Counted from the first letter of the stretch, positions 1 through 64,000 are shown. The stretch: 64,000 nucleotides of DNA from Haliotis cracherodii (GCF_022045235.1 NW_027266266.1:38688001-38752000); one strand, 5' to 3'. Made by a program: numbers and translations. Notes: generated by a model not told the origin, from the sequence alone.

Positions 1-17
1 TGTTTGAACTTGTTTAG

Positions 18-3000
18 GATGCTGTAGACTGGTTGTCCTCTCATCCAAGTGTACATGGAGAGGGTATCGGTGTGGTCGGTGGCTCCAAGGGAGGTGAACT
101 GGCCTTCCTGCTTGGCATGGCCACTGACAAGGTGAAGGTAGCTTAATCGTCAGTGAGATACCTCCAAGACACACTTAATCAACTTAAATATTCAAAGGGT
201 TAATCAGGTGTTGAAATGAGGATATGTGTGTATATCATCAGTATAGGTAACGTATAAATTCATGTGAAATCGGTAACAAAAACTAGACGGAATCATCCGA
301 GGAATCAATGTAAGGAACAAGTATTAGTCAAATATTCTGAAGTATATATCGAATTATGCTTACACTCAACACAATCAAAAGTCATTTTCCCCACACACTG
401 CTTTCACTGTGTATAAAACTTCTTTCACTAAAGGTTAACTAGAGCCTTACTATCTTGCTTTTATTAACAGGTGAAGGTTTTGGTGAATATCAGTGGCCTT
501 CCAGTTTATTCATTTGAGGATGTAAAGAAATCAGGAGAGATTTATTGGAAAGGGGTGAGGTAAGATTTTGATGTATTATATACACGTCATATTCTTTGGG
601 AGTCTGTAAATCTCATCTCCCCAGTGCCTCATACCGCAACTAAATCATTTGTTGATTGTATGGCCAAAAGGTCGGTTGAGCATGGCAATAATGTATTTGA
701 TTTTGAAACCACCTATATATATATTTATCATATAATGGGTAGGTCGCCCTCGTCATTCGGCGATCGAATCAGAATTAACCATCAGGAATCTGGATAAACT
801 ACAGAGATAATTGCTTTCATTATCAAAAGAACAGTCTAATATACTGAAAATCAGTGTCTAACTGTGACGTAGCTAAGGCATTTTATAAGTTTGGGTAACT
901 TTGGAGATATAAATTTCGACACAATTTTGCGAGGGCACGAGGCCTAGCCAAGCGGGATCAGTAGCCATATCTGTGCTTGTAGACCTCTGCGGCTTGAACC
1001 TTTCTCCACAAATTAAAATAGTTGGATTTGGCCGAAATATGTTTGAATTGTTACCTTGTTTCGTTTTGTCGCTGTGTGTACATCTGACTACACTTCTTAA
1101 CGTTACGACAGGACAGACCGACTGTCAACAACGTCTGACCGTGGCCGTGACGTCTCATAGACTAGGGTTAGAGTAGCTTCCCTTTGACAAAGGGCAGTTA
1201 CTCTAGCAGACAGACCGATGGATTGCCGAGAAAGGCAATTAAAAACAATTATTGTTTTGCGTATATGTTGCTTCACCACTGTATAAGAAAGAGATTTCAG
1301 TTGGAACTATATTGGCTACTGTCACTGTCCGACTGACACATCACTTACCCTGTGACGTATTAAATATTAATCCGCGCATTCCAGGAAAACTCGCAATATT
1401 TCGGTAATGTTTTTGAGAGAGGGAAAGCGAGTTTGAAGCACAGAATTAAAGAATGACATTATATGATAAAGAGGTTATCACGCTTGTGTGTTTGGGGATG
1501 GTAAATAGCCTGTATTAGCAATAAACACTATGTATTTAGCTCCCCAAGGGTCGCTAAATACAATGTTTATTCCTAATGCAGGATATTTACCATCCCCAAA
1601 CACACTCACGTGATAACCTCTATGACAAGTATAATGAACGTTCTTTCATAAATGGATGCTGTCTCAACCAGCAGCAACTTCCCCTGACGTATTACTTGTG
1701 TGTGTCTTACTTACTAGAACATAAACACTTTTCAAATATTGCAATATTTCAAATCTGCAGATGAGGTAACGTTGCTTTCATTCTTGTATCACAAACTTTA
1801 ACATGGTAAAATCATTCTCATAATGATCATTGTGCATATACTTTTTCCACAATGTTGAGAGCGATTGATCACATCGATGTATGTATATTCAATAGTTCAG
1901 CAAATACATTTATTTGTACGTTTCCCACAAAATTGATTCCAGCCGATTTATATTTAGTGTGGATATCACGAAACTGAAACACACAGATGAAGGTTTTTAC
2001 ACCAGAGATGCTGTTCCCTATGACTCTGAGGTTATTCCGGTTAGTTGCTTCTCTCAAAGTATTGCCAGAATTCTATATGTTTTCAAAATGTTTTGCAAAA
2101 TATTGTTCAGCTCTTAAAAGAGGAAGAAAAATAACCGATGAGTGGTCTCTGGTGGGTTCCTAAATGTCTCCGACCTGCGTCATTGTGGCTTTCATCTCCT
2201 ATAATGTGTTTAACAAGACTCACTCAAACTTGTATCATGGTGAGTAGTTCATAGTCAAGCAGTTTGACATGGCTGATAAATAAAAGAACGTTATATCTCA
2301 ACATGAAAATACTTTCATACACTTCTGTGACGAACATGTGAACATTTTTGTTATTCTTTTCAAGTTCTTTTGCCATCTCATGGCATGTGCCAAACTATTC
2401 TACAGGGCCATACGAACGAAGTCGAAGGAAGCATAATCCCCAATGTGTTAATGACATAACAACATTCACGGGACTGCTAAATATTCAGGTTTTATAGCTG
2501 TAGAACAATTATTGGTTTTTTTAAGTGCCAGATTGGTAACATAATCTAACATTGGTCCATTTCACGTCAGCTAATGTGATAATGTATATATGCAGGCTTG
2601 GAAGAATAATGCCCAAATATTATACCTTGTTGGTGACGATGATGGTCTCTGGAAAACTGACCATGCTAACACATTCATGGAGAGTTGCCCCAAAGAGAAA
2701 AGGAAGACTATTGAACTTGTCTCCTATCCAGGAACAGGTCACCTCATCGAACCTCCATATATGCCTGTGAATAGAGCACAGTACCATCCATTGCTTGGTG
2801 AGTAATCAAGCAACACCATGTAACTATTAGATCAATTCTTCGTTTCCTTTCGAAGTAGCAAGATGTTCGTAGATTTCAAGGATATCCTTGAAATCCCTTG
2901 GTAGTATCTTTGGAACATTGATCATGAGAGTTCATTGGCCGACAAAAAGTATTGTTTCAGGATATAGAGATTTTATTGTTTTCTTTCAAACATGGTCTTG

Positions 3001-5327
3001 TTGAAGATATTGGCCCCAGATAGTGTCAATTTATAGTTTATGAATACAAGCCTCTTGCTCTATGTGATAGGGAATATAAAAGTAGTTCTGCATTGTGAAA
3101 CGCATTATGGACGCACACGGTTTTCACTCATGATAACATATATTTTCCTATGACATTGGTACAATGTATGAAGTCCATTCTTCATGTCTCATGTTGTGAT
3201 ATGGCTGGAATAGGGTTGTGTGAAGCCATACTCACCCACACACCTCACTCGATAAAGGATCAACCATGTATCATACCAAATGAGACATATATCCCCCTTG
3301 GGGACCCGGGTTAGACAAGAATGTGCCCTCAGCACTCCATTGCTTGTCGTAATAGGCGACCGAATTGGGCAACCCGTTTTCCGTGGGTTGCGTCACTGTC
3401 TCGCGGGAGGACGGGAATCTGGTGGTTGAGGGCAATGGAGACAGGAAGTGGTGTTCCATTTGCCCAACACACCACTTTGACCCTTACTTCGCCTAGACGC
3501 CTATCAAACAATTTTGATGATGAAATATGATAATCTACCTACCTATGTGGCTGAAATAATGCCGATGCGACGTTAAATTTTAACTCACTCACTTATGCAA
3601 ATATTGCCAAAAGTCCTATGCTCGAAGGCGGTGGGTCATTGACCAATCTGGTGATGTCGAGCTCCGAATTATATATGTCTCCAATGTTCTGTCATGTGCC
3701 GAACCATCTGGGCATGTCATTTTGTAGACAAATGTAGCTATTCGCGATGTATTTGCTGGAGTATACCACCCCTGTAGCTCTGGTGTTGCAGCCCGGCTTC
3801 CACAGCAGCGCCGTCCTTGCAGACACTCGATGGCGGGTGGGGAGTAGGATGCTGAAACATGTCATACAAACGTAGGCATGTAGATTCTCTCTAATCTGAT
3901 TAAGATGTGCCTTCACTAGTGGCTGATTCTTGGCCAAGGTTCATTGTCATCGCATCCTCTGGTGACATTCCTCTCAAACAAAGGTTGTTGTTTCTGCACA
4001 TAAATCACCTTATTCTAGCTAATGCATTGTGCGAGATCGTGCTCGCTGTCTCGCAGACTTGACAGAGGATGAAATAGTTCATGAATTGACACACCAAGGT
4101 TTTACCACAGTTAAGCGCTCTACAAGAAGAACACAGGATGGAAGTATTGTAAACACTCAAACGTACCTTTTCACTTTTTTCGCTTTTTAGTTGTCCCCAA
4201 ATCAATTAAAACTGGCTATTTTAACCTCGGAGTGGAGGTTTATGTTCTAAATACACTCTGGTAGTGTTACAAATGTCAAACGTTCGGCCACGGAGCCAAA
4301 TTTTGCACTGTCAAGACTAGATGCTTCCGTTGCAGTGGAACTCATGAGAGTCAGGTTGCACAAATATGTGTTATTTTAATTTATTAGGCTAACTTTGCTT
4401 GAAGGGATCATGTCAATCCTCCTGGGGTCCATGAGGTAGCAAGGGTATTGTAAGTCCCAAGTATGGTGATCTACCTTCACTGGCGATCTATAGTCCGTTT
4501 TTTATAATTCCGTACTAATTGTACATCTTTGTCTGTGTTAAGTCTAGTTAGTTTACTGTCCTTCGTTGGCAGATTTTTATATACGTTTCCATGTATTTAT
4601 CTTGTCTAACGCTTGGTAGTCACGATATGGCTGAAATATTACCGATGTGACATACAATTTTAACTCACTCACTGAGACGTATTCTCTCTATCTCTGGATA
4701 CTGCAAGGACCTTATACATCAGCAACAACAATGCCTGTTCATTTCTCTCAAAGCTAATAATATCTGATGTGTACACTTTGTTCACACTCTTAATTTAATG
4801 ATCCTGAAGAACATGCCGCATACTACTATTTAAACAGGTACACAGGTAATCATGTATTTTAACATCGTGAAAACTTTATCAGTTACATCTGTACTATACT
4901 TGACTCACCATGTTTCACCGGGGTCCATGCAGGAAGCAAAGGTACTGTACTGACCATACATGGTCCCTAGTATGGTGATCACCATCAGTGACTGACGATC
5001 TCTCGCCCATTTTTATATTGTGTTGTTAACTCATACTTTCTGCCTTTATATATTCTCAACTAGTTTTAAATCGAATCTGTGATATTCTAGTTATTGTATT
5101 GTCCATCGTTGACAGCTTTATTTAGTCACAATATGTGTATTATTAACGTACTTCTCGTCACGATATGGCTGAAATGACGATGTGACGTTAAATCTTAACT
5201 CACTCACTCACTGTATGTGTTTACAGGCAAGACCGTGGTAATGGGAGGGCATCATCAAGCTCATGCTGCAGCGCAGGAGGACGCCTGGAGAAGAATTCTC
5301 AACATCCTTCAGAAACATATCTCGTAG
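18..5327 (+). CDS. Type-I acyl-CoA thioesterase / BAAT-ACNAT-like protein, copy A (5'-partial; exons 18-131, 471-559, 1958-2039, 2596-2797, 5227-5327)
   Basis: All five exons have AG/GT boundaries and consistent phases. They translate to DAVDWLSSHPSVHGEGIGVVGGSKGGELAF (nucleophile elbow GxSKG), LYLVGDDD (Asp), [14 protein letters not shown] (His) and GGHHQAHAAAQEDAW..LQKHIS*, the motifs of the BAAT/ACOT C-terminal alpha/beta hydrolase domain. Confidence 0.92.
724..1622. mobile_element. Non-autonomous DNA element with a terminal/subterminal inverted repeat pair and a long terminal hairpin
   Basis: TTTATCATATAAT (724-736) is the reverse complement of ATTATATGATAAA (1458-1470). This is followed directly by a ~150-bp imperfect palindrome, GAGGTTATCACG...TTTGGGGATGGTAAAT.../...ATTTACCATCCCCAAA...CGTGATAACCTC (1471-1620). 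Confidence 0.7.
3291..4672 (+). mobile_element. Internally deleted Nimb/I-like LINE (5'UTR + ORF1 fragment + 3'UTR + (ACTC)n tail) in the last intron of copy A
   Basis: Flanked by TGAGACATAT (3281-3290) and TGAGACGTAT (4673-4682), and absent at the homologous site of copy B (~24170-24180). ORF1 zinc knuckle CYKCQTFGHGAKFC lies near 4265-4310. The 3' end reads GATATGGCTGAAATATT..GATGTGAC..AACTCACTCAC. Confidence 0.75.
4905..5211 (+). mobile_element. 5'-truncated Nimb/I-like LINE 3'UTR with (ACTC)n tail
   Basis: GGGTCCATGCAGGAAGCAAAGG...CTCGTCACGATATGGCTGAAAT...AACTCACTCACTCA matches the other LINE 3' ends in the window. Confidence 0.75.
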
Positions 5328-5659
5328 ACACCTCTGACATCTGACCTATGCTGGTCGCAAAAGGGGACAAAATAATCTTTTTAAGATACAATAAAATAGA
5401 GATGGGAAAGAAAGTCACTGGAAAGAAAACACTGAACCACACAGGGAGGAATTCATAACTATTTCGAATGGAAGAGTCTATTGGTATTATCATGTATAAA
5501 GGAAGTGGAAAGCTTTATTAACCATTTTACGTAGAAGCCAGTTTCACATGTATATGTTATCTGCCTTACAGCATTTATTAACCTGATGCAGGAGTAAGTA
5601 TATGCTCCGAAATGTCCATTGATTCTCTTCCTTATGTGTATCACTTCTAAAAGCACTTA

Positions 5660-6580
5660 ATTCACTACGCGAGGCGTCTGGTCCAGATGGTGTACCTTTA
5701 GAGTTAAAAAAACCCGCTGTTTATTATCCCGTATTTTGAGGTTTTATTTAACTCGATTATAGACAAAAGTGAGTTACCTGATTCTTGGAATATAGGTATG
5801 ATTCTACTTCTTTTAAAGAAAGGTGACATTGCAGATCCTAATGAATACCGTGGAATCTCACTTCTGAATGTAAGTGGTAAAGTGTTCACGTCTACGGATT
5901 TGGTAAGACACAAACTTTATTATTCATGTGTCAAAGTCTGGATTTAGAAATAATTGCTCCACTGCTCATAATATTTTTGTTTTACAATCTTTGTGTCAAA
6001 ATATCTTCGAAAGCCTAGACACAGGTTTAATGCCGCCTTCATAGACTTCGGTAAAGCCTTTGATTTCGTAGACGAACAGAAGTTATTGTAAATAGATATC
6101 CTTCTTTTGCTGTTCGCTGATTATGTAGTGTTGGTGGATGACTCAGTGAGTGGTTTCCAGGAATAAAATGTTTGTATTTATATGAATATTGTTAATAGTG
6201 TGCTTTGGAGGTAAATTCAGATAAATCCAGTATATTAGTCCTTCGCAATTGGCGGATATTTTTAGTGTAGAAAATAAAATAAAATAAAGTTGTTACATAT
6301 TATATGAATTTTGGTATGTTTTCATTGAGGTTAGCCTGGTCCGGTTGTGGTGGGGAGGGGGGAGTGAAACTCTCTCTCTCTCTTCAAGCTAGAAAGGTTC
6401 TGTTTCCAGATTACTAAAAGTTTACCCTTCCCTTCCATTTTGCGTTGTTATATTTTTATACTAAAATAATGCCTATATTATTATAACGGGGGCGGAGATT
6501 TTGAGTTTCTTGTACAGAGGAGATATTTGAGAAAGTACAAAGTCTTTTTTTCAAAATATCTAAACTTGGCTAAAATTTGG
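5660..6580 (+). mobile_element. Degenerate LINE reverse-transcriptase fragment (RTE-X/CR1-like)
   Basis: Broken-frame motifs SGPDG, FKKGD.ADPNEYRGISLL, AAFIDFGKAFD and LLLFADYVVL. Clade assignment is uncertain. Confidence 0.7.
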
Positions 6581-7109
6581 CGATGGTCTATAAACATAAC
6601 ATTTTTTACTTAGAAATCAACAGCGGTGTACACTTTCCATAAGTACGTTACTGATTTTCATGTACATTACCCTTATGATTCCAACGCAAAGTGTGCTAAT
6701 TAACTGCGTCATCCTGAAGTGAAACGTTTTTTAATATATGCCCAACACGTCGATATGAAGCCCCATCTAATTTACAATGCTTTCGATGGTTCATTATTTT
6801 ACTATCCCAAGACGAAGTAAAGAATCCAAATAATCGATGAATAATATCAGACAGGCGATCTTGCTCCATAGACTTAAGTCTGAGTATTATGTCAGAAATC
6901 AACAGTCTTGATACTCTCAATTGATATTTATTGTCCGTTATTCCTTGACAATAATGAGTGAAAAGCTCATTCGTTTGGATCTGTTAACATGCTTTTCCTT
7001 TGAACGTTAGCATTGAATGAACAGTGTTGAGGTTAAAGAAAATCTATGTTCTGCTATAGTTCATGACATGTTTCTCCAACATGGAGATCTTTCTCCAACA
7101 TGGAGATCG

Positions 7110-10100
7110 CGACTTGATGGATAACAGCAATACATGCTTGCTGATCGGTCAATGAAATTCACCAGTTTGAGTTTTCAATACAGCACTCCTGACAAAACCC
7201 TTCTGATTAGGTTCAACAGACATAACACGAGCCACGGGCCACTGAAGTCTCGGTAAATTGTCATCCATTTTCAGGACAATGTCATCCACCTGGATATTCC
7301 GTTTCGGGATCGTCCATTTTTGCCGTTGCTGCAGTGACACCAAGTACTCCTTTCTCCATCTGGACCAAAAGATATTGGCCAAATATTGGATCCGTCTCCA
7401 CCTTTTCAGCATGTAGACATCATTCTTCTGGAATTGACCAGGAGGTGGTACAGACACGCTAGTTTTCATCTGTAGGAGATGATTTGGAGTAAGTGGACAT
7501 AGGTCATCAGGACTGTCAGATACTGAGGTTAGTGGCCGGGAATTGACAATTGCCTCAACTTCACACTTTAAAGTTTGGATCGATTCATCATCCAAGCATT
7601 CATTGAAATCCTTCAAGAGATCGGGTTTTTCTAACTGTTCTGATGATCCGTTCCCAGATGCCACCCATGTGACTGGCCGATGGAGGGTTAAAGTTCCATT
7701 TGATGCTACTTTTCAACAGGTCGGATTTGATACTATCCTGATCCATTTCTGACACAGTCTTCTGTAGTTCTCGTGTTGCGCCCATGAAGTTGGTGCCATT
7801 GTCACACCATTTCTCTGAGATTTGTCCTCTACGTGCTACGAAGTTTCTTAGAGCATGAATAAAAGAGTCAGTGTCAAGTGAATTTGCCGTTTCAATATGC
7901 ACTGCTCGGCTAACTAAACACGTGAAGAGTGACCGAAGCGTTTTACGTACTTGCGTCCATCTTAATTTGATAACGAAGCTACCGTAAAAATCGACACCGG
8001 TGAAGGTAAAGGGTGAAGCAGGATTGACTCTCCTAGATGGCAAGTCAGTCATTTTCTGATCACATCCAGTAGGTTTCTCCCAGCATGGAAAGTACATGGT
8101 TACGTCCTGCATGGGCTAGCTTTATGTGCTGGTCTGTAATGATCAGTGACGTCACGTGACTTCTGTAAGGAAGTATAACTGGGTGCTTCATCTTCTTGGG
8201 GATATTAGCTCTGCCAATGCGACCCACGACTCTGAGAATTCCACTTTCAAGGAATTGGTCAATTTTATACACTGAACTTGTCCTTGGAACTCGGCCTCGC
8301 GTACCTTCACATCCTTGAAGCAGTTCAAACTCTTTGCTGAAGTGTATTGTCTGCACAAATTGAAGAAACTCTTCTGTGCTCGACTGAGGTCCTCCACAGA
8401 AAGAGATCTGTTACCTTTAGCATGCTTCTTATTGTTGTATTGATGTTCCGTGACTTAAGTGAGTCAAACAATCCGTGATATATGGCTACAGCACGATTGA
8501 AAAGATACCAGCTGGAGTAATGTTCCAACAATTTATTCACAGTGTTGTGAGAGCAGTCATGCTGTGTTGCATCGGTTGCCGTGACTGTTTCTTCAAGCAT
8601 CTTCTCATCATGGATAAGAGGTGGCTGTACTGTGGCCATTCTGATTCTGAAGAAGAAAGAAATTTGGGCCCATGAAACCAGTTCATACAGGTAAGCAGAT
8701 GTGATGCAGGTACACCTCTGGATGCAACATCAGCCGGATTGCTTTTTAAATCGACATACTTTCACTGAGAAGGTTCTGAAAAGTCTCTGATTTGCTTGAC
8801 ACGGTTGGCAACGAAGACTGGAAACCTCTTTGTTTCATTGCTGATATAGTGTAACACCGTCGTTGAGTCTGTGTGGTTAGTGACACTTTCAGGTGTAGTC
8901 TCCAGTTCCTTCATGAACAGTTGTCCGATGTGAACTGACACAGTGGCTGCAGTTAATTCCAACCTGGGAACAGTGATAGTTTTCACTGGAGCAAGCCTAG
9001 ACTTTCCAATCAAGAAAGCTGTGTGAATACCGCCTTCATCGTCAGACATACGTAGATATGCTGCAGAATCGTATCCAACAGTGCTTGCATCAGAGAATAT
9101 ATGTAGTTGAACAGAAACAACATGTCCAAAATCAGCAGGTTTGTGACATCTGTCAATCCGTAGTGTACTCAAATGCTGAAGCTCTTCTATCCACTGCTCC
9201 CATGATGCCTTGTATTCCACGGGTATGTCATCATCCCATCCGAGCTGCTTGTTGATGCACAGATCCTGTAAAATCTTCTTGGCTGGTAACAAAACCGGTG
9301 CAACAATTCCTAAAGGATCGTAGAATGACGACATCGTAGACAAGAGTCCTCTTCGTGTGAATGGCTTACTCTTCACATGAACTGAGAATCCAAAAGCATC
9401 ACCGTTTATATGCGACTATATCCCTAGAGCACGTTCAACAGGCAATTCATCATAGTCTAAATCACGTGTTTGGAGTTCGTTTGAGTGATGCTCCTGTGGT
9501 ATGGATCTGAGAAGATTGCGACTGTTAGCTGTGAACTTAGTAAGCTCGAAGCCACCTTCTGCACATGATTTCTGCAGAGAGTCCACTAAGTCATGGCTGC
9601 CTCTTCCGTGCATTCTGATTTGAGACAATCATCAACATAAAAATTGTTGCAGATTGTGTCAGCAGCAAGGCTTCCATACTTCTCATCAGCTTTCTTTGCA
9701 GCAGCTTTGAGAGCAAAGTTGGATATGCTGGGGGAAGAAACTGCTCCAAAAATGTGAACAGCCATCCTATACTCATGTAGCTCCGAGTTCAAGTCACCAT
9801 TTGGCCACCACAGAAAGCGTAACAGATCATGTTGATGAGGAGGAACACGAATTTGATAAAACATGGCTTCAATATCAGCCATGAAGGCAACTGGTTCATT
9901 TATGAATTTGGTAAGAACACCTATCAGCGAGTTCGTGAGATCATGTCCTTGCAAGAGTATGTCATTGAAAGAAAACCCTTCAAACTTTGCTCTGCAGTCA
10001 AATAATACGCGGATTTTTGAAGGCTTCTTCGGATGGTATACACCATGGTGTGGCAGATACCAAACCTTTCCTGGTACAGGTGCCAGCTCATCAAATGGGA

Positions 10101-11880
10101 CCTTGTAGGCATATCCTTTGGAAAGAAGACTATCCATAAAAGCAGTATAATGTTCATGATACTCATCATCGTGTAGCATTTTCTTCCTTTGCCCCATTGC
10201 TCTCTTGTCGGCTTGCTCTCTGTTGTTGGAAAACTCAATGTCTGGATCCCTGAGAGGTAATGGCAATTCAAAGTGGCCGTTAACTTCTGCGATGCCTTTA
10301 TTTGCCATATCGATAAACTGTTCATCCTCTCTAGAGAAACCACGTTCACCAGGTAACATTCCAGTGTCCTGGGGATTAAAATCCATTTCGAACATATTCA
10401 GTATCACATCAGTGCGACACTCTTTTGCCAAGGTGAGTTCTTGGAAGAGAAGTAGCACGAAACACTTCCGTATTTATCCTGCTTGTGGTTCGAACTGTCT
10501 ACACCAGTCATGAAACTACTTGACTTGGCTCCATCTTTCTTTGAACTCTTGCCTTGTTTGGATCCCCAGTGAACTTGACTCTTGGATATAGCTTCCTTTC
10601 CAAACACAGGCTCATTAGCAGATCTAGAAGCAAACTCAATGAAATGCACAAGATTTTCAAAGTCAACAGTCCTGTTGCTATGAAGTTTTTCTCTGGTCAC
10701 ATGATCACGCCATTTATTCTGTAGATGCACTGGCAACTTCAACACAACAGCTTGCAAGTTAACAGAATGGTTAAGATCAGTCATGTGTGACATAGTTTTC
10801 ATTGCATGAAAACACTTGATGAGGAAGTGAGAGAATTGTTTAAGTCCATGACAATCATCATGCTTGATCTGAGGCCATGATAGAACTTGATTAACATAGG
10901 CAGTTGAAACTTTGTATTGGTCACCATACTCACTACTCAACAGGTCCCTGGCCTTAGTGTAGCCGTCCTCTGGATCCATGTAGAGACATCCAGCGGTCAA
11001 GTCCTTTGGTTCTCCCTCAAGCTGCTGCTCCAGGTAGTAGAGTCGACCTGTAGAGCTGCTAGTATAAGGAACAATACGGGCATCAAAAGACATGATAAAT
11101 GCACCATATTCTGTAGGGTCACCTTTAAACTTTGGCACCTTAGGCTGAGGTAACAACATAGCTGTTGCCATCTGTCTATGAGCTTGCAAAATCAGTTCAT
11201 TCTGATCATGCAAATGTTGGGATGTATCTTCTGTCCTAGAGCTTTCCATACCAGGACACTTTGAAAAGGATGGTTGAAAGTCGGAAGCATTAGGGTTAAG
11301 CCCTTTCTGATGCACATTATCGTCCAAAGTTTCATGTTTTAATACAAGATGAGGCCTTTTGTCAAAAGGTTTCAAAATGGGCTTACCACTTTCAATAATA
11401 CTGGCATCTGACAACTGGAGCTTAACATCAGCACTATATGAACTACCTACTCCAAGACATGGGGGCATGTTGCCAGGAGATCTTAACATATCAGGCACAG
11501 TAGCTTTGACATCAGGCATAATAGGCTTGACATCAAGCATGATAGGATTGACACTAGGTCTTGATGCTACAGAGATCCTATTATCATGAACAACTAAAGA
11601 GTCAGAAACATAAGGATTACACTCCACTACACCAGGCGTATTAGTTCTTGTGTCTGCTTGTGAATCAGCATAGACTTTCTTACGTGCCTGAGATTTAGCA
11701 ATTTTTATGTCTAACTTCAAAGATTGCAATTTCTTAGACTCTTCAAGTAAAGACTTTTCAACTAAAAGTTCAGCCAACCTTGCACGCTCCTTTGTATATG
11801 CTGACCTGGTTGAACTCCTGGAATGTCTCGATGACTTGAAACCTTTTGATGACTCGAATTCTCTAGAAGACACACTTTCA
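7110..11880 (-). mobile_element. Degenerate BEL/Pao LTR retrotransposon internal region (gag-RT-RNaseH-integrase-DUF5641), frameshifted, protease region deleted, no LTRs found
   Basis: Minus-strand ORFs contain gag PKVPKFKGDPTEY (DUF1759-like); RT WYLPHHGV, HIFGAVSSP, FYVDD; Pao RNase H TRRGLLS..YDPLG, LHIFSDAS, TVPRLEL; integrase PFTFTGVDFYG, DNGTNF, GGIWER; and C-terminal FWSRWRKEYL..QQRQKW. Confidence 0.93.
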
Positions 11881-12920
11881 AAGTACCTACATTTCAAAAA
11901 TACCAAAGGCAACAGGAAAAGAAAACCAATTATTTCAAATCAGATGGGGAACGCTACAATGATTTTTTTCCAATTCATGAGCTCCATAGTGCCCTTGGAC
12001 AAGCTCATGATACAGCTGATAATATACATTTAGTACATCAACCACTGAAACATTTACTGATATGATTTTTGTAAATCTGGTAAGTTTCCTTCATCATGGC
12101 ATGATGCCATATATGATTGTTCGAATACCAAAACCGGGACGGGATCATACCGATCCCTCAAATCATATACCCATTTCAATGAGTAGCTGCGTTTGCAAAA
12201 CCATGGAACGCATGGTCAATTAGAGACTAACATGTCTGACTTTTTGTGGATGATTTTAACATATCTTTTCGTGGTAAAAATATGCATACTATTAAAAGAC
12301 AATTGCAATTATGTCTCAATAAAATACATGAATGGTCTTTAGAAAACAACTTTATTTACGTTTGTACTTAGAATGTAATAATTTAATCACACATATTCAA
12401 TATGGTTTTCGTAAAAAATCACAGTACCATTGACCAACATATTTAGTTCGATTAGGGTCATCGTTAAGAATGCAATTGTAAACAAACAACAAGCAGTGTC
12501 TATATTTTTTATCTACAAAATGCGTATGATACTGCAGTGAAGCACGGTATTTTAACAGATTTACACGATTTTGGATCGCGAAGCCGTTTGCCACAATTTA
12601 TATCCAACTTTATAACATACAGCATTTCAAGTCCGCACAGGTTCTACACTGTCTGATCATTATAAGCAGGATCAGGGTGTCCCACTGGGCAGTATTTTGT
12701 CTGCCACTTTGCTTAGTATTAAAATTAATAGTCTCTCTAAAGTTTTAAATGATTCAATTGATGGATCACTTTTTGTGGGTGATTTCAACATATCTTGTCG
12801 TGGTAAAAGCAGACATACTATGAAAAGAAAATTGCAATTATGTCTCAAGAAAATACATGAATGGTCTTAAGAAAACGGTTTTCAATTTTCTAAATCTAAA
12901 ACAACTTTATTTACTTTTGT
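11880..12920 (+). mobile_element. Nimb/I-like LINE ORF2 (RT) fragments, scrambled, truncating the BEL/Pao gag 5' end
   Basis: Motifs FPSSWHDA, IPKPGRD, SCVCKTMERMVN and QDQGVP.GSILS in disrupted frames. Confidence 0.75.
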
Positions 12921-12924
12921 ACTG

Positions 12925-13075
12925 TGTTGTCAGCACTGTATCCGTGCTCATGGGTTTCACCAAGGTGGAGAACGTCTAAGACCTGCATCACTTTGGGCTT
13001 TCCTCCCATACCAAGCAGACACACTATGATATAAGTAGAATACTATTCAAAGTGGCATAAAACCCAACTCACTCA
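12925..13075 (+). mobile_element. SINE family B, 5'-truncated copy
   Basis: Matches the body and tail of 21863-22146 and 25640-25865 (GTCAGCAC...GGGTTTCACC...GGGCTTTCCTCCCA...AACTCACTCA). Confidence 0.75.
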
Positions 13076-13999
13076 GTCGTTACTTTTGTGCACGGTTCCG
13101 TTTGCTTAACTTGGTTTGTGTTGTGATTACTTCCAGTTTAGATTTGAAGTATGTCCAGAAGAATGTTACTATGTTCAACCAACACATCATGAATATATCA
13201 TGCATTATGTTTTAGGACATTAATTTCCTATGTATTCAGAAGCAAAGAACATATTCGGGTGTATAATCTCTGTCGGAGCAACAAACCATGCAGAATCGTA
13301 CACCGCCACATGAAACGGTTTGAATCATACATTACATACAGTGAACTATTTGAAACAATACTGTGCTCAACTATGCACCATACATGAAATTATGAAGAAA
13401 ACTTAATTACAAATTTCTCATATCAAACCGGTTGTTTTACATGTGTTGTTTATTGAAAAAGGCCATACTTTATAGAAGCCTGGTATTTAATCGTGTTGAA
13501 CACTAAGCTGCAATAGCAGTGTGCAGGGAGAGAGATTCAGTGCGCGTTAGATGCTTGACCTGAATTTCGCGCTGGAACCTTTCTCGTTGGGTGCCTGAAA
13601 AGCATAAGATACATTGCAAAGGTGGTGCGCAATAGAGCTATTCGGGTAAGGCAGACAATCACTCACTCTCAGTGATACAGCTTGAATAAGATACGATGTA
13701 AAGCATTGCAAGGTCAGTGCATGATAAAGCTTTGTACTACGCCTATAGCTAAAGGAGATATTCACTCAATGCGCAATAGATTCTTTTTACAAAATATGAA
13801 CCGGTTAACTTTATATTATAAGATATATTTCCCCTGAATATTTGTTTCGCTTTAAAAACAAAATGAACAAATTGCATGGACAATCTACATTACGAAGCGT
13901 GATAAAATCATAGAAAATCAGGCGACTGGCTAACACATGTCCGGATTAAGTCACGCTTACTAGTGTAAATTTTCATTGATCTCGACAAACCATAAGTTA

Positions 14000-16257
14000 C
14001 TGCATTGAACCATGGTAGTTAATAGGATTTTCAAGATTTGAGAGATGGCTTACCTCATTTTATATTACAAGTTGTAAAAGCAATGCAATTTCAAGTCCGA
14101 GTGGGTTCCACCATGTGTGAACATTATATTCAGGATCAGGGTGTCTCGCAAGGCAGTATTTTGTCTGTCACTATATTTAGTATTGAAATAAATAGTCTGT
14201 CAACGATTTTAAGTGATTCATTAAAGGGGTCACTTTTCGTTGATGATTTTTATATTTCATGTCATGGTAAACATATGCATACAACACAGTGGCAGTTACA
14301 AATATTATCCACAATTGGTCCCTTGAAAATAGGTTTAATTTTCTGCAGAAAAAATAAGTGGCATATGGAACCCGAACTATTTTTGAATGGCACCTCTATC
14401 AAAGTTGTAAAGGAGGTCAAGTTCTTGTGACTTCTTTTTAATAACCATTTACTTTCTTACAGCTCATTTAATACCTTAAAGCTAAATGTCTGAAGGCACT
14501 CGATTTGTTCAAGCTGTTTCTAATTCAAAGTGGGGAAGGGATCGCACAACCCTCTTACACTTGTACAATCACTGAGGCGTTCAAAACTTGATTGTAAGTC
14601 CCCACGTTCCCCAGTATGGTGATCTCCTTTCAGTGGCTAGCAATCTATAGCCCGTTTTTATCATGTTATTGTTATGTATAAATGCGATCCTTTTTTTATG
14701 ATTCCATACTAGTTCTAAAATCTTTTTTTTTCTGTGATAAGTGTTGTAACTGTACTGTGCTTCGTTGGCAGATTTTTATATACGCTTAATTGTATTTAAT
14801 ATATTTAACCCTTGATAGTCACGATATGGCTGAAATATTTCCGATGTGACTTAAAATTTCAACTCACTCACTCACCCACTCAAAACTTGTCTCCATCGTC
14901 TATGGTGGAGCATGTAAAAGTAATTTACAAAAACTTGATACTATCCATCAACAAGACCTGAGACGTTGCCTTCTCCCATTTACAGTCTGTATGTTAAAGC
15001 GGATGGGCCTTCCCTGAAACAACGCGTACGCCGTCTGATATTATCTTTACAATTCATCACTGAATTATATTCTAATCAGTCAGATCCAGCTTTGAATGCG
15101 TATTTAATCCTCTTTACGAAGATATTTACAATACAAAATCAACTTTTATTCCACCACTTGGAAAATGAATGTAATCTGTCATTTCCGCAGCTAAATTTAA
15201 CATTCAAAATATACCTCCCATTTATCTTTTGTCAACACTTCCTTGGCAAATGGTAAGGCCAAGTGTAAACCTGACATTTATTTAACTAGACTTATGAAAT
15301 CAGACACAAGCCCACTAAATTATAAACAAAACTTCTATCAATTACGAAACACATATGACACTTATATATCTATATTTACAAATGGATCCAAGGTTGCTGT
15401 CGCAGCTGCTTGTTCCACCGTCATTGGATTCAGAACAGTATCTTTACGATTATCAGATGACAGTTCCATATTCACAGCAGAAGCAAACGCATTTTCTACA
15501 GCAATAAAGTATATCAACAATAAATCAAAATATAAACAATTCATTATTTTTTTCAGATTCTCTTCCGTGCTTTCAGGCTATTAAAATATGTCATGTAAAC
15601 ATCCACTTTTAATCGAAATTCTTCAATTTTTGTAATGATATTGCTACTGGCCAATATGACATCGTCTTTTGTTGGATACCCAGCCATGTTGTTATCATTG
15701 GTAACACAATGGTCGATGTTGCTGCAAAGGCAGCACTCAAACACTCCACTTCTTATACCATGCAGTGATCATAAACCTTGAAATTAGATGTTACATCCGA
15801 GATCTGATGCAAAAGACGTGGGACACCAAAGTAGGTATTAAGAAATTTCATGAAATACAAAAACAAATATCGGTTATGTCCACCTGAGATTTCAGTCAGG
15901 ATTTGAAGAGGTCATTTTACGACGATGTATATTTCAATGAATATTTGTTGACAGATGAGGATCCTCCGATCTGCATCCCTTGTGATGAGAGAATCACACC
16001 CATTCAGCTTGACTGTGTCGATTTTCCCATCACAAGGGAAATAATTATTTCAAATCATCATCGATGAAGGGTCTTTTTAATAGTATTAGTTCTCCTTCTT
16101 GTTTTATATATAGATCTGTAATCAATCAAGTTGTTTTACTGTCCTCTGTTGACAGGTTTTTGATAGTCCAATTGTATTTATTATGTCTAACATTTTATAG
16201 TCACGATATGGTTGAAATGCTACCGATGTGACTTTAAATATTAGCTCACTCACTCAC
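14000..16257 (+). mobile_element. Nimb/I-like LINE 3' half (RT-RNase H-3'UTR), degenerate, with a nested LINE 3' end at ~14595-14878
   Basis: FQVRVG..QDQGVSQGSILS..LFVDD; RNase H IFTNGSK, SSIFTAEA, FCWIPSHV; (ACTC)n tail at ~16245. Confidence 0.85.
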
Positions 16258-16349
16258 GTACACTGAATAAACTATGTTTCGTCTTTTCTTCTTCTGTAAC
16301 AACATATATATAATCCATGTAACGTAGTTTGTAATTTATACGAAAGGTG

Positions 16350-16510
16350 TGTGAGTGAGTGAGTTTTACGCCGCTTTTAGCAATATTCCAGCAATAACAC
16401 GGCGGGGGACACCACAAATGGGCTTCACACATTGTACCCATGTTGGGAATCGAACCCGGGTCTTCGGCGTGACGAGCGCACGCTTTAACCACTAGGCTAC
16501 CCGACCGCCC
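16350..16510 (-). mobile_element. tRNA-derived SINE family A, full length, with TSD
   Basis: Head GGGCGGTCGGGTAGCCTAGTGGTTAAAGCG..GTCACGCC..GGTTCGATTCCC (A and B boxes) and (ACTC)n tail. 13-bp TSD TATACGAAAGGTG at 16337-16349 and 16511-16523. Confidence 0.9.
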
Positions 16511-16982
16511 TATACGAAAGGTGACTGAAAAACATGCTTGAATATAATTGCGCTTTAGGGGAAAACAGTGATACTTTTGTTTGGGGATGAAATAACTAAA
16601 ATACACACTGACAAATGTATGCTTAAAGTATTTATAAATCAACTTTTGGTCATGTTTGTTAATTTGTACATTTCATTGTTACCGCTATCCTGATGATGAT
16701 GTATGTAATGTATTTGAGAGGTATTGATATAAGCGTTTATGCTTGATTGACAATTGGAATTCTTTTTCTGAACAAAATTATGTGTACACCATGTACATGA
16801 ACATGATATTGGGGACATATAATAAAGCATATATCCTCCGAAAATTTAAATTTGAGTCAATGTTTATGCATGATTGAAAATTATAATCCAAGTGACGAAC
16901 CATTCAAAACAAATTTTGAACATATAAATGGTAAATTTGATATATAGTATCGTCCTCATCATAGTTCATATCAATTTTGTCA

Positions 16983-17270
16983 CGCCTTCGTGGTCAGCCC
17001 TGGGAGCGGAAGGTGCGGGGTTCGATCCCCTGCCGGGTCATACCAAAAGACGTCAAAAGATGGTACTTGTTGTTATCTTACCTGCCTGCATTAAGGGTCT
17101 AAAACAAGGACAAGTCGGCTCGGAGTCAGTGTACTCAGTGTCTGAGTGGGGTATTCATCTTAAACAGCGGCATGGTATCTCACTATAAAATCGGCTGTAG
17201 TCCGGACTAGTACAAGCACGCATGAACACAAACACGCACGACGTCAAACCCCATTTCACCTCACCTCACC
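16983..17270 (+). mobile_element. tRNA-derived SINE family D (second copy at 18404-18691 inside the duplication)
   Basis: B box GGGTTCGATCCCC, body GGGTCATACCAAAAGACG...GGCTCGGAGTCAGT..GTGTCTGAGTGGGG, (CACCT)n tail. Homologous to 34013-34378 on the - strand. Confidence 0.8.
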
Positions 17271-17509
17271 ATATCATTTTTGAACCATAAAACAAGTCTG
17301 TAAAATGAGTAATATTATTTTAATCTACAGAACTTGTTCCTGATTGATCACAGTGGATCTGAGAAGAAGAAACTATTTACACTAAAAAAATAATCCCATC
17401 TTTTGTAATCTACGACATTTAGATTATGCAGTCATGCGTCAGGTGCAGTTGCATATCAGACTGTTAAAGGCAGTATATTCCTCATTTTAATTTTAAACTT
17501 TAAAACCAT

Positions 17510-17850
17510 TGACACTGACTGACTCCTGCTGGGGTCCGTGCAGGAAGCAAAAGGACTGTACGTCCCCATGGTGTCTGACCTGGTCATCTACCTTCAGTTA
17601 CTGGCGATCGATAGCCCATATTCATATTGTGTTGTTAACGAACATTTCATTCTTTAAAATGTTCTCAACAAGTTTTAAATCGAATCCTTGGTGATCTAGC
17701 TATTATACTGATCATCGACGATGGTTTTCGTTCAGTCTAAACATATTTGGTATTTTTGTACAACTTCTCGTCACGACATGGCTGAAATATTGCCGATGTG
17801 ACGTAAAGCATTCACTCACTCACTCACTCACTCACTCACTCACTCACTCA
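17510..17850 (+). mobile_element. 5'-truncated Nimb/I-like LINE 3'UTR with long (ACTC)n tail (second copy 18931-19271)
   Basis: Same 3'UTR as 4905-5211, followed by about 9 ACTC units. Confidence 0.8.
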
Positions 17851-20800
17851 TACTTGTTCAGGTGAACCCTTTACATGCATTTGTATGTTTGTGACAGTTG
17901 CTCACCTTCCCGTGAACATGTGGACTATTGTTGGAATCGTACAATGTACTATGATTTGGGAAGACATTTCTATGATGAGGTTTTAAATGAAAATGTTTCT
18001 GTCGCTGTTATTAGCATGATTATGGCAAGGGATTTCGCTTGAATATACATTCAGGTAATTTATTTGAATGCGATAAGTAGAATGTAAACATGTAAGTTAT
18101 TTATTTTGAAAAACCAATTTACTCCTGTATTACTGATATGTTATTTGTCATCTAGAAGTTTACGAAATATTAAATGCATGGGAGCCGGTGAAAGAAATAA
18201 ATATTTTCATTTAGGAAAGCTGTCAAAAACATAAATACATGAATGGAATGTGAAAGTGATGTATATTGGAATGCGTCAGCTTGCATTTGATCATGTTTCA
18301 AATCAAATCCAAGTGACGAACCATTCAAAACAAATTTTGAACATATAAATGGTAAATTTGATATATAGTATCGTCCTCATCATAGTTCATATCAATTTTG
18401 TCACGCCTTCGTGGTCAGCCCTGGGAGCGGAAGGTGCGGGGTTCGATCCCCTGCCGGGTCATACCAAAAGACGTCAAAAGATGGTACTTGTTGTTATCTT
18501 ACCTGCCTGCATTAAGGGTCTAAAACAAGGACAAGTCGGCTCGGAGTCAGTGTACTCAGTGTCTGAGTGGGGTATTCATCTTAAACAGCGGCATGGTATC
18601 TCACTATAAAATCGGCTGTAGTCCGGACTAGTACAAGCACGCATGAACACAAACACGCACGACGTCAAACCCCATTTCACCTCACCTCACCATATCATTT
18701 TTGAACCATAAAACAAGTCTGTAAAATGAGTAATATTATTTTAATCTACAGAACTTGTTCCTGATTGATCACAGTGGATCTGAGAAGAAGAAACTATTTA
18801 CACTAAAAAAATAATCCCATCTTTTGTAATCTACGACATTTAGATTATGCAGTCATGCGTCAGGTGCAGTTGCATATCAGACTGTTAAAGGCAGTATATT
18901 CCTCATTTTAATTTTAAACTTTAAAACCATTGACACTGACTGACTCCTGCTGGGGTCCGTGCAGGAAGCAAAAGGACTGTACGTCCCCATGGTGTCTGAC
19001 CTGGTCATCTACCTTCAGTTACTGGCGATCGATAGCCCATATTCATATTGTGTTGTTAACGAACATTTCATTCTTTAAAATGTTCTCAACAAGTTTTAAA
19101 TCGAATCCTTGGTGATCTAGCTATTATACTGATCATCGACGATGGTTTTCGTTCAGTCTAAACATATTTGGTATTTTTGTACAACTTCTCGTCACGACAT
19201 GGCTGAAATATTGCCGATGTGACGTAAAGCATTCACTCACTCACTCACTCACTCACTCACTCACTCACTCATACTTGTTCAGGTGAACCCTTTACATGCA
19301 TTTGTATGTTTGTGACAGTCGCTCACCTTCCCGTGAACATGTGGACTATTGTTGGAATCGTACAATGTACTATGATTTGGGAAGACATTTCTATGATGAG
19401 ATTTTAAATGAAAATGTTTCTGTCGCTGTTATTAGCATGATTATGGCAAGGGATTTCGCTTGAATATACATTCAGGTAATTTATTTGAATGCGATAAGTA
19501 GAATGTAAACATGTAAGTTATTTATTTTGAAAAACCAATTTACTCCTGTATTACTGATATGTTATTTGTCATCTAGAAGTTTACGAAATATTAAATGCAT
19601 GGGAGCCGGTGAAAGAAATAAATATTTTCATTTAGGAAAGCTGTCAAAAACATAAATACATGAATGGAATGTGAAAGTGATGTATATTGGAATGCGTCAG
19701 CTTGCATTTGATCATGTTTCAAATCTAATATCTCTCAAGTACATATTCAACAATATGCATTCTCTCCATTAAATCATATGTTGTTGTTTTTACTCTACTA
19801 ATAGGGCTCACCTACCGAAGCATCGGCACTTGTTTCATTTCAGTTTATACACAATCCGATATGATGTTTGTATTACGGGGAAGGTATTATACTGAGGCAA
19901 TTTTGAGACTCGTTGGCATCCGACGACAAACATATTCCAGCTTGGCGTGTCTCAATGTCAACCCCCGCGTTGCACTAGTTGACGAGAGGGTCTCCATCAC
20001 AGCCAACAATCTTCAGCCATTACAGCGAGTGACAGTACAGGCGTACGTGAAAGAAGGAACGGCGGTTTTCGGCTCATGTGGCCATTTTCTAGCAGACGAG
20101 GAAGGACAGATTGATGTCAGCCAACATGCTTCAATTGGTGGAACATACAAAGGTATTTGATTAATCTCCATAGAAATAATATAAAAAGTGAGGATTAACA
20201 ACCTTAATTCTTATTCTACCAAGTTCGTACACAATAAGATCGTATTCGTGTAGCTCTCTGTTGGACCGCATTGTATTCGGCCTCGTTTTCATGTGATTAC
20301 TCTTTACACAACAAAGATGAAGTAGAAGTCGGTCCTCTCACTCTTGAGCAGAAGCTTGCCTAACTTGTACCTCATTACTGGGAAGGTATATATGATAGTG
20401 GAGGTACATTGGTTAGTATTCACATGTAACTCATAAACAGTATAGGTAACGGAGAAATTCCTGTGAAATCAGCAACAAATGATAGAAGGAATCATAATAG
20501 TGATACATTCGATTACCAGAACCAATAAGGAATCAAAGTAAAGATCAAGTATTCTTCCAATAGCCTGAAGTATATATCGAATTGTGCTTTCATGGATAAA
20601 CTTAACATTCCAAAGTCATTTTTCCACACACTGCATTCACTTTGTATAAAAACTAATTCAATAAATGTCAACGTGGTGTCTTACTTTCAAGCGCGTTTAA
20701 TAACAGGTGAAGGTTTTGGTGAATATCAGTGGCCCTCCATTTCATTCGTTCGAAGATGTGAAGAAATCAGGACAGATTTATTGGAAAGGGGTGAGGTAAG

Positions 20801-21639
20801 TTTTGATGTATTATATACTGAAGGCCACAAAGGCTGTTGAGCATGGAAAACATGTACTTGTACTGGAAACCATCCGGAAACCTTTTGCCCAGCACACCCC
20901 TTTAACACTGACCTCACCTTGACAGGTAGTAGGATGGGTCGGATCCTATCAATCGGCTGGTCATGCCAAGCCCTGTGCATGATATTGTGTATGCACGAGT
21001 TTGATGTATCTACATATCTTGTTTGCTCAATGTATTACAACAAATTGTTGATGTAATAAATTGTCCTGTGTCTTATGCAAGAAGGCGGTGGCTTACGGGT
21101 CAATCCGGTGATGTCGCCCTCAAAATAATGTCGTCCCAATTTTTTATCATGAGCCGAACCAGTCTGGCATTTAGTTGGTAGGCACTTGCAGCTGTTCGTG
21201 TGATATTTCCTGGGGTACAACATCCCTGTATCCCTGGTGTCAGCACCCTGGACATCCGGCGCAATTCGTCAGTGTCGTTGTTGACACTCAGTGGTGGGTG
21301 GGGAGCAGGGATGCGAGGTGGAGGTGTATGTACCCAATCAACTTCGATGTTATAAATGGCAGTTCAGTCATGTGCCAACCTCTTGTCACAACTCTGTGGT
21401 GTGCCATCGTTGTGGTGACGGACACGAAAACACTGACTGTGAGAATGATGTCGAGTGAGCTAACTGTGATGACCCACATCCTGCCCTGTGTGCTGACTGG
21501 AATACAAAATATAAAAAGAAATATCACACTGAGATGCCCAAAAAATGTTAAGTGTTCAGATCTCAACTCCTTTCAATATTACAAACTCTGCTGCAGTCAC
21601 TCATTGTAGCAACATCCTCTATTACATGACAGGCTGACC

Positions 21640-22575
21640 TGACGTCATGACCTGTTGCTGTAACTTCAATCAGTATATCCCCAGTCACTCAGCCTCGTTC
21701 TGGATCTCAGGCAGACAGTGAGCCTGAGACAAAATCTCTTATGTCTGTTTCACAACCAGCCATCGTTCATTTTACAAAAAAAAGAAGAAGAAGATTGAAC
21801 AGAAAACAATCAAGTACTGTCTTTGGACCTCTGGATATGGAGGTTAATCTGTCCACACAGGAGTGAGTGAGTGAGTGAGTTGGGTATAACGCCGCTTTTA
21901 ACAGTATTCCAGTTATATCACGGCGTGTCAGCTTAATGTGGGAGGAAAGCCCGAAGTGATGCAGGTCTCAGACGTTTACCACTTCGGTGAAACCCACGAG
22001 CACGGGTATGGTGCTGACAAACCTAGAAACATAATCGGGGCGAACCGGGATTCGAACCCATAATCATAGGTTTCTGGCGTGCCCAAGGGACGCAACTCTG
22101 CACAGCGAATCGCGGCGCCTTAGACGACTGGGCCACCCGTGCCCCCCTGTCCACACAGGACAGGTGAAGAAGTAGCTCTTCCTCACATTCACCTGAAAGA
22201 TCTCCAAGTGAGCCACCATGACTCAATTGTCCAATATAATGCAATTGAATTGCAGAGGACTAAGACATACTTTTACCTAGATGCAAATATTGATTCGGGA
22301 TTGTCAACCATCAGCACTATGTCTTCGAGAAACCTACCTTAAAAGTACAGATATGTTTTCTTTAAGACAGTAAAGTATCATTGTTCTACTCGGCCGGCAG
22401 ATAAAGCAATGGGAGTCTTAATTGTCTTAGTGCGACAGGGCGTCATACATGACTCTGCCCCTCTTAATGCAAATCTTCAAACTGTTGCTGCTCGTCTGAT
22501 TCTGCACATCCCTCTTACACTGTGCTCCTTATATATCCCTACTTCCTCTGATCTTCGACAGTGCGATCTTCAATG
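21640..22575 (+). mobile_element. Nimb/I-like LINE fragment (ORF1 end / endonuclease start) interrupted by a SINE
   Basis: IMQLNCRGLR at ~22235 (APE start motif IQWNCRGL), then CLRETYL, LQTVAARL and LCSLYIP. Left boundary approximate. Confidence 0.7.
21863..22146 (-). mobile_element. tRNA-derived SINE family B, full length, with TSD
   Basis: Head GGGCACGGGTGGCCCAGTCGTCTAAGGCGC...GGGTTCGAATCCC and (ACTC)n tail. 14-bp TSD CTGTCCACACAGGA at 21849-21862 and 22147-22160. Confidence 0.9.
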
Positions 22576-24299
22576 ATTCACAAAATGATAATTGTGCATA
22601 TAGTTTTTCCCACAATGCCGAGGGCGATTGATCACATTGATTTATGCAAATCCAGCAGTCCCCCCGAGCGACAGTAAATAAAGTCGTCGATGAATATATG
22701 TCACATCTCGTTTGCCATAAAATTTTCTACTGATTTTTCTTCAGGATGGATGCTACGAAACTGAAACACACAGATGAAGGTGTTTACTTAAAAGACGCTG
22801 TTTGCTATGACAATGAGGTTATTCCGGTTAGTTTGGTCATCTCAGTATGTACTGCAGTATTCTTTTCATCAACCCGCTGGGGCCAGTATATGTGTGGTGA
22901 AATATATTATTCAGCTTCTCATAGAGGAGAAAACGCTTGTCTCTGGTGGGTTTCCTAAACGTCTACGACCTGCGTCACTTGTGGCTTTTATCTCGTATAA
23001 TGTTCGAAACATAATGTGTCACGCTCAAACTTGTTTCACGGCATGTGCCAAAATAATTCACCAGAGTGAGTGAGTATGTTTAGTTTTACGCCGTTTTTAG
23101 TAATATTCCAGCAACATCACGGGGGGGGGGGCATACTAGACATATTATACCCATGTCGGGAATCGAACCCGGAGCCCTAATTCCCCAGAGCCATCAGGGA
23201 GAATAGTTTCAAATTTCAATAATGTTTGTGCAAATGGTATAAGAAGGGTCATGGGAATGCTTATTATTCAGATTTAGCATTTTTATAAAAAAAAATTGTT
23301 TTTGATTTTCCAGGGAGGTAAATGTATTCATTGTACTTAACGTCAAGGTAATGTGATAATGTATATCTACAGGCATGGAAGAATAATGCCCAAATACTGT
23401 ACCTTCTTGGTGACGATGATGGTACATGGAAAACTGACCATGCTAACATATTCATGAAGACTTGCCCAAAAGAGAAAAGGAAGACCATTGAATTTGTCAC
23501 CTATCCAGGAGCAGGTCACCTCATCGAACCTCCCTATATGCCTGTGTACAGAACGCTGTACCACCCAGTGCTTGGTGAGTAAACAAGCATCACCATGTTC
23601 ATGGCGACACCTAAAGATTTGGTAATAATGAAACCACTCCTTTGCTTTGTTTTTCGAAGTAACAAGATGTTTGAACATTTCTAGGATATCCTTTGAAAAC
23701 TCTTAGCCATATAATTATAACATTGATCATGTGAACCAACTGGCCCAAGATATGTTTATTTTGAATCTTGGTCTTGTTGAAGATGTTGTCCAAAGATCTG
23801 GTGTCTGTATTGTTTACTTTGAACCTGGGTCTATGTAAAGATATTGGTCAAAGATATAAGGTCCAATTGCTCAAGTTGAGTAAACCTTATCGCAAATTAA
23901 ATTGGATTGAAAAGGGATTCGCAGTTCATTCATACAAGCATCCCCATATACACTATAGGTAATATGTTAGAAGTTCAGAGGTGGTTACAGCAACGAAACG
24001 CACTATGGACGGCAAACTGTTTTCCCACTTGATAACGTTTATTTTCCCATGACATTGGTCCAATTCTTGATGTCTCCTGTTATGATATGGCTGGAATAGA
24101 GCAGCGTAAAGTCATATTCACTCACTCACACATGTCCCTCGGTGAAATATCAACCATGTATCCTACAAAATTAGATATATTATACATCAGGAACAAAAAG
24201 GCCTGTTCATTTCTCTCATTGATATAATTTTCAGGCTTCCTCTAGATCTTCTATCATCATCAGTGTAAATTGTGTTCACACCCTCCAGTATGCAACATA

Positions 24300-27200
24300 T
24301 TTAATCAGGCTCAAAACACTCAACTCCAGCAGAGGCATTGTTAGAGACAGAGCCATTTGTCTGGCGGACATTTCAGACGAGGAGATAGTTGATAAACTTA
24401 CAAATCAAAATGTAACTTCTATCAAGCGCTTCACTTTAAATTAACAAGGTGGTAGAATGGAAAAGCGCAGCACGTATTTTATTCATTTTGCTTCGTGTAC
24501 TGTGCCCATATCAATGAAACCTGGCTCTCATTATATCGGAGTGGAGGTGTACGTTCCCACTCCACTCAGAACAACCAGTTCAAACTGTTACCATGCATAC
24601 TCATTCTGACGGTCAATCCACTGTGGCAACATTTTCCTCTCAAACAGTGAGTCACTAACAACCTGGGGTTGATCAACAAGCTGTTGAAGTTGATATACAT
24701 GTTGAATTGTTCGTATTCTCCTCAAAGATCCCCTACAGAACCACCATGAGCCAATCTCCTAATTTACGAATTCAGTGGAAATTCAGACGACTTAGGAACA
24801 ATTTTAATGAAGTACAACTATTAACATAATATCTTAAAGCATCAGCATTTAGTTAACAAGAAACATACCTTGAATAAAAGGATACATTTGAAATGTTCAG
24901 TCCGTTCAATTATTACATTATTTTTCACCTCCAGGTGATAAAGTCACTGGAGGCTCTTCCAATTCGGTTAGGCAGGGCATGATCCACAGCCCTGTTCCTT
25001 TTAAATACGCCCGTCATGTTGTTGCTGTCCGTCTCACTTGACAAATAACATTCCCACTTTGTTCCTTGTATACTTCTCCATTTTCAAATCATCAGGAGTC
25101 TGATCTTCAGGATTTATTTGACACGCACTCTAAACCCTTTATCATCACGGGTGATCTTAATGGACATGACCATCAATTGGGATGTTCCTATACTTATAAT
25201 AAAGGGAAAGTTCTCAAACATTGTATTTCTACAAGCTAAACATTCTTTTTCATCTAGGTATAATCCAAAGTTTCAGAAATATCAAAAACAACAAGAGAGA
25301 GAAAAAGTGAATATTCATTTTGAAAATGGCGAAGATTATAATGAGGTATTATCACTACTTTAACTACATACAGCCTTAGCCCAAGCTCATGATCCTGCAA
25401 CAGGAGCTGATGATATCCATTATCAGTTCTAAAAATGCTTGCCTGAATCATCTAGGGATCGATGCTCATGATATTTATCACTGGATTGTCCGGTCCAGAC
25501 TCGATTATTTACAGACCGCCGTCATATAACTGGAGTATTGCTGAGTGCGGCGTTAAACAACAACCAATCAATCATTCAGGGATATCCAGTGCGGTTTCCG
25601 TAAAAAAGCGAAGTACAATTGATTATCTGATTCGTTTAGGGGGGCACGGGTGGCCCAGTCGTCTTAGGCGCCGCGATTCCCTGTGCAGAGCTGCGTCCCT
25701 ATGATTGTGGGTTCGAATCCCGATTATGTTTCTATGTTTGTCAGCACCATACCCGTGCTCGTGGGTTTCACCGAAGTGTTAAACGTCCCAAATTAAGCTG
25801 ACACGCCGTGATATAACTGGAATACTGTTAAAAACGGCGTTATAGACCCAACTCACTCACTCACTGATTCTTTAGAATAATTCATTAAAATGATATTGTC
25901 AACAAACATCTATCTTTTTCGATTTTATAAAAAGCCTGTGATGCCACTTGGAAGCATTTCAAAAGATTTTCATGATTTTTGGTTGAGAGGATGTGTCTGT
26001 CACATTGTTCAGTATAAAAATATATGGTCTATCAAAAGTATTAAATGCCTCATTATTTGGGGATGATTGTCATATTTCATGTTGTGGTAAACATATGCAA
26101 ATCATTGAAAGACAATGACAGTTGTGTCTTAAAATAATTCTTCAATGGCCACTTAAGAATAGCTTTATGTGTTCAATGACCAAGACCAATTGTATACATT
26201 TCTGTCGAAATATAAACCCCATCAAGACTACTATTTGACGTTTTGGCCACATATAAATATCTAAAGAAAATTGCCTGAAGTCCCTAGAGTGGTTCAAGTC
26301 GTCTCAAATTCAAAGTGGGGAGGGGATCAGACAACCCTCCTTTACATATATAAATCATTAAGCCGCTAATAATGGACTATTGCTCCATCGTGTATGCTGG
26401 ACCTTGCAAGAGTAATTTAAAAATACAAGAGTCAATCCACCATCAAGGACTAAGACTGCCTTGTTGCCTTTCGTAAACAGCCTCTGTATTTAGGCCGATG
26501 AACCCTCATACTAAATTGTCTCTTAAATATGTCACTAATTTACATACCGATCCTTCCAATCCAGCTTATGTCTCGGATTTTCATCCAATCTACCCCCACT
26601 CTTTCAGGGACCACTTGGAATTCTGATCAAGTCCCATATTATAGAGCTCTGCTAATCTAGATCTATATATAATCTCTCCATATCGGCCTTTGTCTAGAAA
26701 TTTCCCCAACACGCTTTATAAAATCTGACATAAATCAATTAGTATTCCAACAGGAATATGTAGAATTAAGAAATGAATACGACACTCATCGTTCAATCTT
26801 TACTGATGTATCCAAGGACGGTGGCAAAGTAGCAAGTGCCACTTTCGTTGGATAAAAATATTATACTATCCAGAGTACCAGACAATAGCTCTTTTTTCAC
26901 TGCTGAGGCCAATGATATACTTACAGCCTTGGTGAACGTTCAACTACAGTCTGCATGTAAACAGTTTATCATCTTTTCTGATTCTCTGTCTTGTCTTCAG
27001 GCACTGTATAATGATCTTTGACTTATCCAATCATTTTAGATATTTTAGAACTTTACAGTCAAATTTCAACCGGCCAATACGGCATCGTCTTTTGTTCGTT
27101 GTCCAGTCATGTGGGAATAAAAGGTAACATTATGGCTGATGATGCAGCAAAAACAGTCCTCAACAAAAAAGTGATTACCACTTCTTATCCCATACAATGA

Positions 27201-28080
27201 TTATAAACATGTGATTAGATGTTACATCCGAGATCTCATGCAAAAGACGTGGGACAACCACGTATGTATACATAAGTTACATGAAACCAAATACCGGTTA
27301 CACCTGGTACGGATGTCAGTCCAGATTTAAACGATGATGTCTTATTGGCCATAGTAGATCAACCCATCAATGCTTAATAAAAGATGAGGATCCTCCATTC
27401 GGTATCCTTTGTGATGAAAGAATCACTTCCAGCAGTGTCGTATTGATTTTTTCCATCAAAAGAGATAAATATTTCATCCATCTTTTAATCAGATAATTGC
27501 TCTCTTAATCACTGTTTCTTTTTATAAAAGTTGATAAATTTTGATGTAGAAAGATATGTATTTGATGAATTGGTGGAATATGATTATTAACTGAGATTGT
27601 TAGTGGGCATGCCCTTGGTGGGGGTTGAAGTAGCGTAAAATAATTTGTATCCCTGTAAGCCCACCTCATTCACAGTACTGTAATGTCTTTCAATGTTTTT
27701 TTATCGAAGAATGTGTCTTTGTCTAATCTCTGGCTAAACCTAGTCCATAATCACCAGTGACTAAAGGGATGGTGTAAATCCTGCTAGAGAAGCATTTAAG
27801 TAGCAGAGGTATGGTAAGTCCCACTGGTCCCACCTAGTGGAGTGGCCTAACTTTGGTTGCTGATGCTCTATTGCCCGTTTGTATATTGTATTGTTATATA
27901 TAGTAATATATCGTCATGGTTTTTATGCTGGGTTTAATATAAATCAGTGATACTCTATTTCTTTTACTGTCCTTTGTTGGTAGGTTTTTAAGTGGTCTGA
28001 ATGCCTTTATTATTCATGCATAAATTGTTCTCGTCATGATATCGCCATGTGGCGTTAAAGTTTAACGCTCTCACACACTT
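24300..28080 (+). mobile_element. Long degenerate Nimb/I-like LINE (ORF1, EN, RT, RNase H, 3'UTR remnants) in the last intron of copy B; contains family C (~25455-25575) and family B (25640-25865) SINE insertions
   Basis: ORF1 VEVYVPTPLR; EN IQW, GDLNGH; RNase H FFTAEA, IFSDSLS, SHVGIKGNIMADDAAK; 3'UTR similar to 38770-39325. Confidence 0.8.
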
Positions 28081-30416
28081 AAACAGGTACACTGGTAAGC
28101 ATGTATTTTACATCGTGAGCAATTTCTCAATGACAGGCATACCAGACTTAACTGTTTATATGCTTCCCCAACAGGCATGACAATTGTGACGGGAGGACAT
28201 CCTGAAGCTCATGCTGCCGCCCAGGAGGACGCCTGGAGAAGACTTCTCCACTTCCTTCAGAAACATATCGCGTAGAAACCTTTGACGTCTGACCTTTGCT
28301 GATCGCACGAGGGAACTAAATGTCGTTCTAATAAAAGTAATAAGATACAATAAAGTGGAGATCAGAAAGAAAGTCACAGGAAAGTACACTGAAAAACTTC
28401 ACAAATTTGCCGAGGGAAAAATCACAGGGGAAATATCACAACTATTTTGAATAGAAGAGTTTAGTGGTAGTTTCATGGTAAAACAAATTAATGCTTTATA
28501 AACCCTTATTTAGAAGCCAGTTTCACAAAAAAACAATTATCAAAGCAAAGTATTCGAGTTGTGAGGCTATTAGCAGCAATAATGTTATGTTGTTTCACGT
28601 CAGATCAACAAATCCACAGGAACATGGTGTTTGTATAGCATATGGTAGGTACTATTCAGTTATCTATTATGAATTATTACTACCAAAATCAGGGAGATTA
28701 TACTCTCCATAATATTAGCTAATTAACAATTTTCTTGAAAATGATATACTGAACAAGAAAAGTTCCTTTAACATTGCCCGCCGTGATATTGCTGGGATAT
28801 TGCTAAAAGCGGCATAAAACCGTACTCACTCACTCCTGTGACATTGAATAAGATTTAATGCAAATTTATGTTTTCTACCAAATCTGAAACAATTTCGGTT
28901 TGCAACAGATAAAAGACTCCTGTAAGTGCTCAAAAGGAAAATGCGTGATTTCATAAATAAAACATGAACATGCCAAAATGTCAATTTACAAATCAATAGC
29001 GTGTGTGTCCACCTCTGGTTGCGATGCAAGCAACACATCTTCGTCTCATGGAATGGACAAGGCGTCGCTCAAAGTCATGAATGTATGGATGGATGTATGG
29101 ATGGATGGATGGATCGATGGAGTGTTAAACAGCATGCTACCCCGTTATCGGTGATTATAAATCCCGGGCATCTAGGGACGTGTCAACACACTACCTCCTC
29201 TTAATAAAGTCAAGAAAGATCAACTGGATATTCTTTTGGCTCCAATGGTGAAAGCATTTTAAGTTCCTCACAAAATACCTGGACATGATTCCTTTACGGG
29301 GAAATTTTTTTTTAGTGTTTGTTTTGATGTTTCAAGTCTATTTCTTGCCCCTTCATCGCGTGAATGATAAACGCACAATGCGTTTTCCTGAAACGTCGGT
29401 ACAAGCAACACAGAAGTTGTTAATCGTAAAAGCTGCATGTTTTTACCTTATATATTTTTTTACAGAAGAGGGTCCTATTCCTAAGTATTCCAGGTAAGCA
29501 GAAGTCCGCCCTTAGTATACCTCCCTCACAAATTCATTGTTAAACCCTATCAATAATCACAAGAAATCCCTGCTGAAAACTAGCTGTTCGGTTCCGACAA
29601 AGCATGTGTTTATGAATCGCTATAAAATGTTGATGTTACCAGGTTTTCGCGAAAAGGAGAGTATATCCTGCCCCACGTTCAGGCTTCCGTCCCAATCACA
29701 TATAGGCAAGCAGAATGATGAACCGAAAAGACACGGGAACTCACGGGACATAAGACATGCATACATCTTCCTGCCGTAGAAGCTTCTACATGAAATGGAT
29801 ATTTATTACATTTTGAACGGACCCTTGTTTAAACCTACACTGAAGAAAATGTGTGTAGATACTAAACACAAACCTACATATGTTCCTAGTCTTCTAATTG
29901 TACCGTGTTTAGAGGCCTTAACATGTTTAGTATTGTGTTTCAGTCTGAACAGAACAGTCACCATATTAAGCAATATCACTTCATAAAAAGCACCCCATGT
30001 ATACATTTGGTGAGCATTGGCAAAAAATGATACAAAAAAATTGTTCGGTTTTAATGATCATTGCTTCTGCTAAGGTACATTGTGCTGTGAAGAGGTGTTT
30101 GTATTCGTATGTTCATGAGGATGTGATGTATGTCCGCTGTACTGAATATATGAGGTAGTAGATAGTTCTTAATGAGCAAATCTCTAAAATGAAAGACAGG
30201 AAATGATTTAGTTTCCAGTGAGCACAGCGTCTCCATTTGTGTTCACATACATAACTCTAACCAGCTCAGAGTGTACATCAGTTCAGGCTAAAACACAACC
30301 TCAGCAAAACGTCACCGATTTCATCGGGCTACAGTGTCATCACGTTCACGAAAACGTTTGCTTAAGGTCGAGCGAAAACCTCATATATAAAATAGGGAAA
30401 CTCAGATTTACATGTA

Positions 30417-30657
30417 TGTTGGTTTGTTTGTTTGTTGTTTAACGCCTCAATCAGCAATATTCCAGCTATGTGACGGCAGTCTGTAAATAATCGAGTCCAG
30501 TGATTAATATCACGAGCATCGATCCGCACAATTGGAATCGATGACATGCGAACCTGACCACACGATCCCGTTAGTCGCCTCTTACGACAAGCATTGTCGC
30601 CTTTTACATCAAGCATGGTTTGCTGAAGACCTATTCTACCCTGGATCTTCACAGGTC
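30417..30657 (-). mobile_element. SINE-like family C (no tRNA head; TGCTTGTCGTAAGAGGCGACTAA core; (AAAC)n tail)
   Basis: Homologous to 58416-58679, 59390-59608, 52753-52876 and 25455-25575. Confidence 0.85.
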
Positions 30658-30708
30658 TACATGAATGTAGCATATATGCTCTATGCAAGTATCTACTCAA
30701 GTGATGGG

Positions 30709-33495
30709 GCCCCGGGGTAGAATCTGTCCTCAGCACCCCATTACTCGCCGTGACTAAATTGGTCAACCCGTTTGCCACGAGTTGTGCCCTTGTGTAGGTA
30801 GAGGAAAGCGTCTGATGGTTGAGTGCATTGGAGCCTGGAATAGTGTTCCTTTGCTCGATACACTATTTCGACCCTGACTTCACCTAGATAGGTGGTATAA
30901 TGCGTTTTTTTATAAGGCTTGCCTCAGTTCGTTTCGAATAGTTTTCCGTTCATAAAGTTGTTTAAATACTTACCTAGAGAATATACCCAGAAGGCTCATG
31001 AGCCAATCTGGTTGATCCTCTGGAATATAACATTCATGTATCCCTTTGATGTCAGTTTGCTGGAATGCCACTTATATGTGGCATCGCTCTTGTTGGCGCT
31101 CCATGGCGGACAGGGACCAGTTTTGCAGAACCACAATAAATGCAATCACTGGTAAGCACACAAATCAAAATTAGTGACCAGGTTATTGTATTCCGAGAGG
31201 GATACTTGGCCTAAGTACCTTGTCGTGGAAACTAGGAAATTATGATGGGCAGCTCTTTTGATGGGCAGAATCAATGTGATGACATCAACTGTGTTGGCGG
31301 TTCTACTCGCAGGACCCTTCAGCGAAGGCATATTCCGGGACCGGGACCGCAGTCTTCCTGAAGCAACCGTTGACGAAATTCTATCAGAACATCGAAGTCA
31401 AGCCAAATGATATAAACATACTTTCGGGACTACAGCCTTACCAAGTTCCATTAAAGTTGGTTGTTTCAACATGCCTGTGGACCACGACATCCCACGACCT
31501 ATGCCACTCTGATGGCAGTAAACGGGCAATGTAGTCTCATCTGCTAACAAAAGAGGACATTATTATGCTTCTGTAGTTAAAACAATTACAACAGATGAAA
31601 CAGTATCAGTTCACTGTCATGAAAGGTGGGACACACGCCAAAGCAAGTTTCTGAAATACAAACTAACCAACATGAAACAAAGTTACAGCTCAAATACCAA
31701 TGCAGGAAGCATCTATATGAAACCACGCTCAAAAGCTACAGCAATAAATACTGTTGAAACTCAAAAAAAAAAAAAATCAAACTGAACGAGTGTCATACAA
31801 GAGGCCACTTGTCGATTCCCTGTTACTCCACCTTAATGAGCAACACAAAACATCTAATTCAGTGGATTTGCAAAGGTTTCTGGAACAATTGTAATGGGTT
31901 ACACTTATTAATGCAATCTCTTCTCCAAGAGACATAAACATACATATACATTTGACCTTAGACAGTACACCTGCTATCTTTCTTTTCTTCCTCCGGCTGA
32001 TAAAGCAACTGGTGGCTCTACTATTTTATTCAGGCAGAACGTCATTCCTATTTGTGTTTATCCAAAGCTTCATTTTGAAGCTGTTGCTATCCGCCGTATA
32101 TCGAACATTGCATTAAAATTTGTGCTCTATATATATTCCACCTTCATTTGCACTTGAGAGTCTGTTCTTCAGAATCTGTGTGATCAGCTCCAAAAGCCCT
32201 GCATCATCATGGGCGATTAAAATGGGCATAACCCTCTGTGGAGAAGTGCAAATGCAAACAATAAGGGGAACGTCATTTAAGCATATATTTCTGATAATAA
32301 TATATGTCTTTTTAATGATGATTCAAGAACCCATTTTCATCCTGCAACTTGAACTTATTCTGCCCATAACCTGTCTGTCGCAGAATGAACCGTTTACAGT
32401 GAATTTGAATTTTCTCTGTATGATGGCCTCTCAGGAAGTGATCACTAACATACTGTCCTAAAAAAAGATGAAACCGGATGATGCACCCATCCTCAGACTG
32501 ATTATGGGAAATTGGCCCTTGTATCGAATATATTGTGCTAAAAAAATAAAAACCAGACAATTTCAGAAAATGCCCGATTCCATCTGGTTGTTTTCGGGTC
32601 AGCTATATAATATTTCTGACCGAACTATTCTCAGTAAGAAAGTGTACAAAGAAAGCAGAAACATATTTCCGCAAACATCTTACAATTCATAACTTAAATA
32701 ATGTTATTAGTGCTCAATCACGACGTGCTTGAAAACAAAATATACTCCACTATTGGAGGAACTATGTCTACGAAAATTGATTCACACACATCCATGTCCA
32801 AGGTATGGAACATGGTTGAAAAAGAGTAAAGGTTAAAATTCGTCTGTACAACATCTGAAAAAGGTGACAAATTAATAAATCATAAATCTAAACTCTTGCA
32901 AGCATTCTTCATCGTCAAATTATGTCCCTGAGTTTCAGAGATATCAGAAACAACAGAAAAAAGAAAACAGTTAATTATGATTCAAATAACGGTAAAGGAA
33001 ATATTTTCATTACATGAGTTACATCCCTCTCTCGAGCAAGCTGATGATTCTGCAGCAGGTGATGATAATAGCTACTGTCAGGTATTGAAAAAGCATTTGC
33101 CTCAATTATGTCTAAGATGAAAAGCGGGTCCACAAAGCAAAAACACAAAAATCTGACCGGGCCCATGAATTATAGTGGTATTTGTAAACCACTAAACTAT
33201 TTAAAAACATTCAATGTGGTTTCCGTGAAAAACGTACCCTTGATCATTCAGTAAAACTAGAATACTTTGTTAAAAATGCTATAGTAAATAAACAACACGT
33301 AGTTTAAATTTTCTTTTAGAAAGCATACAATACTATCTGAAAGTATGGTATTTTCAAGGATTAACATGATTTTGACTCGAAAAGTCGTTTATCTCATGTC
33401 TTGTTACAGTTTTTAACAGAGAGGCAATTTCAAGTTCGAGTGGGTTCAAACATGTCTGATCATTATAAACAGCATGAGGGGGTCCCACAAGGGAG
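30709..33495 (+). mobile_element. Nimb/I-like LINE 5' half (5'UTR, ORF1, EN, start of RT), degenerate
   Basis: 5'UTR similar to 3291-3500; ORF1 DTWPKYLVVE; EN CSIYIPPS and CIIMGD.NGHNPLW; RT FQVRVG..QHEGVPQG. Confidence 0.75.
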
Positions 33496-33539
33496 GTCTA
33501 GTGAAACTTTAAATAAAGGGGTATACAAAAATCATTTAG

Positions 33540-34076
33540 CTCTAAATTAGAATTAGATCTGCAACAACATGAGCTGCGACTTAACTGCATACAGTATTCA
33601 TATTGGTAACTTTGGTAAACTATCCTTAAAAATATTCGATATTGACCAGGATATTCAAAATATTGCTATTGAAAACTGTGAACTGAAAAAACTGGTAAAA
33701 CACATGATGCGCAAAATTGACACTCTAGAAAAGCAAAGCAATAAACTATTCCATAATGTCAAAAACCTCCCGAGAATCATGTAAAAAGATTTGTGACACA
33801 ATGAATGTAAAAAAGAAAGTGTTTCACTAGATTGCTTCCAAAACACAAGTACCATGACCTATTCTTGTGACATTTGCTTATCAAAAACACAAGTCATCTG
33901 TTATGAGTGCAGCAAAGAATCTGAAAGGGCAGAACATCCGAATATATCATGACTTTACTGATGGTGTGAGACAAACACGCTACAAAATAAAACCATTCAT
34001 GGATAAAACCAGAGGTGAGGTGAAATTGGGTTTAACGTCGCGTCCAAGATTATTGCGCTTATATAGCGACGTGCAT

Positions 34077-34112
<36 letters not shown>

Positions 34113-35400
34113 CTGCTTGTACTAGTCCGGACTGATGCCGATTTATAGTGCTAGCTCACTGAGATACCATGCCGCAGTTTAACATGAATACCCCACTCAG
34201 ACACAGTATACTGACTCCGAGCCGACCAGTCCTTGTTTTAGCCCCTTAATGCGGAGCGCCAGACAGGGTAACATTAAGTACGATCTTTTAACGTCTTTTG
34301 GTATGACGCGGACGGGGATCGAACCCCGGACCTTCCGCTCTGCGGGCGGACGCTCTACCACAAGACCACGGAGGCGGCAATAAAACCAGAGAAGACAATG
34401 ACTTTGCAATGTTGAGGTATGACAAACTTCAAATTTATAACGATTTGTATAAAAACCTCCCGATTCTGAGGACGACAACTACCAGTTGACACTTGTGAAA
34501 AAAGCTGCAGCTACCAAACCCCCCAATCAACAAACTGCATTTCCACAGACCTCAATTGAACTGCAACTACCACCCCACCTACAAGATATATCCCAGCGAC
34601 TACATGCATCACAACAACAATCCCCCAAAGAACAATAACATGAAGGTCAAGCTCACAACAATACAACAATCACCCGAATTGCCAACATGTCTTCTATTAA
34701 GGTTGCACATTGTGTGAAAATTATGAAGTATTGGTTGAGATTTATGTAACAAGTAGATAATGTTATTCTTAAACAGACATATCGTGTTTTGTATTTAAGA
34801 GCAGAGTCAGATAAAACATATTGGGCCTCTAATGTTAAATATCTCCTTTATTCATGTTTTCGGTGGGGTTTGGCTGCAAATAGGTGTTTGGAATGGTGTT
34901 GTTTTTATGTCTTTCTTTAAGCAGCGATGTATCGATATTGCAAACCAACGTATTAATGGTAGATTAGAAAATTTCATCTAAATTAGCATTGTACTGTTCA
35001 AAACGAGAACCTTTTAGCTTTGGAGCTTGCATTAAACGTATTGATGAAGCATTACTTAGAAAAATCGCCTATACGATAATGTTTCTCTAGCCATTCTATT
35101 ATGTTAGAAAGTGGAAGAAAATATGATATACCAAGGAATTAACGGTTATGCCCATTTTGTGTAATACCTCAAATAGAAACTGGATACCACTTTTGTTTAG
35201 AATGCCTCTTTTATTCTGACCCCAGACAAAATATACTTCCGTTATATTATTGTGAATTCCCTAGCCAAGAGAAATTCAGACAGTTACTATGTTGTAACAC
35301 CCCTTTACTAAAATATCTTGCAAACTATTCTTAGCTAAAAAAGAGAGAGACAATTATTTCAAGGATATAAAGAGTTCATAGCAATATTTTAAGTTCTGTG
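33540..35400 (+). mobile_element. RTE-X/CR1-like LINE fragments (ORF1 C-terminus and ORF2 C-terminal zinc motif)
   Basis: KNLKGQNIRIYHDFTDGVRQTR (LINE ORF1-type), and SSHSIMLESGR..LCPFC..IETGYHFCLECLFY at the 3' end. Confidence 0.6.
34013..34378 (-). mobile_element. tRNA-derived SINE family D, full length, with internal (CA)n
   Basis: Head GCCGCCTCCGTGGTCTTGTGGTAGAGCG..GGGGTTCGATCCCC; body homologous to 16983-17270. Confidence 0.85.
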
Positions 35401-35499
35401 TGATCTGTACTGCACTTAATATACTTTATATTATTGTTAAATTATTGTGGTTGGAACAGACGCCATTTTAACATCACCAAAATATATCAATAACCAATC

Positions 35500-36000
35500 T
35501 ACACGTACACAAGACATTCAATTTGTTTTAAAATTATCTTTCGTGCCTTCAGACTATTAAAATATGTCATTTAAACATCCACTTTTACTTGAAACTGTAG
35601 AATTAAGTAATGATCTTGCTACTGGCCAACAAGACATCTTATGATGGTTTCCCAGTCATGTCGTAACCAGTGGTAACACAAATATCGACTCAACACATCT
35701 GCGACACCACTTCTAATCCCTTACAATGATTATTAACCCATGATTAGATACTATATCCGTGCATCCGTGATCTTATGCAGAAGAATTGGGACACCCAAGT
35801 AGATATCAATAAGTTATAGGAAATTAAACCAACTATCGGTTACACGTACTTCGGTTCTCAGTCCTGGTGTGAAGAGGTCATTATGCGATGATGTCCACAT
35901 CAGATATTCAGAGGAATATTTCTGGAAAAGTGAGGAGCCTCTGGTTTGTATTCTTTGTGCTGAAAGTATCGCGGTCAAGCTTGACTGTATTGATTAAACT
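35500..36000 (+). mobile_element. Nimb/I-like LINE RNase H/C-terminal fragment
   Basis: Similar to 15550-16020 (TCGTGCCTTCAGACTATT, CCCAGTCATGT, GGGACACCCAAGTAG). Confidence 0.7.
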
Positions 36001-36320
36001 ACTGAAACAGCTCCACAGATTGTAATCTTACCTTAATGTTTTGCATATGCCTTTTGGTTTCTCCTTTTGGTTTTGATTTATCCGTGAGGATAAGTCTGGC
36101 TGGTCCTATTCTAATCCCTATTAGCCGTTGGAATAAGACCGCCCTAACCCACACAGCCAGTGACGCTTATAAACGTCATGCGTCCGTCATATAGCTTGAA
36201 TATTGCTGAGTATGGCCTTCAAAATCAAACAACTAATCAGTTATCTATAGCTGGACAATTTACTGTCCCGGGACAAAACCGTCCACGTGGACCAATTCGT
36301 GGAATAGATCTGTAAATTAC

Positions 36321-36500
36321 CTCCGCGCCATTGACTAAACAGACACCATATGTAACATCGTCAAATCCCTAGTTGTAATAAAGCTGTAACTCATCTCCGC
36401 GCCATTTGTTATACAGACACCATATGTCACAGCCTCAAACTCGTAGGTGGAATAAAACACCACGTCGTCGTGTATTAAATAGACACCGTATGGCACAGCT
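36321..36500. repeat. Degenerate ~74-bp tandem repeat (~2.5 units)
   Basis: CTCCGCGCCATT occurs twice and AGACACC(A/G)TATG three times. Confidence 0.6.
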
Positions 36501-37167
36501 TTGTTCAGTTACGGCTGTATAAAGACCATAATGCTGGAACACAACTGAATGTGAACGAAAGCTATAAACCCTTTATATAATTGTAAGAAATACTTTGCTA
36601 TCAGCAAAGCCCATTGTATTGTTCCGACTATGCCATAAGCACAGGTTTATGAATCACTATCAAATTGTGATGAAACCATGGCTTCGCGACAGGGTGAGCG
36701 TATCCTGCCCTATCCGGTGGCACCCATCACAAACGCCTCCTAAGCCAGGTCAAATGTTCATCTGAAAATACACGGTCACATAATCTTTGTCACTGATGTG
36801 ACAAACTGGGAAATGCGAGCCTGGTTTAGTGACAACACATGTTACACTCGAACTATGGTAATTCAGCAAATCCACTTAACCATTATCATGGTTATTTACA
36901 ACACTGTCTCATCAAAGTGTGTTTTGTTGAATTATGTATCTGTGGCATGGTCTCTGTCGAGATACAGCTTCTAGTTCACCAGTCGCCGCCAAAGATAACG
37001 AACGTATTTGGGGTGAGTTCCGTGTTTATCAAGTAGTTTTTATAGGAACTTTAAAAGTCTCAATTGATGCTGTACAGTTAAATCTGAACTGCGAAGAAGT
37101 AATAAAACCTTGTTTGTACATGTGCGGTGTGGAGGGCACTGGTGATTGTAAATTCAGGAAATAAGAT

Positions 37168-37172
37168 GAGTG

Positions 37173-37203
<31 letters not shown>

Positions 37204-37359
37204 GAGTATGTTTTTACACCGCTGTAAGAAATATTTCAGCAATATCACGGCAGGGGACAACAGAAACGGGCGTCACAAATTGTATCCATATCAAGGACTG
37301 GACCCGGGTCTTCGCCGTGACGAGCGAACGCTTTAACCACAAGCTGACGCGACCGCCCC
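37168..37359 (-). mobile_element. SINE family A copy
   Basis: Reverse complement of the family A head and body, with a (TCAG/TGAG)n tail. Confidence 0.8.
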
Positions 37360-37691
37360 TGGCAATAAGATGAACATATACGTTCAGCGATTATGCGGCA
37401 GAAGTAAATGTTGTAGAATGAGTTAACTAGATCAACCATATTTAATCAGTGCAGTGATATACATGTATCTGCAGCCTGCTTTTGGCTTGTAACAAGTTGT
37501 TTTCTCTGGGCGGTCGGGTAGCCTAGTGGTTAAAGTTACAGGGTTTTTGTAGTTGAAGGTACAGTTTTAGCTGTAATAGCCGAAGAAAGAAGGCATAAAA
37601 GATAGTTTAAATTTGATTTTCATGACTTTCTGTTATACATATGCAGAAGCTTACGAGAGACATCACCAGCAAAGGCCAAATATATTCCTAA

Positions 37692-40600
37692 ATGGTTTGT
37701 CTAAACATCAGTCCAAAGGTGGCACTGGTTGACGAGAAAATCTCCATCACAGTTACTGGCCTTTGTCCGCTACAGCGAGTGACAGTACAGGCATGGGTGG
37801 AAGAAGGAAAGGCAGTGTTCAGCTCATGTGGCCATTTCCTGGCAGACCAACAAGGACAGGTCGATATTGCTCAACATGCGTCATTGGGAGGATCATACAG
37901 AGGTAAATAAGTGCCAATGCTACCTCATTTACTTCAACGGATTGCTGTAAACATATGCTAGCTCTAACGATTCTTAAGAAGCACAGTGATTCATCTACAG
38001 GCATCCGCCTATCACCTTTCAGGCATCATAAATGCCCCTGTCAGTCACAGATTTTTTTTTGTATTGTTAAGGTCCTGTAACATTTCCTGTACTGTAAACA
38101 TTCATACGTACTCAGCATTCTTCATTACATATTTTATAGCTAATTTCCAAATTGAAAGGTTTCATCCAGAAATTGGTACGAACAGAACTTAATTGTTAAA
38201 TCAATACATAACCTCACAAGATTAGTGAACAATTCTTGATATTTAAGAATCACACAGTACTCTCCTCACTGGCCAATACGACATCAACCTTTATTGGTTA
38301 CCTTGTCATATTGGTATTTACTGGTAACACACGAGCTGATCCTGCAGCTAAAGCAGCTCGTGATAAATCAGTCTCTCATTTCTCAGTTCCCTCCAGTGAT
38401 TTTAAACAATGCATCAAGGAACAGGTCTGTATTTTGAAGCAGAAAAAATTAAACACCCAAGTGGGTACTTACACCCAAATAAGGTTACACCTACATGTAC
38501 TTGGGTTGCCAGTCCAGACAAGACGAGGTTGTTTTGCGACGATGTCACATTGGCCATAGTCGTGATACCCATGAATATTTATTGAAAGGTGAGGATCCTC
38601 CATTCTGTATCCCTTGTGGTGAGAGAATCACTATCAAGCATTTCCTGCTTCTCTGTGTTGATTTTGCCATCACAAAGGATAACTTTTTCAACGTCTCATC
38701 CATGAAGGATTTTTTTTTATATCAGTTCACATTTATTTGTTAGTTTTGTAAAAGAAATTTATTTAATTGATAAATTTTGATTAAAAGATTTATTGTAAAA
38801 AGTAGATGAGTTTGTGAATGAATTAATAACTTAGATTTTAAGTGGCTATACCTTCAAAGGGGGTTGAAGTAACGTAAAACAATTGTCCCCTGAGAGAGTA
38901 CGTCAGTAATCAAAGTATTTTTCACATCTCCGTGATTTTAATCGTAGAATACTTGTCGAGTTTGACTGGTTGGCTTAATTATCTGACAACTGCCAGTGGC
39001 CAAAGGGATGGTGTATGTCCTGCTGGGTACCACGTAGGTAGCAGAAGTACCGTAAGTCCCCATGAACACTAGTATGGTGCCCTGACTTTGGTTGCTGGTA
39101 ATTTATAGCCCATTTCTATGATGTAGTGTTATGAATAGTCATATTTTAGGAATAAATGCCAGTTATGAAGATAAATCTATTATACTCTAGTTGTTTTACT
39201 GACTATTGTCGACGGGTTTTTATGAACTCAAAATGCCTTTAGTCTTGATATATAAATTGGTCTCGTCACGATGTGCCTGAAATACTGCCGATGTAACGTT
39301 AAATCGTAACTCAACCACTCACTCGCACTGACAATAACTGACATTGTTAAAAAGAAAAACTAACGGTACGAACAAAATATATATAGTATTATAGCTAAAC
39401 TCGACAGAATTATCAATAAACCGCCCACATGTTATCAAAAATGAGCGGGCCACTGCAACTTGATAATGCCCTCATATTGCTTGAGGACGGGCCATTATCA
39501 CGCCCGTTGTTAGGTGACGTCATAGGATAGGGATAGGTGACATCACGTTCAATAGTGACGTCATCTGGTTTGTTCTATGAAGTTTTCATATTTGCAAAAG
39601 TGGGTCAGTAACATTCGTGTTGATTGCAGTAAATGTTTCAAAACCGATATTATTGTTTCTTTTATTTGATAACAAATTCCAAATCAAATAGATAACAAAT
39701 TCCATCCATTTTAGCTATAAGAACGGTTACGCTATTTTCAGGGCATTATCATTTGCAGAAGCCGTCGCGCAGTTAATCGAAGAACTCGAGCTTCTGCAAA
39801 TGATAATGCCTTGAAAAATAGCGTTTCCCTTATAATAATGATGAAAAGGTGGTGATTTGCCTTGTTAAGACATATTTTCTTTGAAGTGTCATTGAAATGT
39901 CACTGCAACTTTGAAAAAATATCAAATGTCATGTTTGTCAGTGTATCTCTTTTCATTCAGGTATTGACAGTATGGGCCTGTTCTGGAGTATGAAGCCTGT
40001 CCCAGGCATGTCAAAGGCCGCGCTTCTCAGGAAGGTAGACGTGACAACACCTCTTGTCTTCAGACTATCAGTCATGGATGACCACATTCCCTTTGCTGAC
40101 CTCCAGCAGCTCACGACAGTGGTGCTGGTTGCCGACGAGGTACAACGCTGGTACAAACACGGTTCTGTGAGGAGGATTGTCATGCGTGAAGGTTCTCTGA
40201 GAGGAACCCTCTTCTTGCCTGCAGGTAAGACCCCATGGTTCGAACACGTATGCGTATAGTTTCGCCTCTTTGAAAATACAAGGATTCCTTTAATTGATAT
40301 ATGGCTGTAACATATTTCAGTATAAACCTGTATAACTAGTGTGTAACAAAGCGGGTCTTTGGAAAGATTCACATCTCAGATATGATAAACAGTTTGAATT
40401 AGTTTTTGTGTTAGTACAACATTGTAAAGGACGCAATTTAATTATAACAACTTGCACAGCTTATATTACATCATTCATTGTGAACAGGTGAAGGGCCATT
40501 TCCTGGAGTGCTCGACATGTTTGGTTCAGCTGGAGGTCTGGCGGAGTTCCGTGCTGCCTTGTTGGCGTCTAGAGGCTTTGCTTGCTTTGCTCTTGCCTAC

Positions 40601-43600
40601 ATCAGATATGATGATCTGCCTACTTCATTGGCTGGCATTGACTTTGAATACTTTCTTGTAAGTTGCTTAAATGAATATGCTTAATACTATGAAAGATGTT
40701 CGTACCCTGAATATGTTTTATTATGTACATGGACAATTACGTTACCTAACAGAGCATGGAAACTTTAAAAAAAACTATCAATTCTGAAGATAATGAATCG
40801 TGAATCTCAATCCTAGAAATGTTGGGCTTATAACCACAACCATCAAACGGTATTTACCTGATAATATTTAACTATGTACTTACAATCTAACTTAGCACAT
40901 ATCTATTCAGCATGTCCTGCAAACAAAATGATGTATCCCTGCAAACAAAATGATGTATCACAGTCTTTTCTGGAACAAATCATTATTGTCAATACATGTA
41001 CAAGCCCCCCTCCCCCCCCCCCCCTCTCAACATGGCATGTCAACTAATCAGGTGAACGTGATTGAACAATGAAAAGTCAAAATATAGTTGATACAGATTT
41101 GAAATAGGTGTGTCTATTAGGCATGTTCTCTCTAACGTGTATTGTCTGCATTCAATACCAGCTTTCCCAACCATAACAGATACAATTCTCTCAATAGGTG
41201 AAGGCTTTGGTGAATATCTGTGGTGCTCCGGTGTATGGATCTGACGAACTAAAAAAGTGTGGACATTTGTTTTGGAAAGGGTTCAAGTAAGCATGTCTAT
41301 GTCTTCCATGCGTTGTATTTAATAGCTGTGCTCAGCAATAATCAAACTATATAATGGCTGTCTTAGATAATCTCAATATCACTGAGCCTTTTTGCAATGG
41401 AGGTCGAAGTGTTAGACATCAGTTTTGGAATAGCTCAGAGCAATCAACATTATTAACCGAGCCTGACCCCCTGATCTAGTGTTGTCATCTGCTGGGTACG
41501 TACTCCTAATCGGACCCACACAGGCGACAACACGTCAATAGTCACCTTTCGTTATGATCTCTGGGTATTCATGTCTTAAATATGGTCGCCACTGTTGCAA
41601 CCAATGTCATTTTGTTGGGAACAGTTGGAATTTTGTAAGCAGTAAACCTGAGAGCCTTATTTGATATGATTTCATTTTCAGGATGGATGAAAGTAAATTG
41701 AGACAAACCGATGAAGGTGTTTATTTGAAAGACGCGGCTCGCTATGACACTGAAATCATACCAGTGAGTGTATTTATTCACAGCAATCCACATATTTTGT
41801 GAGTCATTTCTTGTCACTTTTTGTTTATGTCAGGGGTACAGCTTCATGATATAACCTGTGTTGAACAATTACTAGTACATGGACATCAATAAGCATGTAG
41901 ACAGTATAACTGTTCAGGCAAATATTCATAAAACGTCAGTATAAACGTAATTAATACGGACAGTGGGTTTCCAAAACTCGTTATGGAATAGTGCCAGAAG
42001 TTGATATGTTCCTGCATTTGGATCGATTTTACTTATTTCATGTTTAGAATTAGTAGGTAAATTGGACAGAAATAGACGTACATCATAGATCACGAGGTAA
42101 TGGATGAATTCATTGTGTGAGCTGTGCATTTTCTTTTAGTAGTGTAAAAATGAAAATGCTGAACATACTATTAGGCTGGGTGATTTATGTCGTGGAAGTC
42201 AGGAAGGAAAAGGATGAATTTGCTTTTTTTATTCTTATTCATTAAAGTTTAATATATTCAAGATGAAAGGCCCACATAATAATTGGTTACAAAATGTTAA
42301 AGTTAAGGTGATCAAAGGAAATACATGTACAGTGCATATGACGTGAATGAGAATATTTTGGGATTGAAATAGCTTTTTACAGAATTGGAGCAGAGACGGG
42401 TGACAAGAATAGTTACACAGTTTCAGTTGATGTTGCCACTTTTGGTGCAGGGGAATTTGGAACTGCAATTGGTTTAAGTCTGACTTCCCGTATAACTTAA
42501 GATCGTTTCGATAGTACCATGAAATAATAACAACCATGTTCTGATTTTTACACAAAGACCGTAAGACCGACGTAACACTCTTTATAGGTGAAATACCAGA
42601 CATCTCTATGGGGAGCGATACTAAATTAGGGCTAGAATAATAAGGGTCAGCTAGGCTAGAAATAATTCACATATTTCATTATTGTTTTCTCTGGTTGATT
42701 TTGTCTTTATACTGCAATGGGCCATCGGTATAATTCCATGCCTCAGGCCCTTGGCATATCTATTATCTCTTTCATGAAATCCAATGCAGGATCGATAGGT
42801 TCTACTGCGGTTTCGTGGCTTTTTCTGAAACGATTTTAGCAGTATGACTCTGTGCATCTCCCTTTGGCATATTTATGGCATTCTCTTGTAGGTACGATGG
42901 GGTTTGTACACTCGGGTATTAGGTATTGCTGCTTCATGACACTATTTAAATGTCTTTGCAGGCCTGGTCGAATAATGCCCAGATCTTATACTTGTGTGGT
43001 GAAGATGATGGCGTATGGAGAACAGACTTTTCCAATACATTCATTGAGACTTGTCCTGAAGAGAAGAAAAATAACATTGAACTCATCATCTATCCAGGTA
43101 CAGGACATCTTATTGAGCCACCATACATGCCCGTGTCCAGAGCAATGTTCCATAAAGTCCTTGGTGAGTGTTTATTTGTATTAGCCACACTTACGTGTAC
43201 ATGTAGCACACAGTACAACCAAAGACCAATACAGAACAAACCGAACACATTCTTGTAGTCTGTCACTCAAATTCATTGTAGACGTCTCACAGTGCTGCAA
43301 CAAACTGACCACTTTGTACTAAGATATCGGCATCTATGTGTGCCTGTGTGTGCGTGCGTGCATGCTTGTGTGCTGTTTTGCGTGCTAGCGTTTCGGGACA
43401 TATATTTTCGCATTTAACTTCTCCACGTTGTCTTAGTTGTTGATCTCAGCTTATTCTCGTGATTTGATCATTATTATGTCTTTTGTAACCAGGAGAAGGA
43501 CCAAAGTTCAAGAAACTGTCATCAGGTTAATTTTTGCCCCAAACAAGTTACCATTCACCTTTCCGCAACCGCCGTTTCTTTACTTCACCTTATGATGTGA

Positions 43601-44217
43601 CATTTGCGCTATGCATTCTACCTCGTGTCACAAGAATCATATCATATCCATGCTTGCAACGATATTGCATCCTCCAATGTGGCAATACACAGCAAATCTA
43701 TATAGGTTTCTGTTCCATAGTGACATGACTATACACCAGTAGCTCTAGTTTGTTTTTTTATTAAATACCATATTGTAATCGAGATTGTTTGAACGAGGCT
43801 GTAATATGTTTAAACAGAAAAGAATTTAACATGGTCATTGACTTAGTAACGCTGATCGATATTGCGATGATGAAATATATTTAACTGAGCAACAACAATG
43901 ACGGCTAATTTTTCAACAGAGTTAGATCGATACGTGTTACTTATACTGTTCAATTGTATTTGTATTTTAGTCTGTTTCTCAATATGACATATTACATATT
44001 TGACCAGGTAAGCCTTTATATTCAATCCTGATAAATTCTTCACTGACAAACTTGTACTGTACTCGACTCTGGATGTGCTTCCCTAACAGGCTATACAGTG
44101 GTGATGGGAGGAAAGCCTAAAGCTCATTCAGCAGCCCAGGAGGACGCCTGGGGAAGACTTCTTCACTTTCTCCAGAAACACTTGCCACATGAGCATCACA
44201 CATCTGGTCGGTTATAG
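37692..44217 (+). CDS. ACOT/BAAT-like copy C, 381 aa, in frame but lacking the catalytic-Ser exon (exons 37692-37902, 39961-40224, 40488-40657, 41198-41286, 41682-41763, 42962-43163, 44090-44217)
   Basis: Seven GT-AG exons sum to 1146 nt with no stop or frameshift. Motifs: [83 protein letters not shown], ending TSGRL*. Confidence 0.85.
38210..39325 (+). mobile_element. 5'-truncated Nimb/I-like LINE (RNase H end, C-terminal CCHC, 3'UTR)
   Basis: [12 protein letters not shown]; [37 protein letters not shown]; tail GTCACGATGTGCCTGAAATACTGCCGATGT..ACTC. Confidence 0.85.
39389..39834. mobile_element. Non-autonomous DNA element with a terminal/subterminal IR pair and terminal hairpin
   Basis: TTATAGCTAAA (39389) pairs with TTTAGCTATAA (39710-39720), followed by the palindrome CGCTATTTTCAGGGCATTATCATTTGCAGAAGC / GCTTCTGCAAATGATAATGCCTTGAAAAATAGCG. 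Confidence 0.7.
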
Positions 44218-44299
44218 CTAAAACACTGTTCTATACCCGTAAATATTTTGTATTCAGCGTAAGTCTTTCCACTTCGTCCACCAACAACTTGATACAAGA

Positions 44300-46677
44300 T
44301 ATGAACCATTCGAATTGGAATTGACGGATACAATAATATCATTGCGTAAATGCTGATGGTTTACACCTACCGACAGACGTTCAGCTTAGGAGGGCTTTTC
44401 GGAAATTCAGACGCCAACAGACGGATTATAATAGGAAACAATATTGCAAATTAGGAAATATCTACAAATCAACATGTAGGAAATTCAAATCTAACATCCA
44501 AAGATCAAGACTGACAGAACTCTATTGCACGTTATAGAGCCCATCCATGTTTTCGAAAACGATTCGTTCAAGTCCAAACCGGGACACTCATAAACCAAAC
44601 ATATCAGCAAATGAATGGCTATCACATTTTAAAAATCTATTTTTATCTGATGAAGCACCATGTTATTCTGATTACTTATATCCTGAAGATGTTGGTAAGC
44701 ACACAAACAAATATGTAGACATACAAATTCTAGAATCACTGATAACGCATACAGAAATCCAAGACGCCTTTTCCGACCTTAAGACTGTAAACTCTGTCGG
44801 TGTCGACAAAAGTATATCGGAAATGATCAAATATTCTCTACCTAACTCTATGCCATTTCTTGTGAGATGTTTCAATAAAATATTTGATGAGGGTACGTTC
44901 CCATCCACATGGGCGAAATCAATTATCATCCCCATATTTAAACATAGTAATGTGAACAACCCTGGCAACTACCGGGGTATTTTGTAACTGGTATCTGAGG
45001 TAAGGTATTTACCAGTATTATCAATAACAGACTGATTTAGTGGTCGAACATGTGGGACCTGATACCCGAAGCGCAGGCTGGATTCTGGAAAGGCTATTCC
45101 ACATTTGACCATATTTGACCATACTCTGCTTGCAGTAACTGAAAAAGATCTCTCATATAATGACGGAAATTATATGTTGCCTTTGTGAACTTCAAAAAAA
45201 CATTCGATTCTGTGAATAGACGTCGATTGTGGAAATGTTTACAAAATCACAACTTTGATGGCCAAATGTATATGATACTTAAATCAATTTATCAAAATGT
45301 TAAATCATGTGTTCGATTTGACAAGGCTGACTTTTTCGACCGGTCTGCGTCACGGATGTGTATTGAGCCCTATGCTGTATTCATTTTTGATTAATGAACT
45401 ATACACTTCACTTTCTGGAAAACATAGAGCCCAACCTTTCCTGACATAATAGAACTTTTTATGTTGTTGTTTGCGGATGATGTCATTCTTTTGTCAGAAT
45501 TACAGAACCAACTCGATATTCTGTCAGTGTACTCGGATAAATGAAGACTTGAAGTAAACTTAGATAAGACAAATATTGTGACTTTTAGAAAAGGAGGGCC
45601 TACTACATTGAGAGAAAAGGTGGCATTTAAAGGTGAATATATGAATACTGGGAATATAAATACCTTGGAATATTATTCACAAGTACATTAAACTTAAGTA
45701 AATCGGTGTTAAATGTATCAACAAGAGCAAAGAAAGCTTTCTTTCAATTACAGTCTGTTGTGTTTAAACTTGGCTTTGCTACACCTCACATTTTCTTTAA
45801 ACTGTTTGATTGGCAAATACGGCCGATCTTATTGTTTGGCGGAGAAATATGGGGCTGTCGAGAGCTTTATTCAATCGAAAAGGTTCAACTTTAAAATATT
45901 TCTTAATGTGGGAATGTCAACTCCCAGTAATATGGTTTATGGTGGATGTGGGAGGTTCCCACTATATATAACATCTTATACTCGTTATTGGCTGAAGTTA
46001 TTATGTATGCCTGCCAAAGAAATAGTATAATATGCTGGTATATCTTCATAATATTGGAAAGGACACATGGGCTTCCCGTGTACGCTTGACTCTTTTTAAT
46101 TATGGCTTTGGGCTCATATGTATCTCGCAATCTATTGGTGTCATTCATATGTTTTACAACAATTTGGCATTCTAGGCTTTCAGGATGTTCGAGATACGAC
46201 ACATATCGTAACATTAAGTCTATCCTTGAGTCGCTTCATTCAAATTAAAGATTCAAACACTTCCGCAATACATGTATACGCTTTAATAGGCTTGGTCTGA
46301 ATGATTTAAAAGTGAATAGAGGAAAATATTAAAGTTTGAAAAGTCCCGTTTGTAACCTTGGTGCTGAAGACGAATTTCATTTTATGTTTATTTGCCCCAT
46401 ATATACCAAAATAAGAAGGAAATATCTACCCGTCTGATCATTTTCATGTATTTCTAATAATAACTTTGAATGTCAGCTGTCAAGCAAAAAATTATAGCTT
46501 TCAACTGCAAGTGTCTTTATGCGTACATCATACTTTTAGGTTACGTCTGTTGTTGTTGTCTTGATACTCCGTATACTACAATATTTGTTAATATAACTGA
46601 CGGAAGTGTATGTCTATGTAACTTACTTGTATATGGGCCAATGGCCTTTCATACAATAAACCATTGAATTGAATTGA
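44300..46677 (+). mobile_element. RTE-X/CR1-like LINE, 5'-truncated and degenerate, directly downstream of the copy C stop
   Basis: FPSTWAKSIIIPIFK..PGNYRGI, EAQAGF, YVAFVNFKKTFDSV, LLFADD, C-terminal CPVC..EDEFHFMFICPIY; ends AATAAACC(ATTGA)n. Confidence 0.85.
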
Positions 46678-47139
46678 CAAAATTCCTTTTTGATTGTTCA
46701 AAATAAGCAATTCCCATAATGATAAGATTCTTTCTTATTCCAACCATATCACAAGTATGCATTCATGAATCACTAACAGTATACAAATAATTACTTTTGA
46801 ATAGATCAATATGTCACAACAAGGACACTCTGACCGGGCTGAGGCCGTATCATGCGCTTTGTCATTCCGAAAATCCCTCTAAAGTTTATGAATCCTTCAA
46901 ATCATCTTCTGTTTCATTACAGTAACTTAGCTGCGAATCGTTAACTCCTAGGGCCAGACGCCATCTTGTTTTCTAGCAGACGCGTTAATATTCATCACGT
47001 GACAGTTAATACTGATCGCGTGACGAGTCAATATTCGAGGTCAGTGTCAGTAACATGATATTGGGGTCAACTTTCAAATGTATGTTTCGTCACGTGATAC
47101 GGAATAACCAATGGATTTGCATGATTAATAATCAAGGTA

Positions 47140-47315
47140 GAACAATTAGTTATGAAACGAGGTGTTCGCCAAAAGATGAGCGTATCTTGACCCACTGGTG
47201 ACACCCGTCACAAACACTTGCAAGTCAAGCGTTCATCTGAACAAACACTGGAACATATTATCTACGATCAGAGTCAGACATAATTTCAATGCATCAAACT
47301 TTCGAAATGTCACTC
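47140..47315 (-). mobile_element. Penelope-like element 3' terminal fragment (related copies ~36640-36800 -, ~57800-57900 -, ~52880-53150 +)
   Basis: The shared block GAGCGTATC..C(A/C)(C/G)TGGTG(A/G)CACC..TCACAAACAC also lies next to the PLE-like RT remnant at 63172-63384. Confidence 0.55.
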
Positions 47316-47746
47316 TGAATCTCACTTCTCAGCAACAGTACTATCAGTGTTCATGTTTGTGTGTCGTCGCTACATGGCTGTAATAATGTCGATGCGACGT
47401 TTAATTTTAACATACTCACTCATCTTTTCGTCACAGCAACGCTATCGCAACGTTCAACTGACAAACCACAACACCAAACAGTCCGGTATGCCCTGTGATC
47501 ACTGAGGCGCCCGTAAAAGGTGTTAATGCACACAGCCGTGTCACTGCAACGGAATGACGGTATCAACGACGAATTACCCGCTCAGGTGTTTTTGGCATAA
47601 TCTGTTGCGTATCAAACAAATTGATTGGACCATCAAATGAGGATGTCGATAGCGCCTGGCGCATAACTCATAAACTGTTCAATATTTAAGAATTGCCTTC
47701 CGCTTTGTATGAGGTCATTGGAGTATGAACCTTCGAAGATTTCCCA

Positions 47747-47912
47747 GGGCGGTCGGGTAGCTTAGTAGATAAAGCGTTCGCTCGTCACGCAGAAGACCCG
47801 GGTTCGATTCCCGACATGGGTACACTGTGTGAAGCCAATTTCTGGTATCCCCCGCCGTGATATTGCTGGAATATTGCTAAAAGCGGCCTAAAACCACACT
47901 CACTCACTCACT
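47747..47912 (+). mobile_element. SINE family A, full length, with TSD GATTTCCCAGG
   Basis: tRNA-like head, (ACTC)n tail, direct repeat on both sides. Confidence 0.9.
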
Positions 47913-49206
47913 CGTGGATTTCCCAGGTGTTTCCTAAGAAATGTGGAAGTAGTCCGTCAGTGTTTAGTTGATTTCGAGGAAACATGTACGTCTTCAGTCG
48001 CGTGAGAAACGTATGAACTCGCTCACTCACTCACATTCAAACAACATGTAACGTTGTATACACATTAATCAGGTGCTGAGCAGGTGCTTTTTGCTGGTCA
48101 GGTGTGTTTTATCTGTTTTTTTTTACAATTTTAAGTAAAGTAGTAGTACTACTGAGATTGACACAGAATTATCAAAGGCTAAGGAACACAAATCAAGAAC
48201 ACACAAGATATGTGAACATAGACATTTCAAGAAGAATGAGCGAGTGAGATGACGCCGCTTTTAGCAATATTCCAGCAATATCACGGCGGGGGACACCAGA
48301 AATGTGATCAGGCTGTTTGAGTGTGACCGCACCCGCCGACGGCGTGTATTGTGGAATTATTGTTCAATCAACAACACATTGCCTGCCTGGTCGCCGTGAT
48401 AATACTGTGGTACTGCCTACCACAGCGTAAAACCATAGTCACTCACTCACTTTATCACTCCTCCTTTCACATCCACCGACGCGGAACACACGGTCACAGA
48501 CATCATCACTGCACTCCTTCACCTAAACACCTTTTGGGTTTGTCTATCGCTTATTTGAAAAGAATAAAAGCCGACTTCCTTGTACTAACCAAACAACTGA
48601 CTGTCAAAAGCAAACATTACTTGAAAACTCTGCCATGGGGTATCGTGTTTACTTTATTATGTTATATTTGCTACGAAAGAAAACTTTTTCATTGACGTAC
48701 GTTGGGACTGCCCCATATACAAAATGTGAAAACATAGTACCAGGAAGGTCGTCCTTCGTGTCATGGCCTACATCCTGATTCAGTTAGGTATATAAATAAA
48801 GAGCAGTGAATCATCACTTTGCCATCTACGACCACATTTGCTATTGCCCTTTCAAAGAAATATTTTCATCTCACATAGCTTAATAAATACTTCACCTCAT
48901 GACCTGGCTGGTGTTGAGCGCTGAATAGTTCTCTGACAACGGCTGTTCTACTATGCATTTATATTTTTCCTCAAATGAATTTATTATCAATCAAATATGG
49001 TTCAACCGTTTGGAAAGAAAATAAACCTCATATTAAGAAACAGTATCGAGGCCCGACAGATATTTTTGAATGTCGTCAGCAAATACGAACCCATGTACAT
49101 AACACCGATATTGCTGCATAAATGTAAAGGACAATTTGACAAGCACGAAACTAAACATTTAAACAATGGTTCAGCAATCATATACATTTAATACTGAATA
49201 GTGATT

Positions 49207-49350
49207 GAGTGAGTGAGAATGGTTTTACACCGCTTTCAGCAATATTCCAGCAATATCACGGCGGGGGGACAACAAAAATGGGCTTCACATTTTGTATCAA
49301 TGTCGGGAATAGAACCCGTGACGAGGAATAGCTTTAACCACTAGGCTACG
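49207..49350 (-). mobile_element. SINE family A, degenerate copy (partial copies also at ~23066-23175, ~28777-28834, ~48237-48305)
   Basis: Shared body GCAATATTCCAGCAATATCACGGCGGGGGAC. Confidence 0.8.
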
Positions 49351-50325
49351 CTATCGACTCTAATATTGCATAGGAATAGGCGTTTCAACTTCGACCATTT
49401 TATGCCTTCTTTGGTATTTGATTTAAGTTACCATAGAACATTATACACACAAAAAATATTTGCTTTTTACATTAAACTTCTTATCATAAGCACAGATTCT
49501 CTGAGCGAAGTTGATTTCAGTTTTCGTCAATAACGGCGTAGTTTTAAATTGATTTTATTTTCATAAATAAATGAAAGGAAAACAATACGATACAATCACT
49601 GGTTTGTCTGATCATGACACCATTCAATATTATTCTCTACAGTAAGTATGAGCATGAGATGATGAACGCAAGAGGTCTTTGGTTTGACCGGTCACTGTGC
49701 GATGAACTGAAACCTCGATCAACATTCCTAATACAAAACGCAAAGTCCAGTTCTTTGTTAACAGGTTTATTTGAATGTAATCAACAAATATAAAAGAATT
49801 CTGGTAGGATTGAAAAATGTAACTAAATCAAATAAATTGTACAGCGGACAGGAGATGTGTTTTAACACAGAACGCAATTCATAAATTGAAAACAGAAGTA
49901 AAAAGGTCATTATAAACTGAATCTATTTTTGAGCACATATCATTCTACCATGAATTTGAAAATACCGGTTTCTCGCCTTTCAAAGCACATTACCCCCCTC
50001 TGATTGAAACAGCCCTCTTATTGACAGTGAGTACTGTTTTTTTAGTCACTGTGGACAGGCATTTTGAAACATTGATGTGAACAATACTAGTTTAGAAATG
50101 CATAACTGTGGTTTCTAGTCATGATTCACTGTATGCATGACAATACATTGGGAGAAGTAGAAAACGACAGAATTCGCACGACAACTTTCCTTCCTTTAAG
50201 AAAAGGAAGTAGGACTTCCGTGGTGGATACACGTGTTCATTAAAAATAATATATGGAATATTTTACTTGTTGTTAAATGAATAAAAGATACAAAAGATAC
50301 TTCTAGCAGGGTCCATTGTGCCATG

Positions 50326-50478
50326 AGCGGTCGGGTGGCCTAGTGGTTAAAGCTTTCGCTCGTCACGCCTAATACCCGGGTTCGATTCCCGACATGGTTA
50401 CAATGTGTGAAGCCCATTTCTGGTGTCCCCACGCCGCGATATTGCTAAAAGCGGCGTTAAACCATACTCACTCACTCA
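50326..50478 (+). mobile_element. SINE family A with TSD CCATTGT(G/A)CCAT
   Basis: tRNA-like head and tail, flanking direct repeat. Confidence 0.88.
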
Positions 50479-51729
50479 CCCATTGTACCATTCCGACTGA
50501 GTCACAAGCATGTGCTTTGAAATCATGTTCACTTGTATAATTTCAGTTGATAATGAGTCATACACAAATGCTTATGGTATACATGTAGTTGGAACCGTAC
50601 ATTGACTTTGAGTAGAGATTTGCTATGCTTATGGAAAAAAATTTTGTCGTTTGTATTTATTCGATTAGGAGATAAACCGACTGTGTTTTCAATGTAGAGC
50701 TATGTTACCTGTAGATTTAACCGCGCTAAATTGAATTTGGTACCGAACGCGATGCATTGGAAACACATTTTGTTTATCTACATTCTTCCATGACTAAATA
50801 AAACGCGAACTCTTTAGTGCTAGCAAATATACTGAGTGAAGCGGCATGGGTTGTGTCCAGTGTTTTGAGAGGGTGGTCGATGTGAATTACGGATTCACCG
50901 ACAACATCCTTTAAACAAAATATGGCGCTGTATATGCTCAGGCGGTTTGTTTGCACCGCAATACTTCGCTCTAACATATGACAGGCATTGAAATCATATA
51001 AGCACGGCAACTTGGAAACTAACATGAGGTGGTCACACATGATAAAACCAAAGCAAGCCTTGCAAAGCTTTCGTTCAAAACCGCACGTCACCATTATGAC
51101 GTCGTATCGCTCATTGTGACGCAAAAGATAATACGTCACAGTCGTATATAGAAAAGCGCCGAATTCCAAGCTCTCTATTGTCCCCAAACCTTAAAATACA
51201 TTCTCTTAGTAGATTTAAGTCGTGTTTCTACCCGAAATGTATTGCCACACATCCTTTGAATATTGTAGTAACCGCAACTTTGCATTTTGTAATCTATAAT
51301 TGTAGATATAATTATATAAATGTGCCTACCGACAAGACTGAAATAACAACTTTTTTAAGAATATTAGCTTCCGCTAATCCAGCTCTTTCATTGAGAGGGG
51401 GTCTTTTGTGATTTAATAACCTCTCATTGACCAATCAGGATCGAGTAATTTATCAATTCACGGTAGAATTATCTATATTAGTCATGTTTTAAAGATTTGA
51501 AAATGAAAGTGACAAATCCAATTCGACTTTCAAAAGAACTCTCTGCTAAAAGCAACAATGACATCTTCTATATGTCAATACATGTATATACTCTACGCAT
51601 AACTAGATAATACAGATAATACAGGTATTTAAACACGTATCGAAACTCGAAACTCCCAAAATAACAGATTTGAGGATGTATTGTTCATTTGCAGTGTGCA
51701 GGCAACACAGCTGGTTGGTGTGTTCATTC

Positions 51730-54391
51730 TTATGTGAGCTCTTTCCCTATTGCATTGTTCCGCCCTGTAACAGAAACACATCACATTAGAAATATAACTA
51801 TGTGTGATGTTATTTTAACAGTCACTATTAATACAATCTTATTCTTAAAACTGAGGGGGCGGTTGGGTAGCCTAGTGGTTAAAGCGTTCGCTCGTCACGC
51901 CGAAGACCCGGGTTCGATTCCCGACATGGGTAAAATGTGTGAAGCCCATTTCTGGAGTCCCCCGCCGTGATATTGCTGGAATATTGCTAAAAGCGGCGTA
52001 AAACCATATTCACTCACTCACTCTTAAAACTGAGCTACTTGGCAGTATAGTACATCTAAGTGTGCAAGCAGGGACTACAATCTTCAATGTTCTTATAATG
52101 GCAGAATTGAAAATGAAAGTTGGTTTTAACGCGGTTTAACAGAAATTATATCATGGTGATTGCAGCCTATTGTGAGAGTAAAGGGCAAAAGTGCATGTTA
52201 TCACACCAGTTTGATTTTCCTTGAAAGCCGTTTCATTAAGTCGTATAGTTGTTTATTTACCCGTTCTCTGCTTCTGTTTGAATAAGCAGATCAACGACAC
52301 AACGATGATGATGACGAGAACGACTCCCCCGACAGCAGCAGCTACAGCTATCAAAAGAAGCTGCCTAGTCTCACCCTGGCATCTTGACTCTGAAACATAC
52401 ATTATAACATATATACTTGTTTATTGAGCGAATGAGTAAGTGACTATTCTTTACGCCACAGTAACTTACATTTCAGTAATATCAAATCTTGACCGGACAA
52501 ACCAGTGGCTGAAGGCATGAGCAACGGTTCGCCGAAGAGTCACACAACCAACAAGGTCACACATTGAAGACACCATATTTATATTTTCTTGGGATGTTAC
52601 AACTACATAGGCCAATGGGGACTTTGTTCTTCCCAAGTAATCCTAGGGGTATGTTTCAACAAATCATGACAGAGTAGATGAAACATCTCACGCAAAAACA
52701 CCGGTACCCCAAACTTATCAACCACAACAAATATTTCGCAACGTTTGATTTGGTTTGTTTGTTTGTTGTGTTACGCCACACTCGGCAATATTCCAGCTAT
52801 ATGTAGGCGGTCTGTAAATAATCGAGTCTGGACCAGACAATCCAGTGATTGATATCACGAGCATCGATCCACGCAACGTTTGAGGTACAATCGTACACGT
52901 TTTTTCAAACGATTTTTTTAAAGAACGTCATTCTACTCTTGCTAAAAAATTGTTGGGTTACGACATTTAAGGTCGAATTGAAGCTATGAGGTGGACATGA
53001 CAAAAAATAATCTAATTGCTATTCTTTAATTTGACTTGTACGATATGTTCCCGTGTTTGTTCAGGTGAACATTTGACTTGCCTTTGTGTGTGTTTTGTGC
53101 TACATTTCGAGAACATCTGGTATCATCACCATTTGATAGTGATTATGAAAGGAATCGTACAATAGAACCGCATTTTAGCAGTGAATTCTTACGATTACGG
53201 AATCTGTGTTTTCGTTTTTGTCATCATGATTATGGAGAAGGTTTTGTCGCTTTTATTTTCAAAGGGATAAGCATATCGACCTTATCCAAAGTCCCTCCAG
53301 TTTACATCTGATGTACTAAGTGCTAACAGTACTTAACCTGGTCTAGTTTTCCAGGTTCTCTTGTTGTCGGCCACGTCACACACCAGACAGTTGTTTCCAG
53401 ATTGACTCGCACCATGAGGAACACACGTTCCTCTGTCGAGGCAGTATGGACCCTGGAATAACAAGTTTCATGAAACTCCTGTACACCCAACTCAAGATAT
53501 AATCAGATCAAACATTGAGAATAGACCTGCTCCACTTACAAATTACTAGGTGAACTGATTTTTTGTGCTATATATTTTATACCTATTCAAGTAGTTAATT
53601 GTTTGTTGGCTTAAATTGTAATTCATATAAAAATACCTTCACTGTCCACTTGAACTTTGTTTCCCGGTCACCACCAACTCGGATACACGTACTGTTAAAC
53701 ACAATCAGGCCCACACTGTCACTATAGTTACCGGCACTGTTGGCAACCGATATCCGGTAGGCACTCACATACTCGCCGTCCTCACTTCTGGTGTTGTCAT
53801 TGGTCATGATTTTGCACTGCGCATGGCCGATGTTGACCACGGTGGCCATGTATACTTTTGATACAACAATTTCTTGTCCTGATTGTTTAACCTGAAAGTA
53901 GTTATGTCATGAATTACATAAAGTGTTACCTTCTTGTTGTAACAATTAATATCTTTGTAGTTACTGACTTCAAAATACTTCGCCAGCACATTAACCACTT
54001 TGCATGATGGGAATGCATTGTTAACGCTTGGAGTGGCTTCACGGGGGCAAACCAACGAATGCCTCGTGTATTACATAAAAAAATAGTTACCCTGATCTCT
54101 TCAACCAAACATGTTGATACACCTTCGACGAACGGCTCGCCTTTCACGGAAACTACGCCACATGCATCACGTGACATATCGCATGTGTCAACAGTATCCG
54201 AATCAGCCAATCGTGGGGGTGTTGTGAGGTCAACAGAACAGTCAGAGCCGCCATAGTTGATTTGGCATATACAAGCACCTGTTAACATTGTAGGGGAGGT
54301 AACTGAAAAGAGGCTTAGATGCTCATAAATTCATTTTAAAAACTGCCACAGTCAGTTATCTATTGTAAAACGAAATTGTGGGCTGCAAAGT

Positions 54392-54461
<70 letters not shown>

Positions 54462-57400
54462 ACATTACTTTCTAGAGAGCGAGAAAGAGAAAACAATACA
54501 TATTGTCAATCCCATAATTGTATTATTTATAATTTTGGGAGTCTCACCACTTGTACATGTTCCTTTCCCGCTGCAGTCGTTCAGACAAGCCTCGGCCACA
54601 ACGATGTCATAGACTGACGTGTTATTCACCTGCTTCTTCAGCCTGAGTTCTGGGTCAACCAATACCTCATGTAGACACTTGTCTCTCACCGTGTCGACGG
54701 AGAAAAGAGAAAAGTCTGTGGTGCCTGTCAACTTCGAAAGAAATCCGAACATGAAATCACTTTAATCTCTTTTCACGTGATACATAATGAATAAATATTC
54801 CCTGACGTTATACATCATGGCAAATATGTTTACATCCACAATGAAATTTTGATTGGGTGTCAACAGTAAAAGTTCCCTCTCTTTGATTATTATTTACATA
54901 TCTGAGTGTCTGCTTCTAATTACAATGCATGGAAGTCTACTTCTGTGTTCAATACCCCAATGTCTTCTTCTGTGTGCAATACCTCAATGTCTACTTCTGT
55001 GTTCAGTAGCTGAATATCTACTTCTATGTGCAATACCACACTCTCTACTTCTGTGTGTAATACCTCAATGTCTACTTCTTGTTCAAAACCTCAATATCTA
55101 CTTCTGTGTGCAATTCATCACTGTCTACTTCTGTGTGCAATACCTCACTGTCTGCTTATGTGTGTAATACCTCAATATCTACTTCTGTCTGTAATAACTC
55201 AATATCTACTTATGTGTGCAGTAGCTGAATATCTACTTCTGTGTGCAATACCTCAATGTCTAGTTCTGTCTGCAATAACACAATATCTACTCCTGTGTGC
55301 AATACCTCACTGTCTACTTCTGTGTGCAATACCTTCATGTCTGTTTCAATATGTATGTGTCATACCTGAATGTCAACTTCTGTGTGAAATACCTTCATGT
55401 CTGTTTCAATATGTATGTGTCATACCTGAATGTCCAGGATACAGTTTTCAATGCTTCCGCTGATGTCAACACCAGTTACATTCTTGCACACTTGTACTGA
55501 TCGTGATTCCAGAAAGACCTTCTCACAAAATGCCCTGGCCTTCACCTCTGTCCATCCTTCTGGCCACACCCTCACAACTTGCTGTGCAAAACATACCGTC
55601 GCGAGATTAGATACAACAATACCAAAAGTAGGATATCATTTTATGATGTTTATAAGCGTTCTTTACCTTAAAGTAAAGTCAAGGTGACTTCACAGATATA
55701 TATCAGGTCAGACAGAAAATGATAACAGACCCTTTTTCACAGAAAACTAAATATGTCACTGACACACTGATCATGATCCAGTATCATTTAGTATCTGGCG
55801 AATACGACTGTAACACCGTTTACAACATTTGCAAAACGAAAGTGAGGCATTACAATAAAACGTCGTCAGATGTTGATGCTGTTGTATAATCAAGTAATAT
55901 TCAGAGAGTAGGAGTATCAAGTTCTTTGCTTCAAACTTAGGCGTAGAAGAAACATAACAAATAAATATATGACTACAAAGGATTCTTTTCAGTTATGATA
56001 ACATCCAAAAATATAGCAATTACTCGTCTAAACATTATTTTCTTACCCGACGTAATCTCCTTGGTGATTCCAACCGAACACCAGCAGCTCTTCTTCGTCG
56101 TCTCTCGGTGATTGTGCACGACGTCGGGAACACTTCTACGAAACCCGGAAGGGTGTCACACACCTTATGAATGGCTGCAGTGCAATTTACTGCCTCGGTG
56201 CGAGTAGTGGATTGAGGATCCGAGGAACAGGAACAATAAAGGTTTGTCTGTGGCCATGCTGGCAGTGATGCATGGACTTTCGGATCAAACAAGTTACTTC
56301 CTTCATCAACCCTGTAACACACGACGTACATAATCGTTGCAATAAATCTGATCCAGAGTGTCAGAGTTCACCCGAATAACTTTTTACTCGTTTAATGTGT
56401 ATTACTGTATGTATACAACGTAATATCGATCGGTTTCGTGGGGATTACAGGGAAGAATAATTCCCTGTACAATATGCTTGCATTGATAACCGATTTATGG
56501 GGATCGTTTGGCTACAATGTATGACCTGACCGCTCGATGTACATACTGTTAACCTCGGGTTCAAGAAGTGGCAGCCACCGCGATACAACTTAATATTGCT
56601 GACTGCCGCGTAACAAAAAACAATCACAGGCAAGATCGTATATATATATATCTCACTTCCATGAGTTCGAGAATGTAGTGAGTAGATTCTGCCAGTTGTT
56701 GTATGTAGTTCCGCAGTCACCCGTAGCCGTGACGTCTGTGGAGTAGGTGCCGTCCCTCAGGAAAAAGTCGTCCCTGCAGTTTGCTGATAGTGTCCCACAG
56801 AGACCACGGGTGTTATTTACGTCTTGGATTGACGGGTAGATGTAAACGTTCAGGTAGATGCTATAGACATTCACCGTCACTCTTCCTCCGGTGGGCAGAT
56901 ACACCTATGGAAGAGTAAGGTGTTCGCGAACAGCTGGTATCATCACTTTTTTTAGTGATTCGTAAACACATGCTTGTCAGCGTATCACATGCTTATATCG
57001 CTCCAGAGACCACCATCCTCCCTCCGAAATTTATAATATACATAACGGTTGTAGTTTCAGCAAAAACAGTTTTTTCATAATTGTCTGATCAACTAACACT
57101 TCATTGATAACGACTTGTTTATTTACAGGCCACCGTGGTATGGCAGGTGTACCTGCACATGGCGCCAGGCAACAAACAACCGCTCATTTTTTGCAAATTG
57201 TGTAATTTGCAGGTGCTACCAGTAGGACAGGACATGCTTAACCTTTTCGCGAACACCTTGTGTCATCATTAATTTCAGCGATGTATTCATATGATGTTCC
57301 CTTCTATTTCGCCTTTTACGCCTAGTGGAATCTGTTCCGGCAGATAATGGAGAGAGATTATTCTCTGACGTTGATCAAGATTATACTTAACATATGTGAC

Positions 57401-60400
57401 ATCAAGCGAAATCGAGGTAACAGTATACCAACAAAGAACAAAAAAAGATCACGAATTACCTCATAATTGTTGCCCTTCTTCTTGACCTGTAGTACATCTC
57501 CACTGTCTTCACACAGTGTGTATTCTATTGTCCAGATACTGGACTGTCCCGCACACCTGTTGAACTCAAACACCGTCCTGCCAGCTCGTATAGCAACTCC
57601 ACAGTTACACCACGCGTTGTTCACACCCCTTCCGCAGTCCGCTGTCTGTATTTGAACCTGTAGTGATAGAGTTAATATTAAAAAATGAAACTTTCATTTG
57701 TGATAAAATGTCAGATTCAAGAAAATTCATAATCATAAGATTTCCTTGCTCAAAGCAAGGTCCATTGTACAGTTCCGACTATATGATAATCATGTGTTTC
57801 TAAATCACTATGACATAGAGATGATACCAGGTGTTTGCAAAAAGGTCAGCGTATCCTACCCCACCGGTGGCATCCGCCAAATACACATATTCTGTTCAGG
57901 GAACAGTGATTCAAAAGTAAGGTTTTGGAAATACGTTTATTCACTCAAACATACCTCAACTGGAAAGGTTGTGTGCTTATACATGGTGAAGACACCTTCA
58001 TATTGATGTTCGTATCGCCTGAAAGGTAAGAAAAAACATGATGTCAGTCAATGCTTGAAAACAGTTAGCCTAATGTCAAAAAGCAAATATATATATATAT
58101 CATCTTCCTTCACCCCTGACAGTACATGCATCTGTTTTGACAAAAGAGTCCTGAATAATTGGGATGATAGGTCCATAGTTCCATGTGGCGATGAGTATGA
58201 TCTCAGCACGTGCACCAGACATGCTTGATCGAGGGTTTAACCAAAGTGAAGAGATGTATAGTACGTCATATTACTTAATATATGTCATAACTGATTCACA
58301 CATTGAAACAGGTGCATCACCTGCCAGAATCATACTGACTATTCATACCGACATCCTTTTGTAATTTTGTTCATTACTAAAAATATCACACACACTGAAA
58401 TACATATAGCTATTCGTTTGTTTGTTTGATGTTTATCGCCGCACTCAGCAATATTCCAGCTATATGATGGCGGTCTGTAAATAATCGAATCTGGACCAGA
58501 CTATCCAGTGACTGACATCATGAGCATCGATCCACGCAATTGGGATCGATGACATGCATCAACCAAGTCAGCGAGCCTGACCACCCGATCCCGTTAGTCG
58601 CCTTTAACGACAAGCACAGTCGCCTTTTAGGCAAGCATGGGTTGCTGAAGACTTATTCTACCCCGATTCTTCACGGGTCCATATAGCTATTCATGGATAT
58701 CAGATATGGATAACAGAAAGATTTACCTTCCATCAAATGTAAGCATGTGTGGGTCATTGATAGCATAACACGACTTCCTCTCAATCGGCTGGGTGTTCTT
58801 TATCAGCTGAACCTGAACATACATAGAGTATAATTAAAACAGATGTACAGAATGTATACTCAGAATATATTTACACATTCTTTACACAGTTGAGTTCCAA
58901 TGTAGTGGCATATGAAGTTAGTTTGGTATATGGTTTGTTTTCAATGTTTGTATTGTGTTGCTTTTTGGTTCTTAATGTTCATAAAAAGTCACTTACAACA
59001 CACATGCCTATACCCATAGTATTTTATCATTGCATAGCGTATTATTTTATATCTACGTCAAAAGGAAATTCACAATTTTACCGTTATGATGCCGATAGTA
59101 TAGTTGGCCCAAAGCATGTTGTCGGGTAGTACGTCAGGGGTTGCCAGCTTCAGTTTCAAGGTGTTACTTGATGATCCAAGGCTCTGGGAAACTTGACCAA
59201 ATACCCTGATCGTGGCAGCTGTACCCCACTTTGAAGCTAAAATAACTGTTCCACAAGATGAACTTGCCAAGTCGGCCTCTGCACAATCTGCCGTGGTCTC
59301 TGAAATATCGATATATATAATAAATATGTTATTATATACTGATAATGTGATCTACAGGACAGACAGAGTGCAATTTCCCATCCTCCCTGTGATGTGTTTG
59401 CTGTTTAACTCCACAGTATTCCAGTCGTATGACGGCGTTCTTAAATTTAAAGACGAGACAATCCAGTGATTGACATCATGATCATCGATTCACGCAATAG
59501 TGATACGATGATATGCAATGAGCCATATCATAGAGCCTGATCACCGATCACGTAATCGCCTCTAACGATAACCATAGGTTGTTATACACCTATATTCTTA
59601 ACCCTGCCGCATATCGTGAAAGCCTCCGCACCCTACTCGTCAACAGTTCCCAGCTACATCAGATGAACTGGCCCAGCGTTAGTGTGACTACATACATCGA
59701 ATGGATATTTGACACATGGTTAGAAGCCGGCCAGAGTTAATCAAATAATAGTTATTAAGTTGTGTAAGGAATAACGTCCACTTTTTAGAAAGCACGCTCA
59801 GTGACTTCCATGAACTGTTTTACATTGTTAGAAACAGGATTATACATGTACGTACCAAGGTGAACAGATTCTATATTTAGTTCACATGTAACAGCTGCAG
59901 TCCCACAACCAAATGGTGCCGTCAGCTGGAGGGATATGTCAGCGAACTCCCCTTCTGACAGTTCAAGCGTTTTATCAGATATCTGTAGACGACAGTAAAT
60001 AAAAACTCACAGGGTCAATAAACGTCCATTTTGGAGACGAGTTGTAGCTCGAACTCACGTCTCAGCGAATATACAGATAAAGCCAAGAACCCAGGCAGAT
60101 TTGAATATAGATACGAAACGTTGGCCAAGGAAATATGTTGTCAGTATAGGGAAGAAAGACGTAATCAATATGTTATACCATATCGAACTAGTCTGGCACA
60201 GATGCAATTATGGAGAAACATGTAATATTCTCACATTATGGCTACTGTGAGAAAGGAACCTTTAGTAACAATAGTTCCAACGAAAATATTTACCTTAATC
60301 CCTATAAACTTGGAGTCTGACAAGACAGGAACACTGGCTGCCGTGTCTTCTCTGTGGCTAGCTCTGACTGAACACCGCAGCTGTTGCAAAAAGGTGAGAG

Positions 60401-63400
60401 AGGGTTGATTAGTTCAAAATGTAAAAAAATTAACTGTATATAATTCCCTTTCAGACAAACCTAATAGATGGGTTTCGCATTTATAGTTAAACTTAAAAGC
60501 AGATTATTGACATTTAATTTACTGGCACAACCAAAAACTGCCCATATTGGCTGGTCATGAAGTGGCGTTATATCAAAATCATTACAGTTAGACTCTTTAC
60601 CATCGGTTCCGTCACGACTGAAGACTCTCGCAACTAAAGTTAGTTTGTAATTAGTGAATTATGACTATCAAATATGTACCTCGAATCCAACATGTTTTAT
60701 GTTCACGCTGGACAGTTTAGCCTCTGTCAGAGTATGTTTGTCTATAACACCTCCATTGTCCCACGTCATAGCATCTTCAGTGAGGACAAGTTCGCCGTTA
60801 ACGACCCAGTTGGTAGCGTAGAAGACGTCATCATCGTGTTTGCTGAACTCACAACGGAACTCTAGGTTGCTTGTATGCATATCACTCTGGAGTTGGATAA
60901 TGACAGTAGGTTTCACGGCAAATGTTGGAGCTGTACCAATCAGAGTATATTAATTATCTGTATTGTATTGTATAGTATTGTATTGTTTATATTACAACAA
61001 TTGAATTTTCGTAGTGTTCATAGTTATTCCCGAAATCTGATTAGCTGAATAAGTCACGTCTTATTGCATTTCTCAATGAATGTTAAAAATTAACCACCGA
61101 AGCAGACTACATTTTATTCAGCGGAATGTCGGGGAATCCCAATATTACAGTCGAGGGAATTCCCTTTCTGCTCACGTGTCGTCATGCACAGGACATTTAG
61201 CTAAAGTCTTGCATATTCATTGTCCAAACTATCCTTTGAGACCGAAGGCCGACAAGGAATGAAACAGCAAACGTGCAGGCTCGCTCGCCTCTTTTTAGTC
61301 CGCCCGCCTGGGTTCCAGAAAATTTCATATCTTCGAGTGTCCTTTCTAACCCGCATTTTTCCAAATGGCGGTAACTGACCATTTCATTTCAAACAGTCGC
61401 CTTCTCCCTGACCTATTTGATCCGGTTCATTACATATACAGTCTGACTGTTGCGGGTCTTCTCCCCTCTTGCCCTGATTGACGGGTCCTATGAACTGTGT
61501 TTTGATCCTACTCTCCGTTGATTGGCTACTGCCTTTGTAGGCGTCTCAAGTTATGTGCATAAATTAAACAATCACCTGAATCATGTCACGCCACAGTATG
61601 CATTCCTGCACCTGGAATGTTTCTCAATCTCGTCATTTTTGTCTGCTTTGATATATACAACTGTTCTGTTAGACTATTGTACTTGCTTCGTTGTCGAATT
61701 TAGTTATAAGGATTGACTGCGGATTTTTTTCGGTTCATTGAGGTATGAATCGAAACACTGATGTGCAAACTTTAGTAAGAATCCGCTATGCGATTTAATT
61801 CAGTTTGCACATCGGTTTTTCGATTCATACCTCAATGAATCGAAAACAATACACAGTCAATCCTTAAATAGCCTCTCATACCCTCATGGTTCCTATAAAT
61901 GTTAGTTATAATTACTGTAATTTTGTCTTTGTGTCAGTGAATTTCCGTTTGAAATTCCCGTTTTCTCTCTTTCTCATTGTGTATCCGTGAGACAATGAGC
62001 TAAATACTTAACCTTTGTCTATCCCAGTACCTGGTCAAGAATGTTTGTGTTTTTTTAAGTATGCATTTCCTACGCTATTACTTACGGGTGCCTGGTTTAC
62101 CTGCAAGCAAGAAAAAAACAACATAAAACAAACACACTTTACAGATAGCCCCAGCTGTAAAAATGTATACACTTAGATTATAGATTATTGGTTTTATTCT
62201 TAGCTAAAGCTGATCCTGTAGATACCCGAATTGGAAATTGAGCACACATGAGTGATATATAGTATGTATATACATCAGAAGGTGGTATTGAACAGGTCTT
62301 ACAGGTAAGATGGGTTTGTCCAATAACAGGTATCAGGTAAAGTAATATAAAATCATCACTGTTGCTAGGTGATACATTAAAGTATTTAATGGCATTTCAG
62401 GTCCGTTGTCCATAACAAACTGAGTAAATAGGGATGTATTTGATCGTGGTTTTATACAATATTATTACAATATGCAACAATCTGCATTACTTCAAATTTG
62501 GACAAACATCTGTCTATTCATAGAGAGTATAATCTTACCAAAACAATATGCACTGGAGGATATAGTTTTCTTCAAATTAAATATCTCCTTCGTGCCGCAC
62601 ATTTTGGTTTCTATTTCCATCTGTTTGAAACAGATGTCGTTGTGGCTTTGAAAGCACAATACAGAGGTGTCACCGTTCTTTTCTGAAATATGAAAATTTG
62701 CGATTCACACAAAATCACTGAAAATATATTTTCTGCTCAATGCTAAAAAGCAAACTTGTGTATCCCGATTCTAGAATTACAATTCCTCATCTTGTATATT
62801 CAACATGTAAGGAGATTCACAATGTACGGAAATTCTGTCTTTGGTTAGATGTACGTCAGATGTGAACACTGTTGAATGTTTCCTATCATTAGAAGGGACA
62901 ATTTTTCTGATGGTGAAAGCAGTTCAGAAATTGTACTCATGTCACAACTTGCTTTCATACGTCATTGCGTAACCGTGCCACAACCACAAGTACGATTCCA
63001 GTTACGTCATAAGCATTCATTCATGAATCACTCTCAAATAATGATGATAATAGGCGTTTGCATAAAGGTGAGCGTATCACCAGTGGCACCTGTCACAAAC
63101 ACATGCAATGGGAAATCAATTAGAAACATATGGCACAAGTCAAAATGGGGAATCAGACATAATTTTGGTCACTAAAGCGTCAACTTTGGAAATGTCCAAA
63201 ACATGTCTTCCCTTAAACATTTGAATACCTTTCTAAGGCCATAAATGTTGTAACCATGATCAAATAAGTTTTGAGCAAGTGACGCATGACGATCTTTGCA
63301 ATTGTCCCAGAAAGAGCATCCTCGTTTGTACCTCAAACGTTGAGAACCGTAGATTACAAAGGTCCCTGGAATACTTCTCAACATAAAAGGAAAGTAGATT

Positions 63401-63953
63401 AAAGATTGACAAACTACTTACGCTGTCTCCATATAGGGTAACGAGTACCGCAGTGCTGGAAACCTGGTGCTGTGTCAAGGAATACTTTTCCTCCGGCGTC
63501 ATACCACCCCCCTGTGAGCAGTCTGTCGTTGAGGGCTCTCTCCCCTGTCGCGAGGATGTACAGACGGTCTCTCTTATGAAGACTTGGAACTTCCATGGGA
63601 TTTAAGCAGGGATCTAGAACAATATCAAATCTATATTCTTATGTAACCACAATTTAATCTTTATCACATGACCCGTTCTCCGCACTTTCCCAAAAACTAT
63701 TTCACAGATGATGAAATCAAAGATCTGTGGATGACTGTGTAATGCAGTGCTGTGATTTCCAAAATGGCCGCCGTGACAGCCATATTCGTACTATCCATAA
63801 CACTATATATTACTTACCTATTATCTGATTACCATGATGGTATGTACATATTGAATTGAAACCTATATGGAACGTTTATATATTAAGTTTACCTGCCCAG
63901 CATCCAACGATTCCGCCCAAGTAGAGTAACACAAATACGTTTTGCGTCGCCAT
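51730..63953 (-). CDS. VWDE-like type-I membrane protein, ~1011 aa (signal peptide, D8C/UMOD-GP2-OIT3-like, Ig-like, VWD, polybasic linker, EGF-like, Cys-rich, TM, short tail). Exons: 63893-63953, 63422-63613, 62539-62682, 62086-62100, 62013-62030, 60680-60930, 60294-60380, 59856-59982, 59082-59299, 58727-58812, 57955-58018, 57460-57657, 56657-56904, 56047-56311, 55426-55581, 54548-54731, 54091-54278, 53637-53891, 53338-53452, 52261-52389, 51730-51764
   Basis: The hand-spliced GT-AG exons keep frame (3036 nt). Signal peptide MATQNVFVLLYLGGIVGCWA; D8C-like GGWY..HCGTRYPIW..AYCF; VWD CYAINDPHMLTFDG, CNCGVAIRAG, TRGLCGT; EGF CLNDCSGKGTCTSGACICQINYGGSDCS; TM LLLIAVAAAVGGVVLVIIIVVSLICLF followed by KQKQR. 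The two micro-exons are less certain than the rest. Confidence 0.88.
51856..52021 (+). mobile_element. SINE family A, full length, with 13-bp TSD TCTTAAAACTGAG, in the last intron of the VWDE-like gene
   Basis: Intact A/B boxes, (ACTC)n tail, perfect TSD. Confidence 0.92.
54396..54457. repeat. (GA)n microsatellite
   Basis: About 31 perfect GA units. Confidence 0.98.
54905..55434. repeat. 27-bp minisatellite (TGTCTACTTCTGTGTGCAATACCTCAA) ending in a 60-bp duplication that includes an exon donor
   Basis: About 17 degenerate units, which produce the spurious LLLCAIPQC-repeat ORFs. Confidence 0.92.
56917..57259. mobile_element. MITE with 14-bp terminal inverted repeats
   Basis: AAGGTGTTCGCGAA (56917-56930) and TTCGCGAACACCTT (57246-57259); no coding capacity; TSD not clear. 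Confidence 0.7.
58416..58679 (-). mobile_element. SINE-like family C, full length, with 13-bp TSD CATATAGCTATTC (older copy at ~59390-59608)
   Basis: TSD at 58403-58415 and 58680-58692; (AAAC)n tail. Confidence 0.9.
61707..61866. repeat. ~160-bp palindrome, probable terminal hairpin of a non-autonomous DNA element
   Basis: TAAGGATTGACTG...TTCATTGAGGTATGAATCGAAA...GATGTGCAAACT pairs with AGTTTGCACATC...TTTCGATTCATACCTCAATGAA...CAGTCAATCCTTA. Confidence 0.85.
63015..63390 (-). mobile_element. Penelope-like retroelement fragment (RT C-terminus + 3' terminal repeat) in a VWDE-like intron
   Basis: SIPGTFVIYGSQRLRYKRGCS..KDRHASLAQNLFDHGY..LRKVFK resembles the PLE RT thumb pattern SNIP..YG.Y.SQL.RY.R.CS..RH..L..KL..QGY (recalled pattern, not searched). 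Confidence 0.6.
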
Positions 63954-64000
63954 GCCTTTGTCTTCTCTTCTTCAAGATGCGATCGACTGTGATCTGAAAA

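What the first reader, a model, noticed from the sequence alone, without database searches (positions are those of the whole stretch)
40658..41197. Intact ACOT/BAAT paralogue that has cleanly lost only its catalytic-serine exon (candidate pseudoenzyme)
Seen: copy C splices from ...IDFEYFL (donor 40657, phase 0) to VKALVNI... (acceptor 41198, phase 0). The 540 bp between contain no trace of the 114-nt DAVDWL...GxSKG...K exon that precedes the VK..VNI exon in copy A (18-131). That exon is phase 0-0, so the ORF stays open: 381 aa versus 419 aa with the exon. All other exons, all splice sites and the catalytic Asp (GEDD) and His (YPGTGH) are intact. Known: type-I ACOT/BAAT enzymes use a Ser(Cys)-Asp-His triad with the nucleophile in GxSxG. 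Inference: copy C is a catalytically dead acyl-CoA-binding or regulatory protein, a very recent loss-of-function allele, or a gene that obtains the exon from elsewhere. Losing a core strand-helix unit could also simply unfold the protein.
Basis: partly seen in the sequence, partly recalled or inferred. Interest (0 to 1): 0.8.

Follow-up and report, generated by a model that had tools for sequence, protein, structure and literature searches.

The report
Thioesterase gene with deleted active-site exon
One old member of a tandem family of acyl-CoA thioesterase genes has recently lost, through a genomic deletion of about 96 bp, most of the exon that carries its catalytic serine, while sister species still have and express that exon; this looks like an ordinary young loss-of-function lesion, not a cleanly evolved "dead enzyme".

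Summary
The core observation holds. Copy C (window 37692-44217) has seven exons with canonical splice sites and an open 381-aa frame. It has no GxSxG exon between 40657 and 41198, and no G-x-S/C-x-G motif anywhere.

The last 19 nt of the serine exon and its GT donor survive at 41033-41053, directly after a poly-C pyrimidine tract (41005-41028). So a deletion of about 96 bp removed the acceptor and about 95 of the 114 exon bases.

Spliced, RNA-like contigs from two related organisms (B and D) are 96-98% identical to copy C's exons. They continue from exon 3 into DAVDWLA... and enter the VK exon from ...FLLGMSTNQ. Organism B genomic contigs show exon sequence upstream of 41033. The exon is therefore present and spliced in the congeners.

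Copy C is an old paralogue under purifying selection (dS about 0.7, omega about 0.25), and it has no other lesion. The deletion is therefore recent.

Best reading: a young loss-of-function deletion in a birth-and-death ACOT array. Neighbouring copies B and Y1 are also broken.

Not shown: fixation in the species, expression of the 40657>41198 junction, or any function of the shortened protein. The scan's earlier notes on this gene concern its N- and C-termini, not this deletion.

The parts
37692..37902 (+). Copy C exon 1 (ATG; first half of the Bile_Hydr_Trans N-terminal domain)
   Evidence: Pfam PF04775 positions 1-57, E 8.8e-15. Donor GT. Its last bases appear as the loose end before exon 2 in RNA-like contigs.
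39961..40224 (+). Copy C exon 2 (second half of the N-terminal domain)
   Evidence: PF04775 positions 60-126, E 1.3e-11. The junction to 40488 is seen in contigs of X20 and X18 (table 5).
40488..40657 (+). Copy C exon 3 ([11 protein letters not shown]...IDFEYFL), the last exon before the missing one; ends in phase 0
   Evidence: Aligns to human ACOT2 chain 3hlk_A residues 172-225, E 1.7e-17. AG/GT sites.
40658..41197 (+). Merged 540-bp intron: the former upstream intron, the exon remnant and the former downstream intron
41005..41028 (+). Pyrimidine tract C6-T-C13-TCTC. Probably the polypyrimidine tract of the lost acceptor. The left breakpoint of the deletion lies between 41012 and 41032.
   Evidence: Sequence. 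An organism B genomic contig follows the intron up to 41011 (record 2).
41033..41051 (+). Remnant: the last 19 nt of the catalytic-serine exon (...GMSTNQ)
   Evidence: blastn to the exon ends of Y2, A, Y1 and Z. Identical to the loose end TGCTTGGCATGTCAACTAATC(AG) of the X20 transcript contig. Organism B DNA reads ACTGGCCTTCCTGCT just before 41033 (table 7).
41052..41053 (+). Orphan GT donor of the lost exon
   Evidence: Aligned with the paralogues' donors, AAG|GTGAA.
41198..41286 (+). Copy C VK exon (VKALVNICG...), the strand after the missing unit
   Evidence: tblastn to the VK exons of A and B. Junction 41286>41682 in RNA-like contigs.
41682..41763 (+). Copy C exon 5 of the present model
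   Evidence: Junctions in X20 and X18. tblastn.
42962..43163 (+). Copy C exon with the catalytic Asp (GEDD) and His (YPGTGH)
   Evidence: PF08840 positions 113-175, E 3.3e-14. Aligned to ACOT4 and ACOT2.
44090..44217 (+). Copy C last exon, ending ...SGRL then stop
   Evidence: PF08840 positions 179-208..
18..131 (+). Copy A serine exon (reference for what is missing): DAVDWL...GGSKGG...TDK
   Evidence: PF08840 positions 8-42. Aligns to ACOT2 3hlk_A residues 228-257, including GISKGG.
20434..20438 (+). Copy B deletion junction. 1678 bp are missing relative to copy A, removing exon 2, exon 3 and the serine exon.
   Evidence: blastn of B against A: B 19801-20434 = L001:5927-6560 (95%); B 20438-20818 = window 239-583 (76%).

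Best explanation
Copy C is an old, formerly functional type-I acyl-CoA thioesterase (ACOT/BAAT-like) gene in a tandem array.

In the genome assembled here, a recent genomic deletion of roughly 96 bp sits right after the intron's poly-C pyrimidine tract. It removed the 3' splice site and about 95 of the 114 bases of the exon that encodes the strand, nucleophile elbow (GxSKG) and helix unit. The exon's last 19 nt and its donor are left stranded in what is now a 540-bp intron.

Without an acceptor the remnant cannot be spliced in. The expected mRNA joins 40657 to 41198 in frame. This is inferred, not observed. The resulting 381-aa protein would lack the nucleophile and a core part of the alpha/beta-hydrolase sheet, so it should be catalytically dead and probably unstable.

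This makes copy C a young loss-of-function allele, or a nascent pseudogene, in a birth-and-death gene family. It is not an evolved pseudoenzyme. Whether the deletion is fixed or polymorphic in the species is unknown.
For: - Remnant of the exon plus its donor at 41033-41053.
- Spliced RNA-like contigs of organisms B (X20) and D (X18), 96-98% identical to C's exons, run from 40657 into ATGCTGTGGACTGGCTGGCC (DAVDWLA). They reach 41198 from ...CTTCCTGCTTGGCATGTCAACTAATC(AG). Organism B genomic contigs carry ACTGGCCTTCCTGCT before 41033. No 40657>41198 joint appears in those runs.
- The remnant is still identical to organism B's exon end, and all other exons and splice sites are intact. This points to a recent event.
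- C is an old paralogue under purifying selection: dS 0.68-0.80, omega 0.23-0.32 against A, Y3, Y2 and Z.
- All other complete paralogues keep the exon with G-x-S-K-G.
- No direct repeat flanks the junction that could collapse an assembly. The junction is unique in the genome, and no intact C-type exon lies elsewhere.
- The missing segment corresponds to ACOT2 3hlk_A residues about 227-264, including GISKGG. S294 is the catalytic serine of human ACOT2, with D388 and H422 (PMC10804956).
- The same array holds other decayed copies: B has a 1678-bp deletion and is out of frame, and Y1 has stops and frame breaks.
Against: - No read-level proof from the source individual was possible. The only independent organism A run laid (X2) has no listed contig across 40992-41071, so neither the deletion nor an intact allele is shown in a second individual.
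- No RNA of organism A holds the gene, so exon skipping is only inferred.
- An in-frame, otherwise perfect gene is also what a functional shortened protein would look like.
Confidence: 0.75

Rival explanations
1. Assembly or consensus artefact. The real genome has the whole exon, and the assembler or polisher dropped about 96 bases next to the C6TC13 homopolymer tract.
For: The breakpoint abuts a long poly-C tract. Short-read contigs of both X2 (organism A) and X10 (organism B) break at that tract. No independent organism A contig listed spans the junction.
Against: Homopolymer errors are normally a few bases, not about 96. No direct repeats flank the gap that could cause a collapse. Run X1, the probable source, holds 0.99 of the sampled words of the stretch. 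No alternative contig with the intact exon exists in the 80-contig assembly.
Confidence: 0.1
2. Functional pseudoenzyme. The in-frame, exon-less 381-aa protein is made and retained for acyl-CoA binding or regulation.
For: The lost exon is phase 0-0, so the frame stays open. All other exons, splice sites, and the Asp and His are intact. The few listed substitutions shared by B and D against the window are mostly synonymous (a small and biased sample).
Against: The dead state is not conserved, because congeners B and D splice the exon in. The intact remainder is expected from recency alone, given about 3.3% intron divergence between A and B. The deletion removes the central strand, elbow and helix of the alpha/beta-hydrolase core, which should destabilise the fold. 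This last point is inferred from general knowledge of the fold. No organism A RNA run holds the gene.
Confidence: 0.08
3. The deletion is one allele of a heterozygous structural variant, and an intact functional allele still segregates in the species.
For: In X2, the contig covering 40498-40991 has k-mer depth 5.6, against 11.6 and 9.51 for the flanking contigs. A further short contig joins 41070 to 41155. Contig 18 starts with 22 letters that do not fit the window. All three hint at structural heterogeneity here.
Against: The depth differences are within what about 10x data can give by chance. No intact-allele contig was listed for X2.

This is a sub-case of the best explanation rather than a true rival. 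Its confidence is conditional on the deletion being real, so it is not additive with the other figures.
Confidence: 0.4

Closest known systems
Type-I acyl-CoA thioesterases / BAAT (human ACOT1, 2, 4, 6; mouse Acot1-6), alpha/beta-hydrolases with a Ser(Cys)-Asp-His triad, encoded in tandem clusters
   Same: Same two-domain architecture: Bile_Hydr_Trans plus BAAT_C. Exon peptides align to the ACOT2 and ACOT4 structures. The Asp and His motifs are conserved. The tandem cluster organisation matches that of the human 14q24.3 and mouse clusters (PMC10982514).
   Different: Copy C has no nucleophile motif at all, and BAAT_C positions about 8-42 are missing. The array here is larger: at least 7 copies on contig C3 and more on C45.
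Human ACOT6, a truncated member of the type-I cluster
   Same: It is a cluster member that lost part of the protein. No full-length enzyme has been detected for it (PMC10982514).
   Different: According to that review ACOT6 lacks the N-terminal domain. Copy C keeps both domains but lacks the internal catalytic-serine unit.
Young unitary pseudogenes or loss-of-function deletion alleles in birth-and-death tandem gene families
   Same: A single recent disabling deletion in an otherwise intact, long-conserved gene. The ortholog is intact in sister species, and neighbouring copies (B, Y1) are at later stages of decay.
   Different: The lesion happens to leave the reading frame open, because the skipped exon is phase 0-0.
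Alpha/beta-hydrolase-fold pseudoenzymes (for example neuroligins and other non-catalytic family members; from my own knowledge)
   Same: Loss of the nucleophile while the rest of the protein is retained.
   Different: Known examples substitute the catalytic residue but keep the strand-elbow-helix scaffold, and they are conserved across species. Here the scaffold itself is deleted and the state is not conserved in congeners.

Membership tests
Type-I ACOT/BAAT (PF04775 + PF08840) | N-terminal Bile_Hydr_Trans domain | tested here: met
   Exons 1 and 2 match PF04775 positions 1-57 and 60-126, E 8.8e-15 and 1.3e-11.
Type-I ACOT/BAAT (PF04775 + PF08840) | Complete C-terminal BAAT_C alpha/beta-hydrolase domain | tested here: not met
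   Only positions 113-175 and 179-208 match in copy C. Positions 8-42, matched by copy A's exon 18-131, have no counterpart.
Type-I ACOT/BAAT (PF04775 + PF08840) | Nucleophile Ser/Cys in G-x-S/C-x-G | tested here: not met
   No such motif in the 381-aa translation. The exon is absent except for a 19-nt remnant.
Type-I ACOT/BAAT (PF04775 + PF08840) | Catalytic Asp and His | tested here: met
   GEDD and YPGTGH align with GQDD and YPGTGH of ACOT4 3k2i_A and with ACOT2 3hlk_A. Triad residues of ACOT2: S294, D388, H422 (PMC10804956).
Type-I ACOT/BAAT (PF04775 + PF08840) | Thioesterase or acyltransferase activity | not testable with these tools
   Needs an enzyme assay.
Evolved pseudoenzyme | The catalytically dead state is conserved in orthologues | tested here: not met
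   Orthologous transcripts of organisms B and D contain both ends of the serine exon. Organism B DNA has exon sequence before 41033.
Evolved pseudoenzyme | The dead form is expressed | tested here: inconclusive
   No RNA run of organism A holds the gene. No 40657>41198 joint in the runs laid. Contigs cannot show absence.
Evolved pseudoenzyme | Purifying selection after the loss | tested here: inconclusive
   Only 12 listed exon differences could be classified, covering 9 codons: 4 synonymous and 5 non-synonymous. The long-term omega of 0.23-0.32 predates the deletion.
Young pseudogene / loss-of-function deletion allele | A disabling lesion absent from orthologues | tested here: met
   The deletion removes the acceptor and about 95 nt of the catalytic exon. 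The exon is present in congeners.
Young pseudogene / loss-of-function deletion allele | The lesion is real in the genome and present in the population | tested here: inconclusive
   The junction is unique and has no flanking repeat. The independent organism A run X2 has a hole at 40992-41071.

The most novel reading that the evidence does not exclude
In this species an ancient, conserved and normally expressed ACOT paralogue has been converted by one small deletion into an in-frame, nucleophile-less protein. That protein is still made and is kept for a non-catalytic role such as acyl-CoA or partner binding. This would be a pseudoenzyme caught at birth, with the catalytically active orthologue still available in sister species for direct comparison.
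Probability: 0.08. Interest if true: 0.55.

Novelty: new member of a known kind. Interest (0 to 1): 0.25.

Why it matters
As it stands this is an ordinary event: a recent deletion disabling one copy of a multi-copy metabolic gene family. It matters mainly for annotation. A gene predictor will call copy C an intact 381-aa thioesterase, although it has no nucleophile.

It is a well-dated example of how an in-frame "dead enzyme" model can arise from a splice-site-plus-exon deletion. If the deletion proved fixed and the protein expressed, the pair of species A (dead) against B and D (active) would be a natural experiment on the first step of pseudoenzyme evolution.

Tried and rejected
- I looked for the serine exon elsewhere in the window by tblastn and for a C-type exon elsewhere in the genome by pattern search. 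There is none, so 'exon supplied from elsewhere' is rejected.
- I looked for any open AG...GT cassette of length 3n in the 540 bp. Only three short, meaningless candidates turned up. Every exon ending at the orphan donor is out of frame or has stops. A replacement exon is rejected.
- I tried to find short ORF fragments carrying a C-type serine exon in public protein collections. The query was the genomic open frame around paralogue Z's exon. This route to genotype other individuals failed.
- I tried to read polymorphism in organism A from run X2, but its contigs leave a hole at 40992-41071.
- Literature searches for ACOT pseudoenzymes gave nothing specific.
- All searches were done exon by exon, and the 381-aa length and motif check were computed only inside a script.

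Full report
**Setting**

The window is G000:C3:38688001-38752000. It lies inside a tandem array of type-I ACOT/BAAT-like genes.
- Pfam BAAT_C and Bile_Hydr_Trans matches define at least seven copies on contig C3: Z on the minus strand, then Y1, Y2, Y3, A, B and C. More copies lie on C45.
- Copy A starts upstream of the window. Its serine exon is window 18-131.
- Copy B runs from 19942 to 28269, and copy C from 37692 to 44217.

**Checking the observation**

Exon 3 of copy C ends ...GIDFEYFL at 40657, followed by GT. The next coding exon starts VKALVNICG at 41198, after AG.

tblastn with copy A's DAVDWL...GGSKGG...TDK exon finds only copy A in the whole window. Every structurally complete paralogue (A, Y3, Y2, Y1, Z and three C45 genes) has this exon. 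The five C3 copies and one C45 gene carry G-x-S-K-G; the other two C45 genes carry G-x-S-x-G.

The seven exons of C are 37692-37902, 39961-40224, 40488-40657, 41198-41286, 41682-41763, 42962-43163 and 44090-44217.
- They have canonical AG/GT sites and compatible phases.
- They sum to 1146 nt = 381 aa plus stop.
- They contain no G-x-S/C-x-G motif.
- GEDD and YPGTGH align with the Asp and His regions of human ACOT4 and ACOT2.
- No open cassette exon of plausible size lies in the 540 bp.

The 540 bp are not free of traces. Positions 41033-41051 read TGGCATGTCAACTAATCAG and are followed by GTGAAC. This aligns with the last 19 nt and the donor of the serine exon in Y2 (TGGCATGACAACTCATAAG|GTGAAC; 28 nt, 86%, E 1.3e-4), A, Y1 and Z.

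Directly upstream is a pyrimidine tract, C6-T-C13-TCTC-AACA (41005-41032). The lesion is therefore a genomic deletion that removed the acceptor and about 95 of the 114 exon bases. The 3' end of the exon and its donor were left stranded.

If the intron originally ended ...CTCTCAACAG, the deletion is 96 bp. That assumption is plausible but inferred. It is not a clean exon excision.

**Evidence from other organisms** (the single read-laying run)

Runs X20 (organism B) and X18 (organism D) give contigs with introns removed. Joints are seen at 40224>40488, 41286>41682, 41763>42962 and 43163>44090, all GT..AG, so these are transcripts.

The contigs are 96-98% identical to C's exons: 9/263, 7/174, 0/81 and 3/202 differences. 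The VK exon is more diverged, at 8/91.
- At 40657 they do not join 41198. They continue with (G)ATGCTGTGGACTGGCTGGCC, which encodes DAVDWLA.
- Before 41198 they carry ...CTTCCTGCTTGGCATGTCAACTAATC(AG), which encodes ...FLLGMSTNQ. That end matches the window's remnant and no paralogue.
- Genomic contigs of organism B (X10) follow C's introns at about 96.5% identity. They carry ACTGGCCTTCCTGCT immediately before 41033. One of them follows the upstream intron into the poly-C tract, up to 41011.
- No 40657>41198 joint was reported in any run.

Hence the orthologue in two related organisms has the exon and splices it in. The poly-C tract predates the split. The deletion arose on the lineage of the assembled genome.

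**Age and history**

C is not a recent duplicate. Nei-Gojobori distances, summed exon by exon, give dS 0.68-0.80 and omega 0.23-0.32 against A, Y3, Y2 and Z. These values are the same as among the other copies. So C was a long-maintained functional gene.

The remnant is still identical to organism B's sequence, and nothing else in the gene is broken. With about 3.3% intron divergence between A and B (58 differences in 1755 aligned bases), an intact remainder is what recency alone predicts. It is not evidence of constraint.

Only 12 exon differences were listed by the tool. They fall in 9 codons, 4 synonymous and 5 non-synonymous. This sample is too small and too biased for a branch test.

**Consequence for the protein**

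Exon 3 aligns to ACOT2 chain 3hlk_A residues 172-225. The lost exon aligns to residues 228-257, including GISKGG, and to BAAT_C positions 8-42. In human ACOT2 the triad is S294, D388 and H422 (PMC10804956).

[quoted passage not shown] The next exon (VKALVNI) is the following strand.

An exon-skipped protein would therefore lack both the nucleophile and a buried core element. Catalytic death is certain. Misfolding is likely but inferred.

Skipping itself is inferred too. The remnant has no AG. The nearest upstream AG, at 41003-04, would give a 47-nt frameshifting exon.

**Artefact or real?**

Several points speak for a real deletion.
- The junction region is unique in the genome.
- No intact C-type exon lies on any other contig.
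- No direct repeat flanks the gap that could collapse an assembly.
- The probable source run holds 0.99 of the sampled words.

Several points leave doubt.
- The gap abuts a long homopolymer.
- The one independent organism A run laid (X2) has no listed contig across 40992-41071.
- X2's contig 40498-40991 has about half the depth of its neighbours.
- Another X2 contig joins 41070 to 41155.

I put about 0.85 on the deletion being real in the assembled haplotype. I cannot say whether it is fixed.

**Context in the array**

Copy B lost exon 2, exon 3 and the serine exon through an independent 1678-bp deletion (B 20434|20438 = A L001:6560|window 239). Joining its exon 1 (ends in phase 1) to its VK exon (starts in phase 0) breaks the frame. 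Y1 has a stop in exon 1, frame breaks in exon 2 and no detectable Asp/His exon. The family is in birth-and-death turnover, and C looks like the newest casualty.

**Comparison with what is known, and verdict**

The gene belongs by descent and architecture to the type-I ACOT/BAAT family, which forms tandem clusters in mammals as well (PMC10982514). It fails two defining features of an active member: a complete BAAT_C domain and the nucleophile motif.

It does not meet the criteria for an evolved pseudoenzyme. The dead state is not conserved, and no expression has been shown.

The best-supported reading is a young loss-of-function deletion, fixed or segregating. Interest is low to moderate. The main practical value is a warning for annotation.

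**Limits**
- Everything was done exon by exon.
- The word search for short exon-bearing fragments found nothing.
- The reads tools were limited to one call each.

Noticed in passing
window 19942-28269 (junction at 20434|20438): Copy B is a pseudogene. A 1678-bp deletion relative to copy A removes exon 2, exon 3 and the serine exon, and the exon 1 to VK join is out of frame. Its 5' part is 95% identical to copy A but its 3' part only 76%. This suggests a mosaic from gene conversion or unequal crossing-over.
   Followed up: partly
L005 (G000:C3:38641501-38651500): Paralogue Y1 has an in-frame stop in exon 1 (…ADH*GQ…). Its exon 2 is split over three frames, exon 3 has gaps, and there is no detectable Asp/His exon. 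It looks like an older pseudogene in the same array, yet it keeps an intact-looking serine exon.
   Followed up: no
window 40498-41170, run X2: In an independent individual of organism A, the contig over 40498-40991 has depth 5.6, against 11.6 and 9.51 beside it. One contig joins 41070 to 41155 (84 bp skipped). The 3459-nt contig starting at 41072 has 22 leading letters that do not fit the window. This may be a heterozygous structural variant around the deletion. It is unexplained.
   Followed up: no
window 40914-40959: A near-perfect tandem duplication of about 22 bp (CCTGCAAACAAAATGATGTATC twice) sits in the same intron. Organism B's contig shows no gap there, so the duplication is shared with organism B.
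   Followed up: no
window 43337-43372: A (TG)n-like microsatellite in the intron draws very high summed contig depth (about 1000-2100) in the DNA runs. It breaks contigs in all runs.
   Followed up: no
window 41198-41286: The VK exon of copy C differs from organism B's transcript at 8 of 91 bases (K19N, C21S and L24S among them). Neighbouring exons differ at 0-4%. This may reflect local gene conversion with a paralogue or relaxed constraint.
   Followed up: partly
window 37683-37694 and 44203-44217: Copy C's ATG at 37692 is preceded directly by an in-frame TAA. The protein ends ...HHTSGRL, a PTS1-like tail. Copies A and B read LACLNVNP at the matching place, without that ATG.
   Followed up: partly
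L013/L014 (G000:C45:69560501-69574500, minus strand): In this ACOT paralogue, exon 3 and the serine exon are contiguous with no intron between them (L013 6761-6594 and 6593-6480). Its introns hold stop-free stretches open in several frames at once (for example 8917-9984), as expected of minisatellites.
   Followed up: no
window 17500-19300: Two near-identical copies of a segment about 1.4 kb apart (for example 17590-17846 and 19011-19267) appear in the self-comparison. They may be a tandemly duplicated repeat or a transposon fragment between copies A and B.
   Followed up: no
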